Notes: generated from the letters alone by a model not told the origin. Counted from the stretch's first letter, positions 1 to 64,000 are shown. The stretch: DNA of 64,000 bases from Oscillospiraceae bacterium (GCA_050943435.1 JBMNPE010000001.1:30315-94314); one strand, 5' to 3'. Numbers and translations are program-made.

Positions 1-94
1 TTTTAATGAATGAGATTCTTTCAGTGGCGACAGAATCTGATTTGTAGTATATAATTATAAATTACCTGAGAATTCTGAGAGGGCGTGATACCTG

Positions 95-1084
95 TTGTGG
101 AAATATATAGTTAAGAGACTGCTCATCTCTGTCCTCATACTGATACTTGCGACTTTCTTAATCTACTGCCTGATGAGGTGCCTGCCTACCTCCTATCTGG
201 AGACTGTGGCAAGGTCCAAGTCCATGCAGCCTGGATCAAAGTCGTTCGAAGAATGGTGGGACCAGCTGGCATCCACCTACGGGATGGACAAGGGCATAAT
301 AGGAGGATACCTGCAGTGGGCCGGGAATGCCCTGCAGGGGGATTTCGGAGACAGCTGGATGTGGACTGTTCCGGTCGTCGAGAAGTTCAAGTCCTGCATC
401 GGCGTGTCTTTTGTCATGGGCCTCATCTCGTTCATACTTGAGATTGTGATTGCAATACCTCTCGGCATTCTTGCCGCGACCAAGCAGTACAGCGCCACAG
501 ACTATATAATTACGATAATTGCACTGACCGGCATTTCACTGCCCACATTCTTCTTTGCTTCACTGCTGAAGCTCGTGTTCTGCGTCAAGCTCCACTGGTT
601 CGACCTGGGCGGTCTGGTCAGCAGAAACTATGACTACATGACCCCGGTCCAGCAGTTCTTCGACAAGGCCGACCACCTGGTTCTTCCGATAATAGTCCTG
701 GTCGTGATAAGCATGGGCTCGCTCATGAGGTATACGAGGACGAACATGCTTGAGGTCCTCAACGCTGATTACATCAGGACAGCAAGGGCAAAGGGCCTTT
801 CTGAACACAAGGTCATCTACAAGCACGCCTTCAGGAACACCCTGATTCCGCTGGTCACGATACTCGGCGGCTCTCTCCCGGGACTTTTCTCAGGAGCCCT
901 GATAACCGAGACGCTCTTCTCGATAAACGGAATCGGCTATGTTTCATATCAGAGCATGAAATCGGGCGACATCCCATTCTCCATGTTCTACATGACTTTT
1001 ATTGCAATTCTGACGCTGCTCGGGAACCTGATTTCCGACATACTCTACGCCGTGGTTGATCCTCGCGTCAGGATAGAACACTGA
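95..1084 (+). CDS. oppB: Oligopeptide/dipeptide ABC transporter permease (OppB/DppB family)
   Basis: 329-aa multi-TM ORF with the permease signature IRTARAKGLSEHKVIYKHAFRNTLIPLVT. It is the first of four tightly packed opp-type genes. TTG start preceded by GAGAGGG. Confidence 0.9.
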   Translation: MWKYIVKRLLISVLILILATFLIYCLMRCLPTSYLETVARSKSMQPGSKSFEEWWDQLASTYGMDKGIIGGYLQWAGNALQGDFGDSWMWTVPVVEKFKSCIGVSFVMGLISFILEIVIAIPLGILAATKQYSATDYIITIIALTGISLPTFFFASLLKLVFCVKLHWFDLGGLVSRNYDYMTPVQQFFDKADHLVLPIIVLVVISMGSLMRYTRTNMLEVLNADYIRTARAKGLSEHKVIYKHAFRNTLIPLVTILGGSLPGLFSGALITETLFSINGIGYVSYQSMKSGDIPFSMFYMTFIAILTLLGNLISDILYAVVDPRVRIEH

Positions 1085-1099
1085 GAGAGGAGGAAGATC

Positions 1100-2644
1100 A
1101 TGGCTCAAGAGAAAAAGAAGCCCGAAAGCGAAGAAGAAGAGTATTCTCTCAGTGACGAACGGCGAGTCAAGGTCCTCTCCCCCGGGAGGATGGTTGCCAA
1201 GAGATTCTTCCGCAACCGCGTTGCAGTCGTGGGACTGTGCATACTGGCGTTCATGTTCCTGTTTTCGTTTGTAGGAGGATGGCTGTCACCTTACACGGAG
1301 GACCAGCTCTTCTACAGGTATGACATACAGAACAAGCTCTATGCGTCAATATCAGAGAATACAAGCTACAGATATGTTTCAGACAGCGAAAAGGGAGGAT
1401 TTCCTTCACTCGCGCAGGCACAGTTTGTGCTGGCGGTAAATACGGGCAGCGATTCCTTCTCTGCGAGCGGCGTCGACTACACGTATACCGATGACGGGAA
1501 TCATGTGTATTCGATCTACACCGGAGGCGAAGTCATAGCCTTTGCCTCATACGGCATCATAAGCCCGAGCGACGAAGATACAACGCTTCCATTCGCCCTG
1601 CAGTACCAGATAATCCAGGCATACGCCAAGAACCAGAGCACCTTCGAATATGAAGGAGAGACATATACGCTGCTTGAGGACGGAGGAGTCGTGCTCGGAG
1701 ACACTGATATAGCCTATGTGAGCACTTACAGCGTCCAGGCGCTGATGAGCGATGTCTTCCTCACGAGGGAATTCAAGGATGCCCTCATTAACGCCGTTGA
1801 GAACGACGAATCCTCGTTCTCATTCACAGACTCTGAAGGAACGACGGCAGAATACACCATCCAGTATGATGCCTCCAAGGACGCCTGGGACGTCATGCAG
1901 GAAACTTCGACCAGGGTGTTCGACACATACGGATCGCCTTCAAAAGAGCACTGGCTCGGCACGGACAAGAACGGGATGGACATGCTCACGAGGCTCATGT
2001 ACGGCGGCAGGGTTTCGCTCTACATCGGCTTCATAGTGGTGTTCATAGAGACATTCCTCGGTGTCATCATGGGCGGCATCTCCGGATACTTCGGAGGATG
2101 GGTCGACATGCTGATAATGAGGATCGTCGATGTGTTCTACTGCATACCGTCGATGCCGATAGTCATAATCATCGGCGCTGCGATGGACCAGATGAAGGTC
2201 GACCCTCAGATAAGGATGGTCTACCTCATGCTGATACTCGGCTTCCTCGGATGGCCGAGCATTGCCAGGATGGTCAGGGGCCAGATACTGACCCTGAGGG
2301 AGCAGGAGTTCATGACGGCAGAGGAAGCACTTGGAATCAAGCCTTCCAGGAGGATTTTCAAGCACCTCATTCCTAATGTAATACCTCAGCTCATCGTAAT
2401 CATGACGATGGGACTCGGCAACGCGATACTTACGGAAGCGACGCTCTCCTTCCTTGGACTTGGCGTCAAGTTCCCGTTCGCATCGTGGGGCAATATTATC
2501 AACGATGTCAACGACACATACGTCCTCTCAAACTACTGGTTCATCTGGATTCCTGCGGGCGTATGCCTCATGCTCACGGTCCTCGCATTCAACCTGGTCG
2601 GCGACGGCCTGCGCGATGCATTCGACCCGAAGATGAAGCGCTGA
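1100..2644 (+). CDS. oppC: Oligopeptide/dipeptide ABC transporter permease (OppC/DppC family) with a large extracytoplasmic insertion
   Basis: 514-aa ORF with RBS GAGAGGAGGAAG upstream. OppC signatures HWLGTDKNGMDMLTRL and EEALGIKPSRRIFKHLIPNV are present. About 230 residues lie between TM1 and the conserved core. Confidence 0.9.
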   Translation: MAQEKKKPESEEEEYSLSDERRVKVLSPGRMVAKRFFRNRVAVVGLCILAFMFLFSFVGGWLSPYTEDQLFYRYDIQNKLYASISENTSYRYVSDSEKGGFPSLAQAQFVLAVNTGSDSFSASGVDYTYTDDGNHVYSIYTGGEVIAFASYGIISPSDEDTTLPFALQYQIIQAYAKNQSTFEYEGETYTLLEDGGVVLGDTDIAYVSTYSVQALMSDVFLTREFKDALINAVENDESSFSFTDSEGTTAEYTIQYDASKDAWDVMQETSTRVFDTYGSPSKEHWLGTDKNGMDMLTRLMYGGRVSLYIGFIVVFIETFLGVIMGGISGYFGGWVDMLIMRIVDVFYCIPSMPIVIIIGAAMDQMKVDPQIRMVYLMLILGFLGWPSIARMVRGQILTLREQEFMTAEEALGIKPSRRIFKHLIPNVIPQLIVIMTMGLGNAILTEATLSFLGLGVKFPFASWGNIINDVNDTYVLSNYWFIWIPAGVCLMLTVLAFNLVGDGLRDAFDPKMKR

Positions 2645-2661
2645 GAGGAGGATATGGAGAC

Positions 2662-3810
2662 ATGAAGAAAAAACGCCAGGAAGGATACCTGTCAGCCAGG
2701 GAATCCAGAGCCATATCCAAAGCAAACCGCAAGATAACGAACAAGCTGGAGAAGCAGCGCAAGAGGAAGAACGTTCCGGAATCTGAGTATCTCACCCAGA
2801 TGAAGAATCCGGACAATGTAGTGGAATTCGATGACCTGCACACGTATTTCTTCACCGATTCAGGAACTGTCAAGAGCGTCGACGGAGTTACATTCGACGT
2901 TCCCAGGGGCAAGACGGTCGGAGTAGTCGGAGAGTCCGGGTGCGGGAAATCGGTCACAAGCCTTTCGCTGATGCAGCTGCTCCAGAGGCCCCAGGGGCAG
3001 ATTGTTTCAGGGTCAATAAGGCTGAATCTGGGCGACAAGGCCTACGAGATAACCAAGGTCCCCGACGAGCAGATGCAGAAAATAAGGGGCAATGCGGTTT
3101 CAATGATATTCCAGGAGCCCATGACAAGCCTCAACCCTGTGTTCAGGGCGGGGGACCAGATCGATGAGGTCATAGAACTGCATGACACCGAAAACCTGAG
3201 CAAGGAGCAGATCAAGGAAAAGTCCATACAGCTCCTCGAGATGGTTGGCATTGCCAACAGCGCAGGCGTGTACAGGATGTATCCCCACGAGCTCTCAGGA
3301 GGAATGAGGCAGAGGGTCATGATAGCAATGGCTCTCGCATGCAACCCGAAGCTCATCATCGCAGACGAGCCCACCACGGCTCTCGACGTCACAATACAGG
3401 CACAGATTCTCGACCTCTTGAGGCAGCTCAAGGACAAGATAAACTCCTCGATAATGCTCATTACACACGACCTCGGCGTTATAGCAGAGATGGCCGACTA
3501 TGTCGTGGTGATGTATGCGGGCAGAATTGTGGAGAAGGGAACTGCTGAAGACATCTTCTACGATCCGAGACATCCCTATACGGTTGGCCTTATGGCATCC
3601 AAACCGGTAGTCGGCAAGAAAGTTGACAAGCTCTATTCGATACCGGGCAAGGTTCCCAACCCCATAGATATGCCCAACTACTGCTATTTCAGGGACCGCT
3701 GCGACAAGAGGCTCCCTGAGTGCGACGGAGAGTATCCGCACATGATAAAGGTATCTGACACACACGAGGTCAGCTGCTACCTCTATTACGACAAGGTAAA
3801 GGAGGACTGA
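2662..3810 (+). CDS. oppD: Oligopeptide ABC transporter ATP-binding protein (OppD family)
   Basis: Walker A GESGCGKS, signature LSGGMRQR, Walker B LIIADEPTTALD. Start set at the in-frame ATG 2662 (MKKKRQ), downstream of GAGAGGAGGA. The upstream part of the 2485 ORF overlaps oppC and looks non-coding. Confidence 0.9.
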   Translation: MKKKRQEGYLSARESRAISKANRKITNKLEKQRKRKNVPESEYLTQMKNPDNVVEFDDLHTYFFTDSGTVKSVDGVTFDVPRGKTVGVVGESGCGKSVTSLSLMQLLQRPQGQIVSGSIRLNLGDKAYEITKVPDEQMQKIRGNAVSMIFQEPMTSLNPVFRAGDQIDEVIELHDTENLSKEQIKEKSIQLLEMVGIANSAGVYRMYPHELSGGMRQRVMIAMALACNPKLIIADEPTTALDVTIQAQILDLLRQLKDKINSSIMLITHDLGVIAEMADYVVVMYAGRIVEKGTAEDIFYDPRHPYTVGLMASKPVVGKKVDKLYSIPGKVPNPIDMPNYCYFRDRCDKRLPECDGEYPHMIKVSDTHEVSCYLYYDKVKED

Positions 3811-3811
3811 C

Positions 3812-4825
3812 ATGGCTGACAAAGAAAAGACAGCTCAGGCTCCTGATTACAATCGGGAGTACATACTTGAAGTAAAGGACTTAAAAAAATACTTCCCGAT
3901 CAAGGGGGGACTTATTTCCCATGTCATCGGCCAGGTCAAGGCGGTCGACGGAGTCACATTCAACCTCAAGAGAGGCACTACGATGGGGCTCGTCGGCGAG
4001 TCAGGATGCGGGAAAACCACGACCGGACGTACGATCCTGAGGCTCTACGACAGCAAGACGGCAGGATCGGTCCTGTTCAACGGGAGAGAGGTCTACGACC
4101 TCGACAACGACGAGGTCAGGCACCTGAGGACGGAAATGCAGATAATATTCCAGGACCCGTTCTCAAGCCTTTCCCCGAGGCTCCCCGTGGGGGAGATAAT
4201 CGGGGAGGCAGTCCGCGAGCACAACATTGTTCCAAAGGATGAGTTTGACGACTACATCGACAAGGTCATGGAGGAATGCGGACTGCAGACGTTCTACAAG
4301 AGCAGGTATCCGCACGAATTTTCCGGAGGGCAGAGGCAGAGGATCTGCATCGCAAGGGCTCTTGCCGTGAACCCCGAATTCGTCGTCTGCGACGAGCCGG
4401 TCTCGGCTCTCGACGTGTCCATTCAGGCGCAGATAATAAATCTTCTGGAAGACCTGCAGGAGCAGCACCAGATGACATACCTGTTTATATCCCACGACCT
4501 GTCGGTTGTCGAGCATATTTCCGACACCGTCGGGGTCATGTACCTCGGAAGCCTCGTGGAGTACGGAGCCAAGGAGGACATCTTCAGGGATCCTCTGCAC
4601 CCGTATACAAAGGCGCTGTTTTCCGCAATACCAATACCTGACCCAAAGGCAAAGATGAACAGGATCGTGCTGGAGGGATCAATCCCGTCCCCGGCAAATC
4701 CGCCAAAGGGATGCAAATTCCACACGAGATGCCCGTATGCCACGGAGAGATGCAAGACCGAGGTGCCCGTCCAGAAGGAGATGGAGCCCGGCCATTACGT
4801 GGTGTGCCATCTCTATGACAAATGA
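3812..4825 (+). CDS. oppF: Oligopeptide ABC transporter ATP-binding protein (OppF family)
   Basis: Walker A GESGCGKTT, signature FSGGQRQRI, Walker B FVVCDEPVSALD. Starts 2 nt after the oppD stop. Confidence 0.92.
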   Translation: MADKEKTAQAPDYNREYILEVKDLKKYFPIKGGLISHVIGQVKAVDGVTFNLKRGTTMGLVGESGCGKTTTGRTILRLYDSKTAGSVLFNGREVYDLDNDEVRHLRTEMQIIFQDPFSSLSPRLPVGEIIGEAVREHNIVPKDEFDDYIDKVMEECGLQTFYKSRYPHEFSGGQRQRICIARALAVNPEFVVCDEPVSALDVSIQAQIINLLEDLQEQHQMTYLFISHDLSVVEHISDTVGVMYLGSLVEYGAKEDIFRDPLHPYTKALFSAIPIPDPKAKMNRIVLEGSIPSPANPPKGCKFHTRCPYATERCKTEVPVQKEMEPGHYVVCHLYDK

Positions 4826-4840
4826 GTTATTTTTCCTAGA

Positions 4841-5122
4841 ATGTCTAAGGATTCTAAAAAAGACGATTTCGAAGACGACGGCCGCACGATAGCCGACATG
4901 AGCGGCATCGAAGGCCCCGGGCTTTTCGGCCGCCCTGACCTCGTCACTAGGAAGAAAAAGCAGGAAAAGAAAGACAAGACCGCCACTCAGGAAGAGCAGA
5001 TAGGAAAATCGGAGCGCAGGAGCTACATCCTGGGGTCCGTGAGCGCCGCAATAGTTGTCGGCCTCATCTTCATCGCTGTCCTGGGCCTGGCGGTTCTTCT
5101 GATGCTCATTTTATGGAACTGA
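4841..5122 (+). CDS. Small tail-anchored membrane protein, unknown function
   Basis: 93-aa ORF with a charged, Lys-rich N-terminal half and a single C-terminal TM (ILGSVSAAIVVGLIFIAVLGLAVLLMLILW). Packed between oppF and the M3 peptidase gene. Confidence 0.5.
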   Translation: MSKDSKKDDFEDDGRTIADMSGIEGPGLFGRPDLVTRKKKQEKKDKTATQEEQIGKSERRSYILGSVSAAIVVGLIFIAVLGLAVLLMLILWN

Positions 5123-5152
5123 AAAAAAGGAGGGAGCCGCTTTTAGCGGTGA

Positions 5153-6865
5153 ATGGGACAAATGAAATTTTCTGAGATGAAATACGAGCACATCGATGCA
5201 GAGGCAGTGGAGAAGGAGCTCACAGGGCTCACGGAAAAGCTGTCTGCAGCGTCTTCATTCAGCGAAGCAGAGGGCCTGTTTCTCGAAAAGGAGAAGCTCC
5301 TGAGGCACGTGATGACGGAGGAGACGCTCTGCTCGATTAGGCATTCCATAGATACAAACGACAAATTCTATTCAGACGAGCGGACGTTCTGGGACGAGAA
5401 GCTGCCGGAAATGCAGAAGTACTTGGTCGGCTGGACCAAGGCCATGCTGGATTCACCCTACAGGAAGGATTTCGAAGCCAAATACGGGAGCCTCATGTTC
5501 CTGAATGCCGAAATATCGCTCAAGACCTTCTCCCCGGAGATCATCCCCGACATGCAGGAGGAGAACAAGCTCACGATCAAATACGAGAATCTGCTCGCTT
5601 CTGCCCAGATCCCGTTTGAGGGCGGGAAGTACACAATCCCGGAGATGACCAGGTTCAAGACCGACAGCGACGACTCGAGGAGGCTCGCGGCATGGAAGGC
5701 CGAGGGACAGTGGTACAAAGACAACCAGGAACAGCTCGACAGCCTGTATGACAGACTTGTGGAACTCCGCGACGGGATGGGCAGGAAGCTCGGATACAAG
5801 AACTACCTTCCGCTCGGATACTACAGGATGGGAAGGAACTGCTACGGCATCAAGGACGTCGAGAAATTCCGCGAGGCAGTGAGGAAATTTGTAGTCCCTG
5901 TAGCGGAAAAAGTCTATAAGAAGCAGGCTGAGAGGCTAGGCAAGACATATCCGATGAGCTTTGCCGACAACGCCCTGGAGTTCAGGTCCGGGAACCCCAG
6001 GCCCCAGGGAACCGCTGACGATGTCCTCAGGGCCGGAAAGAAGTTCTACGACGAGCTCTCGCCAGAGACCTCGGAATTCTTCAACATCATGCTCCAGGAC
6101 GAGCTCATGGACGTCCTTTCAAAGAAGGGCAAGGAAGGCGGTGGCTACTGCACGGGGCTTCCGGATTACGGAGTGCCGTTCATATTCGCCAATTTCAACG
6201 GCACCCAGCATGACGTCGAAGTCGTAACCCATGAGGCAGGACACGCTTTTGCAGCATATGTAAACAGGAACAGAATCCCCCTGTCCTACATATGGCCCAG
6301 CATGGAGGGATGCGAAGTCCACTCGATGTCGATGGAATTCATGTCCTGGCCGTGGTCCCGCGAGTTCTTCGGGGACGACGCTGACAAGTTCCACTACAGC
6401 CACCTGGCAGCTGCTCTGACGTTCATACCGTACGGCACCATGGTGGACCATTTCCAGCACATAGTCTACGAGAACCCGGATTATACTCCCGCCGAGAGGC
6501 ACGCTGCCTGGAAGAAGCTGATGGGCATATACAACCCGTGGCACAGGCTCGACGGCGACATCCCGTTCTATTCAGAAGGCGAGGGCTGGCAGAGGCAGCA
6601 CCACATCTATTCTGACCCGCTATACTACATCGACTACTGCCTGGCGCAGACTGTTTCGCTCGAGTTCTGGGATATGATCCAGAGCGACAGGAAGAATGCA
6701 TGGGACCACTACATGGCCTATACAAAGCAGGGCGGAAGCAGGGTGTTCACAGAGCTGCTTGCCAATGCCGGGCTCAAGAGCCCGTTCGATGAGGACACGC
6801 TCAGGGGCGTGTGCGATAAGGCCAGCCGCTGGCTCGATGACTTCGACTCCTCAAAGATAGTCTGA
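5153..6865 (+). CDS. M3-family oligoendopeptidase (PepF-like paralog)
   Basis: 570-aa ORF with zinc motif VTHEAGHAF (HExxH). RBS AAAGGAGGGAG upstream. The start could be the ATG at codon 4 (MKFSEMKY). Confidence 0.85.
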   Translation: MGQMKFSEMKYEHIDAEAVEKELTGLTEKLSAASSFSEAEGLFLEKEKLLRHVMTEETLCSIRHSIDTNDKFYSDERTFWDEKLPEMQKYLVGWTKAMLDSPYRKDFEAKYGSLMFLNAEISLKTFSPEIIPDMQEENKLTIKYENLLASAQIPFEGGKYTIPEMTRFKTDSDDSRRLAAWKAEGQWYKDNQEQLDSLYDRLVELRDGMGRKLGYKNYLPLGYYRMGRNCYGIKDVEKFREAVRKFVVPVAEKVYKKQAERLGKTYPMSFADNALEFRSGNPRPQGTADDVLRAGKKFYDELSPETSEFFNIMLQDELMDVLSKKGKEGGGYCTGLPDYGVPFIFANFNGTQHDVEVVTHEAGHAFAAYVNRNRIPLSYIWPSMEGCEVHSMSMEFMSWPWSREFFGDDADKFHYSHLAAALTFIPYGTMVDHFQHIVYENPDYTPAERHAAWKKLMGIYNPWHRLDGDIPFYSEGEGWQRQHHIYSDPLYYIDYCLAQTVSLEFWDMIQSDRKNAWDHYMAYTKQGGSRVFTELLANAGLKSPFDEDTLRGVCDKASRWLDDFDSSKIV

Positions 6866-6872
6866 CGCACTG

Positions 6873-7409
6873 ATGGCAAGGGATTATAAGCCAAAAAGAT
6901 ACAGCTATCTGGACGACTACTCCCAGAATGCGGCCGGGGAATACGTCTACACCGGCACATATTACACATGGCCGGAGGGACGGACCAGGATACTGAGGAA
7001 TCTCTGGATATGGACTGCTGTGGAGACCGCAGCCAGCGTAATATGCGGGTTCATGCCGAAGGCCGGGATGGAGAAGGCATTCTATGTGCTGCTTCCATAC
7101 ACGCTGTCCCTGATGTTTGTGGGATTCCAGGTGTGGGCGGCCGCCAACCTTACAGGCGGAGGAACGGGGAGGATTACCCGCCACACTTATGAAACCACCG
7201 TCAAGAGGCTCCCTGTCTGGGAGATCCTGTCTTTTGCCGGGTCGGCTGCGGCAGCCGTGGCGGAAGTGTGCTACATGGTTTTCGGAGAGTTCGAAGGCGA
7301 GATCCCGTTCGGGATAGTCCTCACTGTCCTGCAGGTCCTTGTTGCATTCTCCGCATGGATGGCGAGAAAGACTGTCACCGCCTCAAAATTCACAGAAGAA
7401 AAAAGATAA
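6873..7409 (+). CDS. Hypothetical integral membrane protein
   Basis: 178-aa ORF with about 4 predicted TM segments. Starts 8 nt after the upstream stop. No recognisable motif. Confidence 0.55.
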   Translation: MARDYKPKRYSYLDDYSQNAAGEYVYTGTYYTWPEGRTRILRNLWIWTAVETAASVICGFMPKAGMEKAFYVLLPYTLSLMFVGFQVWAAANLTGGGTGRITRHTYETTVKRLPVWEILSFAGSAAAAVAEVCYMVFGEFEGEIPFGIVLTVLQVLVAFSAWMARKTVTASKFTEEKR

Positions 7410-7423
7410 CAGTGATATCAAGA

Positions 7424-7458
7424 GACCGGCTGCCTGGAAATTTCCACGGCAGCCGGTC
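7424..7458. terminator. Bidirectional intrinsic terminator between convergent genes
   Basis: 11-bp perfect stem GACCGGCTGCC/GGCAGCCGGTC with an inner TGGAA/TTCCA extension. Lies between the stop at 7409 (+) and the pyrG stop at 7480 (-). Confidence 0.7.
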
Positions 7459-7479
7459 CTTCATTATGTAAATAAATGA

Positions 7480-9087
7480 TCAGTTCTGCTTTGCGCGACT
7501 GAGACAAACCTGTACGAGCCCGTTGAACAGCGGGTGGGCCCTGTTGGGCCTGCTCTTGAATTCGGGGTGGAACTGCACTCCTATGAAGAAGTCGTTGCTG
7601 TCGAGCTCCACTGTCTCCACGATGTGTCCGTCCGGGGAAAGTCCGCTCAGGACAAGGCCGTGCTTCGAAAGGACGTCCCTGAAGTCGTTGTTGAACTCGT
7701 ACCTGTGGCGGTGCCTCTCATGTATGAGATCGGTGCCGTAGCACTTTTCCATCATTGTCCCGTGCACAATCCTGCATGGATATGCGCCGAGCCTCAAAGT
7801 TCCTCCCATGTCTATGTCCTTGCTCTGGTCCGGGAGGAAATCGATCACCTTGTATGGCGAATTCTCATCGAATTCCCTTGAGTTGGCTCCCTTGAGGCCG
7901 CACACGTTCCGGGCAAACTCGATGACAGCGACCTGCATGCCAAGGCACAGGCCGAGATACGGGACGTTGTTGACCCTGCAGTACCTGGCAGTGCTTATCA
8001 TCCCCTCTATGCCCCTGTTGCCGAAGCCTCCGGGAACGATTATCCCATCGCATCCGCCCAGCTTTTCTGCTGCATTGCAGTCGTTCACTTCCTCGCTGTC
8101 TATCCACAGGATATCTACAAAGCACCTGTTTGCGTATCCGGCGTGCTTTAGAGCCTCTGCTACTGACAGGTATGCGTCGTGGAGCTGCATGTACTTCCCG
8201 ACGATTCCTATGGTTATGTGCTCCTTGCGGTTCCTGATGTTTTCCATCATCTCGTGCCAGTCGGTGAGGTCAGGTGTTCCTGGGTCGAGGCCCAGCTCCC
8301 TGCAGACGACGTCGGCATATCCGGAGTTCTCCATCTGTATAGGGATCTCATACAGCACCGGGAATGTGAGGTTCTGGAAGACGCAGTCCTCCTTGACGTT
8401 GCAGAACATGGCTATCTTCTTGAATATGCTTTCTTCGAGAGGCTCGTCACACCTCAGGACTATTATGTCGGGGCGGATGCCCATCCCCTGGAGCTCCTTG
8501 ACGGAATGCTGCGTCGGCTTGGTCTTGTGCTCATTTGACCCTGACAGATACGGAACAAGGGTGACATGGACGTAGCAGCAGTTTTCGCTTCCGACCTCAA
8601 GTCCCACCTGCCTTATCGCTTCTATGAACGGCTGGCTCTCAATGTCGCCTATGGTGCCACCGACTTCAGTTATTACGATGTCGGCGTTGCTCGTCTTTCC
8701 TACCCTGTATATAAAGTCTTTGATTTCGTTCGTGATGTGAGGTATGACCTGAACCGTCTGGCCGAGATACTCCCCGTGGCGCTCTTTGTTGAGCACGTTC
8801 CAGTAGACCTTGCCGGATGTTAGGTTTGAAAATTTGTTGAGGTTTTCGTCTATGAACCTCTCATAGTGTCCGAGGTCCAGGTCGGTCTCGGCCCCGTCTT
8901 CTGTCACAAAGACCTCTCCGTGCTGTATGGGGTTCATGGTTCCGGGGTCTACATTGATGTACGGATCAAGCTTCTGGGCGGCTACCTTGTAGCCGCGGGC
9001 CTTGAGAAGGCGCCCGAGCGATGCTGCCGTGATGCCCTTGCCGAGGCCTGAAACGACGCCTCCGGTCACAAATATGTATTTAGTCAT
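7480..9087 (-). CDS. pyrG: CTP synthase
   Basis: 535 aa. N-terminus [19 protein letters not shown] and glutamine amidotransferase motif GLCLGMQ. RBS GAGGTGAA upstream. Confidence 0.97.
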
Positions 9088-9130
9088 GCTGCATTCACCT
9101 CACATTCGACGACAGATGGCAAATTGACAT

Positions 9131-9167
9131 AAAAAACAGGGGGACCACATCATTGCGGCATTCCCCG
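9131..9167 (-). promoter_or_regulatory. Terminator-like hairpin in the pyrG 5' leader (candidate attenuator)
   Basis: The minus strand reads GGGGAAUGCCGCAAUGAUGUGGUCCCCCUGUUUUUU, about 45 nt upstream of the pyrG ATG. A TATAAT box lies on the minus strand at 9190-9185. Confidence 0.45.
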
Positions 9168-9380
9168 AAAAATAATTCGAAAAAATTATATCCGTGTACT
9201 GAATTGATTTCAATGACCAATCTAACAAGAAATTGCGGCCCGGATGAGGCGTCATGCCCTGCCCGAACAGTGTTGGCCAGATTTTACACGTCAGTTTTCA
9301 TAGGCATGGCGGCCATATGGGATATAATAGGGGCATTGAATCTAAACAGTGTAAAGCTGATCTGAAATAAAGCAGTTTAC

Positions 9381-11831
9381 ATGGACGGGGAGCATGAGCA
9401 TATGGATGCCGCAGTAACAAAGAGTCTGACAGCACCGAAGAGAAAGGGATTCTCTGAATATGCGGCAGTGTTTCTGCTCAATTTCATAGTTGCCCTCGCC
9501 TCGTTCGGATATTTCCTCATAAGGGACAACGGGCTTCTGTATGTGGCCGGGGACTTCAACCAGCAGCAGCTGATGTTCAACATGCTGATTTCGAATGCCC
9601 TCAGGGACGGGAGCGGATTCTGGAGCTGGAGCATCGACCTCGGGTCCGATATTCTCACCACGATGTCGTTCTACAACATCGGGAGCATATTCAACTGGAT
9701 AGGGTTTCTTGTGCCGCCCAGGTACTTCATGTACGCTGTCGGCTGGCTTTTCATTCTCAAGTATGCAGTGGCGGGGCTCACTTCATACACGTACCTCTCG
9801 AGGCAGGTAAAGAGCAAGCCCTGCGCCGTCATCGGTTCGGTGATGTACGCATTCTCCGGGTTCCAGGCGGCGAACATCGCTTTCTATCATTTCCACGATG
9901 TGGTGGCGGTATTCCCGCTGCTGATGCTCACATTTGACGACCTTGTTGAGCGCAAAAAAAAGGGCCCCTTTGCAGCCGTTGTTTTCCTTTCACTTATGAC
10001 GAACTACTTCTTCTTCATAGAAGAGGTCGTATTCCTCATAATCTACTACATCGTGAAATACCTTGCCTTCGACATAGGGACCATAAGAAGGCTGCCGTCC
10101 ATACTGTTTGAGGGAATCCTGGGCTCTGCAATGGCCGCAGCGATAGCGGTGCCTTCGATAATCTCGGTTCTCGGGAACCCGAGGGCAACCGACCTGCTCA
10201 GCGGGGACTCATCGCTTGCCTTCGGGACTTCATACGTGCTGCTCATCATAAGGGCATTCCTGTTCCCTGCTGAAACCATGTGCGCTGTTTCCGTGGCAAA
10301 GAAGACGGACTGGAGCTCCACAGCCGCCTATCTCCCGATGGCGGGCATTCTGTTTGCTTCGGCGTATGTGTTCGGCAGGAAGACGGGCAGGAACTGGCTC
10401 TCGGCGCTTATCAAGACGCTCTGGGTCATGGCGCTTGTCCCGCTTCTCAACGGGCTCTTCACGATGCTCTCAAGCGCTATCTACCAGCGCTGGTTCTTTA
10501 TGCTGGTTCTGTATCTCGTTGTAGCCACTGTCAAGGTGCTCGATGAGCCGCAGGCTTACAGGATAGGCAGGGCTTACTGGTGGAACTTCGCCCTGATGGC
10601 TGCAATCACGCTGTTCTGCCTGTTCTATCCGTGGAATGACTCTCAGGAGAGTGCCATAAACTACATGGACGAGTTCGTTCTTCTGACGGCTGCAGGCTTC
10701 CTCGGGCTCACGGCTTCATACGTTCTCACTGTCTCGGTGCGCAGCAGGAAAAAGTTCCTCATCCTGATGCTCTGCGGGACCGTAGCATTTTCTGTATTTT
10801 CCACAGCTGAGGTCACGGACAGGTACCAGTCTGCCACCAGGTCCGGAGGAAACGATGCCTCCACAATCTACGACACTATAATGACTTCTGCCCAGATAGA
10901 ACAGCCGTCTGACAGCTACAGGTTCATAGATGAGCAGAACCTCCACATCATGCCGGGAGGCATACATGGAACTGGTTCATTCTGCTCTACGGTCTCTCCC
11001 TCGATCATGGAATTCTACAGCCTTATGGGACAGAAGAGGTCGGTCAGGACCCCCGACACGGTGACAGATGCCGAGAGGTGGTTCCTGTCAGGGAAATATC
11101 TTATAACCGAGGAGCCGGATTCCTCTGACAAGATCATTCAGACAGTGACATACGGTGACAAGACCTTCTATGTCGTGGACAGCGGGGTGGAGGTTCCCGG
11201 GATAGCCAGGGTGTACAACAGCTACATTACAGAAACCGATTTCAGCAGCCTCGGGAGCACCACAAAGCAGAACATGCTGTTCAAGGCTGCAGTCATCAAG
11301 GACGACGATGAGTCGGACTTCAGGCGTTCAATATTTGCTGCTTCCAACACAGTGCTGAGCGAGGCGGCATCATCTAGTGCGGAGAATCTGGCGGCCGAGC
11401 TTGCGGAAAATTCCGATGTGGAGTTCAGCATAGGAAATGATTCCTTCTCCGCGACCGTGACCACCGACGGCTCCGCATGCGTTGAATTCACGGTCCCGTA
11501 TTCCACGGGATGGTCTGCAACAGTCAACGGCGAGGAAGTAAAGGTCTATGACACGGCCGGGTTCATGTCAGTGCTGGTAGAATCGGGGGAAAGCACAATA
11601 GAGTTCACATATGAAACACCCGGCCTCAAGGCGGGGTTGGCGGTCAGCTGCATATCCCTGGCGGTGTATGCCGCATACTGCATAATAGGCTCAGTCAGGA
11701 GAAAGCGCTCCTTCGGAGGGAAAAGATACCAGAAAGAGCTAGATTCCCTTTTTTACCTTGGGAAGGCTCCACTTGTAATGCGCGGCGAGAAGCCTGATCA
11801 GGATGACCGTGCCGACGGAGATCAGCACTGA
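9381..11831 (+). CDS. YfhO-family polytopic membrane protein (putative glycosyltransferase)
   Basis: 816-aa ORF with a many-TM N-terminal two-thirds, a soluble C-terminal domain and a final TM. This architecture is typical of Firmicute YfhO proteins. An alternative start is at codon 8. Confidence 0.75.
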   Translation: MDGEHEHMDAAVTKSLTAPKRKGFSEYAAVFLLNFIVALASFGYFLIRDNGLLYVAGDFNQQQLMFNMLISNALRDGSGFWSWSIDLGSDILTTMSFYNIGSIFNWIGFLVPPRYFMYAVGWLFILKYAVAGLTSYTYLSRQVKSKPCAVIGSVMYAFSGFQAANIAFYHFHDVVAVFPLLMLTFDDLVERKKKGPFAAVVFLSLMTNYFFFIEEVVFLIIYYIVKYLAFDIGTIRRLPSILFEGILGSAMAAAIAVPSIISVLGNPRATDLLSGDSSLAFGTSYVLLIIRAFLFPAETMCAVSVAKKTDWSSTAAYLPMAGILFASAYVFGRKTGRNWLSALIKTLWVMALVPLLNGLFTMLSSAIYQRWFFMLVLYLVVATVKVLDEPQAYRIGRAYWWNFALMAAITLFCLFYPWNDSQESAINYMDEFVLLTAAGFLGLTASYVLTVSVRSRKKFLILMLCGTVAFSVFSTAEVTDRYQSATRSGGNDASTIYDTIMTSAQIEQPSDSYRFIDEQNLHIMPGGIHGTGSFCSTVSPSIMEFYSLMGQKRSVRTPDTVTDAERWFLSGKYLITEEPDSSDKIIQTVTYGDKTFYVVDSGVEVPGIARVYNSYITETDFSSLGSTTKQNMLFKAAVIKDDDESDFRRSIFAASNTVLSEAASSSAENLAAELAENSDVEFSIGNDSFSATVTTDGSACVEFTVPYSTGWSATVNGEEVKVYDTAGFMSVLVESGESTIEFTYETPGLKAGLAVSCISLAVYAAYCIIGSVRRKRSFGGKRYQKELDSLFYLGKAPLVMRGEKPDQDDRADGDQH

Positions 11832-12395
11832 GAACCCGCTCCTGAGAGAGGTCATTCCGAGCACATAGTAGAGGGAGGCCCCGGCGGCAGATGCCAGAGC
11901 ATAGACCCTCTTCTTGAGGATTGCAGGGACCTGGTCGCTCATGATATCCCTGAGTGCACCTCCGCCCACGCCTGTGAGGACCCCCATGAATATTGTGAGG
12001 AACGCGTTGTCCCCGTATCCCTGCTCCAGGGATGTCTGGACTCCCATCACGGAGAAGATGCCGAGGCCTATGGCATCCAGGACGTTCATAGATTCCTCGA
12101 AGATCAGATAGCTGTCGAGCGCCTTGCCGTGGTGTGTGTATTCAAAGAGGAATATGAGCAGTGCCGTGGCTGTTGCAGCGATGATGTAGCCGGGGTTTTC
12201 GAACATCTGCGGCGGCACGATTCCGAGGAGCATGTCCCTCAGAGTCCCGCCTCCCACAGCAGTCGTTACCCCGAGTACCACGACCCCGAGGAGGTCAAGA
12301 TCGCGCTCTATTGCGAGCAGCGCTCCTGATGCCGAAAACGCAACCGTTCCTATATATTCTGCCAGTATGAAAACAAGAGACCTGTCGACTTCCAT
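11739..12395 (-). CDS. TRIC-family cation channel (UPF0126/YadS-like)
   Basis: 218 aa with the duplicated glycine motifs GGGTLRDMLLG and GGGALRDIM. Seven-TM-like hydrophobic profile. Confidence 0.85.
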   Translation of the reverse strand: MEVDRSLVFILAEYIGTVAFSASGALLAIERDLDLLGVVVLGVTTAVGGGTLRDMLLGIVPPQMFENPGYIIAATATALLIFLFEYTHHGKALDSYLIFEESMNVLDAIGLGIFSVMGVQTSLEQGYGDNAFLTIFMGVLTGVGGGALRDIMSDQVPAILKKRVYALASAAGASLYYVLGMTSLRSGFSVLISVGTVILIRLLAAHYKWSLPKVKKGI

Positions 12396-12566
12396 GCCTG
12401 CCGCTCCTCTAAATTTTTGTGCAGAAAAATATTAGTTCACGGCGGTTCCGTTATCAAGAGGAAGAGAGCCGCAAGTATGGACTTTTTCAATGCCAGCGGT
12501 AAAATTATCAGTAGCTGATTATTGATATGGCGGAGAGATCCCGCCGACATGATAGGAGGACATCGA

Positions 12567-14153
12567 ATGAGCAAACCTGTAGTACTCGTAGTTATGGACG
12601 GCATCGGGTGGACCGACCAGGACCACGGAAATGCCGTTATGCATGCTTATAAGCCCCAGATAGAGGAACTTATGACCAAGTGGCCTCACACAACGATAAG
12701 GGCTTCCGGAACGGCGGTCGGGCTTCCGTCCGACAGCGACATGGGAAACTCCGAAGTAGGACACAACGCTCTCGGATGCGGACAGATATACTCCCAGGGT
12801 GCCAAACTCGTCAATGAGAGCATCGAATCCGGGAAGATTTACGAAAGCGCCGCCTGGAAAGGCGCCGTCAAATGGGTGAAGGAGCACGGGGGAAAGATGC
12901 ACTTCATAGGGCTTCTCTCCGACGGAAACGTGCACTCCAACATTTCCCACCTTATAGCTCTTCTCAAGGAATGCAAGAAAGAGGGAGTCAACGAGGTCAG
13001 GGTGCACATCCTGCTCGACGGCAGGGACGTGCCTGAAACGTCAGCCCTCAAGTACGTGGACCAGCTCGAGGATGTTCTTGCAGGCCTCAACGACGGGACT
13101 TTCCACGGCTGCATAGCTTCCGGCGGCGGAAGAATGACGATAACCATGGACAGATACGAAGCCGACTGGCCGATGGTCGAGCGCGGCTGGCACATACACG
13201 TCATGGGAGACGGCCGAATGTTCCCGTCGGCGAGGGAAGCCATTGAGACGTACAGGAAGGAAGGCGGATACACTGACCAGTATCTGCCGGGCTTCGTGGT
13301 CGCTGACAAGTCGGGAAAGCCGGCAGGGACTATCGACGACGGGGATTCCGTGATCCTCTTCAATTTCCGAGGCGACCGCGCTGTCGAGCTCTCCAAGGCA
13401 TTCGACTACATGGACAAGGGATTCGATGCGTTCCCGATGCCCAAAAAGCCAAAGGTGTTCTTCGCAGGGATGCTGCAGTACGACGGAGACCTCAAGCTCC
13501 CCGCCAACTTCCTCGTGGAACCCCCGCACATCGAACACACGATGTCCGAGTTCCTCGTAAACAAGGGAGTAAAATCCTATGCATGCTCGGAAACCCAGAA
13601 ATTCGGGCACATGACTTATTTCTGGAACGGCAACCGTTCAGAGAAATTCTCGGAAGAGCTGGAGACATGGGAGGAGGTTCCCTCAGACGTCATCCAGTTT
13701 GACCTCAAGCCCTGGATGAAGTCCACGGAGATCACAGACCTGATGGTGGCGGCCATCGATTCGGGAAAGTACAGGTTCATGCGCTGCAATTATCCTAACG
13801 GCGACATGGTCGGGCACACCGGAAACTATGAGGCCACGATCATAGGCGTCGAGTCTGTCGACCTCAACCTGCGCAGGATTATGGACGCCTGCCTCAGGAA
13901 CGACTGCTGCCTGCTCGTCATGGCGGACCACGGAAATGCAGACGAGATGTACGGAAAGGGCACAGGGCCTGACGGAAAGCCCGTTCCGAAGACTTCCCAC
14001 TCGCTCGCGAGGGTTCCGTTCGCAGTGTTCAACGGGCCGGAAGGCACAAAAATAAAGGACGGGGATTTCGGACTTGCCAATGTGGCAGCCACGACCGTGA
14101 AGATCATGGGATTCGAGCCTCCGAAGGAATGGCTCGAGAGCATAATCGAGTAA
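12567..14153 (+). CDS. gpmI: 2,3-bisphosphoglycerate-independent phosphoglycerate mutase
   Basis: N-terminus MSKPVVLVVMDGIGW, then the LLSDGNVHS motif. Start set at ATG 12567, 7 nt after AGGAGGA. Confidence 0.93.
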   Translation: MSKPVVLVVMDGIGWTDQDHGNAVMHAYKPQIEELMTKWPHTTIRASGTAVGLPSDSDMGNSEVGHNALGCGQIYSQGAKLVNESIESGKIYESAAWKGAVKWVKEHGGKMHFIGLLSDGNVHSNISHLIALLKECKKEGVNEVRVHILLDGRDVPETSALKYVDQLEDVLAGLNDGTFHGCIASGGGRMTITMDRYEADWPMVERGWHIHVMGDGRMFPSAREAIETYRKEGGYTDQYLPGFVVADKSGKPAGTIDDGDSVILFNFRGDRAVELSKAFDYMDKGFDAFPMPKKPKVFFAGMLQYDGDLKLPANFLVEPPHIEHTMSEFLVNKGVKSYACSETQKFGHMTYFWNGNRSEKFSEELETWEEVPSDVIQFDLKPWMKSTEITDLMVAAIDSGKYRFMRCNYPNGDMVGHTGNYEATIIGVESVDLNLRRIMDACLRNDCCLLVMADHGNADEMYGKGTGPDGKPVPKTSHSLARVPFAVFNGPEGTKIKDGDFGLANVAATTVKIMGFEPPKEWLESIIE

Positions 14154-14174
14154 TAATATTCATGCAGCAATAAA

Positions 14175-14215
14175 GGCGGGAGCACCCTACACGGTGCTCC
14201 CGCCTGTCTGTTTTG
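14175..14215. terminator. Intrinsic terminator between gpmI (+) and the MFS gene (-)
   Basis: 12-bp perfect stem GGCGGGAGCACC/GGTGCTCCCGCC with a 6-nt loop, followed by TGTCTGTTTTG. Confidence 0.8.
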
Positions 14216-14235
14216 TGAGTACTCAGCAGGAATTA

Positions 14236-15522
14236 CTATTCCTGCTCCGCCATCTTCCTGCGGTATTTCGTACTCATGTTCATGGCAATGCATCCGAGGA
14301 TCAGTGCGATGAAGAACAGCACAGATGTCATGACGAAGGCTCCCCTGTAGGTCCCGGTGTTGTCGTAGATGGCCCCTATCGTGGAGAAGAGCCCTCCTCC
14401 AATAAGGCTGTTTGCCATCATCATCACGGACCAGATTTCGGAATAGTGCTCCTGGCCGACGACATGCTGCGCGAGCAGCGGGCACTGGACCGTATACATG
14501 CTGTTCCCGAGCCCCACGATGAACGAGGCCGGGTATGCATAGACCGGGTTCCTGAACGATGCAAACATCAGTCCGAATCCAAGCGCATTCATGACCGCCC
14601 CGAAGGCCAGTCCTGCCTGGACGCTGATCCTGTCGTTTATCCTGCCGACGATTATGCTGCTTAGCATCGTGCCCAGCATCAGGCAGATCTGTGCCATGGC
14701 CCCGAATGTAATGCTCTGGCCGAGCTCCATCGTGCAGAAGGTGTTGATGTAGTACGGGACGCCGCAGCCGTAGCTTATGAGGATGCAGGCAATCCACGCG
14801 ATGTATACGAACGGAAGCCTGAAGGCCTGCTTCTTTGTGATCCCGGCGATGGACGCGGCCTTGAGATCGGATTTCATCTCCTCAGCCTCTGCATCCGTTG
14901 CACCGTACGGGGTAACCCCGACTTCCTCAGGGCGCCTTATCCAGATGAGGATGGCAGGGACGGAGATTACAAAGGCCATGATCCCGAGAACAAAATATGC
15001 TCTTCTCCACCCGTAGCCGGATATAAGGGCTGCAGACAGATAGGAATATCCAACCGAAGCTGCGCTGCCTATTGCGACTATGGATCCGAGGACAGTCCCG
15101 TTCTTCTTTTTAAACCACATGTTGATTATGATCGGCAGTGCCACAAACCCTGTGAAGGCGTTGCTTGCCCCGATCGTGGCGCCGGTTATATAGAAGAGAT
15201 GGACATTGTTGAACGTCCCCATGGCGCATATGCTGACTGCCTGGACAGTCGCTGCAATGCCCATGACAAGGCCGATCTTCTTTCTGGTGAGAACCTTTGC
15301 AGCGACAGTGTATAGAAGAGCCATTGATATGGCGTTGATGCTAGTATACATGGTGAGCTCGCTCACCTTGCAGCCGAGATCAGTCACAATGGGCGTTATG
15401 AAGTTGCCCATACAGGCGGCTACTGCACCTTCTACCCCGAGCTTAACGAGGATGCACGCGATGACTATCTTCCAGGCATAATGCATCTTTCCTTTTCCGC
15501 CGGCTGCCGGTGTTTCTGACAT
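14236..15522 (-). CDS. MFS transporter (oxalate/formate-antiporter-like subfamily)
   Basis: 428-aa ORF with a 12-TM-type profile. No substrate can be inferred. Confidence 0.8.
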   Translation of the reverse strand: MSETPAAGGKGKMHYAWKIVIACILVKLGVEGAVAACMGNFITPIVTDLGCKVSELTMYTSINAISMALLYTVAAKVLTRKKIGLVMGIAATVQAVSICAMGTFNNVHLFYITGATIGASNAFTGFVALPIIINMWFKKKNGTVLGSIVAIGSAASVGYSYLSAALISGYGWRRAYFVLGIMAFVISVPAILIWIRRPEEVGVTPYGATDAEAEEMKSDLKAASIAGITKKQAFRLPFVYIAWIACILISYGCGVPYYINTFCTMELGQSITFGAMAQICLMLGTMLSSIIVGRINDRISVQAGLAFGAVMNALGFGLMFASFRNPVYAYPASFIVGLGNSMYTVQCPLLAQHVVGQEHYSEIWSVMMMANSLIGGGLFSTIGAIYDNTGTYRGAFVMTSVLFFIALILGCIAMNMSTKYRRKMAEQE

Positions 15523-15595
15523 GTCCTCATCTCCAATCAGATTTTTTGCGCATAGAATAAATAATAATTAAAATCACTGAAAAACACAACTTGAA

Positions 15596-15700
15596 AATAC
15601 AGGCCTGGGGGCGCACTGGAGCCGGTGGGGAAGAGCCCCGCGGATTTTACCGCTCAGGAGCAGTTAATCCCAGAGGGAGGGGCCTTTGATTCCCTTTTGC
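15596..15700. other. GC-rich structured intergenic element (possible cis-regulatory RNA, class unknown)
   Basis: Nested complementarity: AGGCC 15601-05 pairs with GGCCT 15681-85, and TGGG 15606-09 with CCCA 15669-72. Two mutually exclusive inner hairpins share GCGG 15640-43. The flanks are AT-rich. Confidence 0.3.
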
Positions 15701-15733
15701 ATGGCTGCAGGTCTGGAATGCATTGCGCCGGGT

Positions 15734-15742
15734 TGGTATAAT
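15734..15742 (+). promoter_or_regulatory. Extended -10 promoter element (TGGTATAAT) for the downstream permease gene
   Basis: TGnTATAAT match 66 nt upstream of the start at 15808. Confidence 0.35.
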
Positions 15743-15807
15743 TACATTTATACGCGCTGGAATTTACGGCTTATTGATTAACACTGCAGCCAAAAAGGGG
15801 ACCTCAG

Positions 15808-17082
15808 TTGAAGACAGCGGCAATAGTGCTTTTCATCGCGATGTACGCGGTGATGATATTCAAGACTAGCTGGCGGCTATATGCGGCGGCAGGCACCGCT
15901 GTTATTTTCCTCATACTCGGGATCATGCCCCTCGGGGGACTGTGGGAGGCAATCAACTGGAACGTCCTGATGATGATCACAGGCACGATGATCATCGTGG
16001 ACTTCTTCATAGAATCCCGCATGCCCAACAGGCTTGCTGACATTATCCTGAGCAAATCACCAAATGTCATGTGGGTGACCATTTTCATGTCGATGTTCTC
16101 CGGCATAGTGTCGGCCTTCATAGACAACGTGGCTACGGTTCTCATGATTGCCCCGGTTGGTCTTGCGATATGCAGGAAGCTCGCCATGAACCCTGTCCCG
16201 ATGATACTCTGCATAGCAGTCTCCTCGAACCTGCAGGGTGCTGCAACCCTTGTAGGGGATACCACTTCAATAATGCTCGGCGCATATGCGGACATGGACT
16301 TCATCGACTTCTTCTGGATGGATGGCAAGCCGGGGATGTTCTTTGCCGTCGAGCTGGGGGCTCTCGCAACCATCCCGATAATGATGATCATGTTCCGCAA
16401 GGAGAAGCAGCCCGTAAAGGCCGACGAACCGGTAGAGGTGACTGATTACGGCCCGACGGCGGCTCTTGTGGGAGTAGTCGTTCTGCTCATCCTCGCATCC
16501 TTCATTGACAGCGACAAGAAGCCGGCCAACACCAACGGATATATCTGCATCGCGGTTGCAGTGGTCTGCATGGCAGTGCAGTGGATAAAGAAGAAAAGCT
16601 TTGGAACTGTAAAACACGCCCTCAAGTCGATAGACTTCGAGACTCTGGGGCTTCTCACAAGCCTGTTCGTAGTCATTGGCGGGATAACAGAAGTCGGCCT
16701 CATAGACGACATGGCCATGTTTATAAAGAAGATAGGCGGTGACAGCCTGTTCCTCCTCTATACGGTCATAGTATGGGGATCCGTGCTGATTTCCGCATTC
16801 GTGGACAACATACCGTATGTGGCGACGATGCTCCCGGTTATAAAGGGGGCCGCGTCACTTCTCGGAATCGACCCGGCGATTCTTTACTTCGGACTCCTCA
16901 GCGGAGCGACCCTCGGGGGAAACCTGACCCCGATAGGGGCGTCGGCCAATATCACTGCTGTCGGAATCCTCAAGAAAAACGGATATGTTGTATCATTCAA
17001 GGAATTTCCTAAAATCGGCGCACCATTCACTCTGACCGCAGTCACGGTGGGATATCTGTTCATATGGTTTGTATGGCATTGA
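15808..17082 (+). CDS. ArsB/NhaD-superfamily (CitMHS-like) ion/anion permease
   Basis: 424-aa polytopic ORF with internal two-fold repeat architecture typical of IT-superfamily permeases. TTG start after AAAAGGGGA. Confidence 0.75.
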   Translation: MKTAAIVLFIAMYAVMIFKTSWRLYAAAGTAVIFLILGIMPLGGLWEAINWNVLMMITGTMIIVDFFIESRMPNRLADIILSKSPNVMWVTIFMSMFSGIVSAFIDNVATVLMIAPVGLAICRKLAMNPVPMILCIAVSSNLQGAATLVGDTTSIMLGAYADMDFIDFFWMDGKPGMFFAVELGALATIPIMMIMFRKEKQPVKADEPVEVTDYGPTAALVGVVVLLILASFIDSDKKPANTNGYICIAVAVVCMAVQWIKKKSFGTVKHALKSIDFETLGLLTSLFVVIGGITEVGLIDDMAMFIKKIGGDSLFLLYTVIVWGSVLISAFVDNIPYVATMLPVIKGAASLLGIDPAILYFGLLSGATLGGNLTPIGASANITAVGILKKNGYVVSFKEFPKIGAPFTLTAVTVGYLFIWFVWH

Positions 17083-17143
17083 TATTTACTGCCGTCAGGC
17101 GGCCTTGTAAACCTGAATCTGTTTTATATCCCAGGGGGATTGG

Positions 17144-19120
17144 ATGAACCTTATGCCAAAAGAGATATCTCAAAAGAAACACAAAGTCGACATTATCCTA
17201 TGTGCGGCAGGCAGCCTTTGGCTGGCTGTCGTTCTCATATTGTTCATAGCTGACGGCAGCATCGGTGTTGTCGACGGCATCGTCACCGCTGCCATTGTCG
17301 GAGTCCTCACCGCCGCTTCCATGGTTATGAAGAGAAAATACCTGATATTCATTGCGGAAGCTGCAGTGAGCTATGCTGCAATCCAGATGCTCACCTTCTC
17401 GGAATTCTCATGGAACTCCGAGGCAGGGGTGCTGCTGCATGTCTTCGGTGCGCTCTGGGTGCTGATGGTATATCTGCTTCTGTATGCGATTACAGGGAAC
17501 ATATTTGCAACCTCCTGCCTCTGTGCTGTTGCCGCAGTGGTCTACGGGCTTGTGAATTATTTCATGATGCTCTACAGGGGCAGGCAGTTCCTTGCGATAG
17601 ACATACTGGCGGCCAGGACAGGGCTCAATGTCATCAGCGGATACAGCCTTGAACTCTCCGGAAAGGCCTGGATCATCTGCTCCGGAATAGCAGCACAGCT
17701 CCTTCCAGCATTCGCGATATCCAGGGAGCAGCAGAAGCTCAGCAGGCGTGAGAGGACATGGACCAGGCTTTCTTGCGTTGCAATTCCTGCCATTTATGTG
17801 TATGTCTGCATCTGGACGAACATATACTACGATCTTGGCCTCAAGATGAGCTGGAACGACAACACCATGGATGAGAGCGCCGTCATGTATTTTGTCGATA
17901 CAACCAAAAGGCTGCAGGTAATTGCACCTTCTGGGTACAGCGACGAGGAGCTGGATGCGATAGACGAGTCAATTGAGAATGACACCGGCGACAGCTCATC
18001 GGACGTACAGCCCAACATCATTGCAATAATGTCGGAATCGTTCGCAGACCTCTCAATAGCGGGGGACTTCGAAACGAGCTCCGACGTGCTTTCGAATTTC
18101 TACTCCGTGCAGTCTGACAGCGTAGTGTACGGCTATACCGTGTCTTCCGTTTTCGGCGGAGGTACGGCCAACAGCGAATTTGAATTCCTCACATCTAACA
18201 GCATGGCCTTTGTCCCGGAGGGGTCAAACCCGTATCAGCAGTATTTCGACTATTCCAAGGAATCCCTTGTGTCTGTGCTGGAGGAGCAGGGGTATTCCAC
18301 CCACGCAATGCATCCGTACTATTCGTCGGGCTGGAACAGGCCTGAGGTCTATGAGGCCCTTGGATTCGACACCACGATGTTCATCGAGGATTTCGGAAAT
18401 GTTAGCTATTACAGGGGGCTCCCGGACGACGAATCCAATTTTGAGAACCTTATTGAAAAATACGAGGAATACACTGAATCCGAATCCGGGCCTGTATTCA
18501 TCTTCGACATCACAATGCAGAACCACGGCGGATACCATACGACCAACTTTGACCCGACAGTCACCCTCACCGGAATGGAAGGGGAATATACGCAGGCAGA
18601 GGAATATCTCTCATGCCTCGAAAAGAGCGACGAAGCCCTTGAACTCCTCATCTCATACTTCGAGGAGCAGGACGAGCCGGTGATAATTCTGTTCTTCGGG
18701 GACCACTGGCCCCAGCTCAGCGACGGATTCTATGAATACCTGTTCGGGAGCAGCATCTCGTCCCTTGAGGGAGAAGACCTTGTGACGGCACACATGTCCC
18801 CGTTCTTCATCTGGACGAATTACGATACCGGGACGGAAGCAGAGGACGTCGGGACGGTTTCAATCAACTACCTGGCTTCGATTCTTCTGGATACTGCGGA
18901 TCTTGAGGAATCAGATTTCCAGTACTTCCTCGGCACAATAATGGAGTCATATCCGATCATCTATTCTGGCGGGATTATAGACAGCAGCGGAGTAATGTAC
19001 GACGCTGATGATTCGTCATTCACTTACGACACCGCTATCGGAAAATACAAGATACTGGAGTACAACTACCTGTTTGACCCACAGGGCTACAGGAAGGACA
19101 TCTTCGGACTAAAATCCTGA
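17144..19120 (+). CDS. LTA synthase-family (sulfatase-domain) membrane protein
   Basis: 658 aa: an N-terminal multi-TM block followed by an extracellular sulfatase/alkaline-phosphatase-type domain (PNIIAIMSESF, MQNHGGY). Confidence 0.8.
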   Translation: MNLMPKEISQKKHKVDIILCAAGSLWLAVVLILFIADGSIGVVDGIVTAAIVGVLTAASMVMKRKYLIFIAEAAVSYAAIQMLTFSEFSWNSEAGVLLHVFGALWVLMVYLLLYAITGNIFATSCLCAVAAVVYGLVNYFMMLYRGRQFLAIDILAARTGLNVISGYSLELSGKAWIICSGIAAQLLPAFAISREQQKLSRRERTWTRLSCVAIPAIYVYVCIWTNIYYDLGLKMSWNDNTMDESAVMYFVDTTKRLQVIAPSGYSDEELDAIDESIENDTGDSSSDVQPNIIAIMSESFADLSIAGDFETSSDVLSNFYSVQSDSVVYGYTVSSVFGGGTANSEFEFLTSNSMAFVPEGSNPYQQYFDYSKESLVSVLEEQGYSTHAMHPYYSSGWNRPEVYEALGFDTTMFIEDFGNVSYYRGLPDDESNFENLIEKYEEYTESESGPVFIFDITMQNHGGYHTTNFDPTVTLTGMEGEYTQAEEYLSCLEKSDEALELLISYFEEQDEPVIILFFGDHWPQLSDGFYEYLFGSSISSLEGEDLVTAHMSPFFIWTNYDTGTEAEDVGTVSINYLASILLDTADLEESDFQYFLGTIMESYPIIYSGGIIDSSGVMYDADDSSFTYDTAIGKYKILEYNYLFDPQGYRKDIFGLKS

Positions 19121-19213
19121 CACAATTTCCCGATGCCGGCCTGCAGCTTCTCCCGAGGGGAGGGCAGGGTCTCTCATGCTATAATGTTTCTGTCCGTATT
19201 GGAGGAAGCACGC

Positions 19214-20530
19214 ATGGATCAGTACACGCTCGGAATGACCAATGAAATGCAGCCGCTCGCTGACAGGCTGCGCCCGCAGACCCTCGACGAATTCGTGGGC
19301 CAGAAGCAGCTTGTCGGAGAGGGGAAGGTGCTGCGCAGGCTCATCGAGAAGGACCAGATTTCTTCCATGATATTCTGGGGCCCTCCCGGGGTGGGGAAGA
19401 CTACCCTGGCGAGAATAATCGCCAACAGCACCAAGGCCACATTCATAAATTTCTCTGCCGTGACAAGCGGAATAAAAGAGATCCGGAGCGTCATGGAAAA
19501 GGCCGACCAGAACCGCAGGTTCGGCGAGAGGACCATTGTTTTCGTGGATGAAATCCACAGGTTCAACAAGGCGCAGCAGGATGCTTTTCTGCCGTTTGTG
19601 GAAAAGGGCTCGATCATACTGATAGGAGCCACCACGGAGAATCCGTCATTTGAGGTGAACAGCGCTCTGCTGTCGAGGTGCAAGGTCTTTGTGCTCCAGG
19701 CTCTGGAGCCCTCAGACATAGAGATTCTCCTCAAAAGGGCGATCAGCGACCCGAGGGGATTCGGAAACCAGAAAATAGACATGTCCGACGAACTCATCGG
19801 GATCATTGCCAATTTCTCAAACGGGGACGCCAGGACGGCCCTGTCTACGCTTGAAATGGTGATCCTCAACAGCGATACGGACGAGGACGGGACTGTCAGG
19901 GTCAAAAAAGAGACGATAGAGCAGTGCACTTCCAAGAAGTCTCTTCTTTACGACAAGAACGGGGAAGAGCACTACAACCTCATATCAGCACTGCACAAGT
20001 CAATGAGGAATTCGGATCCCGACGCCGCAGTATACTGGCTTGCGAGGATGCTGGAGGCCGGGGAGGACCCGCTGTACATAGCAAGGCGCGTGATAAGATT
20101 TTCTAGCGAGGACGTAGGGCTCGCCGACCCGAGGGCTATGGAGATAGCAGTTGCGGCATATCAGGCGTGCCACTTTATCGGGATGCCCGAATGCAGCGTG
20201 AATCTCACCGAGGCGGTCGTCTACATGGCGATGGCCCCCAAGTCAAACGCAATGGACGTGGCATACATGGAGGCCAGCGCGGACGCCAAGAACCAGCTCG
20301 ACGAGCCAGTGCCTCTGGTCATCAGGAATGCCCCGACAAAGCTCATGGAGGACCTCGACTACGGAAAGGGATACCAGTATGCCCACGACAATCCGGACAA
20401 GCTCACCAGCATGAAATGCCTCCCGGATTCACTCGAGGGAAGGGAATACTACAGGCCCACGGAACAGGGGCTGGAATCGAGGTACAAGGCCAGGCTCGAG
20501 CAGATAAAAAAGTGGAAGAAAGAGCACTGA
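19214..20530 (+). CDS. rarA: Replication-associated recombination protein A (AAA+ ATPase)
   Basis: Walker A GPPGVGKTT, Walker B/sensor VFVDEIHRFNK, MgsA C-terminal domain. Start set at ATG 19214 after GGAGGAAG. Confidence 0.93.
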   Translation: MDQYTLGMTNEMQPLADRLRPQTLDEFVGQKQLVGEGKVLRRLIEKDQISSMIFWGPPGVGKTTLARIIANSTKATFINFSAVTSGIKEIRSVMEKADQNRRFGERTIVFVDEIHRFNKAQQDAFLPFVEKGSIILIGATTENPSFEVNSALLSRCKVFVLQALEPSDIEILLKRAISDPRGFGNQKIDMSDELIGIIANFSNGDARTALSTLEMVILNSDTDEDGTVRVKKETIEQCTSKKSLLYDKNGEEHYNLISALHKSMRNSDPDAAVYWLARMLEAGEDPLYIARRVIRFSSEDVGLADPRAMEIAVAAYQACHFIGMPECSVNLTEAVVYMAMAPKSNAMDVAYMEASADAKNQLDEPVPLVIRNAPTKLMEDLDYGKGYQYAHDNPDKLTSMKCLPDSLEGREYYRPTEQGLESRYKARLEQIKKWKKEH

Positions 20531-20549
20531 AATAATCCGGTGCATATGG

Positions 20550-20582
20550 AAATCCCGGCAGCTTTGGGACTGCCGGGATTTT
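20550..20582. terminator. Bidirectional intrinsic terminator (rarA / Fe-ADH convergent pair)
   Basis: 12-bp stem AAATCCCGGCAG/CTGCCGGGATTT. The A/T-rich ends of the stem supply U-tracts on both strands. Confidence 0.8.
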
Positions 20583-20614
20583 CACATATAGGAGAGAAAA
20601 ATGTGGAAAGCTGA

Positions 20615-21832
20615 TTAGAAGTCGACTTCTGTGTCGTAGTAGCAGGCCTTGAGGAGGTCCTCCATCTCTTTCTGGCTCGGCTGACGCGGATTGGAAGGAG
20701 TGCATGCATCCTTGATTGCGTTGGCAGCGATGTCAGGAAGCCTCTCGAGAAATACGTTCTCAGGAACGAAGCCCTGCTCTGTCGGATAGCTGTCTGCGCC
20801 GTAGTTCTTGATGCAGTGCGGGATGTTCAGCTTGTCGTTCATGCCCCTCAGATACTTGATGAGGTTTGCAACCTTCTCGTTGTCATTGGCTCCGCCGAGT
20901 CCCATGTAGTCGACGATGACGCCGTATCTCTTGAGTGCCTCAGGATTCTTGGCGTTGAATGCTATGACCTTCGGGAGGTACATTGCATTGGCTGCGCCGT
21001 GGATTATGTGTGCACCGTAGTCTGCGAATGCAGCGCCGGTCTTGTGTGCCATGGAGTGAACGATTCCGAGGAGGGCGTTTGAGAAAGCCATTCCGGCGAG
21101 GCACTGTGCGTTATGCATCCTGTCGCGGGCTTCCATGTTTCCGTTGTAGGAATCAATGAGGTCGGCCTTGATCATCTCGATCGCATGGATTGCGAGAGGA
21201 TCTGTGAAGTCGCAGTGAGCTGTGGAAACATAAGCTTCAATTGCATGGGTAAGAGCATCCATACCGGTGTGGGCAACGAGCTTCTTGGGCATTGTCTCTG
21301 CCAGTTCGGGGTCGACGATTGCCACATCAGGAGTGATCTCAAAGTCAGCTATAGGATACTTGATGCCCTTCTTGTAGTCTGTGATGATGGAGAAGGCTGT
21401 GACTTCGGTGGCCGTTCCGGAAGTGGAGGAAACAGCGCAGAAATGGGCTTTCTTCCTGAGCTCGGGGATTCCGAACACCTTGCACATATCCTCGAATGTG
21501 CACTCAGGATGCTCGTACTTGATCCACATTGCCTTTGCAGCGTCGATCGGGGAACCACCGCCGATTGCGACTATCCAGTCAGGCTGGAACTCTTCCATGA
21601 CGGCTGCACCCTTCATGACCGTGTCGACAGAAGGATCTGACTCGATTCCCTCGAACAGCTTGACTTCCATTCCGGCTTCCTTGAGGTAATTCTCGGCCTT
21701 GTCGAGGAATCCGAACCTCTTCATGGAGCCTCCGCCGACGCAGATTATAGCCTTCTTGCCCTTGAGCGTCTTGAGCGCTTCAAGAGAACCTTTTCCGTGA
21801 TAAACATCCCTTGGTAATGTGAACCTTTGCAT
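20615..21832 (-). CDS. Iron-containing alcohol dehydrogenase (AdhE C-terminal-domain-like)
   Basis: 405 aa. GGGS nucleotide-binding motifs (VGGGSMKR, AIGGGSPIDAAK) and metal-binding His cluster (HTGMDALTHAIEAY, HSMAH). Confidence 0.9.
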   Translation of the reverse strand: MQRFTLPRDVYHGKGSLEALKTLKGKKAIICVGGGSMKRFGFLDKAENYLKEAGMEVKLFEGIESDPSVDTVMKGAAVMEEFQPDWIVAIGGGSPIDAAKAMWIKYEHPECTFEDMCKVFGIPELRKKAHFCAVSSTSGTATEVTAFSIITDYKKGIKYPIADFEITPDVAIVDPELAETMPKKLVAHTGMDALTHAIEAYVSTAHCDFTDPLAIHAIEMIKADLIDSYNGNMEARDRMHNAQCLAGMAFSNALLGIVHSMAHKTGAAFADYGAHIIHGAANAMYLPKVIAFNAKNPEALKRYGVIVDYMGLGGANDNEKVANLIKYLRGMNDKLNIPHCIKNYGADSYPTEQGFVPENVFLERLPDIAANAIKDACTPSNPRQPSQKEMEDLLKACYYDTEVDF

Positions 21833-21935
21833 GATAACCCTCCTACAAATATCTCGATAATTTTCTATCGGTTAACGCCTATATAATAAATACTTTTAAA
21901 ACGGAAATCAATACATAATTATCGAAAATAATCAT

Positions 21936-21963
21936 AAAAAAAGAAGTTGAAACAGGTGTTTCA
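21936..21963 (-). terminator. Weak terminator-like hairpin at the cls stop codon
   Basis: The minus strand reads TGAAACACCTGTTTCA, then ACTTC and a T7 run. The stem is only 6 bp. Confidence 0.3.
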
Positions 21964-23538
21964 CATTAGAGGGGAGAGAATCCTCAGGATTGCGCGCTCG
22001 GCGATCACGAGCGGCGCGGCGTCCTTTTTGTATTTGTCCGAGACATTCTCGCACTTATCGAACGTCTCGAGGAAATCCTTCTTGACGTCAAGAACTGCCT
22101 GGCAGTCGTAGAACGCACAGCCGTCCTCAAAGCACTGATAGAGGCTCCTGAAGTCCATGTTGAACGTCCCGCACTCAGCTATGACGTCGTCCGACACGCA
22201 GCACTTCGCGTGAATGAAGCCGGGTGTGTATTCGTACACCTTTATCCCTGCCTCCACGAGGCTGTGGTAATAGGAGCGCGTCACGCGGTAGACAAGGTTC
22301 TTGTCGGGTATCCCCGGGGTTATTATCCTTACGTCCACGCCTCGCTTTGCCGCAAGGGTGAGCGCGTTCTTCATCTCGTCAGAAATGACCAGGTACGGCG
22401 TCATGAAGTAGACGTAGTTGACTGAGGAGTCAATGATCTGGATGTAAAGGTTTTCCGAAACCTGCTCATTGTCTATGGGGCTGTCGACGAAGGGCTGCAC
22501 AAACATGCCTTCGGAAGAATCATCCCCGCTCACGGGCGGGAAATAGAAGTCGTACGGGCGGCTCTCCACCTGCTTTCCGCGGACCCTGACTCCGTCCCAC
22601 ATCTCGAGGAAGGATGCAGTGAAGTTCTGGGCCGCCCTGCCGCGGATCCTGACACCGGTGTCCTTCCAGTGCCCGTATGGATGCACTATGTTGAAATACC
22701 TGTCCGCCAGGTTGTATCCGCCCGTATATGCTACCTTTCCGTCGATCACCATGATCTTGCGGTGGTCTCTGTAATTGAGGAACCAGTTGAAGAAAGGAGT
22801 GAACGGGTTGTATACGCGGCACTGTATCCCGTAGGATTTCATCTTCTTTATGAACCTGGTGTTTATAAAGCTGATGCTGCCGACGTCATCGTAGAGAATC
22901 CTCACCTCTACGCCTTCTTCCACTTTTTTCTTGAGCACTGCCAGCACCCTTGAGAACGCATTGGCATCCTCAATGGCGAAGTACTCCATGAATATGTACT
23001 TCTTTGCCTTCTTGAGCTCTTCTATCTGGTCGAGGAGGGCCGTGGAGGCAGCGCTGAAGTATGTAGTTTCGGAATCGTCATGCAGCGGATACCCGGAGTA
23101 TCTGCTGAGGTAGCTGGATATCATTCCCAGGCGGGAGTTCTTCTCATGAAGTCTGTTTTTCTCGGCGGTATCGTCCGGAAGATACGGCTTCAGTTCGGAC
23201 TCGAGCTTTTCGTAGCGGCGGCGCATGCGCTTTGCCGAGGACGTGAGCCCGAGCACTATATAGAGAGCAGTCCCTGTGAGCGGCATGACCGCGATGAGGA
23301 CGATCCAGGGTATTTTCATCTCCGAATTCTTGTTCTGCCCGTATATAGCTATGGCCAGCACCACTGCCGCGATCCTGAGGATGAGGTTCACGTACTCGAA
23401 ATAGGCATTGAGCCCTAGAAGCAGCGAGACCATGAACCATCCCTCGAGGACGAGCACGGCCGCAACTATAACAAGCCTGACGATGCCGTTGCGGAACAGC
23501 AGGCTGCGGTTGACTATCCTGTTTTTAGCCTTCTTCAT
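21961..23538 (-). CDS. cls: Cardiolipin synthase
   Basis: 525 aa with N-terminal TMs and two HKD motifs (HRKIMVIDGKVAYTGG and HAKCCVSDD). Confidence 0.92.
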   Translation of the reverse strand: MKKAKNRIVNRSLLFRNGIVRLVIVAAVLVLEGWFMVSLLLGLNAYFEYVNLILRIAAVVLAIAIYGQNKNSEMKIPWIVLIAVMPLTGTALYIVLGLTSSAKRMRRRYEKLESELKPYLPDDTAEKNRLHEKNSRLGMISSYLSRYSGYPLHDDSETTYFSAASTALLDQIEELKKAKKYIFMEYFAIEDANAFSRVLAVLKKKVEEGVEVRILYDDVGSISFINTRFIKKMKSYGIQCRVYNPFTPFFNWFLNYRDHRKIMVIDGKVAYTGGYNLADRYFNIVHPYGHWKDTGVRIRGRAAQNFTASFLEMWDGVRVRGKQVESRPYDFYFPPVSGDDSSEGMFVQPFVDSPIDNEQVSENLYIQIIDSSVNYVYFMTPYLVISDEMKNALTLAAKRGVDVRIITPGIPDKNLVYRVTRSYYHSLVEAGIKVYEYTPGFIHAKCCVSDDVIAECGTFNMDFRSLYQCFEDGCAFYDCQAVLDVKKDFLETFDKCENVSDKYKKDAAPLVIAERAILRILSPLM

Positions 23539-24038
23539 TCTCCTGAAACCGGCTTTCTGGTCCTGAGCCAGTACTCTCCCATGGAGGAGCCGGGGACTTC
23601 AGTGACGTCATCCCTCAGATAATCCCCGAGTCCGTGGGCAGAGGGGTCCCATTCCCGGGCTTCTTTCTCCGTGCCGAATTCTATTTCGGCGTACCAGAAC
23701 TCTGTCGGCATGCCCTCATCCACATGGTTTACCTCGAGCTTCATCCCGTCGGGAGTGAGGTACACCCTGCGTATCTTGCCTATGAGCGGGAGGCCGATCA
23801 GGTCCTCTATCTCGGAAAATTTCCCCTGGCTTATCTCTATCTCGATCTCTTTCCTCACAAGGCCTCTGCCGGATTTGAGGCACAGTATGTATTTCGGAGG
23901 CTTCCCGGATGGCTTTTCCTCCCTTATCCTGACTGTCGGCCTCACAGTTACATAGCCCTGCTTCATCTCATATTCGCCTATGAGAGGCACAGTGTCATCC
24001 GGCCATCCGTGGACCATCCATTTTCTCTCAATCTCCAT
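23535..24038 (-). CDS. CYTH-domain protein (triphosphate tunnel metalloenzyme)
   Basis: 167 aa beginning MEIERKWMV (ExExK motif). The stop overlaps the cls start by 4 nt. Confidence 0.85.
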   Translation of the reverse strand: MEIERKWMVHGWPDDTVPLIGEYEMKQGYVTVRPTVRIREEKPSGKPPKYILCLKSGRGLVRKEIEIEISQGKFSEIEDLIGLPLIGKIRRVYLTPDGMKLEVNHVDEGMPTEFWYAEIEFGTEKEAREWDPSAHGLGDYLRDDVTEVPGSSMGEYWLRTRKPVSGE

Positions 24039-24045
24039 AGGCAGT

Positions 24046-24816
24046 TCAGCTTTCAGATTCTATCTTTTCCGCAGTCAGCAGTGCAAGCCTGTAGAAAACC
24101 CTGCACGGATCCTCTTCGGCTGTGCCGAGAATCCTGCGCTGCCAGTTCTCCCCTTCGAGGGAATCGGCGCTGTAGAGGAACTGGTAGAGCTGCATCCCCC
24201 TGAAGTCGCATGCGGCTTGGAGAGCGCTGCATTCCATGTCCACGCACAGGCAGCCTTCCGACATCCTCCTGTCGCGGAGGCCTGCAGTCTCCCTGTATAT
24301 GCTGTCAGTGGTCCATGTCGCGCCGCAGGCATATCCTATGCCTTCCTCGTCAAACAGCTTCCTCATGAACCCTGCGTTCTTAACCTCGATGTAGTCAGAC
24401 GGGGGAGCATAGTGGAAGCTCGTCCCCTCGTCTCTGTATGCGCGGTCCGGAATAATGCATTTTCCTGGCTCGAGGGAGCCGAGGACCCCGCACGACCCGA
24501 AGACCACAGCGTTCTTTATTCCATATATGCCTCTATCCTCCTCGAGGATGCATACCGCGGCAGGCGCCCCCACAGGGATTCTGCTCACCCCAATGTCTGT
24601 CCCGGCAGCAAGATACATCGGATACGGGTCGCCGCACATCTTTGGGAAGACCCTGCTGTCGGCCTTTGTGATGCTGCCGTTTTTCTCAAGCTCCTCAATG
24701 AGGGGCTTTGAGAAGGTATATACGCAGGTATTGACTCTCACGCCTGAAGGCGTGTACAGGTTTTCCGGGTCTATTAAGGCGGGGGTCTTTATGTCGAAAG
24801 AATCAAGGATGCTCAT
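24046..24816 (-). CDS. Nucleoside phosphorylase-family protein (PNP/UDP type 1)
   Basis: 256 aa with the active-site-region motif CVDMECSAL and a GSCG block. 7 nt upstream of the CYTH gene. Confidence 0.8.
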   Translation of the reverse strand: MSILDSFDIKTPALIDPENLYTPSGVRVNTCVYTFSKPLIEELEKNGSITKADSRVFPKMCGDPYPMYLAAGTDIGVSRIPVGAPAAVCILEEDRGIYGIKNAVVFGSCGVLGSLEPGKCIIPDRAYRDEGTSFHYAPPSDYIEVKNAGFMRKLFDEEGIGYACGATWTTDSIYRETAGLRDRRMSEGCLCVDMECSALQAACDFRGMQLYQFLYSADSLEGENWQRRILGTAEEDPCRVFYRLALLTAEKIESES

Positions 24817-25712
24817 ATGGTTTCCTCCAGTTTGCCTTTTTCAGAGACCTGAGCGCTGCCTCCCAGTGAGGAAGGGCCGGCAGTGCCGTCATCATGAGGA
24901 GCGTCTTCATCGTCTGCGGGCTTGAGCATCAGCTTCGGGGCAATGGATTTCGGGCTGTGGTTCTTCTCATATAAGTACCCTATGATGCTGAATGTGACTG
25001 CACCAACGAGATTCACGAACAGGTCCTTCATGGTGTCCAGGATCCCTATGTCGAGGTATCCCCCGTCGATTGTCACCTCACCGCCGGCCGTGTAGATCAC
25101 TGTCTTCTCTATGTCCAGAACCTGGAGGGGCTTGTCGGACCCCAGCAGGGATGACGCGAACTGCTGGACTATCTGGTCCTTCTGCATATCGTGCAGGAAG
25201 AAGATGTCCATGGCGCACTCAAAGAATTCCCAGAGCACTCCAATCGTCATGGAGAAGCAGAAGGCGACCATCGTGAGATAGAACGGGGAGAGGGTTATCT
25301 TTTTGACCTTCCTGTTTAAGAGGTCTATCGTTGAGAAGCCGACCGCCGCGAAAAGGAATCCAGAGATCGTATGCATGATGGTGTCCCAGCCCTTGACGTT
25401 CACATAGTAGTGGTTGACTTCTCCGAGGATCTCCGTCGCGACTATGAAGCAGTAGATGATTATCTGGAACAGCTGAGGGACCTCTATGTTGAACTTCTCC
25501 TCGACAAATGCCGGAATGAGGAGAAGGAGAAGGCTCAGCACGCATGTGAAGGCGTTCTCGTAGTTTCCCATGAGGATGCTCCTCACAAGGACGAAGATTA
25601 TGAATGCCCTCAGAATGACAAAGACCCTGAAGGCCCTGCGGTTCTCCTTCACCCTCGCTATGAGCCTGCTTACAAGCCCGCTGCCCTTGGACTTTTTCTC
25701 TTTCTCTTTCAT
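24813..25712 (-). CDS. Hypothetical polytopic membrane protein
   Basis: 299 aa with about 6 TMs and an acidic/Gly-rich C-terminal tail. Its stop overlaps the downstream start by 4 nt (operon head). Confidence 0.6.
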   Translation of the reverse strand: MKEKEKKSKGSGLVSRLIARVKENRRAFRVFVILRAFIIFVLVRSILMGNYENAFTCVLSLLLLLIPAFVEEKFNIEVPQLFQIIIYCFIVATEILGEVNHYYVNVKGWDTIMHTISGFLFAAVGFSTIDLLNRKVKKITLSPFYLTMVAFCFSMTIGVLWEFFECAMDIFFLHDMQKDQIVQQFASSLLGSDKPLQVLDIEKTVIYTAGGEVTIDGGYLDIGILDTMKDLFVNLVGAVTFSIIGYLYEKNHSPKSIAPKLMLKPADDEDAPHDDGTAGPSSLGGSAQVSEKGKLEETI

Positions 25713-25725
25713 TCTGCCTCTGCCT

Positions 25726-26289
25726 CTATATGCCTAAGATCACCATCGCCCCTATCACTATCATGAGGGCGGGCACAATATATCTGGAATTCCTTGAGAG
25801 GAATTCGTTAAGCCTGCGGATGGACGATATCCTGTATGCGGCGATTCCCCACAGGACTGTGAACAGGAGAAACACCGCGCAGGAGACCGCTGTCTCAACC
25901 GCCGAGAACTGAGTGAACATCGGAATGTACACCCCTATGTTGTCAAAGCCGTTCATGATGAGCGTCATCGCAGCCCCGGGGAAAGTGTAGGCCGCTGCTC
26001 CTGCCTCCCTGCCTTCATCATCGTCTTTTTTGTGGGAGAAGATCATGCCTATTCCTATGCCTATTGGAATGAGCCCGATCCACCTCGTGATGCTCTCGGG
26101 AAGGAGCTTTGCCCCGAAAGCCCCGGCGGCGCTAATGGCCAGAATCACTGCCATCCCAAGAAGCTGGCCTGCGGCCACAGGAAGCCTCCGCTTTTTTCCG
26201 GCACCGGCGAACAATATGACAAATACTGCAAGGTCGTCGATGCTGGTGCTGATGAATGCTATGAAGGTTTTGGCTATCACTTCCAGCAT
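25726..26289 (-). CDS. CadD-family cadmium-resistance-type transporter
   Basis: 187 aa, 5-TM profile, N-terminus MLEVIAKTFIAFISTSIDDLAVFVILFAG typical of the CadD family. No obvious SD sequence. Confidence 0.7.
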   Translation of the reverse strand: MLEVIAKTFIAFISTSIDDLAVFVILFAGAGKKRRLPVAAGQLLGMAVILAISAAGAFGAKLLPESITRWIGLIPIGIGIGMIFSHKKDDDEGREAGAAAYTFPGAAMTLIMNGFDNIGVYIPMFTQFSAVETAVSCAVFLLFTVLWGIAAYRISSIRRLNEFLSRNSRYIVPALMIVIGAMVILGI

Positions 26290-26336
26290 AATAATGTAAT
26301 AATAGCAGAATGCGGGGAAAATTCACCCTCGGCATG

Positions 26337-26366
26337 AAAAAAGCACGCCTGAGGCGTGCTTTTTTT
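26337..26366. terminator. Symmetric terminator-like hairpin with no upstream gene on either strand
   Basis: AAAAAAGCACGCC-TGA-GGCGTGCTTTTTTT: an 8-9 bp GC-rich stem flanked by an A6 run and a T7 run. Lies 48 nt upstream of the cadD start. Confidence 0.5.
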
Positions 26367-26583
26367 AGAGATCAAAAATGAATTTTTTCAGCTTCTAATC
26401 CTACAGTATATCACCGAATCCGGAAAACGGAAGTGGGACTTGGAATTATTCATTTACTCTGACAGAAAAGGGTCCGCAGGCGCTCTTAAATTCGTAGGTT
26501 TATGCGATTTATATGAAATTTGCAAAATGTTAATATTTCTTTATAAGACAGCAGCCATTCAATAATCTGAGGAGGTTAATGAA

Positions 26584-27933
26584 ATGCTGGAAAAGATCTT
26601 CAAGCTGAAGGAGCACAACACCACTGTAAAGACGGAGCTGCTCGCGGGGCTCACCACTTTCCTCGCGATGGCGTACATTCTTGCAGTCAACCCGAACACG
26701 CTGGGAGTAGTCATGGATAAGCACGGCGTGTTCATGGCAACGGCCATTGCATCCGCCATAGCCACGTTCGTAATGGCGTTCCTGGCAAACTACCCGATAG
26801 CCCTCTCCGCAGGGCTCGGACTGAATGCGTACTTCGCATACACAGTCTGCCTGGGCGAACTCAAGGATGAGCAGGATCCGTTCAAGATCTGCCTCACCGC
26901 GGTTCTTGTAGAAGGAATCATATTCATCATCCTCTCCGCCTTTAAATTCCGCGAGAAGATCATCAACGGCATACCGATGAACCTCAAATACGGAATCTCC
27001 GCAGGCATCGGCCTGTTTATAGCCTTCATAGGGCTGCAGAGCGTCGACATTGTTGTCACCAACGAGGCAACCCTTGTCGGACTCGGGGATTTCAGCTCTG
27101 CAGAAGTGATCCTCTGCTTCATCGGACTTATCATCATCGTCGTCCTGAGCCACTACAAGGTCCGTGCTGCCGTGCTGATCGGCATGCTCGCAACCTGGCT
27201 GCTCGCCATGGGAGCACAGGGGCTCGGATGGTACACTGCCTCCAACTGCTTCCCGGATTTCTCAGAAGGCCTGCATTTTGACGGACTTGCCAAGACCGCC
27301 TTCCAGTTCAACTTTGCCTGGGCAGGCAAGCACATCATACAGTTCATAGCCATAACATTCAGCTTCCTGTTCGTCGACCTGTTTGACACTGTAGGAACCG
27401 TTGTCGGGGTCGCAGACAAGGCCGGACTCCTGGACAAGGACGGAAATCTCCCGCGCGCAGGAAAAGTCCTCATGTCAGACGCAATCGGCACGGTCTCCGG
27501 AGCCTGCCTCGGAACTTCCACAATCACGAGCTTCGTGGAATCCAGCGCCGGTGTTGCAGTAGGAGGAAGGACCGGACTCACGGCCCTCACTACCGGGGTT
27601 CTGTTCCTGGCTTCACTCGTGCTCAGCCCGGTATTCATTGCCATACCGCCCTGCGCCACCGCGCCTGCTCTTCTCTATGTCGGAATGCTGATGGTCAGCA
27701 GCGTCAAGAACATCAAATTCGACGGAGACATGGCTGACACATTCGGAGCCTATATGGCCATGATGATGATGCCCCTCACGTATTCGATAGCAAACGGCAT
27801 CATGTTCGGCATCGTGAGCTGGGTCATAGTCAAGGTGCTCGAGAAGAAGGCAAGGGACGTAAGCCCGACAATGTGGGTAGTATTTGCCCTGTTTGCCCTG
27901 AGGATCATATCTCTGATTGCTCACTTTGGGTGA
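26584..27933 (+). CDS. NCS2/AzgA-family purine (guanine/hypoxanthine-type) permease
   Basis: 449 aa. N-terminal motif TELLAGLTTFLAMAYILAVNP. RBS GAGGAGG 7 nt upstream. Candidate promoter TTGCAA-N16-TATAAG at about 26520-26547. Confidence 0.88.
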   Translation: MLEKIFKLKEHNTTVKTELLAGLTTFLAMAYILAVNPNTLGVVMDKHGVFMATAIASAIATFVMAFLANYPIALSAGLGLNAYFAYTVCLGELKDEQDPFKICLTAVLVEGIIFIILSAFKFREKIINGIPMNLKYGISAGIGLFIAFIGLQSVDIVVTNEATLVGLGDFSSAEVILCFIGLIIIVVLSHYKVRAAVLIGMLATWLLAMGAQGLGWYTASNCFPDFSEGLHFDGLAKTAFQFNFAWAGKHIIQFIAITFSFLFVDLFDTVGTVVGVADKAGLLDKDGNLPRAGKVLMSDAIGTVSGACLGTSTITSFVESSAGVAVGGRTGLTALTTGVLFLASLVLSPVFIAIPPCATAPALLYVGMLMVSSVKNIKFDGDMADTFGAYMAMMMMPLTYSIANGIMFGIVSWVIVKVLEKKARDVSPTMWVVFALFALRIISLIAHFG

Positions 27934-27956
27934 TTTAAGCCTGAGACAGAAAGCAG

Positions 27957-27990
27957 CGGCCTCTCCAATTTGCGGAGAGGCCGTATTTCT
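27957..27990. terminator. Intrinsic terminator between the NCS2 gene (+) and the ABC exporter gene (-)
   Basis: 10-bp stem CGGCCTCTCC/GGAGAGGCCG with a 7-nt loop, followed by TATTTCT. Confidence 0.65.
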
Positions 27991-28015
27991 GTCCATATCA
28001 GCATACTTAAGGGGT

Positions 28016-29767
28016 TCAGCCCCTGTCGAACTGCATGTCATAATACTTCTTGTATATGCCGTTTTTTGCTATGAGCTCTTCGTGGGTGCCGCGCTCTGCT
28101 ATGCCGTTCTCGTCGATGACTATTATCTCGTCGGCGTTTCTTATTGTTGATAGCCTGTGGGCAATAGTGATCGTAGTGCGGCCTTTGGCGAGCCTGTCGA
28201 GGCTCTTCTGGATGTGGAGCTCGCTCTCGTTGTCAAGAGAGCTTGTGGCCTCGTCGAGAATGAGCACGGGGGGATTCTTGAGGAAGACCCTCGCTATGGC
28301 AATCCTCTGCTTCTGTCCGCCTGACAGCCTCGTGCCGCGCTCGCCGACGCGCGTGTCGTACCCATCCGGCAGAGACATGATGAAGTCGTGTATATCTGCG
28401 GCCCTTGCAGCCTCGATGACCTCATCCCTTCCGGCGTCCGGCCTTCCGTAGAGAATATTTTCCATAACTGTCCCGTCGAACAGGTACACATCCTGCTGCA
28501 CAAGCCCTATGGCCTTCCTCAGGCTCTTCTGCGTGAGGCCCCTCACATCCCTGCCGTCTATCATGACGGAGCCGGATGTGACGTCGTAGAACCTTGGGAG
28601 CAGGGAGCAGAGAGTGGTCTTGCCACCTCCAGAGGGGCCGACGAGGGCAACAGACTTTCCGGCGTCTACATGGATATTTATGTGGCTCAGTACAGAAGAG
28701 CCCTCGTCATAGCTGAAGGACACGTCCCTGTAGTCAATGACTCCCTTTACGTCACTGAGCTCCTCCGCATCCGGGGAGTCCTGTATCTCCGGAACAGTTT
28801 CCATGATTTCCTCGAACCTGCTGAATGCGGACATTCCACGCTGCAGCATCTCAGTGAGCTCTATCAGCACGTCTATGGGGCCTATCAGCACATTGATATA
28901 GAGTGCATATATCGAGAGGTCGGAAGCCGCAAGGGAGCCTTTTGCTATGAAGATTCCTCCTCCGACCAGGAGGGCAGTGTACAGCATCCTCTCAAGAAAC
29001 AGGTTTGTGGAGGAGTAGTCGGCCATGCACCTGTACTTTTTCTTCTGTGAAACAAGGAATGCCTGGTTTCCGACGGAAAACTTTTCCTTTTCGAGCTCCT
29101 CGTTCCCGAACGACTTGACGACCCTTATGCCCGAAAGGGAGTCCTGGAGCCTCGCGTTGATATCGGATATCTTTTCGCGGTTTTCCCGGAATATTGCGGA
29201 CATCTTCCTGTACTTGTAAAAACTGAATACCGCCATGACGACAATTATGGCGAGAAGCACCAGTGTGAGCTGGACATTGATTGAGAAGAGCAGCGCAAGG
29301 GATCCTGCTATCTTGATGAAGGATATGAACAGGTTCTCCGGCCCGTGGTGAGCCATCTCCGTGATGTCGAAGAGATCTGAGATCAGCCTGCTCATGAGCT
29401 TCCCGGTGTTGTGCCTGTCGTAGTAGGAGAATGAGAGCCTCTCGTACTGGTCGAAGAGCTCTTCCCTCATTGTGCTCTCCATCCTGGCCCCGAGCATGTG
29501 GCCCTGGTATGTGACGAAATATCTGCACACCGTCTGAATGAGATAGAGGAACAGCAGGGCGAGGAAGAGCCTCATCATCTGGCTCATTATTGAATCCGGT
29601 GATCCTCCGAAGAGGTTCGCGGCGAGGTACCTTAACAGCCATGGGAAAACCAGGTCTATCGCACTCACGAGGAGCGCGCAGAACAGGTCTGCGAAGAATA
29701 CCACCCTGTAGGGCTTGTAGTATTTGACGAATTTTTTCAGAAGCTTCAAAAGGCACCTCCCAGACAC
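28016..29767 (-). CDS. ABC exporter, fused permease/ATPase (MsbA/multidrug type)
   Basis: 583 aa: six-TM N-terminal domain, then Walker A GPSGGGKTT, signature LSGGQKQR and Walker B ILILDEATSSLD. Confidence 0.9.
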   Translation of the reverse strand: MSGRCLLKLLKKFVKYYKPYRVVFFADLFCALLVSAIDLVFPWLLRYLAANLFGGSPDSIMSQMMRLFLALLFLYLIQTVCRYFVTYQGHMLGARMESTMREELFDQYERLSFSYYDRHNTGKLMSRLISDLFDITEMAHHGPENLFISFIKIAGSLALLFSINVQLTLVLLAIIVVMAVFSFYKYRKMSAIFRENREKISDINARLQDSLSGIRVVKSFGNEELEKEKFSVGNQAFLVSQKKKYRCMADYSSTNLFLERMLYTALLVGGGIFIAKGSLAASDLSIYALYINVLIGPIDVLIELTEMLQRGMSAFSRFEEIMETVPEIQDSPDAEELSDVKGVIDYRDVSFSYDEGSSVLSHINIHVDAGKSVALVGPSGGGKTTLCSLLPRFYDVTSGSVMIDGRDVRGLTQKSLRKAIGLVQQDVYLFDGTVMENILYGRPDAGRDEVIEAARAADIHDFIMSLPDGYDTRVGERGTRLSGGQKQRIAIARVFLKNPPVLILDEATSSLDNESELHIQKSLDRLAKGRTTITIAHRLSTIRNADEIIVIDENGIAERGTHEELIAKNGIYKKYYDMQFDRG

Positions 29768-29812
29768 TGGCTGCCGGCTGATTTCTATCTGCTGGAAAAG
29801 GGGATCCCGCCC

Positions 29813-30472
29813 TCAGTAGGACTCTATGTCCGCGAGGTCGCTCGACAGTTCCTCGAGATAATCCCTGTCCATTATCTTATAAGTTTTTCCATCTTTTGAA
29901 AGTGCTCCTGACTCGGTAAATCTCTTCATGAGGGTCTCGATATGGCGGTATGTGGCCCCGAGGGACGACGCCATCTGCGATTTCCTGACCCTGACAACCC
30001 CTGCATCCTCGTGCTCGAGCAGATAGAAGGCGAGGCGGTTCTTCATCGGGAGTGTTTCGGAACATATCAGCTTAACCCTGTTCTGGGTCTCCTTTTCCAT
30101 CGTCGTGAGGCACAGGTTCCTTAAAAATTCCGGGTCGCCGAGAAGCAGCTTCCTCGCCCGGTCCATCGGGTAGGAGATGAGCACGCAGTCCTCATCGGCC
30201 CTCACCGACATGTGTGCCGGCTTTTCCTCGAGCAGCTCCATTTCCCCGATCCAGCTCACGGGGAACACGTTTCTCAAAACTATGCTTCTCCCGCTTGCAA
30301 GCACCATGAATACGCTGCAGCTGCCCTTTTTGAGCAGAAACAGGCTTTCTGCCTCGCACGACTGGGTTATCAGCTCAGTGCCGGCTTTTACCCTGACAGC
30401 GCTGCCGATGCCGGCGAGGCTTTCAGGGACATATGCATCGATCCTGCTGGACATGACAAATAATCGCCTCAA
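29813..30472 (-). CDS. Crp/Fnr-family transcriptional regulator
   Basis: 219 aa with an N-terminal cNMP-binding-like beta-roll and a C-terminal HTH (SQMASSLGATYRHIETLMKRF). Confidence 0.8.
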   Translation of the reverse strand: MRRLFVMSSRIDAYVPESLAGIGSAVRVKAGTELITQSCEAESLFLLKKGSCSVFMVLASGRSIVLRNVFPVSWIGEMELLEEKPAHMSVRADEDCVLISYPMDRARKLLLGDPEFLRNLCLTTMEKETQNRVKLICSETLPMKNRLAFYLLEHEDAGVVRVRKSQMASSLGATYRHIETLMKRFTESGALSKDGKTYKIMDRDYLEELSSDLADIESY

Positions 30473-30544
30473 AATAGGAAATCGTTCCTATTTTACTCCT
30501 CTGATGCACTGTATACTACAGGCAGAAATAAAAATTCTTTAGAT

Positions 30545-31489
30545 ATGGGAGACAGAGAAATGGAAAAGAAAAAAGTTATTATCGACTGCGATACCGGGCA
30601 TGACGATGCAATAGCGATAATGCTCGCCGCGGGCTCAGAAGCCATCGACCTCATCGGGATTACCTGCGTCGCAGGAAATGCCGGCCTCGAGCACACCCTC
30701 CCCAACACGCTGAGCGTATGCCAGCACCTGGGCCTCGACATCCCTGTGTACGGCGGCTGCTCGGGACCTCTCGTAAGGGAGCAGATAATTGCAGGCGACG
30801 TCCACGGAAAGAGCGGGCTCGACGGGCCTGTCTTTGCACCTCTTGTCTACAAGGCACAGCCTGAGAACGCAGTCAACTTCCTCGTTGACACATTCATGGC
30901 CTCCGACGGCGACATCTATCTCTGCCCTGTGGGACCGCTCACAAACGTTGCAATGGCAATGAGGCTCCAGCCGGAAATCAAAAAGAAGATCAAGAGGATA
31001 GTCCTGATGGGCGGAGCAGTCGGGGCAGGAAACGCCTCCCCGGCAGCGGAGTTCAACATCCTTGCCGACCCCGAGGCCGCTCACATCGTATTCACTTCCG
31101 GAGTTCCTATAACGATGATGGGTCTAGACCTCACGAACCAGGCCCTCGCCACCCAGGAGATAATCGACAGGATGAGGGCCATAGGCAACAAGGCAGGAAA
31201 CCTCTTCGGGGACATTATGAGCTTCACGCTCAAATCCCAGGCAGTCAACGGGCTGTCCGCCGGGCCTGTACACGACGTGACCACTGTCGCATGGCTCATT
31301 GATCCCTCCATCTTCATCACGAAGGACATGTTCGTGGAAGTGGACATAAGCCACGGATCCAGCTACGGACGCACCAACTGCGACCAGAACAACAGGCTCG
31401 GGAAAAAGCCGAATGCCACTGTGGGACTCGGCCTCGACCTCGAGAGATTCTGGAACCTCGTGGAAGGCGCGCTCAGATATCTCAACTGA
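30545..31489 (+). CDS. Nucleoside hydrolase (IUNH family)
   Basis: Fingerprint VIIDCDTGHDDAIAI (DxDxxxDD). 314 aa. An alternative start is at 30560. Confidence 0.9.
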   Translation: MGDREMEKKKVIIDCDTGHDDAIAIMLAAGSEAIDLIGITCVAGNAGLEHTLPNTLSVCQHLGLDIPVYGGCSGPLVREQIIAGDVHGKSGLDGPVFAPLVYKAQPENAVNFLVDTFMASDGDIYLCPVGPLTNVAMAMRLQPEIKKKIKRIVLMGGAVGAGNASPAAEFNILADPEAAHIVFTSGVPITMMGLDLTNQALATQEIIDRMRAIGNKAGNLFGDIMSFTLKSQAVNGLSAGPVHDVTTVAWLIDPSIFITKDMFVEVDISHGSSYGRTNCDQNNRLGKKPNATVGLGLDLERFWNLVEGALRYLN

Positions 31490-31507
31490 ATGTCCGGACA
31501 TAAAACA

Positions 31508-31540
31508 ATCCAAGCAGGGAAAACCTGCTTGGATTTTTCT
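31508..31540 (+). terminator. Intrinsic terminator after the nucleoside hydrolase gene
   Basis: 11-bp stem ATCCAAGCAGG/CCTGCTTGGAT with loop GAAAA, followed by TTTTTCTTTC. Confidence 0.8.
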
Positions 31541-31593
31541 TTCTCAGCTTCTGACAAGTTTTTTCAATCAGGGAATTTCGGCATCAGGCCTTG

Positions 31594-32520
31594 TCAGAGT
31601 ATCGTCTGTCCTGTGAGCCAGCTCTCCTGCACGGCGTCATGCACTGTGTCCCCGGGGAGGCTTCCCCCGATGAGGAAGGGGGAGTCCGGGTCGTGCAGCT
31701 TCATATTTCGCCCCACAAGCTTCATGTCGTAGTTTGCGTAGCAGTACAGGCATCCGTGGCCGCACGTATTGTATGCCCCGATGTCGCAGCCTATGAGGCA
31801 GCGGCAGCCGGGTCTTCCGTAGGAGACGCCGGAAGGCACCCTCAGCTGTTCCCCAATGGCCCGCTCTATGACTTCCTTTGTCATGCAGCCCGAGCAGTCA
31901 AACCCGAACTGCTCGAGGTCAGTTCCCTCAAGACACGTGTACGGCTTCATCCCGCACTTTACAGCGGACTGTGCAAAGCTCCTTCCTATTTCGAGGCGCT
32001 CTTCAGGAGAAACCTCCCTGATGCCCGGAAAATTCCTCTTGGTCTTCTCATAGAGATCGACAAAGCTCACGACCACCGAGTGGGTATAACTCTTGAGGGC
32101 TTCACAGAGTTTCTCAAAGGCCTCTTTGTGATAACTGACTGTATATTTTCCTGTGATTATTACAGGATCGTATCTCCAGATGACTCGTTGAGGGGAGACG
32201 GCGAGAGAAAGCCTTCGGAAGGACCCGACGGATGCATCCAATCCCGGTACATGGGGCTCTATATCTGTTCCGTATGGCGTAATCGTCATGTACCATATCT
32301 GCCTGAAGGCCGAGAGCTCAGCCAGGTGCGGGATCATGGGGGCCGGGTCTTTGGTGCAGAACATGATGGCGTCCACAGTTTCGGGGTCGAACCTGTAGCG
32401 CGTCACCATGGATGGGTTGTAGGGGTTCCTTGAGAGTGCATATCCCTCGAGGACTCTGTTGAGGAACCATTTTGAATAGAAGGCTGGGATGTCAGTCCTC
32501 TGGCCCGTGTTGATTATCAT
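31594..32520 (-). CDS. DUF1848-family protein with a C-terminal Cys cluster (putative Fe-S enzyme)
   Basis: N-terminus MIINTGQRTDIPAFYSKWFLNRV is typical of DUF1848. Cys cluster GCRCLIGCDIGAYNTCGHGCLYCYAN. Start set at ATG 32520, which avoids overlap with the pepF stop. Confidence 0.75.
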   Translation of the reverse strand: MIINTGQRTDIPAFYSKWFLNRVLEGYALSRNPYNPSMVTRYRFDPETVDAIMFCTKDPAPMIPHLAELSAFRQIWYMTITPYGTDIEPHVPGLDASVGSFRRLSLAVSPQRVIWRYDPVIITGKYTVSYHKEAFEKLCEALKSYTHSVVVSFVDLYEKTKRNFPGIREVSPEERLEIGRSFAQSAVKCGMKPYTCLEGTDLEQFGFDCSGCMTKEVIERAIGEQLRVPSGVSYGRPGCRCLIGCDIGAYNTCGHGCLYCYANYDMKLVGRNMKLHDPDSPFLIGGSLPGDTVHDAVQESWLTGQTIL

Positions 32521-32530
32521 TTTTTCCTTT

Positions 32531-34330
32531 TCAGAATCCCAGCTTGTCGGCGCAGGCTTCTGCGTCATCCAGGACTTTCCCGAATTTTTCCAGTGCCTCG
32601 TCGATCGGCTTTGGAGTGGTGAGGTCTACGCCGGCGTGCCTGAGCTCGTCGAGAGGATACCTGCTGCCTCCCATGGAGAGAAACTCGAGATACGCCCTGC
32701 GGGCGGGTTCTCCTTCAGATAGAATCTTTGAAGACAGGGCGGCTGCGCTTGAATAGCCGGTGGCATACACGTATACGTAGAACGGGGAATAGAAGTGAGG
32801 TATCCTCGCCCATTCGTACTGCACTTCGTCGTCTATGACGAGGTCGCTGCCGAAATACTTCTTTATCAGTTCGAGATAAATGCCGTTGAATGATGCCGGG
32901 TCCAGAGATTCCCCATTTTCGGCCTTTGCGTGTGCCTGCTTCTCAAATTCGGCAAACATCGTCTGGCGGTATACTGTGCCCTTGAATCCCTCGAGATACT
33001 GGTTGAGGAGGGCAAGGCGCCTGGCCGGGTCGTCTTCCTTGGAAAGAAGCTGCTCAACGAGCAGGTTTTCATTCACCGTGGAGGCAATCTCTGCCACAAA
33101 CAGGGAATATCCGCTGTACTGGCGCGGCTGGGTGTGGGTGGCGAGCCACGTGTGCTGGCTGTGTCCCATTTCGTGAGCCAGCGTGGACACGCTGTCGAGA
33201 TTGCCGGTGAAGTTCATGAGGATGAACGGGTTGCTGTCATACGTCCCGGCTGAGAAAGCCCCGCTCCTCTTGCCCTTGTTGGGATAAACGTCGATCCAGT
33301 GCTCCTTGTATGCCTTTCTCACGCGCTCCACATATTCCTGACCGAGAGGGGAGACTGCCTCCGCAACGAGCTCCTGGGCCTGTTCATAAGAATACTTCTG
33401 TGCTGCCCCGGCGGAGAGAGGGGCATATACGTCGTAATAGTGCAGCTCGTCAACCCCTAGTATCCTCTTGCGCAGCCTAAGATAACGGTACATCTTGTCC
33501 ATATTCCTGTGGACGCTGTCGATCAGGTTGTCGTATACGGACACCGGAATGTTGTCTGCCGACATCGACATCTCCCTCGAGCTCGGATAGTGCCTGAGGT
33601 CTGCTTCCGCGACAGCAGTCTTGACAGCCCCCGCATAGGTGTTGGCAAATGTGTTTATATGCTCTTTATAAGATTTGTAGAAACTCTTGAAGCTGTTCCT
33701 GCGCAGAACGCGGTCGCTTGACATCTGGAGAGGAATATAGCCCGATTCCGTGACCTCGTGCTCAGTTCCGGTGCTGTCGAGGGCCGGCTCGAATGTGAGG
33801 TCCGCATCCCTCAGGGCGTCGGCCGTATTTCCGGGGGTTTCTAGAGCATCGGAGAGCTTGGCAATAACCATCTCTTCCCCTGCACTCAGGGTGTGTGGCT
33901 TCCTCCTGATGAGGTCTCTGAGCAGGAACTCGTAGTCAGCAAGCAGCGGGTCGGAAGCTATCTGGTCGAGTTTCTCTGAATCCAGGCTCAGGATCTCTGG
34001 CTCCGCAAAGGACATCTCGGCTTCCGCTCCGGCAAGCCACATCGAGACCCTCGAGTACATTGACTGCGACGTGCTGTCCCGCGTATCTTCGCTGTACCTG
34101 AGCACGGCATATTCGGCGAGGTTGCTGAACAGGCCGGACAGTGAAGTCCTGACGTCCAGGAACTTTTTTATTGAATCGGCATTGTCGAGCGTCCCTTTGA
34201 AGGAGGACACTTCTCCGACTCTCTTCTTTGCATCCTGGAACACCTTTTCCCATTCTTCGTCGCTGGAAAAAAGCGTTCCGAGATCCCACTTATAAGCTTT
34301 TTCGATTTCCGCTCTCTCTTTTACTGACAT
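32531..34330 (-). CDS. pepF: Oligoendopeptidase F (M3B)
   Basis: Zinc motif LAHEMGHSQH. About 599 aa from ATG 34330 (MSVKERAEIEKAYKWDL), preceded by GGAGG. Confidence 0.92.
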   Translation of the reverse strand: MSVKERAEIEKAYKWDLGTLFSSDEEWEKVFQDAKKRVGEVSSFKGTLDNADSIKKFLDVRTSLSGLFSNLAEYAVLRYSEDTRDSTSQSMYSRVSMWLAGAEAEMSFAEPEILSLDSEKLDQIASDPLLADYEFLLRDLIRRKPHTLSAGEEMVIAKLSDALETPGNTADALRDADLTFEPALDSTGTEHEVTESGYIPLQMSSDRVLRRNSFKSFYKSYKEHINTFANTYAGAVKTAVAEADLRHYPSSREMSMSADNIPVSVYDNLIDSVHRNMDKMYRYLRLRKRILGVDELHYYDVYAPLSAGAAQKYSYEQAQELVAEAVSPLGQEYVERVRKAYKEHWIDVYPNKGKRSGAFSAGTYDSNPFILMNFTGNLDSVSTLAHEMGHSQHTWLATHTQPRQYSGYSLFVAEIASTVNENLLVEQLLSKEDDPARRLALLNQYLEGFKGTVYRQTMFAEFEKQAHAKAENGESLDPASFNGIYLELIKKYFGSDLVIDDEVQYEWARIPHFYSPFYVYVYATGYSSAAALSSKILSEGEPARRAYLEFLSMGGSRYPLDELRHAGVDLTTPKPIDEALEKFGKVLDDAEACADKLGF

Positions 34331-34442
34331 AATGACCTCCGATAAGCAGCAGAATATTCTTTGTTTCGTATGATTATAGCATACGGAGATGCCCTTAAAT
34401 TTACCGATGGCGCACAAGAAACACATCCGCGTCTAAAATATG

Positions 34443-34470
34443 AAAAAAACCGGGCAGGAAGCTGCCCGGT
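34443..34470 (-). terminator. Intrinsic terminator after the cupin gene
   Basis: The minus strand reads ACCGGGCAG-CTTC-CTGCCCGGT followed by T7. Confidence 0.8.
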
Positions 34471-34492
34471 CTCTAAACCATTAGAAAAATTA

Positions 34493-34933
34493 TTACTCTT
34501 CGAGGCTGCTGTACTGCTCGTCTGAAACAGGTTCCAGCCACTCTGCTGATGCGTTTTTCCCTGGGACTGAAATGGCTATATGTGCAAACCAGCTGTCTTT
34601 CTTTGCACCGTGCCAGTGCTTGACACCTGCCGGGATGACGACCACCTTTCCGGGGACCAGCTCGACGGCGGGCTTGCCCTCCTCCTGGTACCATCCCTCT
34701 CCGGCAGTGCAGATGAGGATCTGGCCTCCTCCCTCGTCGGCATGGTGGATGTGCCAGTTGTTCCTGCAGCCAGGTTCGAAAGTCACATTGGCGAGGGAAA
34801 CCGTGGATTCGCCGGGAGCGGTGAGGGGATTGAGATACGACTGCCCGATGAAGTACTGCGCATAGGCATAATTTGGCTCCCCGAGGCCGAATGTGTTGAG
34901 CTTCTCAAATTCTTCTCTGTCTTTTATTTTCAT
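34493..34933 (-). CDS. Cupin-domain protein
   Basis: 146 aa with cupin motifs NNWHIHHADEGGGQIL and VIPAGVKHWHG. Confidence 0.85.
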   Translation of the reverse strand: MKIKDREEFEKLNTFGLGEPNYAYAQYFIGQSYLNPLTAPGESTVSLANVTFEPGCRNNWHIHHADEGGGQILICTAGEGWYQEEGKPAVELVPGKVVVIPAGVKHWHGAKKDSWFAHIAISVPGKNASAEWLEPVSDEQYSSLEE

Positions 34934-34972
34934 AGTAAATATCTCCTTTCATGAAATTCCGGACTTGTTGTC

Positions 34973-35299
34973 TCAGCCGGCATATACTTCCTTTGCAATT
35001 CCGAACACTGCCCATGCCTTAGGCCATCCTGCGTAGAAAGCCGTGTGGGTTATCACGGCAGCCATTTCCTCTTTGGTTACACCGTGATTTTTTGCATTCT
35101 GGATGTGGTACCTGATGGAATTGTCGGTTATTCCGGAAGCCATGAGCGCGACAACGGTGATGATGCATCTCGTCTTGATGTCGATGTCCTGGTTGTTCCA
35201 GTTTTCGCCGAACAGAATATCGTCGTTGTAATGGGCAAAATCCGGGGCAAAATCCCCGAGGCTCTGCCTTCCGGCAGTCTGCACGATCTTTTCCGCCAT
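34973..35299 (-). CDS. Carboxymuconolactone decarboxylase-family (CMD/AhpD-like) protein
   Basis: 108 aa. The conserved C-terminal block KNHGVTKEEMAAVITHTAFYAGWPKAW is typical of the CMD family. Confidence 0.8.
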   Translation of the reverse strand: MAEKIVQTAGRQSLGDFAPDFAHYNDDILFGENWNNQDIDIKTRCIITVVALMASGITDNSIRYHIQNAKNHGVTKEEMAAVITHTAFYAGWPKAWAVFGIAKEVYAG

Positions 35300-35463
35300 A
35301 GTTGGTTTCCTCCTGTATTGAAGTCATTGTCTAAATTAATTATCTTTCCGGATCCGGGCCCCATCAATGCCCAGAATGCTACACAGGGCGAATATGCCGC
35401 ACTTATTAGAAAGTGGATATTTTCTTCATCTGCCGCCTGCAGTTATCAAGGGGGCAGGGTAAA

Positions 35464-36330
35464 TTACTGAAAGACTGCCCTCAGTTCCCGGTACTTGGAT
35501 TTTCTGCAGGTTAGGTAGTACGTGACATTGACCTCGGGATCGGAAATCGGGACAGCCACACGCTTCCCGTCATTCCTGATCCTGTCTATGGTGATGTCGG
35601 TCGTGAAGCACGGGAGCACGGAATTTTCTATCAGCTCCTCAAATGTGTACCTTTCGCTCTGCACTAGGAAGCGGGAGTTCTTCATTCTGCTTTTTACAAT
35701 GTCTGCCCAGAACCCGATGTTTGAAAAGAGGAGAAAATTCTCGCCGTCCAGATCGGAAAGCGTGAGGGTCTTTTTCCCTGCCATCGGGTGGCCGGCAGGG
35801 AGATAGAACATCAGATGCTCCTCGCCTATGGCCTTTGCGTACAGGGGGCCATCATTTTTCTTCTGATTTTCACTTCTCTCGGGGGAAGTCGGGTCATATG
35901 GAAGAATTACCAGCTGATATGTGCCGTCCCTGAGGCCGTTTTCCAGATCCTGCGGCATGCCCGGTTCCAGGGATATGGCCTTATCCGGAAAAGCCCTTGA
36001 GATCCTGTCAATAAGGCCCGGGAGCTCCACGGCAGCCGAAGTCCCTATCGAAACAGTCCGGCTTGCCTTATCATGAGCGCGAACGCGCTCGATCATCTCA
36101 TCGGTCTGCTTTAAAAGGAGGGATATCTCCTGTGCTGCAAGTACGCCGTTTTCATTGAGGCTGATGCTGTTTTTGGTGCGGTTGAACAGGGGGATGCCGA
36201 ACACCTCTTCGGCATGCTTCATCGCCCTGGTGATGGTTGGCTGTGAGATGTTGTACTTTTCCGCTACTTCGGTCAAGGTTCCATATTTCGCAAAGGCTGC
36301 AAAATACTGAAGTTCTTCATATGTTAGCAT
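35464..36330 (-). CDS. LysR-family transcriptional regulator
   Basis: N-terminal wHTH (LQYFAAFAKYGTLTEVAEKYNISQPTITRAMKHAEE) plus a substrate-binding domain. Start set at ATG 36330 after GGGGA. Confidence 0.88.
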   Translation of the reverse strand: MLTYEELQYFAAFAKYGTLTEVAEKYNISQPTITRAMKHAEEVFGIPLFNRTKNSISLNENGVLAAQEISLLLKQTDEMIERVRAHDKASRTVSIGTSAAVELPGLIDRISRAFPDKAISLEPGMPQDLENGLRDGTYQLVILPYDPTSPERSENQKKNDGPLYAKAIGEEHLMFYLPAGHPMAGKKTLTLSDLDGENFLLFSNIGFWADIVKSRMKNSRFLVQSERYTFEELIENSVLPCFTTDITIDRIRNDGKRVAVPISDPEVNVTYYLTCRKSKYRELRAVFQ

Positions 36331-36509
36331 TCCATTATCCCCTGACTTATTACAGATGAGCATTCGGCAGTGTGCCCGAAGAATGCGTTTAGACTACATT
36401 TTTATTATACATTTAGATAGAGCAGGTATGCTGACATGATAAACCCCATGGATGACGAGGAATTGTCCGGTCTTCCATGGGGACAAACGCCTTTTATGTA
36501 AATAAAAGG

Positions 36510-36953
36510 TTACTTCATCAGATTTTTAGCCTGTTCCGCGGTAGTCGCCATTCCGCCCCAGGTGAACCCGTAGAGCTTTGCAAATCTTGACATTGTAAAT
36601 TCTGAAGCGTCCAGCATCCACTTTTCAGGCCCGGCTCCCTGATGCAGGAAATACAGGGTCTTTCCGCTCATGCTTCCGGACTGGACGGGACCGTAGAATC
36701 TGTCAAGAAGATTGCGCACGCTTCCGCAGATATTGTGCCAGTAGACAGGGGATCCTATTGCAATGACATCCGCCTCTTTGATTTTTTGAACAACTTCGTC
36801 AAACTGATCTCCCGGCAGTGTCTGACCGTATGAGTTGATGCGGTAATCAGTCAGGTTGAGAGTCTCATAGGGCTTGTCTCCGAACAGCTCCTTAGCAAGA
36901 TGTGCTGTGTTTCCATCCTTGTTCGGGCTCCCGTTGATGAAAAGTGCTTTCAT
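36510..36953 (-). CDS. Flavodoxin-like-fold NAD(P)H-dependent FMN reductase
   Basis: 147 aa from ATG 36953 (MKALFINGSPNKDGNT), preceded by AGGAGGA. The longer 202-aa ORF overlaps the upstream gene and is rejected. Confidence 0.8.
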   Translation of the reverse strand: MKALFINGSPNKDGNTAHLAKELFGDKPYETLNLTDYRINSYGQTLPGDQFDEVVQKIKEADVIAIGSPVYWHNICGSVRNLLDRFYGPVQSGSMSGKTLYFLHQGAGPEKWMLDASEFTMSRFAKLYGFTWGGMATTAEQAKNLMK

Positions 36954-36999
36954 ATCTATTCCTCCTGTTTGATTATTGAGCTGTTGTTGCTGTCTGCCA

Positions 37000-37566
37000 T
37001 CAGATTCCTGCAGCTGACTGGGCCCACTCCGTGACCTCTGAATCTTCCGGATGGGAAGCAAACCTGCGGCCTTCCTGCCAGTCCCCGGTTCCAGCCATTG
37101 AAGCGAGGTTCTCCGCACTCTCGCCGATTCCTGAAGAAGCGGATGTGCAGAATGGAATTACAGTCTTCCCGGTGAAGTCATTGTTCTGTACGAACTGATT
37201 GACAGGCCATGCTGCATTTCCCCACCAGATGGGATAACCGAAGAACACAATGTCGTAGGAATCCCAGTTTTCCACAGAAGTTTCAGTCAATTCGACCTGG
37301 TTCTGAAGGGCTTCGTCTTCGTGCTCCCTTGTCACGCGGCTGTCCTCATTGTTATAGTTGAGATCTTCGTCCGTATAAGGCTCTGCGGGAGTTATCTCGA
37401 ATATATCCGCGTCTGTCGCCTGGGCAATCGTTTCTGCGACTGCCTCTGTGTTTCCGGTTGCGGAAAAGTATACGACGAGAATATTGCCGGGGTCTGAATC
37501 TCCACATCCGGCAAAAAGCAACGTCATGAGCAGAATGCCTGCTATGAGTATTAAAGTCTTTTTCAT
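37000..37566 (-). CDS. Flavodoxin-like protein carrying a lipoprotein signal peptide (Flavodoxin_4-type)
   Basis: MKKTLILIAGILLMTLLFAGC lipobox, followed by ILVVYFSATGNTEAVAETIA and GYPIWWGNAAWPV flavodoxin blocks. Confidence 0.8.
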   Translation of the reverse strand: MKKTLILIAGILLMTLLFAGCGDSDPGNILVVYFSATGNTEAVAETIAQATDADIFEITPAEPYTDEDLNYNNEDSRVTREHEDEALQNQVELTETSVENWDSYDIVFFGYPIWWGNAAWPVNQFVQNNDFTGKTVIPFCTSASSGIGESAENLASMAGTGDWQEGRRFASHPEDSEVTEWAQSAAGI

Positions 37567-37771
37567 TGCCCTTCCCTTCTCCATCTGCAGTGCCCGGTTT
37601 AAAACCAGAGGTTCCGCATGATTTCAAAACATGCCATTATGATATGGCCGCGAAGCTTCCTTGTACATTATTAGATATGAAGAGCAGGTTTCAAATTCTG
37701 AAACCCGCAGGTGACACGCATTCAATGAAAAAATCTGATCCCCTGTTTCCAGAGCTGCAGTGCCATTCATG

Positions 37772-39730
37772 TCAGCACGGGAAGAATGCCAGGAGAGCAT
37801 TGTATGTGTATTCCATGACAGCAGTGCCGTTGTGTTCATATCCTTCCTTGACGCGGAAGGCAAAATTCCCGTTTGCAGGGTCATCATCAACGCTTGTGAA
37901 ATAATCAGAATCTGACATTCGCTCTGCGCGTCTGCTGTCGTAGCTGTAGGCGAAATCACTTGTCCCCGTCATAACGAATACAAAGTAGTCAGATGGGTCT
38001 CGGCCTTCAGCAGCCTGCCAGATTGTTTCATCATCCAGCGATGTGCCGCAGCTCATCGGAGAAAAATAGCGGAATTCATCCAGACAGTATTCGAATGTGC
38101 GCCACGTGGTCACTGAACCCATGGAGAAACCGACGAATGCACGATGGTCCCGCGAAGCTTCCAAGGCTTCCTGGGCAATCGAAGAAACGTCATCGGCTTC
38201 TTCCCGGGCATATGTGTGATACCGGCTCTCGACGGCAGGCATCAGGTCTCCAAGCAGTTCATTATGATAGTTTTGAGTCAGCTGGAGCGCCAGACTGAAG
38301 TCTGCGGCGTCGTTTTCGCTGGTGTTGTTGTAAGTCGGACATACCATGATCAGAGGCTCTATATCGCCGTTCTCTATGGCATTGTCCAGAATGTTCTTGA
38401 ACTCCGAGGGACTGCTTGGAGTTCCGAGCAGAGTGTTCTCCGTCGACCACCCTCCGTGCATATTGTAGACGATGTCGTACGCCCTGCTGTCGTCGTAGCC
38501 GTAAGGCAGGTAGACGACTGCATGCTTTGTAAGAGGCGTAGATTTTTCTTCATACGAGAATGATTCCCACGTGTCGTAATAGAGGTCCACGAGCGTTCCA
38601 GGCTGATCCGAGGCTTCTGTGTACCCATCAGGCACTGATTCGATTTCATCGGGAATCTGTACAGATGCGGATGATACCTCTGAGTCGGATGGCGTTGTCA
38701 TGTGGTCCTCCCAGAATGAAACGGCATGGTCAACCCATCCCTCAGCGACGGTTCCTTCTCCAAGCCCGAATCCATGGGGAAGGCCTTCAAAGACCTCGAT
38801 TTCGGCATCAGTGCCGTTGGCCCTTATGGCATCTATGCGGTTCTGCATCACCTGGTAGTCGGCGATGTAGTCTGCAGTGCCGACGTTTGCATATGTCGGG
38901 GGTTCGTTTCCGGTGACCTCGGAGAGGCCGGTATACTGCGTTACGACAATTGCAGGCTGGGGATACTCTTCTTCTCCGTAGGCTGCCGTGCCGTCGGCAC
39001 CGACCCAGGCTGACATGCGCGCTCCTGCCGACCCGCCCCAGAGTGAATAATCAGTCATGTCTATCTGCAGTTCATCGGCGTGCTCTTCCAGGTATGCGAT
39101 GGTGTGGGCTAGATCTTCACAGGCAGTCGTGGCATCCGGGCGGTAGATAAGTGCAACCGCGTTGTATCCCATCTTCGAGAGCTCGAGGGCGACGGGAAAA
39201 CTGTCCTGCATCGCCCCGACATAGGCAAACCCTCCTCCGGCACTCACGATGGCCGTCTTGGCCCCGGGACTGCCCCGGAAGAAAAAGATTCCTGTATCCT
39301 CCTTGGCGGGGTCAACGGCTTTTTCCTCATCAGTATAAATGTCGTAAAAGACCTGGTTTCCCTGCTGGGCATTCTCGTAAAAATAATTGACGATTTCGAC
39401 CGTCTTTTCCGGGTTGATGTAGTTGTACCAGGCAAGCTGCAGCTCTCCCAGCGTGTCGCCGCTGTAATAGCCCTCTTCCACTGGAAAAATAAGTCTGCCC
39501 CAGCTGTCGAAGGCGGGATCGTTAATAACATCTTCTATCAGCGTGTCTTCTGTGAACGGACCGCTGACTACCTCCGAATTACCCGTGCTCATCGATGAAG
39601 ATGCAGAGGCATCCTGGGAAGCAGATGACGACCTGCTGTCGGCTGCAGAAGCTCCACAGGCAGTCAGCAGGACGGAGAGCAGAAGCGGAATCATAATCGT
39701 CCACACTCGCTTTTTCCCAATCTTCCACAT
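37772..39730 (-). CDS. Secreted two-domain alpha/beta-hydrolase esterase (lipoprotein)
   Basis: 652 aa. Lipobox LLSVLLTAC. The N-domain has nucleophile elbow GGSAGA. The C-domain is 'putative esterase'-type with GFSMGS. Confidence 0.85.
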   Translation of the reverse strand: MWKIGKKRVWTIMIPLLLSVLLTACGASAADSRSSSASQDASASSSMSTGNSEVVSGPFTEDTLIEDVINDPAFDSWGRLIFPVEEGYYSGDTLGELQLAWYNYINPEKTVEIVNYFYENAQQGNQVFYDIYTDEEKAVDPAKEDTGIFFFRGSPGAKTAIVSAGGGFAYVGAMQDSFPVALELSKMGYNAVALIYRPDATTACEDLAHTIAYLEEHADELQIDMTDYSLWGGSAGARMSAWVGADGTAAYGEEEYPQPAIVVTQYTGLSEVTGNEPPTYANVGTADYIADYQVMQNRIDAIRANGTDAEIEVFEGLPHGFGLGEGTVAEGWVDHAVSFWEDHMTTPSDSEVSSASVQIPDEIESVPDGYTEASDQPGTLVDLYYDTWESFSYEEKSTPLTKHAVVYLPYGYDDSRAYDIVYNMHGGWSTENTLLGTPSSPSEFKNILDNAIENGDIEPLIMVCPTYNNTSENDAADFSLALQLTQNYHNELLGDLMPAVESRYHTYAREEADDVSSIAQEALEASRDHRAFVGFSMGSVTTWRTFEYCLDEFRYFSPMSCGTSLDDETIWQAAEGRDPSDYFVFVMTGTSDFAYSYDSRRAERMSDSDYFTSVDDDPANGNFAFRVKEGYEHNGTAVMEYTYNALLAFFPC

Positions 39731-39751
39731 GGTATTCTGGTGCCTGACCCA

Positions 39752-40600
39752 TTATTTCTGGGAGTCAAAATCAGGGGCCATATGGAGGTACCTCTGGAGG
39801 GCTTCCTCAGTCTGGGTGTAGTAGCGCCTGTTTTTGTTGACTGAGGCTATGGATGCCATATCCTCATCGCTGAGGGAAAAGTCAAACAGGTCGATATTGT
39901 CCTTAATGTGCTGCGGGTTGCGTGAGCCCGGGATCACAATATTGCCGGACTGTATGTGCCAGCGGAGGATGATCTGGGCATTGCTCTTCCCATATTTCCT
40001 TCCCAGCTCCGAAAAGACCTGTTCGTTGACAAGGTTTTTGTCTCCGTGGCCGAGGGGATACCACGCCATGACGACTGCCCCTATAGTTTTGAGATAGCCC
40101 TTGAGCTCGGTCTGGGGATAATAGGGATGAGCCTCGACCTGTATGACTGCGGGCTTTATCTCCTCTGTGTCTGCAATTTCCTTGATCTGTTCTATGGAGA
40201 AGTTGGAGAGGCCGAGTGAGCGGACTTTTCCGGCTTTCACTGCATCTTCCATGGCGCGATAGGCACCTTTAATGTCGCCAACAGGCTGGTGCAGGAAGAG
40301 CAGGTCGATATAGTCCGTGCCAAGGCGCTTCAGCGTGGCGTCAATTGCATTGGCTGCATCGGAATAGATGCTTGGCCAGAGCTTTGTGGATACGTAGATG
40401 TCACTGCGGCTGACGCCTGCCCTGGCAATACCCCTGCCTACTGCCTTCTCATTCATATAGGCATTTGCTGTGTCCACCATCTCATAGCCGTTTCTGAAGG
40501 CATTATATACAGCCTCTTCTGCATCGTCTGGAGACATCATGAACGTCCCGATTCCTGCTGCGGGGATTTTTGTTCCGTTATTGAGCTTAAAATATTCCAT
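39752..40600 (-). CDS. Aldo/keto reductase
   Basis: 282 aa. The N-terminal block NNGTKIPAAGIGTF...VDTANAYMNEKAVG is typical of 2,5-diketo-D-gluconate-reductase-like AKRs. Confidence 0.9.
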   Translation of the reverse strand: MEYFKLNNGTKIPAAGIGTFMMSPDDAEEAVYNAFRNGYEMVDTANAYMNEKAVGRGIARAGVSRSDIYVSTKLWPSIYSDAANAIDATLKRLGTDYIDLLFLHQPVGDIKGAYRAMEDAVKAGKVRSLGLSNFSIEQIKEIADTEEIKPAVIQVEAHPYYPQTELKGYLKTIGAVVMAWYPLGHGDKNLVNEQVFSELGRKYGKSNAQIILRWHIQSGNIVIPGSRNPQHIKDNIDLFDFSLSDEDMASIASVNKNRRYYTQTEEALQRYLHMAPDFDSQK

Positions 40601-40865
40601 AATTCACACCTCATTTTTCTGTCTGCTTTGCCTCAGCGGATACTGTTTTTTCTGCTTTCTGAGATGATTATACCGGCGCCGGAGCTTCAAACACAGAATC
40701 AATCGTGCATAGGTCTATTCAAAATATGAATGGTAAAATGCAGAACTATGCTCTTCTTTGCTGCCATATGCAGTAAAAGAGCTAAATTATTGGGAAGACT
40801 ACCCGGCTAATTGAAGGGTACCGGCGGGCTTTCTCCTGCAGCAGCTGCACATCGCCTGAAATAGT

Positions 40866-40902
40866 ATAAAAATAAGGAGCTGCACATCCGATGTGCAGCT
40901 CC
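40866..40902 (-). terminator. Intrinsic terminator after the Fe-ADH gene
   Basis: The minus strand has a 12-bp stem GGAGCTGCACAT/ATGTGCAGCTCC followed by TTATTTTTAT. Confidence 0.8.
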
Positions 40903-40921
40903 GGTCTGCCTCAGGGAATAG

Positions 40922-42109
40922 TCAGATGCATTCCGTCAGGATTTCATAGATTTCATCGTGCGTCATCTGGCGGGCACAGCCGGCGGTAATGACAGTGCTG
41001 TCTGCAACCTTCCTCAGAAGTTCTCGGTCTGTTGGATCCGGGCTGCCCTGGCGCATGCCTGCTTTCAGCTCGGTGAGTGTTGTCGGCAGGCCGATTTCAT
41101 GTATAAAGTCTGACAGTGCCTGAATGCCTGCAAGAGCCAGTTCCTCATCTGTGCGGCCGCCTGCCGACAGATGCCAGACCTTTTTTGCAAACCTGTCGAA
41201 CTTCGAGGTATTGTCCTTCACAAGATGGCGGTAGACTGCGGGGTGTATTACTGCCAGGCCCTGGCCGTGATTGCAGTCCGTATAGGCGCCGAGCTGGTGC
41301 TCGATCATATGATTCTGGAAGTCAGTCTGTTTGCCGAGTTTGAGAATTCCGTTCTCGGCCATGGAAGAATCCCACATGAGTTCCGAGCGGACGGACACAT
41401 CCTGAGGATTCCTGATCATGGCGCGGATATTCTTGATTACGTTTCTCATGACTGACTCATTGATTTCGTCTGACACATTGGTTTCTGACGGCCTGCCGAA
41501 ATAAGTCTCCATACAGTGAGACAGCGTGTCAAAAGCGCCGGAGACAGCCTGCCTCATGGGGACAGTGAGTGTGTACGAAGGATCGAGCACGGCAAATCTG
41601 GATAGAGCTCCGCCCATGCCGTTCTTCTGTTTTGTTTCTTCGTTGGTGATGACGGCTCCATTGTTCATCTCGGAGCCTGTGCCTGAAACAGTCGTGACTG
41701 CGCCGAGAGGTATGAATTCCGTCGGGTACTGATGATCCTCAAACTCTGCCTTCCAGATGTCCTTGTCCATCCTGGCCTGGGCCGAGACGATTTTGCAGCA
41801 GTCTATGACGGATCCTCCGCCTACTGCAAGGATGAAATCTATCTGGTTTTCCCTTGCGAGTTCTGCTCCTTCCTGTACCTTTGCATAAGTGGGGTTGGCC
41901 ATTATTCCCGAGAATTCGAAGATCTCCTTGCCTGACTCTTCCAGCAGGCCCCGGACTTTGTCATAAATTCCGTTTCTCTTTATTGATCCCCCGCCATAGG
42001 CGAGCATGACGTGTGTCCCCATATCAGAAAGCTCCGCTGACATGGCAGCGTCCAAAGCTCCTTCCCCGAAATATACTTTCGGCATTCCTGCATACTGAAA
42101 TTTTTCCAT
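40922..42109 (-). CDS. Iron-containing alcohol dehydrogenase (YqhD/butanol-dehydrogenase-like)
   Basis: 395 aa with motifs AYGGGSIKRNG and AVGGGSVIDCCK, plus His-rich metal-site blocks. Confidence 0.9.
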   Translation of the reverse strand: MEKFQYAGMPKVYFGEGALDAAMSAELSDMGTHVMLAYGGGSIKRNGIYDKVRGLLEESGKEIFEFSGIMANPTYAKVQEGAELARENQIDFILAVGGGSVIDCCKIVSAQARMDKDIWKAEFEDHQYPTEFIPLGAVTTVSGTGSEMNNGAVITNEETKQKNGMGGALSRFAVLDPSYTLTVPMRQAVSGAFDTLSHCMETYFGRPSETNVSDEINESVMRNVIKNIRAMIRNPQDVSVRSELMWDSSMAENGILKLGKQTDFQNHMIEHQLGAYTDCNHGQGLAVIHPAVYRHLVKDNTSKFDRFAKKVWHLSAGGRTDEELALAGIQALSDFIHEIGLPTTLTELKAGMRQGSPDPTDRELLRKVADSTVITAGCARQMTHDEIYEILTECI

Positions 42110-42372
42110 TAATGTTTCCTCCCGGACCTGCTTTCAACCATATTCGCAATTACACTGGGAAATCCATCCACAGGACTTCCGCCTGCATTAATGATTCTAA
42201 TCAGGAAAACCTTTTGAGTACATTATTAAATCAGAAAAGAAGAATTCATCTGGTGAATAGCTGATTGCAGAAACGCTATTGTACTTAAAATCAGACGGCA
42301 TGTAGCATAAAACTGCAGAAGGAAGACGGCATTACTCCTGATTTTGTGATGTTGAAACGGAGACGCATCAAA

Positions 42373-43167
42373 ATGATTTTTTATTTCACAGGGACAGGGA
42401 ACAGCCTTTATGCGGCGAAGAGCCTGGACGAAAAGATCATCAGCATCCCGCAGGTGATCGATAATCCCAGCCTGCATTTCAGTGCGGACCGGATTGGGAT
42501 TGCTGCACCTGTCTACGGACATGAGATGCCCCAAATGGTAAAGGAATTTATAAGGAGAGCGGAGTTTGACACTGATTACACATTTGTGATCCTTACATAC
42601 GGGAACCGGCATGCAAATGCAGTGGATCTCGCCCGGAATGTATTTGAAAGTGCCGGCAAACATGTGGACTATATTCACACTGTATTGATGGCAGACAATT
42701 TCCTGCCCGCCTTCGACATGAGGGAACAGGCAGAAATGGATAAAAACGTTGAGGGTCAGCTCTCAAAAATAAAGGCTGATATAGCAGAGAAAAAGCACGA
42801 CATGGAAGAGGTGACCCAGCAGGACCGGAATGTTCACGAGGAATACCTGAAAATGGTGCACGGCCAGCGGGCTTCCATATGGGCGGATTTTGATTTCACT
42901 GACAGATGTATCGGCTGCGGGATATGCGCAAAAGTTTGTCCGGCGGGGTGCATTTATCTCGAAGGAAACCGTGCAGTCTTCACCGGAGATAACTGCCAGG
43001 CATGCATGGCATGCGTGCACAGCTGCCCGGAAATGGCAATAAAAGTGAATAAGGTGCTTGGCCTTGAAGAACCAAACCCGAAAGCCCGATACCGCAATGA
43101 AAACGTCACCCTGACTGAGCTCGTCCGTTCTAACTGCAGAAAAACGATACCAGCAGAAGCAAAATGA
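42373..43167 (+). CDS. Flavodoxin-domain / 2x[4Fe-4S] ferredoxin fusion (EFR1-type)
   Basis: N-terminus MIFYFTGTGNSLYAAK (flavodoxin-like). The C-terminus has CIGCGICAKVCP and CQACMACVHSCP clusters. Start set at ATG 42373. Confidence 0.8.
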   Translation: MIFYFTGTGNSLYAAKSLDEKIISIPQVIDNPSLHFSADRIGIAAPVYGHEMPQMVKEFIRRAEFDTDYTFVILTYGNRHANAVDLARNVFESAGKHVDYIHTVLMADNFLPAFDMREQAEMDKNVEGQLSKIKADIAEKKHDMEEVTQQDRNVHEEYLKMVHGQRASIWADFDFTDRCIGCGICAKVCPAGCIYLEGNRAVFTGDNCQACMACVHSCPEMAIKVNKVLGLEEPNPKARYRNENVTLTELVRSNCRKTIPAEAK

Positions 43168-43204
43168 GAGCCACGACGGGGGAATGAGATAGGAGGCTGC
43201 AGCT

Positions 43205-44032
43205 ATGAAAATATGGTTCATTACAGGCTGTTCAAGCGGACTCGGCGAGGGAATTGCGAAAGCTGTACTTAAAAGCGGGGATGCCGCTGTTGTGACGGCG
43301 AGAGACAGGAAGCGGGTGAGCCATTTTGAGGATGAGTACCCGGATAGAGCGCTTGCGGTTTCTCTTGATCTTGCCGACAAGGCAGCTATGAAAAAGGGCG
43401 TACGTGATGCCTTTGAAAAATTTGGAAGAATAGATGTCCTTGTAAACAATGCCGGACGCGGATATCGGGCAGCTGTTGAAGAGAGCGAACCGGAACAGGT
43501 CCGCAGGCTGTTTGAAGAGGACTTTTTCTCCCCGATGGAGATCATCCAGATGGTGCTTCCGAGAATGAGGGAAAATCATCAAGGACTGATCATTAACGTT
43601 TCGTCAATTGGGGCTGTCCGCGGTGCCCTCGGAAATGGGTATTATTCTGCCGCAAAAGCGGCGCTTGAACTGGCGACGGAAGCTCTTGCCAAAGAGGTGG
43701 AGCCCTTTGGCATCAGAGCGATGATCATAGAACCCGGAGCAATGCGCACCGGCTTTTATGGAGACAGGATGGGGGGAACTGGAACATACATTTCTGCCTA
43801 CGATGGCATTGCCGCAAGATACCGGAAGGAAAAAATCGACGACCGCCATGATCAGCCGGGAGATCCTGAAAAGTGCGGTGAAATCATAGTTCAGACAGCG
43901 TTTGCAGAAAATGCTCCATTCAGGCTTCTGCTTGGAACCGACGCCGTTACGGCAGCGGAAGAGGCTTTGGATAACCGCATCCAGGAGTTGCGCAGGTGGA
44001 AACCCGTCAGCATCAAGGCGGACTACTCGTGA
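43205..44032 (+). CDS. Short-chain dehydrogenase/reductase (SDR)
   Basis: TGCSSGLG cofactor motif and YSAAK catalytic motif. 275 aa. Confidence 0.9.
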   Translation: MKIWFITGCSSGLGEGIAKAVLKSGDAAVVTARDRKRVSHFEDEYPDRALAVSLDLADKAAMKKGVRDAFEKFGRIDVLVNNAGRGYRAAVEESEPEQVRRLFEEDFFSPMEIIQMVLPRMRENHQGLIINVSSIGAVRGALGNGYYSAAKAALELATEALAKEVEPFGIRAMIIEPGAMRTGFYGDRMGGTGTYISAYDGIAARYRKEKIDDRHDQPGDPEKCGEIIVQTAFAENAPFRLLLGTDAVTAAEEALDNRIQELRRWKPVSIKADYS

Positions 44033-44070
44033 CCTTGGAATGAATATGAGATGAATGAGGAATGTGCGGG

Positions 44071-44988
44071 ATGAGAAGAAGAATGCTTGCTGTAATCCTG
44101 CTCCTTTCTGCGATAGCATGTACGGCTGCAGTTCTTACAGCATGCCGGAATCAAATAGATGGGAACCCTGAGGTGCAGGACCCGGGCTCAGCTTCTGAAA
44201 CAGCAGAAGGCAGTCTAAAAAAAATTTCCTATCGGATATCCTACGATGGAAATATCTATGACAAGGAGGCTTCCGTCTATGTTCCTGCCTCTTACGATGG
44301 GTTTGAACCCATGAACATACTGTATCTCATGCATGGTTCCCAGGGCAGCGGGGAACAGCTGGCAGACGTCATGAAGCCGCTGCTTGACGCCTGGATAGAA
44401 GAGGGGAAAACCCAGCCGATGCTGGTCGTGTTTCCGACGTATTACCCGGACTCGTCTTTTGTGTCTGTTAATTACTCTCAGGACTATCCTCTCAACCATT
44501 TCTTTGCGGTGACCGAAATCACCGAACTGATGAAAGCCGTTGAGGGAAGCTTCCATACCTATGCTGAAAGCATGGACGAGGCAGGATTTTCAGAGAGCAG
44601 GATGCACCGTGCATTCGGAGGATATTCAATGGGCGGTGTGACGACATGGGATATACTTGCCAGCCATGCGGACTGTTTTGCTTATTTCATGCCGATGGCG
44701 GGTGACTGCTGGCTTGACCGAATATACGATGAGCCTGTCGATCAGCTCCTGGTGCAGGGACTGGAAGGCGGCGGATATTCCTCTGAAGATTTCATGATTA
44801 TTGCGATGGTCGGAGGAAATGACGGCACAAAGGAAAGCATGCAGCCTCAGGTCTACGCCCTGCGAGAGAATCACTCGGACCTGATTACCGACGAAAATCT
44901 TATCTATTGGGAAAACGAGGGAGGTAGCCACAGCCTGGAGTCTTTTGAACTTGAGATGGAACACGGACTTGGGTATCTGTGGAACTGA
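44071..44988 (+). CDS. Lipoprotein esterase ('putative esterase' alpha/beta hydrolase family)
   Basis: Signal/lipobox MRRRMLAVILLLSAIACTAAVLTAC and nucleophile elbow GYSMGG. Start set at ATG 44071, 10 nt after GAGGA. The ORF opens at 44062. Confidence 0.85.
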   Translation: MRRRMLAVILLLSAIACTAAVLTACRNQIDGNPEVQDPGSASETAEGSLKKISYRISYDGNIYDKEASVYVPASYDGFEPMNILYLMHGSQGSGEQLADVMKPLLDAWIEEGKTQPMLVVFPTYYPDSSFVSVNYSQDYPLNHFFAVTEITELMKAVEGSFHTYAESMDEAGFSESRMHRAFGGYSMGGVTTWDILASHADCFAYFMPMAGDCWLDRIYDEPVDQLLVQGLEGGGYSSEDFMIIAMVGGNDGTKESMQPQVYALRENHSDLITDENLIYWENEGGSHSLESFELEMEHGLGYLWN

Positions 44989-45038
44989 TCGAATATATTT
45001 TTAGCCACATAGTTAATGACGTTTTTTCACCCTATTGA

Positions 45039-45066
45039 AAATTTTTGCGGATACCCGCAAAAATTT
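45039..45066. terminator. Bidirectional terminator-like palindrome after the esterase gene
   Basis: AAATTTTTGCGG-ATAC-CCGCAAAAATTT: a 12-bp stem whose outer part is A/T-rich. Confidence 0.6.
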
Positions 45067-45215
45067 ACCATAGAAGATATATTGTTAAGCTTTGTAAATA
45101 TGCCGGGTGCCGACGTCCCATGCGACAAATACCGCTGAAATGCAGGATTATTAAATGACGAAGGAGCAGGCAAAGTAAGCCAAGGTCCGAACGAATATGT
45201 CATTCTGCCCGTCCA

Positions 45216-45254
45216 GAGAAAAATAGCACGCAGCATCTATGGATGCTGTATGCT
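45216..45254 (-). terminator. Terminator-like hairpin about 300 nt downstream of the surface-protein reading frame
   Basis: The minus strand reads AGCATACAGCATC-CATA-GATGCTGCGTGCT, followed by ATTTTTCTCT. Stem is 7+4 bp with 2 mismatches. Confidence 0.4.
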
Positions 45255-45546
45255 ATTAAATTCACTGCAAAACCCGTTCTTATGAAGAAAAAGGCAAAAT
45301 ATGAACGATCTCGCCTTTTTTCTGGCTACATTGTAATAATTTGTCACTGCAAAATTATTATCTCTATAAACACTGCAGTCATAGTATGGAAGGACATATT
45401 CAGTGCCCTGCTGCAGAGATTTTCTCAAGTGTTTCAGCAGAAACTTTGGGGCTTTATATTTCCTTGCGATCCATCATATAAATGGAAAAGAGCCTCTTTC
45501 AGAGGCCCAAAATATATTCCTCGCTGCATCTTCAAACACAGGGGCT

Positions 45547-46014
45547 TCAGCCTGCTGTACTATAAGAATTGAAAATAGTAAAGCTATAAGGGTTACTACT
45601 ATCTGGAACAACTTGATTTTTGTAAAATGCCGTGCAATCAACGCCACCAGAGTAGATTGCCTCTTCTTTAACGTAATAATTTATCTCGTTACCTTCAGCA
45701 TCATATTTAGCAAGTCCTTCAAAGTCATTATTCCAGCCACCCGAGCCATCCGTATCAGTACCTGCTGAAATAGTTATTATAGTATCCGAAGGCACATCAT
45801 TTATGATGAGGCGAACGGTAATATAATCTTCTAACCCTTGCGACCATTGCTTTTGGACGTGAACCGACGTGAGTTCTATGTTCTTCACGATAAATCCACT
45901 GGAAGCATCACCCGAGATAATAGTTTCATAACCATCAACATGATCTTCTGTGAGCGTATAGGAGATCTCGTTACCGCTGCTGTCTATCCGGTCAAGATCT
46001 GTAAAGGTATAGGT
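45547..46014 (-). pseudogene. In-frame continuation of the surface-protein gene beyond the TGA (rest of CnaB repeat 4 plus a fifth, divergent CnaB domain)
   Basis: Same reading frame as 46015..48561 with no further stop until 45547. Translation TYTFTDLDRIDSSGNEISYTLTEDHVDGYETIISGDASSGFIVKN completes the interrupted repeat. Confidence 0.75.
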
Positions 46015-46914
46015 TCAGTTGTCTGTCATAAGGGTTGTGCTTGCTATCTCCTCCCCATTAGCGAAGAGATGCAAGGTGGCTTCTGTTCCCGCAACTCCGT
46101 ACCAGACCTTTGTGACATCGATGTCTATTTTTTCTGCGTTTGTAACAGTAAATCCGCTGGAAGCATCTCCGGTCACTACGCTGGTGTATCCGCTAATCTC
46201 ATCCTCGGTCAGGGTATAGGTTATCTCATTTCCACTGCTGTCTGTCTGGTCGAGACCCGTGAATGTATATGTCCAGCCGCTGTCAGCAGTAAGAACTGCG
46301 CTGGCTGCCTCTGTTCCGTCTGCCAGGAGGTGAACAGTTGCCTCACTGCCTTCATTGCCAATCCAGGTTTTTGTGACCTGAATGTCTATCTGCTTTGTAT
46401 TAGTCACGGTAAATCCGGTAGAGGCATCTCCGCTTATTTCGCTGGCATATCCATCAATCTCATCCTCGGTCAGGGTATAGGTTATCTCATTTCCGCTGCT
46501 GTCTGCCTGGTCGAGATCCGTAAAGGTGTATGTCCAGCCGCTGCCTGCAGTAAGAACTGCGCTGGCTGCCTCTGTCCCGTCTGCCAGGAGGTGAACAGTT
46601 GCTTCTGTCCCGGCGTCGCCGATCCAGACCTTCGAGACCTGAATGCTTATCTTCCTTGTGTTTGTAACGATAAACCCGCTGGAAGCATCTCCAGTGATGC
46701 TGGTTTCGTATCCTTCCAATGCATCTTCTGTAATAGTGTAGGTTATCTCGTTTCCTTCGCTGTCCGTCTTATCAAGATCCGTAAAGGTGTAGCTCCAGTC
46801 ACTGTCAGCCGTAAGGACAGCACTGCCATTCTCAGTGCCGTTGGCAAAGAGATGTACAGTTGCTTCTGCACCGGCATCGCCTATCCATACCTTCTCTACA
46901 TTGATTGATATTTT
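45871..46914 (-). repeat. Tandem 261-bp (87-codon) coding repeats, 4 copies (CnaB-type domains)
   Basis: Long near-identical DNA stretches recur with a ~261-nt period, for example CTCATCCTCGGTCAGGGTATAGGTTATCTCATTTCC at ~46197 and ~46458. Confidence 0.85.
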
Positions 46915-48561
46915 TTCCGGCTCGGGAGTTACAGAAGGAACGTTGTGCTCCTCCTTTTCCTCATCGGTAGGCGTACCGAAGTCCAGATAATGGTTGCTTC
47001 CGACGCCTCCGCCGTATGTGGCAGTGTTGTCGGTGATAACTACAGAAGCTGAGGCTATGGCGCTCTGCTTGGCTTCCTCGGAAGGCACATTGACGACTGC
47101 GCTTGCCTGCAGAAGGGAAGCTGATTCTACTGCACTAGAAGCTGTATAACGGCTGCTGCTGTTCGATGCCTCCAGAGTGAGTGCACCGCCGTCCAGATAC
47201 CACTCATTGCTTCCGCCTCCAAGCATGGTATCCGTCACTGTTACCCCGGTGTCGCCGCTTCTGGGGGATACATACAGGTCATCTCCGGCTCCGTCAGTGC
47301 CTCTTCTTGATGTCGTGTTATCAAAGAGGGCAATGCCGTCCGCCTCTGCAACGCTGAACATGTCGGCTTCGCCGTCGGGGCAGAACCAGAGGCCGCCACC
47401 CAGAATTCTGGCGGTGTTGCCCATAACCAGAGTGTTTTTAAATGAAGCTCCTCCATATGCCCTTCCACAGTCTAGGAACAAACCGCCGCCCTTGTCATCG
47501 GAAGTGTTTCCGGATATTGTGCCTGAGCTGAGTACTGCATTTGTATAGATATTGCTGAAAATGCCGCCGCCGTGAGTCTGGCCTGCTGAAGAACCGGAAC
47601 TTTCACTGCCGGCACCGGAGCGGTAGGCACAGTTGTTGAGGATGCTGCCGCCATAGAGATAAATGGAGCTTATGGAACTGCTGTCGGAAGAATAGACCGC
47701 TATTCCTCCGCCGTTTCCAACGCATGATGAATTCTCCGCACCTTCTGAGTTTTCATCATGGGACCCGGCAGTATTATCGGAAATTTCCCCTCCGTTGATT
47801 GTGATGGAAGCGCCTTCTGTTACGGCAACGGCACCTCCGAGGGCATTCGCAGTGACAGTGAGGTCGCCCTGGACAGATGCCGATGACAACACACTGTTCC
47901 CGCTGATTGTGCCGTCGTTGATGATTATCGAGGCATCTTCCCCCTCGGCACGCACAGCTCCGCCGAAGGCTGCCTCTTCCGTTGTCGTGCTGCTGTTGCC
48001 CGAGATCGATCCGCCGTTCATTGTGAACGTCCCGTCTACTATGCAGATGGCTGACGCTCCGCCATTTCCATAATCAGAGCTGGCCCCTGAACTGGTGCTG
48101 GAAAAGCCTTCTATCGAGCCGTCATTCATGACCATGTCGCCATAAACAGTAAAAACAGGTGTAGTGCGGCTGCTGCCTGTTCCCGAAATATTTACGTTTT
48201 CTAGTACGAGAACAGCTCCGTCCTCGACGACAAAACCTCCGTCTTCTGAGACCTGGACATCCGCATCCAGATTTTCCTGGTCAGATTTGACTACCAGATA
48301 CGTGCCTTCTTGGACGTCCACAATGCTGCTCAATGTATCCCCGTCGTGCATGAGATAGGTATCCAGCTGGACAAGCGATGTGCTCGTGGATGAAGTTGTT
48401 CCGGAAGCTGATTTAAAAAGAGGTAAAAATATTAGCCCGGATGCTGCAATGACTGCCGCTCCTAGAATCACAGCAATTATTCGCATCAGGTGCTTTTGAT
48501 GAGGAGACGATTTCCTTCTTTTGCAGCCTTTATTATTTTCTGCGTGATAAATAATGGTCAT
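46015..48561 (-). CDS. Large surface protein: signal/TM anchor, beta-helix (Pmp-like GGA/GGG repeats), then CnaB-type repeats. Terminated by an in-frame TGA inside repeat 4.
   Basis: 848-aa ORF. Hydrophobic N-terminus MRIIAVILGAAVIAASGLIFL. Recurrent GGAV/GGGI/GGGL beta-helix rungs. Three complete 87-aa CnaB-like repeats (KVWIGDAG...TYTFTDLD...GNEITYT...GF.VTNT). Confidence 0.85.
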   Translation of the reverse strand: MTIIYHAENNKGCKRRKSSPHQKHLMRIIAVILGAAVIAASGLIFLPLFKSASGTTSSTSTSLVQLDTYLMHDGDTLSSIVDVQEGTYLVVKSDQENLDADVQVSEDGGFVVEDGAVLVLENVNISGTGSSRTTPVFTVYGDMVMNDGSIEGFSSTSSGASSDYGNGGASAICIVDGTFTMNGGSISGNSSTTTEEAAFGGAVRAEGEDASIIINDGTISGNSVLSSASVQGDLTVTANALGGAVAVTEGASITINGGEISDNTAGSHDENSEGAENSSCVGNGGGIAVYSSDSSSISSIYLYGGSILNNCAYRSGAGSESSGSSAGQTHGGGIFSNIYTNAVLSSGTISGNTSDDKGGGLFLDCGRAYGGASFKNTLVMGNTARILGGGLWFCPDGEADMFSVAEADGIALFDNTTSRRGTDGAGDDLYVSPRSGDTGVTVTDTMLGGGSNEWYLDGGALTLEASNSSSRYTASSAVESASLLQASAVVNVPSEEAKQSAIASASVVITDNTATYGGGVGSNHYLDFGTPTDEEKEEHNVPSVTPEPEKISINVEKVWIGDAGAEATVHLFANGTENGSAVLTADSDWSYTFTDLDKTDSEGNEITYTITEDALEGYETSITGDASSGFIVTNTRKISIQVSKVWIGDAGTEATVHLLADGTEAASAVLTAGSGWTYTFTDLDQADSSGNEITYTLTEDEIDGYASEISGDASTGFTVTNTKQIDIQVTKTWIGNEGSEATVHLLADGTEAASAVLTADSGWTYTFTGLDQTDSSGNEITYTLTEDEISGYTSVVTGDASSGFTVTNAEKIDIDVTKVWYGVAGTEATLHLFANGEEIASTTLMTDN

Positions 48562-48682
48562 ACAGAGTTTCCTGTCTTCACTTAGAATTCAAAAAGTGTA
48601 TTTTCACCAAACAATCTAACATCAGTACACTGTATTATACAATAAATAAGAAATAAGCTGGAAAAGGTTTTTTGAGCATCAT

Positions 48683-48982
48683 GTGCAGATACGGCTCTTA
48701 GTATGCACAATCTGCAGACAATCTGAGACAGCGGAATGCACTTTTACCGTCTGGGAAGTGTCTTTGGAGCCCACAGCCAAAGATAAAGACAAAGAAGAGC
48801 GCATCTGCTCCAAATGTGGATATATCGAGAAATCTGAGATCTCAGCGACGGGAACAACAGGGGAAACTGACTCGGAAACACCTAAGACCGGAGATGACAA
48901 CAATGCTGTTCTCTGGGCAGTGCTGATGCTGGCTGCGGCTGGCTTGGGAATTGTAATCTTAAGAAGACGCCCGGAGCGCTGA
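48683..48982 (+). pseudogene. Orphan mini-ORF: Cys-rich segment plus a complete C-terminal cell-wall sorting signal (TPKTG, TM, RRRPER), with no signal peptide
   Basis: 99 codons with a GTG start. The frame opens only at 48650. The tail ETPKTGDDNNAVLWAVLMLAAAGLGIVILRRRPER matches the anchor of the 61903 gene. Followed by a strong terminator. Confidence 0.4.
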
Positions 48983-49036
48983 TTTGATTTGTTTTGGAGA
49001 AACTGCAGTAGTTTCACTGATGCATCGTTAAATGTA

Positions 49037-49077
49037 GCAGGCGGTCGGAGATATTCTCTCCGACCGCCTGCTTTTCC
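49037..49077. terminator. Strong intrinsic terminator bounding the 3' end of the acyl-thioester operon (and the mini-ORF)
   Basis: 15-bp perfect stem GCAGGCGGTCGGAGA/TCTCCGACCGCCTGC with a 5-nt loop, followed by TTTTCC on the plus strand. Confidence 0.85.
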
Positions 49078-49109
49078 TATGGCTTTTTGGATGGTGATGA
49101 CGTTATTGC

Positions 49110-49538
49110 TTAATCGATGATCCTCATATACGGGAAATTGTACTCGTCGCTTATCTTTGCATCGTAGAGCTGGATTTTTACAGTTCCGTTTTCCAGCCTG
49201 TCGACCAGTGCATCGCAGTCCTCCGGGGAGACGCCTTCCAGAACTCCGGCGTAGTACATGCCTTCCTTGAGTTTGGCGTATCCGGTGACTTCCGGGTCTG
49301 TTGAGTACCCGAAAATTCCGGTCATGCTCACGGAAAATGACAGAAGTTCGCCTTCCCCTGACATTTCCACCCATTCCATATCCTTATAATTTCCGCATTT
49401 GTTGCAGACAGGAAGAGGAGGAAATTCGACATTGCCGCACTTCGGGCATCTGAGCCCAAGTATCTTTCCTTCCTTGAGAGAGTCATACCATTCCTTGACG
49501 ATAGGTTCCATTCCTTTTAGTTTCTGCATCAGTTCCAC
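49110..49538 (-). CDS. DUF35 Zn-ribbon/OB-fold protein (thiolase partner)
   Basis: 142 aa. Zn ribbon RCPKCGNVEFPPLPVCNKCG followed by an OB-fold region. Starts 4 nt after the thiolase stop. Confidence 0.85.
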   Translation of the reverse strand: MELMQKLKGMEPIVKEWYDSLKEGKILGLRCPKCGNVEFPPLPVCNKCGNYKDMEWVEMSGEGELLSFSVSMTGIFGYSTDPEVTGYAKLKEGMYYAGVLEGVSPEDCDALVDRLENGTVKIQLYDAKISDEYNFPYMRIID

Positions 49539-49542
49539 CTCC

Positions 49543-50826
49543 TCACAGCGACTTCAGGACAACTGCTCCGGTGTTGAAGCCGGCTCCTCCGCCCCATACC
49601 ACGCTGATTTTTGGAATCTTCTTCATCTGCCTGGGGCCGTTTTCACCGCGCATCTGCTTTACAGCTTCATCAACTTCGATGATAAACGCAGGCGAACGAG
49701 GATGCCCGGACTGAGTCCTGCCGCCGGAAGTCGTGATCGGCTTTTTGCCGTCGAATGCCATCTCGCCGTCGCGCATGTATTTCCAGGCTTCGCCCTTCGG
49801 AATATATCCCGCTGCCTCAGAGACATCCAGCACCATGGTGGCAGGGCAGTCGTGGACACCGAGATAATCGATCTGGGAAGCAGGGTCTGTGATTCCGGCC
49901 ATCTTGTACAGGTTCGGGAAGATAACCGTGTTGGGTACTGTGGGAACCACACAGCTCTGATTGTCGCGCGAACCGATTGTATAGATGCCTGCAACCTCTA
50001 TCGGCTTTTCCACATATTTCTTCGCCATGTCAGTTGCGCACACAATGACTGCCGAAGCCCCGTCGATTATCTGTCCGAGATACCTCGCGCGGACAAGATA
50101 GCTCATGTATGGATTGAACTTGTTGCTGCGCAGGTAATCGTCTACACTGTCAAACCCGAAGTGCTTTGCCTCGTCTTCGAAGCTCATGGTTATGCGAGTT
50201 GCCTTCGGATTGGTCATGGCCTCGCGGCGCTTGCTCTTGAGATATCCGATGAAGCAGTCTTCTATATCGGATTTCTTGAGGTGATTGTCGATCATGTACC
50301 TCACAAGGACTGCCTCTGTCGGCCCTACGCCTGAATATGCCGGAGCCTGGTATGCTGAATCAGTCGATGCATAGACAGAGGCCCAGAGTGCGTCGTTGCT
50401 GAATTCGACGCGGTCCTGCGGCGGCATTCCCGGCTTCTGGACGCAGGAATTGATGTTGACGGCTCCAGAGAGTACGCAGTCATACTTTCCGGAAGCTACT
50501 GCCTGGACTGCAATGTCGAGGCCGAAAGCCATGGAGCCGCAGCCTTCATCGTGGAAAATGGTCGGGCGGTTGCGGAGTCCGATCCACTCGCCGAAGAAAG
50601 GAGCGGCGCTCTTCATGTTGGAATAATTCGGGCCTGACATGCCCACATAGTAGGCGTCTATATCCTCGGGCCCTATGTTCCCGCTGTCCATGGCTTCGAT
50701 GCTTGCCATGGCGAACAATTCCCTCTCGGTCATGTTCAGGATCTGCGGCGTATGGCGCACATCTCCCAGCGGTGTATACCCGGTGCTGATTATTGAGACG
50801 CTCCGGGCCAGCTTCAAATCTGCCAT
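49543..50826 (-). CDS. Thiolase-superfamily protein (archaeal/SCP-x-type thiolase-like)
   Basis: 427 aa from ATG 50826, preceded by GGGAGGA. Candidate nucleophile DEGCGSM, with C-terminal GVHDCPA and GHPRSPAF blocks. The longer 478-aa ORF is rejected. Confidence 0.85.
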   Translation of the reverse strand: MADLKLARSVSIISTGYTPLGDVRHTPQILNMTERELFAMASIEAMDSGNIGPEDIDAYYVGMSGPNYSNMKSAAPFFGEWIGLRNRPTIFHDEGCGSMAFGLDIAVQAVASGKYDCVLSGAVNINSCVQKPGMPPQDRVEFSNDALWASVYASTDSAYQAPAYSGVGPTEAVLVRYMIDNHLKKSDIEDCFIGYLKSKRREAMTNPKATRITMSFEDEAKHFGFDSVDDYLRSNKFNPYMSYLVRARYLGQIIDGASAVIVCATDMAKKYVEKPIEVAGIYTIGSRDNQSCVVPTVPNTVIFPNLYKMAGITDPASQIDYLGVHDCPATMVLDVSEAAGYIPKGEAWKYMRDGEMAFDGKKPITTSGGRTQSGHPRSPAFIIEVDEAVKQMRGENGPRQMKKIPKISVVWGGGAGFNTGAVVLKSL

Positions 50827-50839
50827 GATAATCCTCCCG

Positions 50840-51748
50840 TCACTCTTTCTTTGATGCAGCTTCCCTGGCATCCTCCTCTGCGTTGATCCTCTGAAGCTTG
50901 CGTGTGGCCTCATCATGCGTGACGACATCGTTGTCCTTGCTGATGCTGATAGCCAGACTTGACCACATCTCTGTTCCAAAGGTCATGCGGAGTTCCTTTG
51001 CCAGCTGTTCCTTGACAGGCTCGCGGGTGATCTGGGTTGTGACGCGCCTTGTGATCCTTGGCGCCTTTGCAATCTGTTCGCCTATTTCCTGTGCGCGCTG
51101 CCAGATTTTATCCTTAGGCAGGACCTCGTTGACCATTCCGTACTCCAGGGCTGTCTTTGCATCAATGCGCTGCCCGGTGAGCATCGCGTAATTGGCCCTC
51201 TTGTAGCCCATAGCCGTTCGGAGTCCGATTTCAATTCCGTCTCCGGGTACCCCGCCAAGAATATAATGCGGGTCCGCTATAACGGCATCCTCGGCCATCA
51301 GGGTGATATCGCATAGCAGGGCTATTTCTGAATGGAAGCAGTAGCCACCGTTGATAACACCGATGGTGGGCTGCTCCACATCGTTAACCAGGCCTTCAAT
51401 CATGTTGCAGCCGTCATAGTAGCTGTGCTCGTAATAAGACCATGCCTGTGTCTGCAGGGTCTCCTTGATGCTGGTCTGGTCGCTCGCGATAAGCCAGTTG
51501 TCGCCGGCTCCACCGATGATGAGAACCTCTGTCTCTGCATCCTGCCCGACAGTCCAGAACAGCTGGCCCAGTCCTCTGTGAAGGGGGTAGTCCCATGGGG
51601 CAGAGTCCCCGTTCTTGTGCCATTTGGCAGTAAGGACTCCGCTCTCGCTTCTCTCGAGCAGGAACAGATCCTTGAATTTTTCCTTGTACTCGTCGAATGT
51701 GGTGTACTTGATCATCAACGGGCTTTCACACTGTGGTACCTTCGGCAT
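50840..51748 (-). CDS. Crotonase-superfamily (enoyl-CoA hydratase/isomerase-like) protein
   Basis: 302 aa from ATG 51748, preceded by AAAGGAGGA. Oxyanion-hole-type blocks VLIIGGAGDNW and VINGGYCFHSEIALLCDITLMAED. An alternative ATG at 51868 overlaps the fabD stop (TGATG). Confidence 0.8.
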   Translation of the reverse strand: MPKVPQCESPLMIKYTTFDEYKEKFKDLFLLERSESGVLTAKWHKNGDSAPWDYPLHRGLGQLFWTVGQDAETEVLIIGGAGDNWLIASDQTSIKETLQTQAWSYYEHSYYDGCNMIEGLVNDVEQPTIGVINGGYCFHSEIALLCDITLMAEDAVIADPHYILGGVPGDGIEIGLRTAMGYKRANYAMLTGQRIDAKTALEYGMVNEVLPKDKIWQRAQEIGEQIAKAPRITRRVTTQITREPVKEQLAKELRMTFGTEMWSSLAISISKDNDVVTHDEATRKLQRINAEEDAREAASKKE

Positions 51749-51867
51749 AATAAATCCTCCTTTGCAAGGCTTGTGCCTTAATCGGCAAATATTTTTCCGT
51801 GTAATTTTCCACGGTTCCGCACCTATAAGATTTTTTAACTGAACTTGACTGTATGGTTTTTCTGTCA

Positions 51868-52797
51868 TCAGGACAGACTGCTAATATCATTCAGGTTCCC
51901 GATGTTGATGGTCTTCATATCTGGATTTATCCGTTTCATAAGTCCAGCCAGGACCTGCCCGGGCCCTATCTCGACAAAGGTATCAACCCCCTGAGAGATC
52001 ATGTACTGGACGGACTGCTCCCATAGAACGCTGTGATTTACCTGCTCCTCCAGCTCCGAGCGGATGTCTTGAATATCTTTAAGGGGCCCTGCCGTAGTAT
52101 TTCCGATAATCTTCACGGACGGCATCTTCAGGGAAACTGCTTCAATCTCCGGAGTGAGCTTCTCGGCTGCAGGCTTCATAAAGGGAGAATGGAATGCCCC
52201 GGAAACCTTGAGGGGAATGCCGAATTTTCCGCCATAATCCTTGACCTTGCCGCAGGCGGCTTCGACGGCATCCAGTGTGCCTGAGATGACCACCTGGCCC
52301 GGACAGTTGAAGTTGGCTGAACAGGTTCCCGTTTCCTCGCAGAGCTTCCTAATGTTTTCCTCTGGTACTGCGATGACGGCGGCCATGCCTCCCGGGTTCA
52401 GCTGTCCCGCTTCGTACATATACTGCCCGCGGTCGCGCGAGAGCCTGACAGCATCTTCAAACGACAGGCTTCCGGCAGCGGTCAGCGCTGTATACTCGCC
52501 GAGGCTGTGCCCGGCCATATATTCCGCCTCTGGCACCAGGCGCTTTCCCGTTTCTCTTTCCTTTTCACGGAGAGCCTCCAGGCACGCGATGGACATGGTC
52601 AGCAGGGCGGGCTGCGCGTTCATGGTTTTCTTGAGCTCATCCTCCGGGCCTTCAAAGCACATCTTTGAAAGGGGAAATCCGAGAATGCTGTCAGCCCGGT
52701 CAAATATATCCCTTGCCGCCGGGCTCTCCCTGTAAAGATCAAGCCCCATCCCGGCAAACTGTGCTCCCTGCCCAGGGAAAATGTATGCTGTACTCAC
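51868..52797 (-). CDS. fabD: Malonyl-CoA:ACP transacylase (FabD-type acyltransferase)
   Basis: FPGQGAQ and GHSLGEY motifs. GTG start at 52797 (VSTAYIFPGQGAQ), 10 nt after GAGGAG. This avoids overlap with the ACP gene. Confidence 0.88.
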   Translation of the reverse strand: MSTAYIFPGQGAQFAGMGLDLYRESPAARDIFDRADSILGFPLSKMCFEGPEDELKKTMNAQPALLTMSIACLEALREKERETGKRLVPEAEYMAGHSLGEYTALTAAGSLSFEDAVRLSRDRGQYMYEAGQLNPGGMAAVIAVPEENIRKLCEETGTCSANFNCPGQVVISGTLDAVEAACGKVKDYGGKFGIPLKVSGAFHSPFMKPAAEKLTPEIEAVSLKMPSVKIIGNTTAGPLKDIQDIRSELEEQVNHSVLWEQSVQYMISQGVDTFVEIGPGQVLAGLMKRINPDMKTINIGNLNDISSLS

Positions 52798-52819
52798 TTT
52801 ACATATACTCCTCGGAAGT

Positions 52820-53077
52820 TCAGGCCTTTTTATAGCTTTCAGCAAGCTTCACGACATCTCCGATCGTCGCACACTTTTTAAGCGCATCTATAGACGGAGA
52901 CTTTCCTGTCATTTCCTCAATGGTGGCTGCCATCCCGAAGTACTGCATCGATGCAGCATTCAGATCCTCCACCAGCCTCGAATCCAACGTCACCTTTCTG
53001 TCGTCCTTGAGGGAAAACAGCATCTGCACTTCATCAAGAAATTTCTCTGCAGTTTCACTCATTTTTGTTTCTGACAT
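52820..53077 (-). CDS. Acyl carrier protein (orphan, non-canonical ASM instead of DSL)
   Basis: 85 aa from ATG 53077, 10 nt after GGAGGA. VEDLNAASMQYFGMAATIEEM aligns position by position with E. coli AcpP [21 protein letters not shown], placing a Ser at the phosphopantetheine site. Confidence 0.8.
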   Translation of the reverse strand: MSETKMSETAEKFLDEVQMLFSLKDDRKVTLDSRLVEDLNAASMQYFGMAATIEEMTGKSPSIDALKKCATIGDVVKLAESYKKA

Positions 53078-53140
53078 GATCAATATTCCTCCTTCTGAAT
53101 ATGCTGTATGAATGACTGCCAGTCGTTATAAAAACGATGT

Positions 53141-54682
53141 CTACAAAGGGATGTTTCCGTGCTTCTTCCTGACCGGGTCCTCATGTTTCCCCGTTAGGGA
53201 ACGGAAAGCTTCTAGAAGCCTGCCCCGGGTTTCAGAAGGCAGGATGATGTCGTCGATATACCCTCTGGATGCCGCTATGTCGGGGTTCATGAACAGATCC
53301 TCGTATTCCCTTATCCTCTCTGAGCGGACCTGAGCAGGATTTTCAGAATTCTTTATTTCCTTGGAGAAAATTATGTCAGCAGCTCCTTCTGCCCCCATCA
53401 CCGCAATCTGTGCCCCAGGCCACGCATACACGACGTCAGCCCCGAGGTGCCGTGAACACATTCCTATGTATGCGCCTCCGTATGCTTTCCTCAGGATGAG
53501 GGTTACTTTTGGCACAACTGCCTCGGAGTAGGCGTAGAGAAGCTTGGCTCCATGGCGGATGATGCCTCCGTGCTCCTGCGATGTCCCGGGCATGTATCCG
53601 GGAACGTCTACCAGGGTGAGCAGAGCGATGCCGAATGCGTCGCAGAATCTTACGAAGCGAGCCGCCTTGTCAGAGGCATTTATATCGAGGCACCCTGCAT
53701 AGATCTTTGGCTGAGACGCGACGACTCCAACTGTTTTTCCATTCATCCGGATAAAGCCCGTCAGGATATTTCTGGCGTAGTCCTTCTGAATCTCGAAAAA
53801 TTCATGGTCGTCTGACAGCTGCTCGACGACATTGTGCATGTCGTAGCTTTTTCTGTAGTCGTCCGGCACGATGCCCTCCAGGCTGCAGCCGCCATCCAGG
53901 TCTGTCTTCTCGGCCTTGATTTCAGGGACGGGGTCTTCGCAGCTAGACGGAAGGTAGGAGAGTAGTGTGCGTATTTTGGCAAGGCACTCGTCCTCGGTCC
54001 TGCAGGTGAAGTGGGAGCATCCGCTGATTTTCTCATGCGTGTCAGCCCCTCCAAGGTCCTCGGCAGTAGTCTTTTCCCCGATCACTTCCTCCACAACCTT
54101 TGGCCCGGTGATGAACATCTGGCTTTCGCCCTGCACCATGAACACGAAATCCGTAATCGCGGGGGAATAGACTGCCCCTCCGGCGCATGGCCCCATGATG
54201 GCTGAAATCTGCGGTATTACTCCGGACGCGCGGGTGTTGTTGAAAAAGATTTTTCCGTAGCCTGCGAGGGCATCCACGCCCTCCTGTATCCTGGCTCCGC
54301 CTGAATCATTGATCGCAATGATCGGGGCATGCATGCGCATGGCTTCTTCCTGGACGCGCGCTATTTTCCGGGCATGCATCTCCCCGAGGGAGCCGCCGCC
54401 TACGGTAAAATCCTGGGCATATGCGTAGACAAGCCTTCCGTCGATCAGGCCGTGGCCGGTGATCACTCCGTCTGCGGGGTATTTTTTCGCTTCCATCCCG
54501 AAATTTGTGCAGCGGTGGGTCACAAACAGCCCCTCTTCCACGAATGTACCTGCGTCGAAGAGCTTGTCTATGCGCTCGCGTGCAGTCAGTTTCCCTCTGT
54601 CGTGCTGCTTCTTTACAGCCGAATCGCTTCCTGTGCGGAGCGTTTCCCTTCTTTTCAGCAATTCTTCCTGCTTGATGTTCAT
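53141..54682 (-). CDS. Acyl-CoA carboxyltransferase (PccB / methylmalonyl-CoA decarboxylase alpha type)
   Basis: 513 aa from ATG 54682. Both CT half-domains are present: N-terminal block AINDSGGARIQEGVDALAGYG and C-terminal block VDVPGYMPGTSQEHGGIIRHGAK. Confidence 0.9.
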   Translation of the reverse strand: MNIKQEELLKRRETLRTGSDSAVKKQHDRGKLTARERIDKLFDAGTFVEEGLFVTHRCTNFGMEAKKYPADGVITGHGLIDGRLVYAYAQDFTVGGGSLGEMHARKIARVQEEAMRMHAPIIAINDSGGARIQEGVDALAGYGKIFFNNTRASGVIPQISAIMGPCAGGAVYSPAITDFVFMVQGESQMFITGPKVVEEVIGEKTTAEDLGGADTHEKISGCSHFTCRTEDECLAKIRTLLSYLPSSCEDPVPEIKAEKTDLDGGCSLEGIVPDDYRKSYDMHNVVEQLSDDHEFFEIQKDYARNILTGFIRMNGKTVGVVASQPKIYAGCLDINASDKAARFVRFCDAFGIALLTLVDVPGYMPGTSQEHGGIIRHGAKLLYAYSEAVVPKVTLILRKAYGGAYIGMCSRHLGADVVYAWPGAQIAVMGAEGAADIIFSKEIKNSENPAQVRSERIREYEDLFMNPDIAASRGYIDDIILPSETRGRLLEAFRSLTGKHEDPVRKKHGNIPL

Positions 54683-54854
54683 TTGGCCACCTGTCTGACA
54701 ATGCCGCCGGGGAGATGGAGCCAGTTCAATTTCTTTCTCCAAGAGATGCAGACCTGTCATCTTCCCGGGCCGCTTCTGTGTTTTGCACTAAAATCTGCTT
54801 TTATTAAAATCAAATTTTGTATTAGCTGCAGTACACAAGCCGGAATCCATCTGC

Positions 54855-54873
54855 ACACTTCTTTGAAAAGTGT
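54855..54873. promoter_or_regulatory. Inverted repeat ACACTT-N7-AAGTGT in the operon's upstream region (candidate operator)
   Basis: A 6-7-6 palindrome about 175 nt upstream of the carboxyltransferase start and downstream of the tetR terminator. Confidence 0.3.
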
Positions 54874-54958
54874 TCAAATATTTTCTTCGGATATGTTCTT
54901 TGCACCGTCTGTGGGCCGGATAAGCCGTGATTTACAGAAGGTTTATTGGAGGGTGGTC

Positions 54959-54992
54959 AAAAAAACGCCGGCTGAAAATGATTCAGCCGACG
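54959..54992 (-). terminator. Intrinsic terminator after tetR
   Basis: The minus strand reads CGTCGGCTGA-ATCATTT-TCAGCCGGCG (one mismatch), followed by T7. Confidence 0.8.
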
Positions 54993-55028
54993 AATATATT
55001 TTGTTATGAGTGTCTGCAAGAAGAAATA

Positions 55029-55598
55029 TCAATTGTTCTGATTTAGAAATCCCGATTCGTCGAGGAGGACGAGAACTTTAGAAAGATAAGCCGTGACATC
55101 TGCTTCAGATATGCGGTCGCTGTTTTCTGCCCAGCAGCAGTAGATTCCCCACTGTATGCTTGCCAGCATCGCAATGGACAATTCGGACTCTACGCTGGTT
55201 TTCTCAAAAACAGTGGTGTAAAGGGCATAGTACATATTCCTCATTCTCTCGGTCAGCTTCTCGTGAAATGCAGGGTCGCCGTTAGGCCCGCTCAGGACCC
55301 TGAATTCATGAAGATGAGTACCTACATAATGGATTGTAGGGGTGAGCATCTCGGAAAAGCTCTTGTGGTTAAATGTGTAATTTCTTATCCGGCTGACCGC
55401 ATCCGCTTCATCATAGATTCCCTGGATGAAATTATCCTCAAGCTCATCGACGGCATCCTGCACAGTCTTGAAGTAGAAGTAGAAAGTGCTGCGGCTTATT
55501 CCGGCTTCTTCGGTAATCCGGCTGACCTTGATCTGGTTATATGGAGTTGTCTCCATAAGACTGATGATAGTCTTGAGGATGAGTTCGGATTTTACCAT
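55029..55598 (-). CDS. TetR/AcrR-family transcriptional regulator
   Basis: 189 aa with N-terminal HTH KVSRITEEAGISRSTFYFYFKTV. Confidence 0.88.
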   Translation of the reverse strand: MVKSELILKTIISLMETTPYNQIKVSRITEEAGISRSTFYFYFKTVQDAVDELEDNFIQGIYDEADAVSRIRNYTFNHKSFSEMLTPTIHYVGTHLHEFRVLSGPNGDPAFHEKLTERMRNMYYALYTTVFEKTSVESELSIAMLASIQWGIYCCWAENSDRISEADVTAYLSKVLVLLDESGFLNQNN

Positions 55599-55735
55599 AG
55601 CGCACCAGCATTTCCTTTATGTGATGGTTTGTCTATTTATCATAAAAATTATATCATCACATTGAGAAATTATCGCATATTGACAAGCACTGTTATCGGC
55701 AGGGCAATATCAGCACTATCAGGCAGGCGGGGAAA

Positions 55736-56122
55736 ATGATTGCAGGCATCGGCGTTGACGCTGTAAGTATTGACAATATGAAGCGCATTATCGAAAGCAG
55801 CGGCTCATTAGACAAGTCGGCTTTTGTATCGCACACTTTCACAAGGCGTGAAATCGAGGAGGCCGGCGGAAATGCGGCAGAGTACCTGGCTGCACGATTC
55901 GCCGTAAAGGAAGCCGTATTCAAAGCCCTTGCGCATCTCCTTCCCGAGAAGACCTTCGATTTGAGGCTCATAGAATCTTCTCATCATGAAGACGGCAGCC
56001 CGTATGTGGTTATCAATGAGTTCACGTCGGGACTGATGGAGAAAGCCAATGTCAGGTCCCTTGAGCTTTCTGTCACTACAGAGGACAATATGGCCATAGC
56101 TTTTGTCGTCGCTGAGGGCTGA
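55736..56122 (+). CDS. acpS: Holo-ACP synthase (4'-phosphopantetheinyl transferase, AcpS type)
   Basis: 128 aa. MIAGIGVDAVSI N-terminus and FAVKEAVFKAL block. Confidence 0.9.
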   Translation: MIAGIGVDAVSIDNMKRIIESSGSLDKSAFVSHTFTRREIEEAGGNAAEYLAARFAVKEAVFKALAHLLPEKTFDLRLIESSHHEDGSPYVVINEFTSGLMEKANVRSLELSVTTEDNMAIAFVVAEG

Positions 56123-56298
56123 AAGAAGATATTTTAGAAATGAATGGGCCCGTATTGTGAGAGGGATGATTTAATATCAACCGGTATTTTATTAAAGACA
56201 GCAGGCGTTCCATTCCGTGCGTTAAGGCTGGGAATGGAGGAGCGCGGATACTGCTCATCCATGGTGCGTGCACAGACTCTTCATTCTTTTTTGAGCTG

Positions 56299-56949
56299 AT
56301 GAAGTGCCTTTCCAAAAGCTGCACTGCGTTTGCCTGCGACCGTGCAGGATACGGCATCAGCGGCATACCTCCCAGGGAACTTTCGTCCCAGTGGGAGGAC
56401 ATAGGGCTGCTGTGCAGAGAAATTGAACCGGATATTATCCTGGCCCATTCATCAGGGTTCATTCCTGTGCTGGAAGCGACGGCACATGGGATAAAAACCG
56501 GAAAGATGCTGCTGTTTGAACCTCTTCTCCCGTCGCTGATAACGGACCCTGAGATCCTGAATGACATTAAAGTGATGAAGAGATTTGCTGACGAGGGGAA
56601 GGAAGCGCAGGCCCTGCTGTCCCTTGTCGAAATTCTAGGCCGTGACCCGGAAGGGAAGCCCATGTCAGATGAGGAAGAAGAGCATATAGATAAAAACATG
56701 CACGCATTCTTTTCCGCAGAACTCCGGGGATACCTGTCATATAATCCTCCTGCCGACAGCGTTCCGGACATGATAATAGGTTATGGCACGAAGCGGCCGG
56801 GAGCCGACAGGGCGGCTCCGATTCTCTCGCTCGCACAGCGCCTGCATGCCCCTATATGTTCCTTTCCAGGAGCCCATAACAGCCCGCACGACCAGCCGGA
56901 GGCTTTTGCAGACTGGGTTCTGGATAAGTCAGTACCTGGAAAGAAGTGA
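56299..56949 (+). CDS. Alpha/beta hydrolase. The conserved N-terminus lies upstream of the first ATG.
   Basis: AHSSG nucleophile elbow and C-terminal GAHNSPHDQPEAF. The in-frame upstream translation from 56170 (..GNGGARILLIHGACTDSSFFFEL) carries the HG oxyanion motif, but there is no ATG/GTG/TTG there. Confidence 0.7.
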   Translation: MKCLSKSCTAFACDRAGYGISGIPPRELSSQWEDIGLLCREIEPDIILAHSSGFIPVLEATAHGIKTGKMLLFEPLLPSLITDPEILNDIKVMKRFADEGKEAQALLSLVEILGRDPEGKPMSDEEEEHIDKNMHAFFSAELRGYLSYNPPADSVPDMIIGYGTKRPGADRAAPILSLAQRLHAPICSFPGAHNSPHDQPEAFADWVLDKSVPGKK

Positions 56950-57087
56950 CAGAAAAGCATGAGTCACAGTCTGTTCTGAGCATTGGTCTGGATTCTGGGT
57001 TTCCCGATTCTTGTTTTTTTCCTTCCATGTCTCACGTCATTTGCAGAGCTGAATCTCCAAAGATATATCCGATTTTGTGACAGAGTA

Positions 57088-57145
57088 TTGACTATATTCC
57101 ACTTGTAGAATATATTGGTTATAGTATTCCACAAGTGGAATATAT
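57088..57145 (+). promoter_or_regulatory. padR promoter (TTGACT-N17-TATATT) overlapped by two 18-bp palindromic operator-like repeats
   Basis: TATTCCACTTGTAGAATA (57095-57112) and TATTCCACAAGTGGAATA (57124-57141, a perfect 8-2-8 palindrome), 29 bp apart and directly upstream of padR. Confidence 0.55.
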
Positions 57146-57168
57146 TATTTCTGCCTGAGGAGAAAACA

Positions 57169-57732
57169 ATGCTGAAGCATGGAATTTTAGGGCTGTTGAA
57201 CTACGGCGATATGTGCGGATATGAAATCATGGAGGTCTTCCGGGACTCGCTTAACTATTTCTGGTCCGCACAGACGAGCCAGATCTACCGGGAGCTGGAC
57301 GGTCTGGAACAGCGAGGCTGGATTAGGAGAAGGACAGAGAAGCAGGAGGGAAAGCCCGACAGAAACGTCTGCTCCATCACGAAAGAAGGCAGGGAAGAGC
57401 TGATGCGCTGGCTTTCCAAGCCAGATACGTACGCTGAAAACCGCTTCCCCCTTCTGATGAAAGTCTTCTTCATGGGAGAACTAGAGCCTGAGGAAAGTCT
57501 GGCTTTTTTTGGGAAACTGGAAAAAGAATACACAGAAGCGCTGAATACGCTGGAAGGGACAAAAGATGCCATTGTCTACTATCAGAGGGAAGTGCCTGAC
57601 CCGGAGCGCGTCGCGTTCTGGCAGATGACGTCAGACTTCGGGAAGAGATACGCAGAGATGATGGTTGAATGGAGCAGGAGCTGCATAGATAAAATCGAAG
57701 CTGCACAGAAGAGCAAAGGCGGTGCGAAATGA
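57169..57732 (+). CDS. PadR-family transcriptional regulator
   Basis: MLKHGILGLLNYGDMCGYEIMEVF...SQIYRELDGLEQRGWI wHTH. Start at ATG 57169 after GAGGAG. The stop overlaps the next start (ATGA). Confidence 0.88.
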   Translation: MLKHGILGLLNYGDMCGYEIMEVFRDSLNYFWSAQTSQIYRELDGLEQRGWIRRRTEKQEGKPDRNVCSITKEGREELMRWLSKPDTYAENRFPLLMKVFFMGELEPEESLAFFGKLEKEYTEALNTLEGTKDAIVYYQREVPDPERVAFWQMTSDFGKRYAEMMVEWSRSCIDKIEAAQKSKGGAK

Positions 57733-59372
57733 ACATCCTGGTTATCAACGGAAGCCCAAAGGGCGATAGGAGCAACTCGCTGAAGCTGACTGACGCTTTC
57801 CTTGAAGGCGTGGAAGAGGCCCTTGGAAGCAGCACGACGGCTGTAGAGAAGCTCGATGTCTCGAAGCTCGACATCTCATCCTGCCGGGGCTGCTTCTGCT
57901 GCTGGAACAAAACGCCCGGGAAATGCGTAATCCACGATGACATGGAAAAAGTGATCGAAAAACTCCTCTGGTCGGACCTCACCATCTGGAGTTTTCCGCT
58001 TTATTATTTCGGTGTTCCAGGAAAGCTCAAAATGCTGATGGACCGGCAGCTCCCAATGTCCCTTCCATTTATGCTGAGGGACACAGAAAGCGGAGGTCAT
58101 CCTTCACGTTACGACATGAGCGGGAAAAAGACGGTGATCATCTCTACCTGCGGTTTCTACACTGCAGAGGAAAATTATGACGCTGTGCGAGCTCAGTTTG
58201 ACAGGCTCTACGGGGAAAACGGCTATACGGCTATATTCTGCGGGGAAGGCGAGCTCTTCCGTGTCCCTGAGCTCAGTGCCCGCACCGATGAGTACCTCTC
58301 ATATGTCCGGGAGGCAGGGAAGGAATTCATATCCGGCGGAATATCCCCGGAGATTTCAAAGAAGCTGTCAGAACTGCTCTACCCCAGGGAAGCCTTCGAA
58401 CGCATGGCTGACGCGAGCTGGGGCATAAGCGAGGGCAGGGGAAAGGAAGATCCATATTTTACCTATACCGAGCAGATGGCTGCGCTGTATAAACCTTCAT
58501 CGTATAAGGGAAAAGATATCGTGTTCGACATGGATTACACCGATGTCGGAAGGCGCTACCGGGTCGTCCTTGGGAAAGACAGGAGCACAGTATCCAGAGT
58601 TTCCGGCCAGGAACAGAATGGTGAATCCGCGCAGAAGCCGGGAACGGTCATACACACGCCTTTCAAGGTCTGGAAGGAAATAGCGGAAGGAAAGTACACC
58701 GGTCCGGAAGCGCTCATGAAGCACCTCTATACCGTAGAGGGGGATTTCAGCCTGATGCTGGGCTGGGACAGCTATTTCGCCTCCACTGGAAAGAACAAGA
58801 GTGTCCCTGCAAAAAAGGATCATGAAGGCAGAAAATCGATTATGGCATACATGCTCCTCGCCTGGATAACCTTCTGGGTAGCCGCGCCGATCGACAGCTT
58901 TTACGGGAGCATCATCAGCATCATAGTGTGTGCCATTCTTCCGATAATATTTTTCAGGAACAGGAGGACAGCCTATGATGTGATTTCCTGCACTGCGGTC
59001 ACAGGTTTTTCTGTGCTGCTGATTCTCGGAGCTCCTTCCCTGGTCCTGGTTCCATGTTCCTATTTCACATTCGGCCTCATGTGGTTTGCGTCCGTTTTCC
59101 TCCCGATCCCTCTGACAGCTCACTATTCCAAGAACGGATACGGAGGCGACACAGCTTTGGAAAACCCGATGTTCATCAAGACAAACCGAATCCTCACTGC
59201 CATCTGGGGAATCTTTTACCTGATAACCCCCATCTGGACATACTTCATAATGCTGACAGAGGCTGGATATCTGACAGGAGCGGTGAATTCAATCCTCCCA
59301 ATCTTCCTAGGCATCTTCACATCATGGTTCCAGAAATGGTACCCTGCAAAAATCGCGGAAGGAAGGTATTAA
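57729..59372 (+). CDS. Tri-domain fusion: flavodoxin-fold FMN reductase with Cys cluster, SCP2-like domain, and a C-terminal multi-TM domain
   Basis: 547 aa. N-terminus MNILVINGSPKGDRSNS plus CRGCFCCWNKTPGKC. Middle block GKYTGPEALMKHLYTVEGDFSLMLGW is SCP2-like. The C-terminal ~175 aa have about 5 TMs. Confidence 0.75.
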   Translation: MNILVINGSPKGDRSNSLKLTDAFLEGVEEALGSSTTAVEKLDVSKLDISSCRGCFCCWNKTPGKCVIHDDMEKVIEKLLWSDLTIWSFPLYYFGVPGKLKMLMDRQLPMSLPFMLRDTESGGHPSRYDMSGKKTVIISTCGFYTAEENYDAVRAQFDRLYGENGYTAIFCGEGELFRVPELSARTDEYLSYVREAGKEFISGGISPEISKKLSELLYPREAFERMADASWGISEGRGKEDPYFTYTEQMAALYKPSSYKGKDIVFDMDYTDVGRRYRVVLGKDRSTVSRVSGQEQNGESAQKPGTVIHTPFKVWKEIAEGKYTGPEALMKHLYTVEGDFSLMLGWDSYFASTGKNKSVPAKKDHEGRKSIMAYMLLAWITFWVAAPIDSFYGSIISIIVCAILPIIFFRNRRTAYDVISCTAVTGFSVLLILGAPSLVLVPCSYFTFGLMWFASVFLPIPLTAHYSKNGYGGDTALENPMFIKTNRILTAIWGIFYLITPIWTYFIMLTEAGYLTGAVNSILPIFLGIFTSWFQKWYPAKIAEGRY

Positions 59373-59437
59373 TCTTCCGCTTTTGAGTGGGATGCCGATT
59401 CCAGGCATGTGCATGCAGGAAGCATATAACACTGCCT

Positions 59438-59794
59438 TTATTGGTCTTGCAGATCCCTTGTATCTTTTCTGGCACACAGTCCGAACGCGACATTTTCGAA
59501 GACCGTCATATGCGGCCACAGGGCAAAATCCTGGAATACAAAACCGAGGTTTCTTTTTTCAGGGGGAATATTTTTCCCCTTCTGTTTTGAAAAAACACAC
59601 TGATCGTCAATCCAGATCTCGCCGTCATCCGGTTTTTCCAGACCGGCGATCATCCTCAGCAGAGTTGTCTTGCCGCATCCTGACGGCCCAAGCAGAGTTG
59701 TAAGGCTTCCATCTTCTATCGTCAGGGTTGTAGGATGGATGACCTGTTTCTTATCAAAGCTTTTCGATATTTCTTTAAGAAAGATTTTCATCAT
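59438..59794 (-). pseudogene. Truncated ABC-transporter ATPase (N-terminal ~105 residues only)
   Basis: Walker A GPSGCGKTT and the Q-loop region (FVFQDFALWPHMTVFENV) are present. The LSGGQ signature and Walker B are absent. The frame ends 66 nt from the upstream gene's stop. Confidence 0.75.
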
Positions 59795-59920
59795 GTTCCC
59801 CTGTAAATCGCATATCGCTAATGTTAAGGACACTATGTAAATTGTTCTGCAATAAGTCCGAAAATACAGGTAAAATCTGCACTGCACGGGATTCTTCGTA
59901 GCTAAAAAATTATTGGCAAT

Positions 59921-59954
59921 AAAAAAGATCAGATGAATTGTTCATCTGATCTTT
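59921..59954 (-). terminator. Intrinsic terminator after the ADP-ribosylglycohydrolase remnant
   Basis: The minus strand has an 11-bp stem GATCAGATGAA/TTCATCTGATC followed by a T6 run. Confidence 0.75.
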
Positions 59955-60082
59955 CAGTATTAATTAGTGATGAGGGAAAACTGAAAAAGCTATTGTTAAC
60001 TCGTTAAGAGCAGATTATTGCTCTCTTGTTACCTGTACTTTCTACGAGCGAGTTTCCGGTTGGGGAAATATTAAATTAAGCA

Positions 60083-60817
60083 TCAAGGATGATAAGAGTT
60101 CCGGATGTACTTATCTTCCCAATCAGGATCCTGTTTATAGCCTTCCCTGGGCCCGTACTCTGTGATTGGGCAGTCGTAATAGAGGTCATCCGCAAGTGTA
60201 AGTATCACATCCTTGAGTTCCAGAAATGCAGTGTATTTCTGGGGGATCCCGGATAATCCTACGTGTGCACCTACTATACTTCCGGCCACGGCTCCTGTCG
60301 AATCACTGTCACCACTATGATTAACAGCGGCGATCACTGCTCTGTCAAAATCGTCAGGGTATTTAAGCGCACAGTAGACGGCAATTGAAAAGGTCTCCTC
60401 TGCAACCCAGCCTTCTCCCAGCTGATGAATTGACTCCAGATCACTGATACCCTTACTGCCGTTTTTCGATATGGTATTTTTCTCTCTGAAGATCATCGTA
60501 ATTTTCTGTCTGGGTTTTCAGCCAGTCCTTATAGCTGTAATACACATAGGATTCATATTTAGCCATTATTCCGTGGGAAAAGCCTCTTGTAGTTCCCTGA
60601 AGCAGTCCTGTGGCAGTAAAGAGTGTCATCTGTGTGTCGTCAGATATCCTGGCAGTTCCGTCGGAAAGGTCATATTCGGTAATGCCGTCTTTTCCATATT
60701 TGGTGAAAATCTCATTTTCGTCTAAAAATTCAACGGCATACCCGAGTGCGTCTCCCGCAGCCACGCCGACAAGGCAGCCCCGGTACTGATCAATATTTTT
60801 GAATCTTTATCTGTCAT
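60083..60817 (-). pseudogene. ADP-ribosylglycohydrolase-family gene disrupted by two frameshifts
   Basis: The N-terminal ATG 60817 and the C-terminal ORF (60083..60496) share one frame. The middle, with the VAAGDALGYAVEF motif (60453..60764), is in another frame. Both junctions map to 5-nt homopolymers (60796-60800 and 60477-60481). Confidence 0.75.
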
Positions 60818-60996
60818 AGGCATTGGGCTTCACATCCATTCTATCTGACGAATACCTGAAACACTCGAAGCGTATTACTAAAATAAAAAAACTTGAGGAG
60901 CCGATTTGACAGCTCAAGTAATTCAAACAAAACTGCGAGAAGAGATTATTTAAGGGTAAACACTAAAACACATCATCAGACAATTCACTGACTTCA

Positions 60997-61524
60997 TCAG
61001 TATTTTCTGCTTTTATTAATGATGGGGATCTGTTCTGCCTGCATGCGGTCAACAAACGTATTGTAATGATCAAACATACCATCCACAAGGAAGGCCCTTC
61101 TCTTGCGTCCCTTTACATAGACGCGCATTTCTCCCGTGACTGCAACGCACCGTTCAATATCACTGATCTTCCAGTGCTTTTTTATAGCAAATAGTATTCT
61201 GATCGTGACGTCATCATCATCCACACGCATCTCCCACATGCCGGGAATCGGCATTATGCAGAGAATCAGCCCGGGGATTGCGATGAAAATCGCCATGAGC
61301 ACGGTGAGAATCATAGGCATTTCCTGATGGGAAAAATACGCGCCAAGTTCGATCACTGCAAAAAGTCCGACCCCGACGCACCCAACCCAGATGAGGGAAC
61401 GGTTGCCCCTTGCCGTGAAGTGATACATGTTTGCCGAATTTGGCTTGCTCTGGTTCCGTCCAAGAACCAGATTCAGGACGATTGATACTACAAACGCACT
61501 CAGCAATGCTATTACGAAAGCCAT
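60997..61524 (-). CDS. Hypothetical membrane protein (3 TM plus a small cytoplasmic beta-rich domain)
   Basis: 175-aa ORF with hydrophobic N-terminal two-thirds. No recognisable motif. Confidence 0.5.
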   Translation of the reverse strand: MAFVIALLSAFVVSIVLNLVLGRNQSKPNSANMYHFTARGNRSLIWVGCVGVGLFAVIELGAYFSHQEMPMILTVLMAIFIAIPGLILCIMPIPGMWEMRVDDDDVTIRILFAIKKHWKISDIERCVAVTGEMRVYVKGRKRRAFLVDGMFDHYNTFVDRMQAEQIPIINKSRKY

Positions 61525-61902
61525 ATTGTTTCCTTTGTCTCCTCTTAAAAAAATAACACTTGTCTCTTGGCAAAGGAGGGGACAGGTGCAGAAAAAATCT
61601 TTTCTGCTGTCATATATTTCCCCTCTTTGCTTCAGATTTCAAATACTCATCAGAGTATGAATAATGTTACGCCTTTTATTATAGCCAAACAGTAAATCAT
61701 TAACTGGATTGTACCCGGCGGTCACTATTAATCCCTGCTGCCCTTGCGAATTCGATGGGAAGATAGAAAGTCCTGTTTCCCATAAGCTTTTGACCGGAAG
61801 TATACAGCACAGTCAAAAAAAAATTTGACAATATGTCATAATCCCGTTTATCTTTCAGGTGATGGTATGCTCACTTTTCTATGAGCAGAAATAGGAGAGT
61901 AA

Positions 61903-63261
61903 ATGAAGAAAAGACAATATCAAAGATTTCCTACTGTAGTTGCCATAGCGCTCATGATCAGTCTGATCCTGTCCGGATCCCCGATATATGCAGATACGAC
62001 ATCGGTTAATGTTTCAGTGGTTTGGAACGACGGGGGCATCCCGAATGTTCATTACCCTGATTCTGTTACTGTCCAGCTCATTAATAGGCTCACAGACGAG
62101 ATTTACAGCGATCCAGTCGTGCTGAATTCATCCAATAACTGGGAATATGAATGGAGGGATCTGGACGATAGTGTGACTTATACCGTGGTAGGGTCAGCAG
62201 TGGATGGCTACACATATACCGTCCTGGGAGACGCCACAACCGGCTTCATTGTCAACTATACCCGTACTCCTGTGACAAGAACGGTTTCTGCCGAGATAGT
62301 CTGGGAGGACGGCGACGACCAGGACGGCCTGAGGCCGGATACCGTTTCTCTACAGCTCTATGCCGGTGGCGTTGCTTCCGGCAGCGTAGTCGAGCTGGGT
62401 GAGGACGACAGCTGGACACACTCCTGGCAGAATTTGAACTTCTACTCGAACTATCAGGAAATAATTTATACCGTGGAAGAGAGCGGTGTACCAGATGGCT
62501 ACACGGTTGTCGTCTCTGGGGACGCCGGATCTGGTTTTACATTTACCAATACCCATGTGCCAGAGACAACCTCGATTTCTGTCTCTAAAGTTTGGGACGA
62601 TGTCAGCGACCAGGACGGGCTGCGGACTGACTCAGTTTCCGTCCAGCTCTATGCAGACAGCGTGCCTTCAGGCAGCGCAGTCGTGCTGAGCGAGGACAAT
62701 CACTGGGCATACACCTGGACGAATCTGGATGTTTACGCTGACGGCGAGAAGATCACCTATACCGTGGAAGAGACTGATGTGCCCGATGGCTACACATGTG
62801 CTATCTCTGGAGACGCATCATCTGGTTTTGTTGTCACCAACACCCATGTGCCAGAGACGACTTCGGTTTCTGTTGCAAAAGTTTGGGACGACAGCAGCAA
62901 TCAGGTCGGCAAGCGGCCGGACTCCGTTACCGTCCTGCTTTATGCTGACGGTGAGGCTTCCGGTGACGCAGTCGTGCTGAATGAAGAGAATGACTGGACA
63001 TATACCTGGACAGATCTGGATGTTTACGCCGACGGCGAGGAGATCACTTATACCGTTGAAGAGACCGATGTGCCCGATGGTTACACATGTACCGTCTCTG
63101 GAGACTCTTCATCCGGCTTTACGATCACCAACACACTGGTCGCCACGCCTAAAACGGGAGATTCAATGCAGGCTGCCATGTATTCCTTGCTGATCCTTGC
63201 TTCTACTGCTGGCGTCATCTGCATAGTATATTTAAAAAGAAAGAGCGTAAAAAAATCCTGA
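61903..63261 (+). CDS. Cell-wall-anchored protein with four CnaB-type domains
   Basis: Signal peptide, four repeats of the KVWDD..DQDGLRPDSV...ITYTVEE..VPDGYT...GF..TNT type, then C-terminal TPKTGD, a TM and KRKSVKKS. Confidence 0.9.
   Translation: MKKRQYQRFPTVVAIALMISLILSGSPIYADTTSVNVSVVWNDGGIPNVHYPDSVTVQLINRLTDEIYSDPVVLNSSNNWEYEWRDLDDSVTYTVVGSAVDGYTYTVLGDATTGFIVNYTRTPVTRTVSAEIVWEDGDDQDGLRPDTVSLQLYAGGVASGSVVELGEDDSWTHSWQNLNFYSNYQEIIYTVEESGVPDGYTVVVSGDAGSGFTFTNTHVPETTSISVSKVWDDVSDQDGLRTDSVSVQLYADSVPSGSAVVLSEDNHWAYTWTNLDVYADGEKITYTVEETDVPDGYTCAISGDASSGFVVTNTHVPETTSVSVAKVWDDSSNQVGKRPDSVTVLLYADGEASGDAVVLNEENDWTYTWTDLDVYADGEEITYTVEETDVPDGYTCTVSGDSSSGFTITNTLVATPKTGDSMQAAMYSLLILASTAGVICIVYLKRKSVKKS
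61993..63136 (+). repeat. Tandem coding repeats (about 96-aa CnaB units, 4 copies; the last two are the most similar)
   Basis: VPETTSISVSKVWDDVSDQDGLRTDSV... and VPETTSVSVAKVWDDSSNQVGKRPDSV... are near-duplicates. Confidence 0.8.
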
Positions 63262-63480
63262 TCGAATTAATACTAGAAAAATGCTTCTGATGACGAAATT
63301 TACGCTTCTTATGGTTTTGAGAAAATGATCGAGCAGCTTGGAATTTCCCTGTAATCACGTCAAAAAAAGACGCAAATGTTTTGAGAACAATTTGTTTGCA
63401 GAAGAATGTGTTTTTACTTTTGCAGCAACTAATCGACCTATTGTTCTGCGGCGAATTTTACCCTTTTCACCAATTTTGAT

Positions 63481-64000
63481 TTATCTTCGATTTTGGGGAA
63501 TATTAAGCCATTCAGCAGCATCTATTATCCGAATGCCCTCATAATTTGTTTCCGGCTGATAAGTTCTGACTAGGATGATTTTGGGATAGCAGTCCTTGAT
63601 TTGTAATAGCGGTGCTGTTTCACGTTTAAATGTGTCAGGATTCGAAACATCATATGCAACCTGAATATACATTTTTTTGCCTCTTCGGACGGCGACGAAA
63701 TCAATTTCCTTTTTATAAAGCACACCTGCGTAAACTTCGTATCCTCTCCTCAACAGTTCGATCGCAATAATATTTTCCAGGATTCTGCCATAATCCATCT
63801 GGCGAGTACCCAATCTTGTATAACGAAAACTGTGGTCAGACAGATAATATTTATCCCCTGACTGAAGATATTTTTTCCCATGGATATCAAATCTACGCAC
63901 TCGGTAGAAAAGGAAAGAACTGCAAAGATAGCCGAGATATTTCCCAACTGTTTTGTGATCTGCATTGATATTGGAATTTTTCAGTGAATTACTAATGCTG
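63481..64000 (-). CDS. AAA-ATPase with DUF4143 C-terminal domain (partial; continues past the window end)
   Basis: The frame is open from 63481 to the window edge. FLFYRVRRFDIHGKKYLQSGDKYYLSDHSF resembles the DUF4143 core. The listed ORF start at 63900 is an internal GTG. Confidence 0.65.
   Translation of the reverse strand, partial: SISNSLKNSNINADHKTVGKYLGYLCSSFLFYRVRRFDIHGKKYLQSGDKYYLSDHSFRYTRLGTRQMDYGRILENIIAIELLRRGYEVYAGVLYKKEIDFVAVRRGKKMYIQVAYDVSNPDTFKRETAPLLQIKDCYPKIILVRTYQPETNYEGIRIIDAAEWLNIPQNRR

Follow-up and report, generated by a model that had tools for sequence, protein, structure and literature searches.

Complexes of a thiolase-fold enzyme with a DUF35 protein have been described in several settings. 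In PhlACB of Pseudomonas and MucABC of Streptococcus the thiolase-fold subunit (PhlC/MucB), which is reported to be without the HDC acid/base motif, is bound to a DUF35 protein (PhlB/MucC), and an acyl-Cys forms when a C-C bond of a non-thioester beta-tricarbonyl (acylphloroglucinol) is broken (PMC12960953, PMC6392133). Benzoylsuccinyl-CoA thiolase BbsAB and the archaeal acetoacetyl-CoA thiolase/HMG-CoA synthase/DUF35 complex carry out true thiolase chemistry on CoA thioesters, without an acyl carrier protein (ACP). The curcumin beta-diketone hydrolase CurH, a homodimeric classical thiolase-II homologue without DUF35 or ACP, cleaves a free, non-thioester beta-diketone with a catalytic Cys/His/Cys via an acyl-Cys and frees the acyl group by hydrolysis, not onto a thiol carrier (PMC11407993). 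6-Oxocamphor hydrolase (OCH) of Rhodococcus and ABDH/Alr4455 of Anabaena are stand-alone, CoA-independent enzymes acting on bicyclic diketones. MmdA-type carboxyltransferases (CT) occur in Na+-pumping biotin decarboxylases such as methylmalonyl-CoA decarboxylase (Mmd) and Mad; the latter, from Malonomonas rubra, comprises a CT, an ACP, a malonyl transacylase, OAD_beta and a biotin carrier and also works with an ACP and a malonyl thioester. Finally, the clostridial phloroglucinol pathway (PGR, DPGC, TfD, TAL) degrades a cyclic triketone anaerobically in retro-Claisen fashion, via 3,5-dioxohexanoate to acetyl units and ATP, however with entirely other families (SDR, cyclase-family hydrolase, BKACE lyase, CoA enzymes), and ACP, DUF35 and a crotonase-fold hydrolase are all absent there (PMC10470551).

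The operon described here comes from an Oscillospiraceae bacterium and lies in a 64-kb stretch of DNA analysed as a whole (the window). It shares the thiolase-DUF35 pair with PhlACB/MucABC, but lacks their HMGS-like third subunit (PhlA/MucA), retains the HDC motif in its thiolase, and is accompanied by a dedicated ACP, a phosphopantetheinyl transferase (PPTase), FabD and a CT; identity is only ~22%. BbsAB and the archaeal complex are among the top Foldseek and NCBIfam neighbours, yet identity is 23-26% and the scores stay far under the family cut-offs (85.8 vs 750 for the thiolase on the BbsB model). The crotonase-fold gene finds its best matches, in sequence as in structure (TM 0.9), in OCH and ABDH, and their catalytic His/His/Asp is kept; unlike them, it is encoded translationally close to the thiolase/DUF35/ACP set. 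Of the decarboxylase parts the window itself has only the CT; its ACP is of the phosphopantetheine type served by AcpS, and a MadA-type transferase is missing.

Profile annotation (Pfam/NCBIfam) identified six minus-strand genes between 49110 and 54682, all in one direction, in the order CT, ACP, FabD, crotonase-fold protein, thiolase and DUF35 protein (Table 1). The co-directional block and the protein identities given in the preliminary description were thereby recovered, as were the flanking TetR, AcpS and alpha/beta hydrolase genes, and the gaps listed there (63, 22, 119, 13 and 4 nt along the operon) match coordinates and sequence. The last gap, between thiolase and DUF35, becomes 13 nt instead of 4 if the DUF35 gene starts at the better-placed ATG at 49529. 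We infer the ATG at 54682 as start of the CT gene because the profile alignment begins at about ORF residue 30.

Table 1. Features of the operon and its surroundings (positions in the window).
Feature	Position	Strand	Basis or description
GC-rich hairpin	49036-49072	.	16-bp stem; between operon end and convergent small ORF; top terminator-like site of the scan
DUF35 protein, four-Cys zinc ribbon and OB fold	49110-49529 (or to 49538)	-	zf-ChsH2 E=3e-9, OB_ChsH2_C E=7e-5
SCP2/archaeal-type thiolase	49543-50826	-	Thiolase_C_1 E=3e-23
Crotonase-fold beta-diketone hydrolase homologue, 6-oxocamphor hydrolase/ABDH type	50840-51748	-	PF00378
FabD-type malonyl-CoA:ACP transacylase	51868-52797	-	GTG start; TIGR00128 322.8 bits vs 260.9 cut-off
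Divergent acyl carrier protein, 85 aa	52820-53077	-	NCBIfam, PDB phmmer, family profile
Acyl-CoA carboxyltransferase, PccB/MmdA/12S type	53141-54682	-	PF01039 E=2e-191; first operon gene
Imperfect inverted repeat	54849-54879	.	Candidate operator; 12-nt arms, 83% complementary, 7 nt spacing
Intrinsic terminator of TetR gene	54966-54992	-	11-bp stem, 7 GC pairs, T7 tail
TetR-family regulator	55029-55598	-	TetR_N and TetR_C_8
AcpS-type 4'-phosphopantetheinyl transferase	55736-56122	+	PF01648 E=1e-12
Alpha/beta hydrolase	56176-56949	+	Abhydrolase_6

The two terminators said to bound the operon are indeed the two strongest terminator-like sites of the region. The one next to the TetR gene ends that gene and insulates the operon. 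At the other end, the hairpin carries a T-tract on the plus strand only and is therefore weaker as a terminator of the six-gene operon. The inverted repeat, which lies inside the 280-nt leader upstream of the CT gene, is possibly an operator; no Rfam family was found in this leader. Pfam annotation of the 64-kb window revealed no ketosynthase (KS), ketoreductase (KR), dehydratase (DH), enoyl reductase (ER), biotin carboxylase, BCCP or OAD_beta, no transporter and no biotin carrier; the operon FabD/ACP set stands without any of the KS, KR, DH and ER fab genes in these 64 kb. The earlier statement that these synthase and carboxylase components are missing thus holds for the whole window, as does the rejection of FAS II for this operon, which is an accessory locus for acyl-thioesters, centred on an ACP and founded on a thiolase/DUF35 pair.

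The catalytic set of the thiolase is complete (Cys96, His325-Asp326-Cys327, His375) and invariant in 29 homologues, with the Cys, HDC and GHP motifs retained. In Foldseek searches its AF2 model (pLDDT 91.2) was equidistant, at 18-26% identity, from BbsB, PhlC, SCP2 thiolases, archaeal ACAT, Sal, Ltp2 and MucB; PhlC was among the best structural matches. The DUF35 protein matches the BbsA model (E=5e-10) and is confidently predicted to be the thiolase partner. For the crotonase-fold protein, phmmer against the PDB gave ABDH 2j5g (E=1e-37) and OCH 1o8u (E=3e-36), with enoyl-CoA hydratases at ~1e-21, and OCH/ABDH took all top 12 Foldseek places for its AF2 model (pLDDT 92.9; TM 0.90-0.92). All 22 homologues compared keep H139, E141, H161 and D170; the protein has ~45 more C-terminal residues than OCH/ABDH and shares ~30% identity with them. 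An assignment as enoyl-CoA hydratase was rejected on sequence, model and the conserved His/His/Asp. The parallel to HMG-type beta-branching cassettes drawn previously does not stand either: an HMG synthase is missing, and the product of the crotonase-fold gene belongs with OCH/ABDH, not with ECH1/ECH2.

A PP-binding HMM search had been suggested as a check on the small ORF. The window member itself has no Pfam PP-binding match at E<=0.01, but it matches NCBIfam ACP models (E=7e-8, under their cut-offs) and the solved ACP 2kwl (phmmer E=1.7e-5), and the family profile finds solved PDB ACPs with E=3.7e-16. Its Ser43, within an NAASMQ motif that replaces DSL, aligns with the DSL serine of 2kwl and is invariant in 32 orthologues. 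From these matches and the invariant serine the small ORF is firmly predicted to be an ACP. The AcpS-type PPTase passes TIGR00556 (62 bits vs 45.35) without reaching the AcpS equivalog cut-offs, and by its scores is divergent from housekeeping AcpS models. The top PDB matches of FabD are all MCATs (E ~1e-63), with the PGQG, GHSLGEY, Arg and FHS motifs aligned. The CT scores 783 bits on TIGR01117 (mmdA), under the cut-off of 998.8, and its nearest solved relative is the PccB 1vrg (E=4e-192, 643 bits); the CT is of the full-length acyl-CoA type.

To describe the locus as an orphan, as was done before, is misleading, because hundreds of genomes contain the triad of thiolase, DUF35 and ACP. Among 93 related loci, DUF35 lies beside the thiolase in 89 and an ACP is present in 85, with DUF35::ACP fusions in two more; PTA_PTB phosphotransacylases (56), kinases (44) and TetR regulators (39) are frequent, and a PPTase is found near the module in many relatives (at least 30 of the 93). 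An ACP-like gene lies within 3 kb of 84 of the 96 thiolase genes (91 loci), the misses being mostly at contig ends. The triad is conserved far beyond chance. One fusion, a 240-aa protein of locus L093, consists of zf-ChsH2, OB and PP-binding domains (PP-binding 29.8 bits, above the gathering score of 20.8) and supports the proposal, made earlier, that the thiolase/DUF35 pair works with the ACP. The operon thus belongs to a widespread, uncharacterised cluster family defined by a thiolase/DUF35 pair with its own small ACP. In agreement with the preliminary description, no characterised pathway matching the cluster and no published description of it was found in the literature.

Gene-neighbourhood conservation, suggested as a check, is evident: the gene set of the window is kept, in shuffled order, in L005, L092, L091, L006, L090 and L002. 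In L005, for example, CT, FabD, AcpS, hydrolase and TetR genes are divergent from ACP, thiolase, DUF35 and diketone hydrolase, and L092, which lies on a mobile element, reads diketone hydrolase, thiolase, DUF35, ACP, CitMHS transporter, FabD and CT. Accessory genes follow the thiolase phylogeny. At thiolase identities of at least 45% the diketone hydrolase is found in 8/9 and FabD in 6/9 loci, and below 45% PTA, kinase and PPTase accompany the core; the window's clade (identity at least 47%) is marked by diketone hydrolase, FabD and often the CT. Distant clades, which are far commoner, add a phosphotransacylase, an acyl kinase and a transporter. Only two of ~9 close relatives have OAD_beta linked to the cluster. 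In L091 the operon of the CT also encodes a 42-aa subunit, OAD_beta, a biotin ligase and a biotinyl carrier, which L006 does not share; L006 has the 42-aa ORF and OAD_beta. Transporters (CitMHS, MFS) and GntR/TetR regulators are common in relatives, and L093 carries UbiD/UbiX/LpdD decarboxylase genes. CrtC-lipocalin/Diels-Alderase-like proteins also occur.

The cluster family probably serves the breakdown of beta-diketones with the released acyl group kept for energy, and not fatty acid synthesis. We propose that the operon is a stand-alone, TetR-controlled catabolic module for a beta-di- or tricarbonyl (polyketide-like) compound, in which the dedicated ACP would be the acyl-capturing thiol in place of CoA. 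AcpS, judging from its adjacency, would turn the divergent apo-ACP into holo-ACP. By family assignment the OCH/ABDH-type hydrolase would open or trim the beta-diketone by retro-Claisen hydrolysis. The residues of the DUF35-held thiolase suggest that Cys96 could attack the remaining beta-dicarbonyl to give an acyl-Cys, with Cys327 of HDC protonating the leaving enolate, and the acyl group would pass to holo-ACP. In the window's clade this group may be malonyl, which FabD in reverse would shift to CoA, regenerating holo-ACP; the CT would then transfer the carboxyl group from malonyl-CoA onto a biotin carrier whose gene lies elsewhere, leaving acetyl-CoA and, given an OAD_beta pump, building up a sodium gradient. 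In distant clades acyl-ACP formed by the core may yield ATP via the PTA_PTB phosphotransacylase and an acetate/butyrate-type kinase. This route, from acyl (here malonyl) transfer by the thiolase to holo-ACP, over FabD to CoA and on to a biotin decarboxylase fed by the CT, is the reading we favour, and we regard it as about as likely as not. No thiolase is known to us that passes an acyl group to holo-ACP, nor a PTA_PTB enzyme that moves one from acyl-ACP onto phosphate.

The preliminary description had left open whether an acyl unit is made or degraded. Since relatives contain Na+-decarboxylase subunits, phosphotransacylase and kinase, transporters and TetR/GntR regulators, comparison with them points rather to degradation, and of the branched or dicarboxylic unit suggested, the dicarboxylic part fits malonyl as proposed ACP-bound intermediate. 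Several points count against the catabolic reading. FabD normally works in the CoA-to-ACP direction, the pairing of a dedicated ACP with a PPTase of its own is the hallmark of biosynthesis, and the OAD_beta linkage is sparse. The window has no transporter, and as it holds neither biotin carrier nor OAD_beta the CT cannot decarboxylate with the window's genes alone; furthermore, the diketone-hydrolase family is found elsewhere alone, in other phyla, or with a thiolase but without ACP, as in the actinobacterial-type locus L003. A miniature biosynthetic polyketide-like pathway to a small beta-diketone or triketide we consider possible but rather doubtful. Here the CT would make malonyl-CoA, FabD would load the ACP, thiolase/DUF35 would condense, the OCH-like protein would act as Claisen/Dieckmann cyclase or releasing hydrolase and the alpha/beta hydrolase as thioesterase. 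An acyltransferase together with ACP, PPTase, thiolase-fold enzyme and hydrolase suits synthesis, FabD is a genuine MCAT, biosynthetic DUF35-thiolase complexes are known (PhlACB, MucABC, archaeal ACAT/HMGS, archaeal FAS), and the Diels-Alderase-like proteins of relatives fit as well. However, thiolases with a Cys/His/Cys set condense without decarboxylation, so malonyl units are not needed; no biotin carboxylase drives carboxylation, the linked biotin genes being of the Na+-decarboxylase type; reductase, dehydratase and tailoring genes are lacking; and relatives hold PTA and kinase, uptake-type transporters and the regulators named above.

A Mad-type malonate decarboxylase cycle on the ACP appears unlikely. 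FabD would only prime the ACP with malonyl, the CT would act directly on malonyl-ACP to give acetyl-ACP and carboxybiotin, and thiolase/DUF35 would use the substrate to remake malonyl-ACP or a different acyl-ACP, replacing the MadA/MdcA acyl-exchange subunit. L091 does contain the Mad parts list, the CT weakly matches malonate decarboxylase beta/gamma models and FabD reaches 199 bits on the MdcH model; this is, however, under the mdcH cut-off of 297.9 while the fabD cut-off is passed. In addition, the CT is of the acyl-CoA type by its match to 1vrg, no MadA/MdcA-type transferase is present, and in the 64-kb window AcpS takes the place of the absent phosphoribosyl-dephospho-CoA prosthetic-group genes. 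FabD, ACP, AcpS and CT at one locus might also be read as a split or alternative initiation module of housekeeping fatty-acid synthesis with the thiolase in place of FabH, but this is highly improbable: ACP and AcpS are judged not to be housekeeping because both score well under the housekeeping equivalog cut-offs, KS, KR, DH and ER are absent from the 64 kb, the core of most relatives is without FabD and with PTA and kinase, the cluster of one relative is carried by a mobile element, and fatty acid synthesis has no use for a beta-diketone hydrolase.

As for the flanks, TetR genes with TetR_C_8 lie beside the module also in L002, L004, L090, L091 and L094. The alpha/beta hydrolase shares 34% identity with its L005 orthologue over an alignment that covers an LLIHGA motif upstream of the first ATG (56299), and its true start is predicted to lie upstream of this codon.

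The six genes of the operon are closely packed, and on inspection of the sequence each has a good ribosome-binding site. Profile searches with Pfam and NCBIfam bore out the gene order and identities given in a preliminary description of the locus (carboxyltransferase, ACP, FabD-type acyltransferase, crotonase-fold protein, thiolase, DUF35 protein) and likewise found TetR, the divergent AcpS-type PPTase and the alpha/beta hydrolase at the flanks. The gaps of 63, 22, 119, 13 and 4 nt agree with the gene coordinates; the last one, between thiolase and DUF35, becomes 13 nt if DUF35 starts at the ATG at 49529, which has a better-spaced AGGAGG and agrees with the 139-aa gene call in the related locus L001. 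According to the Pfam annotation, the roughly 40 other genes of the window, which comes from an Oscillospiraceae MAG, include peptide transporters, CTP synthase and Cna_B surface proteins. No ketosynthase, reductase, dehydratase, biotin carboxylase or BCCP is annotated among them, as had been described, nor is OAD_beta (the beta subunit of Na+-pumping decarboxylases), a phosphotransacetylase or a kinase. With a ketosynthase (FabH/FabF), FabG, FabZ and an enoyl reductase all missing from the window, the view that this is not a FAS II operon holds. Since genes, gaps, flanks and absences are as described, the original observation is confirmed. The two terminators said to bound the operon stood in part: they are the strongest terminator-like sites of the region, but the downstream one has its T-tract on the opposite strand only. 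A terminator scan places the upstream hairpin at the end of the TetR gene. Rfam gave no riboswitch or other RNA family between 48500 and 57800, and when a common TetR operator was sought, the two intergenic regions were found to hold two unrelated imperfect palindromes.

A failure of the small ORF against the PP-binding profile had been named as grounds for refuting the proposal. Taken alone, the 85-aa sequence indeed has no Pfam match at E<=0.01, PF00550 (PP-binding) included, and a word-index homologue search returned only itself and one relative. However, 27 of its 32 orthologues, gathered from the related loci by iterated HMM, match PF00550 individually, and the profile of the 32-sequence family finds solved ACPs with E=3.7e-16. 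The window protein itself matches several NCBIfam ACP models below their cut-offs (best E=7e-8) as well as the solved ACP 2kwl (E=1.7e-5). Ser43, the sole invariant column in the alignment of the 32 orthologues, lines up with the DSL serine of 2kwl and 2lol, and the Asp before it is missing. Judged by these alignments, the ORF is predicted to encode a real but divergent ACP without the Asp of DSL. Both the ACP and the AcpS score well under the housekeeping equivalog cut-offs of NCBIfam. Phosphopantetheinylation of the ACP would be carried out by the neighbouring AcpS, as the adjacency of the PPTase gene suggests.

In the thiolase, Cys96 (in HDEGC), His325-Asp326-Cys327 and His375 (GHP) are invariant in alignments of 29 and of 10 sequences. 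They correspond to the CxS, HDxF-type and GHx motifs of archaeal and SCP2 thiolases (PMC12960953). Because Cys, HDC and GHP are all kept, the window thiolase has the full Claisen/thiolysis apparatus. Its structural model reached a pLDDT of 91.2 and a pTM of 0.93. The protein is about equidistant (18-26% identity, E 1e-28 to 1e-24) from BbsB, PhlC, SCP2 thiolases, archaeal ACAT, Sal, Ltp2 and MucB, each of which has a DUF35 partner except the SCP2 thiolases. The protein falls into none of the curated equivalogs; membership in the BbsB, PhlC or archaeal ACAT equivalogs was rejected, all scores being far under the cut-offs. Residues 124-237 form the loop domain lying over the active site in thiolases, and by sequence nothing in solved thiolases corresponds to them. 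The DUF35 protein contains a four-Cys zinc ribbon (CPKC...CNKC); its zf-ChsH2 domain scores over the cut-off and its OB domain slightly under it (23.2 bits against 27.1).

When one genome per GTDB species was scanned for a pattern derived from 10 closer thiolase sequences, 427 places with thiolase relatives were located. The best 80 of these 427 belong to Lachnospiraceae, Oscillospiraceae, Blautia, Collinsella, Faecalibacterium, Erysipelotrichaceae, Syntrophomonas and Actinomycetes. The scan loci and the contigs with metagenomic homologues were combined into a census in which all ORFs were searched with the window proteins and the iterated ACP profile. An ACP-like gene lies within 3 kb of 84 of the 96 thiolase genes, the exceptions being mostly at contig ends. 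Among 93 loci, DUF35 is present in 89 and adjoins the thiolase in as many, ACP is present in 85 and in two further cases as a DUF35::ACP fusion. A phosphotransacylase (PTA_PTB) was counted in 56 loci, an acetate/butyrate-kinase homologue in 44, TetR in 39 and an Sfp- or AcpS-type PPTase in at least 30. The association of thiolase and ACP is beyond chance, since all matches of the ACP profile but one adjoin a thiolase. One of the fusions directly follows the thiolase in L093 and comprises zinc ribbon, OB and PP-binding domains, the latter over the Pfam gathering score; the other is an ORF that the ACP-profile census flagged among the loci. This conserved core gives good support to the exchange of an acyl group between the thiolase/DUF35 pair and a private holo-ACP. 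The annotations of the members seen are "thiolase", "enoyl-CoA hydratase" or "hypothetical" only.

Accessory genes follow the thiolase phylogeny. Thiolases up to 45% identical to that of the window typically lie in the arrangement regulator, then thiolase-DUF35-ACP-(SDR)-PTA_PTB-(kinase)-PPTase-MFS. Among the nine that are at least 45% identical, eight are accompanied by the diketone hydrolase, as we call the crotonase-fold gene product, and six by FabD. The window's full set recurs in related genomes in shuffled order, e.g. in L005 and L092, so that the six-gene synteny proposed earlier stood up to comparison. In L091 the operon of the carboxyltransferase (CT) has the make-up of a sodium-pumping decarboxylase, and next to it stands another thiolase-DUF35 module, which includes PTA and kinase. 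The gene neighbours of L092 suggest a mobile cluster, carried by a conjugative or mobilisable element, and in the actinobacterial-type locus L003 the pathway may have a counterpart that depends on CoA.

Coordinates and gene content of features in the window and in related loci
Locus	Coordinates	Feature
Window	49110-54682 (minus strand)	Operon: CT, ACP, FabD, crotonase-fold protein, thiolase, DUF35
Window	55029-55598	TetR
Window	55736-56122	AcpS-type PPTase
Window	56176-56949	Alpha/beta hydrolase
Window	56173-56299	Hydrolase frame upstream of its first ATG (56299)
Window	46015-48561, 48683-48982, 61903-63261	Two large Cna_B-repeat surface proteins and a 99-aa ORF around the locus
Window	57115-59372	PadR regulator, then a 547-aa protein, just past the hydrolase gene
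Window	59438-59887	149-aa ORF
L005 (Erysipelotrichaceae)		CT, FabD, AcpS, hydrolase, TetR divergent from ACP, thiolase, DUF35, diketone hydrolase
L092		Diketone hydrolase, thiolase, DUF35, ACP, CitMHS carboxylate transporter, FabD, CT
L092	49-1724, 5558-12529	Closest full-set relative of the operon and the adjoining relaxase, NikA/MobC and AAA_25 genes
L091		CT first in operon with 42-aa ORF, OAD_beta, biotinyl carrier, biotin ligase (BPL)
L006		42-aa ORF, OAD_beta, CoA-transferase
L094		Diketone hydrolase together with PTA and kinase
L093		UbiD/UbiX/LpdD-type aromatic-acid decarboxylase genes
L093	200-1900, 16117-17265	UbiD_N, UbiD/flavoprotein and LpdD-chaperone genes, HMGL-like::LpdD fusion, beside two thiolase-DUF35-ACP modules
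L093	11288-12010	DUF35::ACP fusion
L003	2793-11284	Actinobacterial-type locus with no ACP; thiolase (54% identical) with the diketone hydrolase immediately upstream
L003		Two CoA_transf_3 genes, second DUF35-thiolase pair, acyl-CoA dehydrogenases, Amidohydro_2, FAA-hydrolase-family gene
L037	5187-7166	659-aa OYE + FAD/NAD enoate-reductase gene
L091	580-8217, 18272-19378	CrtC-/Caroten_synth-type genes
L093	7860-9011	CrtC-/Caroten_synth-type gene
L094	1706-2830	CrtC-/Caroten_synth-type gene
L002	7901-9103	CrtC-/Caroten_synth-type gene
L090	12120-13028	CrtC-/Caroten_synth-type gene

The crotonase-fold protein is closest to two hydrolases among solved structures, the beta-diketone hydrolase of Anabaena (ABDH, E=1e-37) and the 6-oxocamphor hydrolase of Rhodococcus (OCH, E=3e-36), and enoyl-CoA hydratases begin only at about 1e-21. 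An AlphaFold model built from 22 homologues (pLDDT 92.9) gave the same picture in Foldseek: the first twelve matches are OCH/ABDH chains (TM 0.90-0.92, rmsd about 2.1 A, about 30% identity), followed by hydratases and isomerases at 15-20% identity. H139 (FHSE), H161 (DPH) and D170 (PGDG) align with the ABDH motifs LHSE, MPH and PGDG and do not vary among the 22 homologues, which come from several phyla. We take them to be His122, His145 and Asp154 of OCH; the first of these appears in the title of PDB entry 1szo. From sequence and model together, the gene product is classed as a beta-diketone hydrolase homologue of the OCH/ABDH branch. An identity as enoyl-CoA hydratase or ECH1/ECH2 was rejected on the sequence and Foldseek matches, and with it falls the ECH1/ECH2 analogy behind the suggested parallel to HMG-type beta-branching cassettes; there is neither an HMG synthase nor a PKS, and the lone crotonase-fold gene is of the OCH/ABDH type. 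In a Ca. Binatus locus (L095) a distant homologue stands alone with no thioester genes nearby, which would be consistent with CoA-independent beta-diketone hydrolysis.

FabD passes its equivalog model (TIGR00128, 322.8 bits against a cut-off of 260.9), and its GHSLG, Arg and His motifs align to the MCAT 3qat; with the MdcH model it remains under the cut-off (199 against 297.9 bits). The CT, of PccB/MmdA type, is a full-length two-domain protein that covers positions 1-493 of 493 of PF01039 (E=2e-191) and scores 783 bits with the MmdA model TIGR01117, under the cut-off of 998.8. Neither an OAD_beta nor a biotin carrier is encoded with it in the 64 kb window.

All parts belong to known families, namely FabD, acyl-CoA carboxyltransferases, OCH/ABDH hydrolases, SCP2-type thiolases, DUF35 and ACP, yet the system as a whole fits no characterised one. 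PhlACB/MucABC and the archaeal ACAT/HMGS/DUF35 complex require an HMGS-like subunit, whereas no HMG-CoA-synthase-like third subunit was found in the window or among the recurrent neighbour clusters; beta-branching cassettes likewise need an HMG synthase. BbsAB and the steroid aldolases differ in acting on CoA esters. The clostridial phloroglucinol pathway was rejected as the identity of the operon, its enzymes being unrelated. In a full-text literature library that covers a minority of subscription journals, no description matched an ACP-coupled thiolase/DUF35 system or a thiolytic polyphenol pathway.

We give even chances to a catabolic retro-Claisen route in which malonyl leaves via FabD and the CT. 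A first retro-Claisen cut would be made by the diketone hydrolase. The remaining beta-dicarbonyl would form an acyl-Cys96 intermediate, to be passed by the thiolase to holo-ACP. In the clade of the window FabD would move malonyl to CoA and so recycle the ACP, and the CT would pass the carboxyl group on to a biotin carrier whose gene lies elsewhere. Malonyl-ACP is a natural thiolysis product of a 3-oxo-dicarboxylic or 3,5-dioxo acid. In the common clade an acyl-ACP to acyl-phosphate step would parallel PlsX. Thiolase-fold precedents for acyl-cysteine cleavage of non-thioester beta-dicarbonyls are PhlC (PMC12960953, PMC6392133) and CurH (PMC11407993). The catabolic direction is favored because the partner genes are of a kind that extracts the energy of a thioester, either through phosphotransacylase and kinase as ATP or through an MmdA-type CT with OAD_beta and biotin carrier as a sodium gradient. 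These energy-extracting genes are accompanied by uptake-type transporters and TetR/GntR regulators. Counted against the route are that the window holds no transporter, biotin carrier or pump, that FabD would have to work in the reverse direction and that private ACPs with a PPTase of their own usually serve biosynthesis.

A miniature polyketide-like biosynthetic pathway is a rival that we regard as unlikely. Condensation by a Cys/His/Cys thiolase involves no decarboxylation, which leaves little reason to use a malonyl extender in synthesis, and no reductive enzymes, tailoring enzymes or biotin carboxylase accompany the module. A Mad-like cycle, with the CT working on malonyl-ACP and FabD used only for priming, appears distinctly improbable; it would draw on the CT, ACP and acyltransferase genes of the operon, but malonate decarboxylase (Mdc/Mad) needs MadA/MdcA and another prosthetic group, and the window has no genes for an MdcA/MadA acyl-exchange subunit or a phosphoribosyl-dephospho-CoA system and an AcpS-type PPTase instead. 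That FabD, ACP and AcpS form a housekeeping FAS initiation module is scarcely credible: ACP and AcpS are divergent, the other fab genes are absent from the window, relatives carry PTA/kinase and one copy lies on a mobile element.

Returning to the catabolic route, the family may represent an unrecognised catabolic class of gut and other anaerobic Firmicutes and Coriobacteriia, a reading we put forward tentatively and slightly below even chances. Its thiolase/DUF35 would cleave free beta-di- or tri-ketones, for example polyphenol- or polyketide-derived ones, and conserve the energy of the broken bond by placing the acyl group on a private phosphopantetheinyl ACP, from which it would proceed to acyl phosphate and ATP (common type) or, as malonyl via FabD, to a biotin-dependent sodium-pumping decarboxylase (window type). 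Hints from relatives together with the PhlC homology lead us to speculate that plant polyketides or polyphenols such as phloroglucinol derivatives are the substrate class; triacetate, phloroglucinol, acylphloroglucinols or prenylated polyketides would be equally speculative candidates. The hints consist of UbiD/LpdD decarboxylases, several CrtC-lipocalin/Diels-Alderase-like and Caroten_synth hydratase-like proteins and OYE-type enoate reductases in 12 Lachnospiraceae loci. The UbiD/LpdD genes of L093 hint at an upstream aromatic-acid decarboxylation step. In L037 and the 11 other Lachnospiraceae loci the enoate-reductase gene lies within 7 kb of the thiolase-DUF35-ACP module, and FGGY kinase, class II aldolase and 2-hydroxyacid dehydrogenase genes recur likewise near such modules. 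Relatives with window-type clusters also encode multiple CrtC-lipocalin/Diels-Alderase-N-like paralogues (five of them in L091) as well as Caroten_synth (PF04240) membrane proteins; the window has none.

To our knowledge, thiolase/DUF35 complexes are known solely with CoA thioesters or as Friedel-Crafts acylases, and phosphopantetheinyl ACPs are viewed as biosynthetic carriers. An ACP that is conserved, has a PPTase at its service and is linked to a thiolase/DUF35 pair would therefore be a new use of ACPs; the pair is in turn coupled either to phosphotransacylase plus kinase or to FabD plus a CT of the decarboxylase type. If the catabolic reading is true, this would also be a new way to conserve energy from the cleavage of C-C bonds. 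The module occurs widely among gut bacteria. Since the common human-gut genera Collinsella, Blautia and Faecalibacterium and the Lachnospiraceae are among the best 80 of the 427 places, the family may cover an unassigned step in the breakdown of plant polyketides or polyphenols in the gut.

Some further features were noticed around the operon. The alpha/beta hydrolase frame runs upstream of its first ATG through the oxyanion motif 'LLIHGA', aligning with the L005 orthologue, and this upstream part contains no ATG, GTG or TTG; possible explanations are an assembly error or a rare start codon, ATC (56176) or ATT (56191), preceded by a GAGGG site. The 547-aa protein behind the PadR gene combines an N-terminal flavodoxin-like FMN reductase domain with a long C-terminal part that is membrane-embedded in appearance. 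The 99-aa ORF near the locus combines a sorting-like motif, 'PKTGD', with a hydrophobic tail and an RRR anchor, and like the Cna_B proteins it is unrelated to the operon. The 149-aa ORF matches the ABC_tran profile over the first 81 of 137 positions only and may be a shortened or frameshifted ABC ATPase gene.
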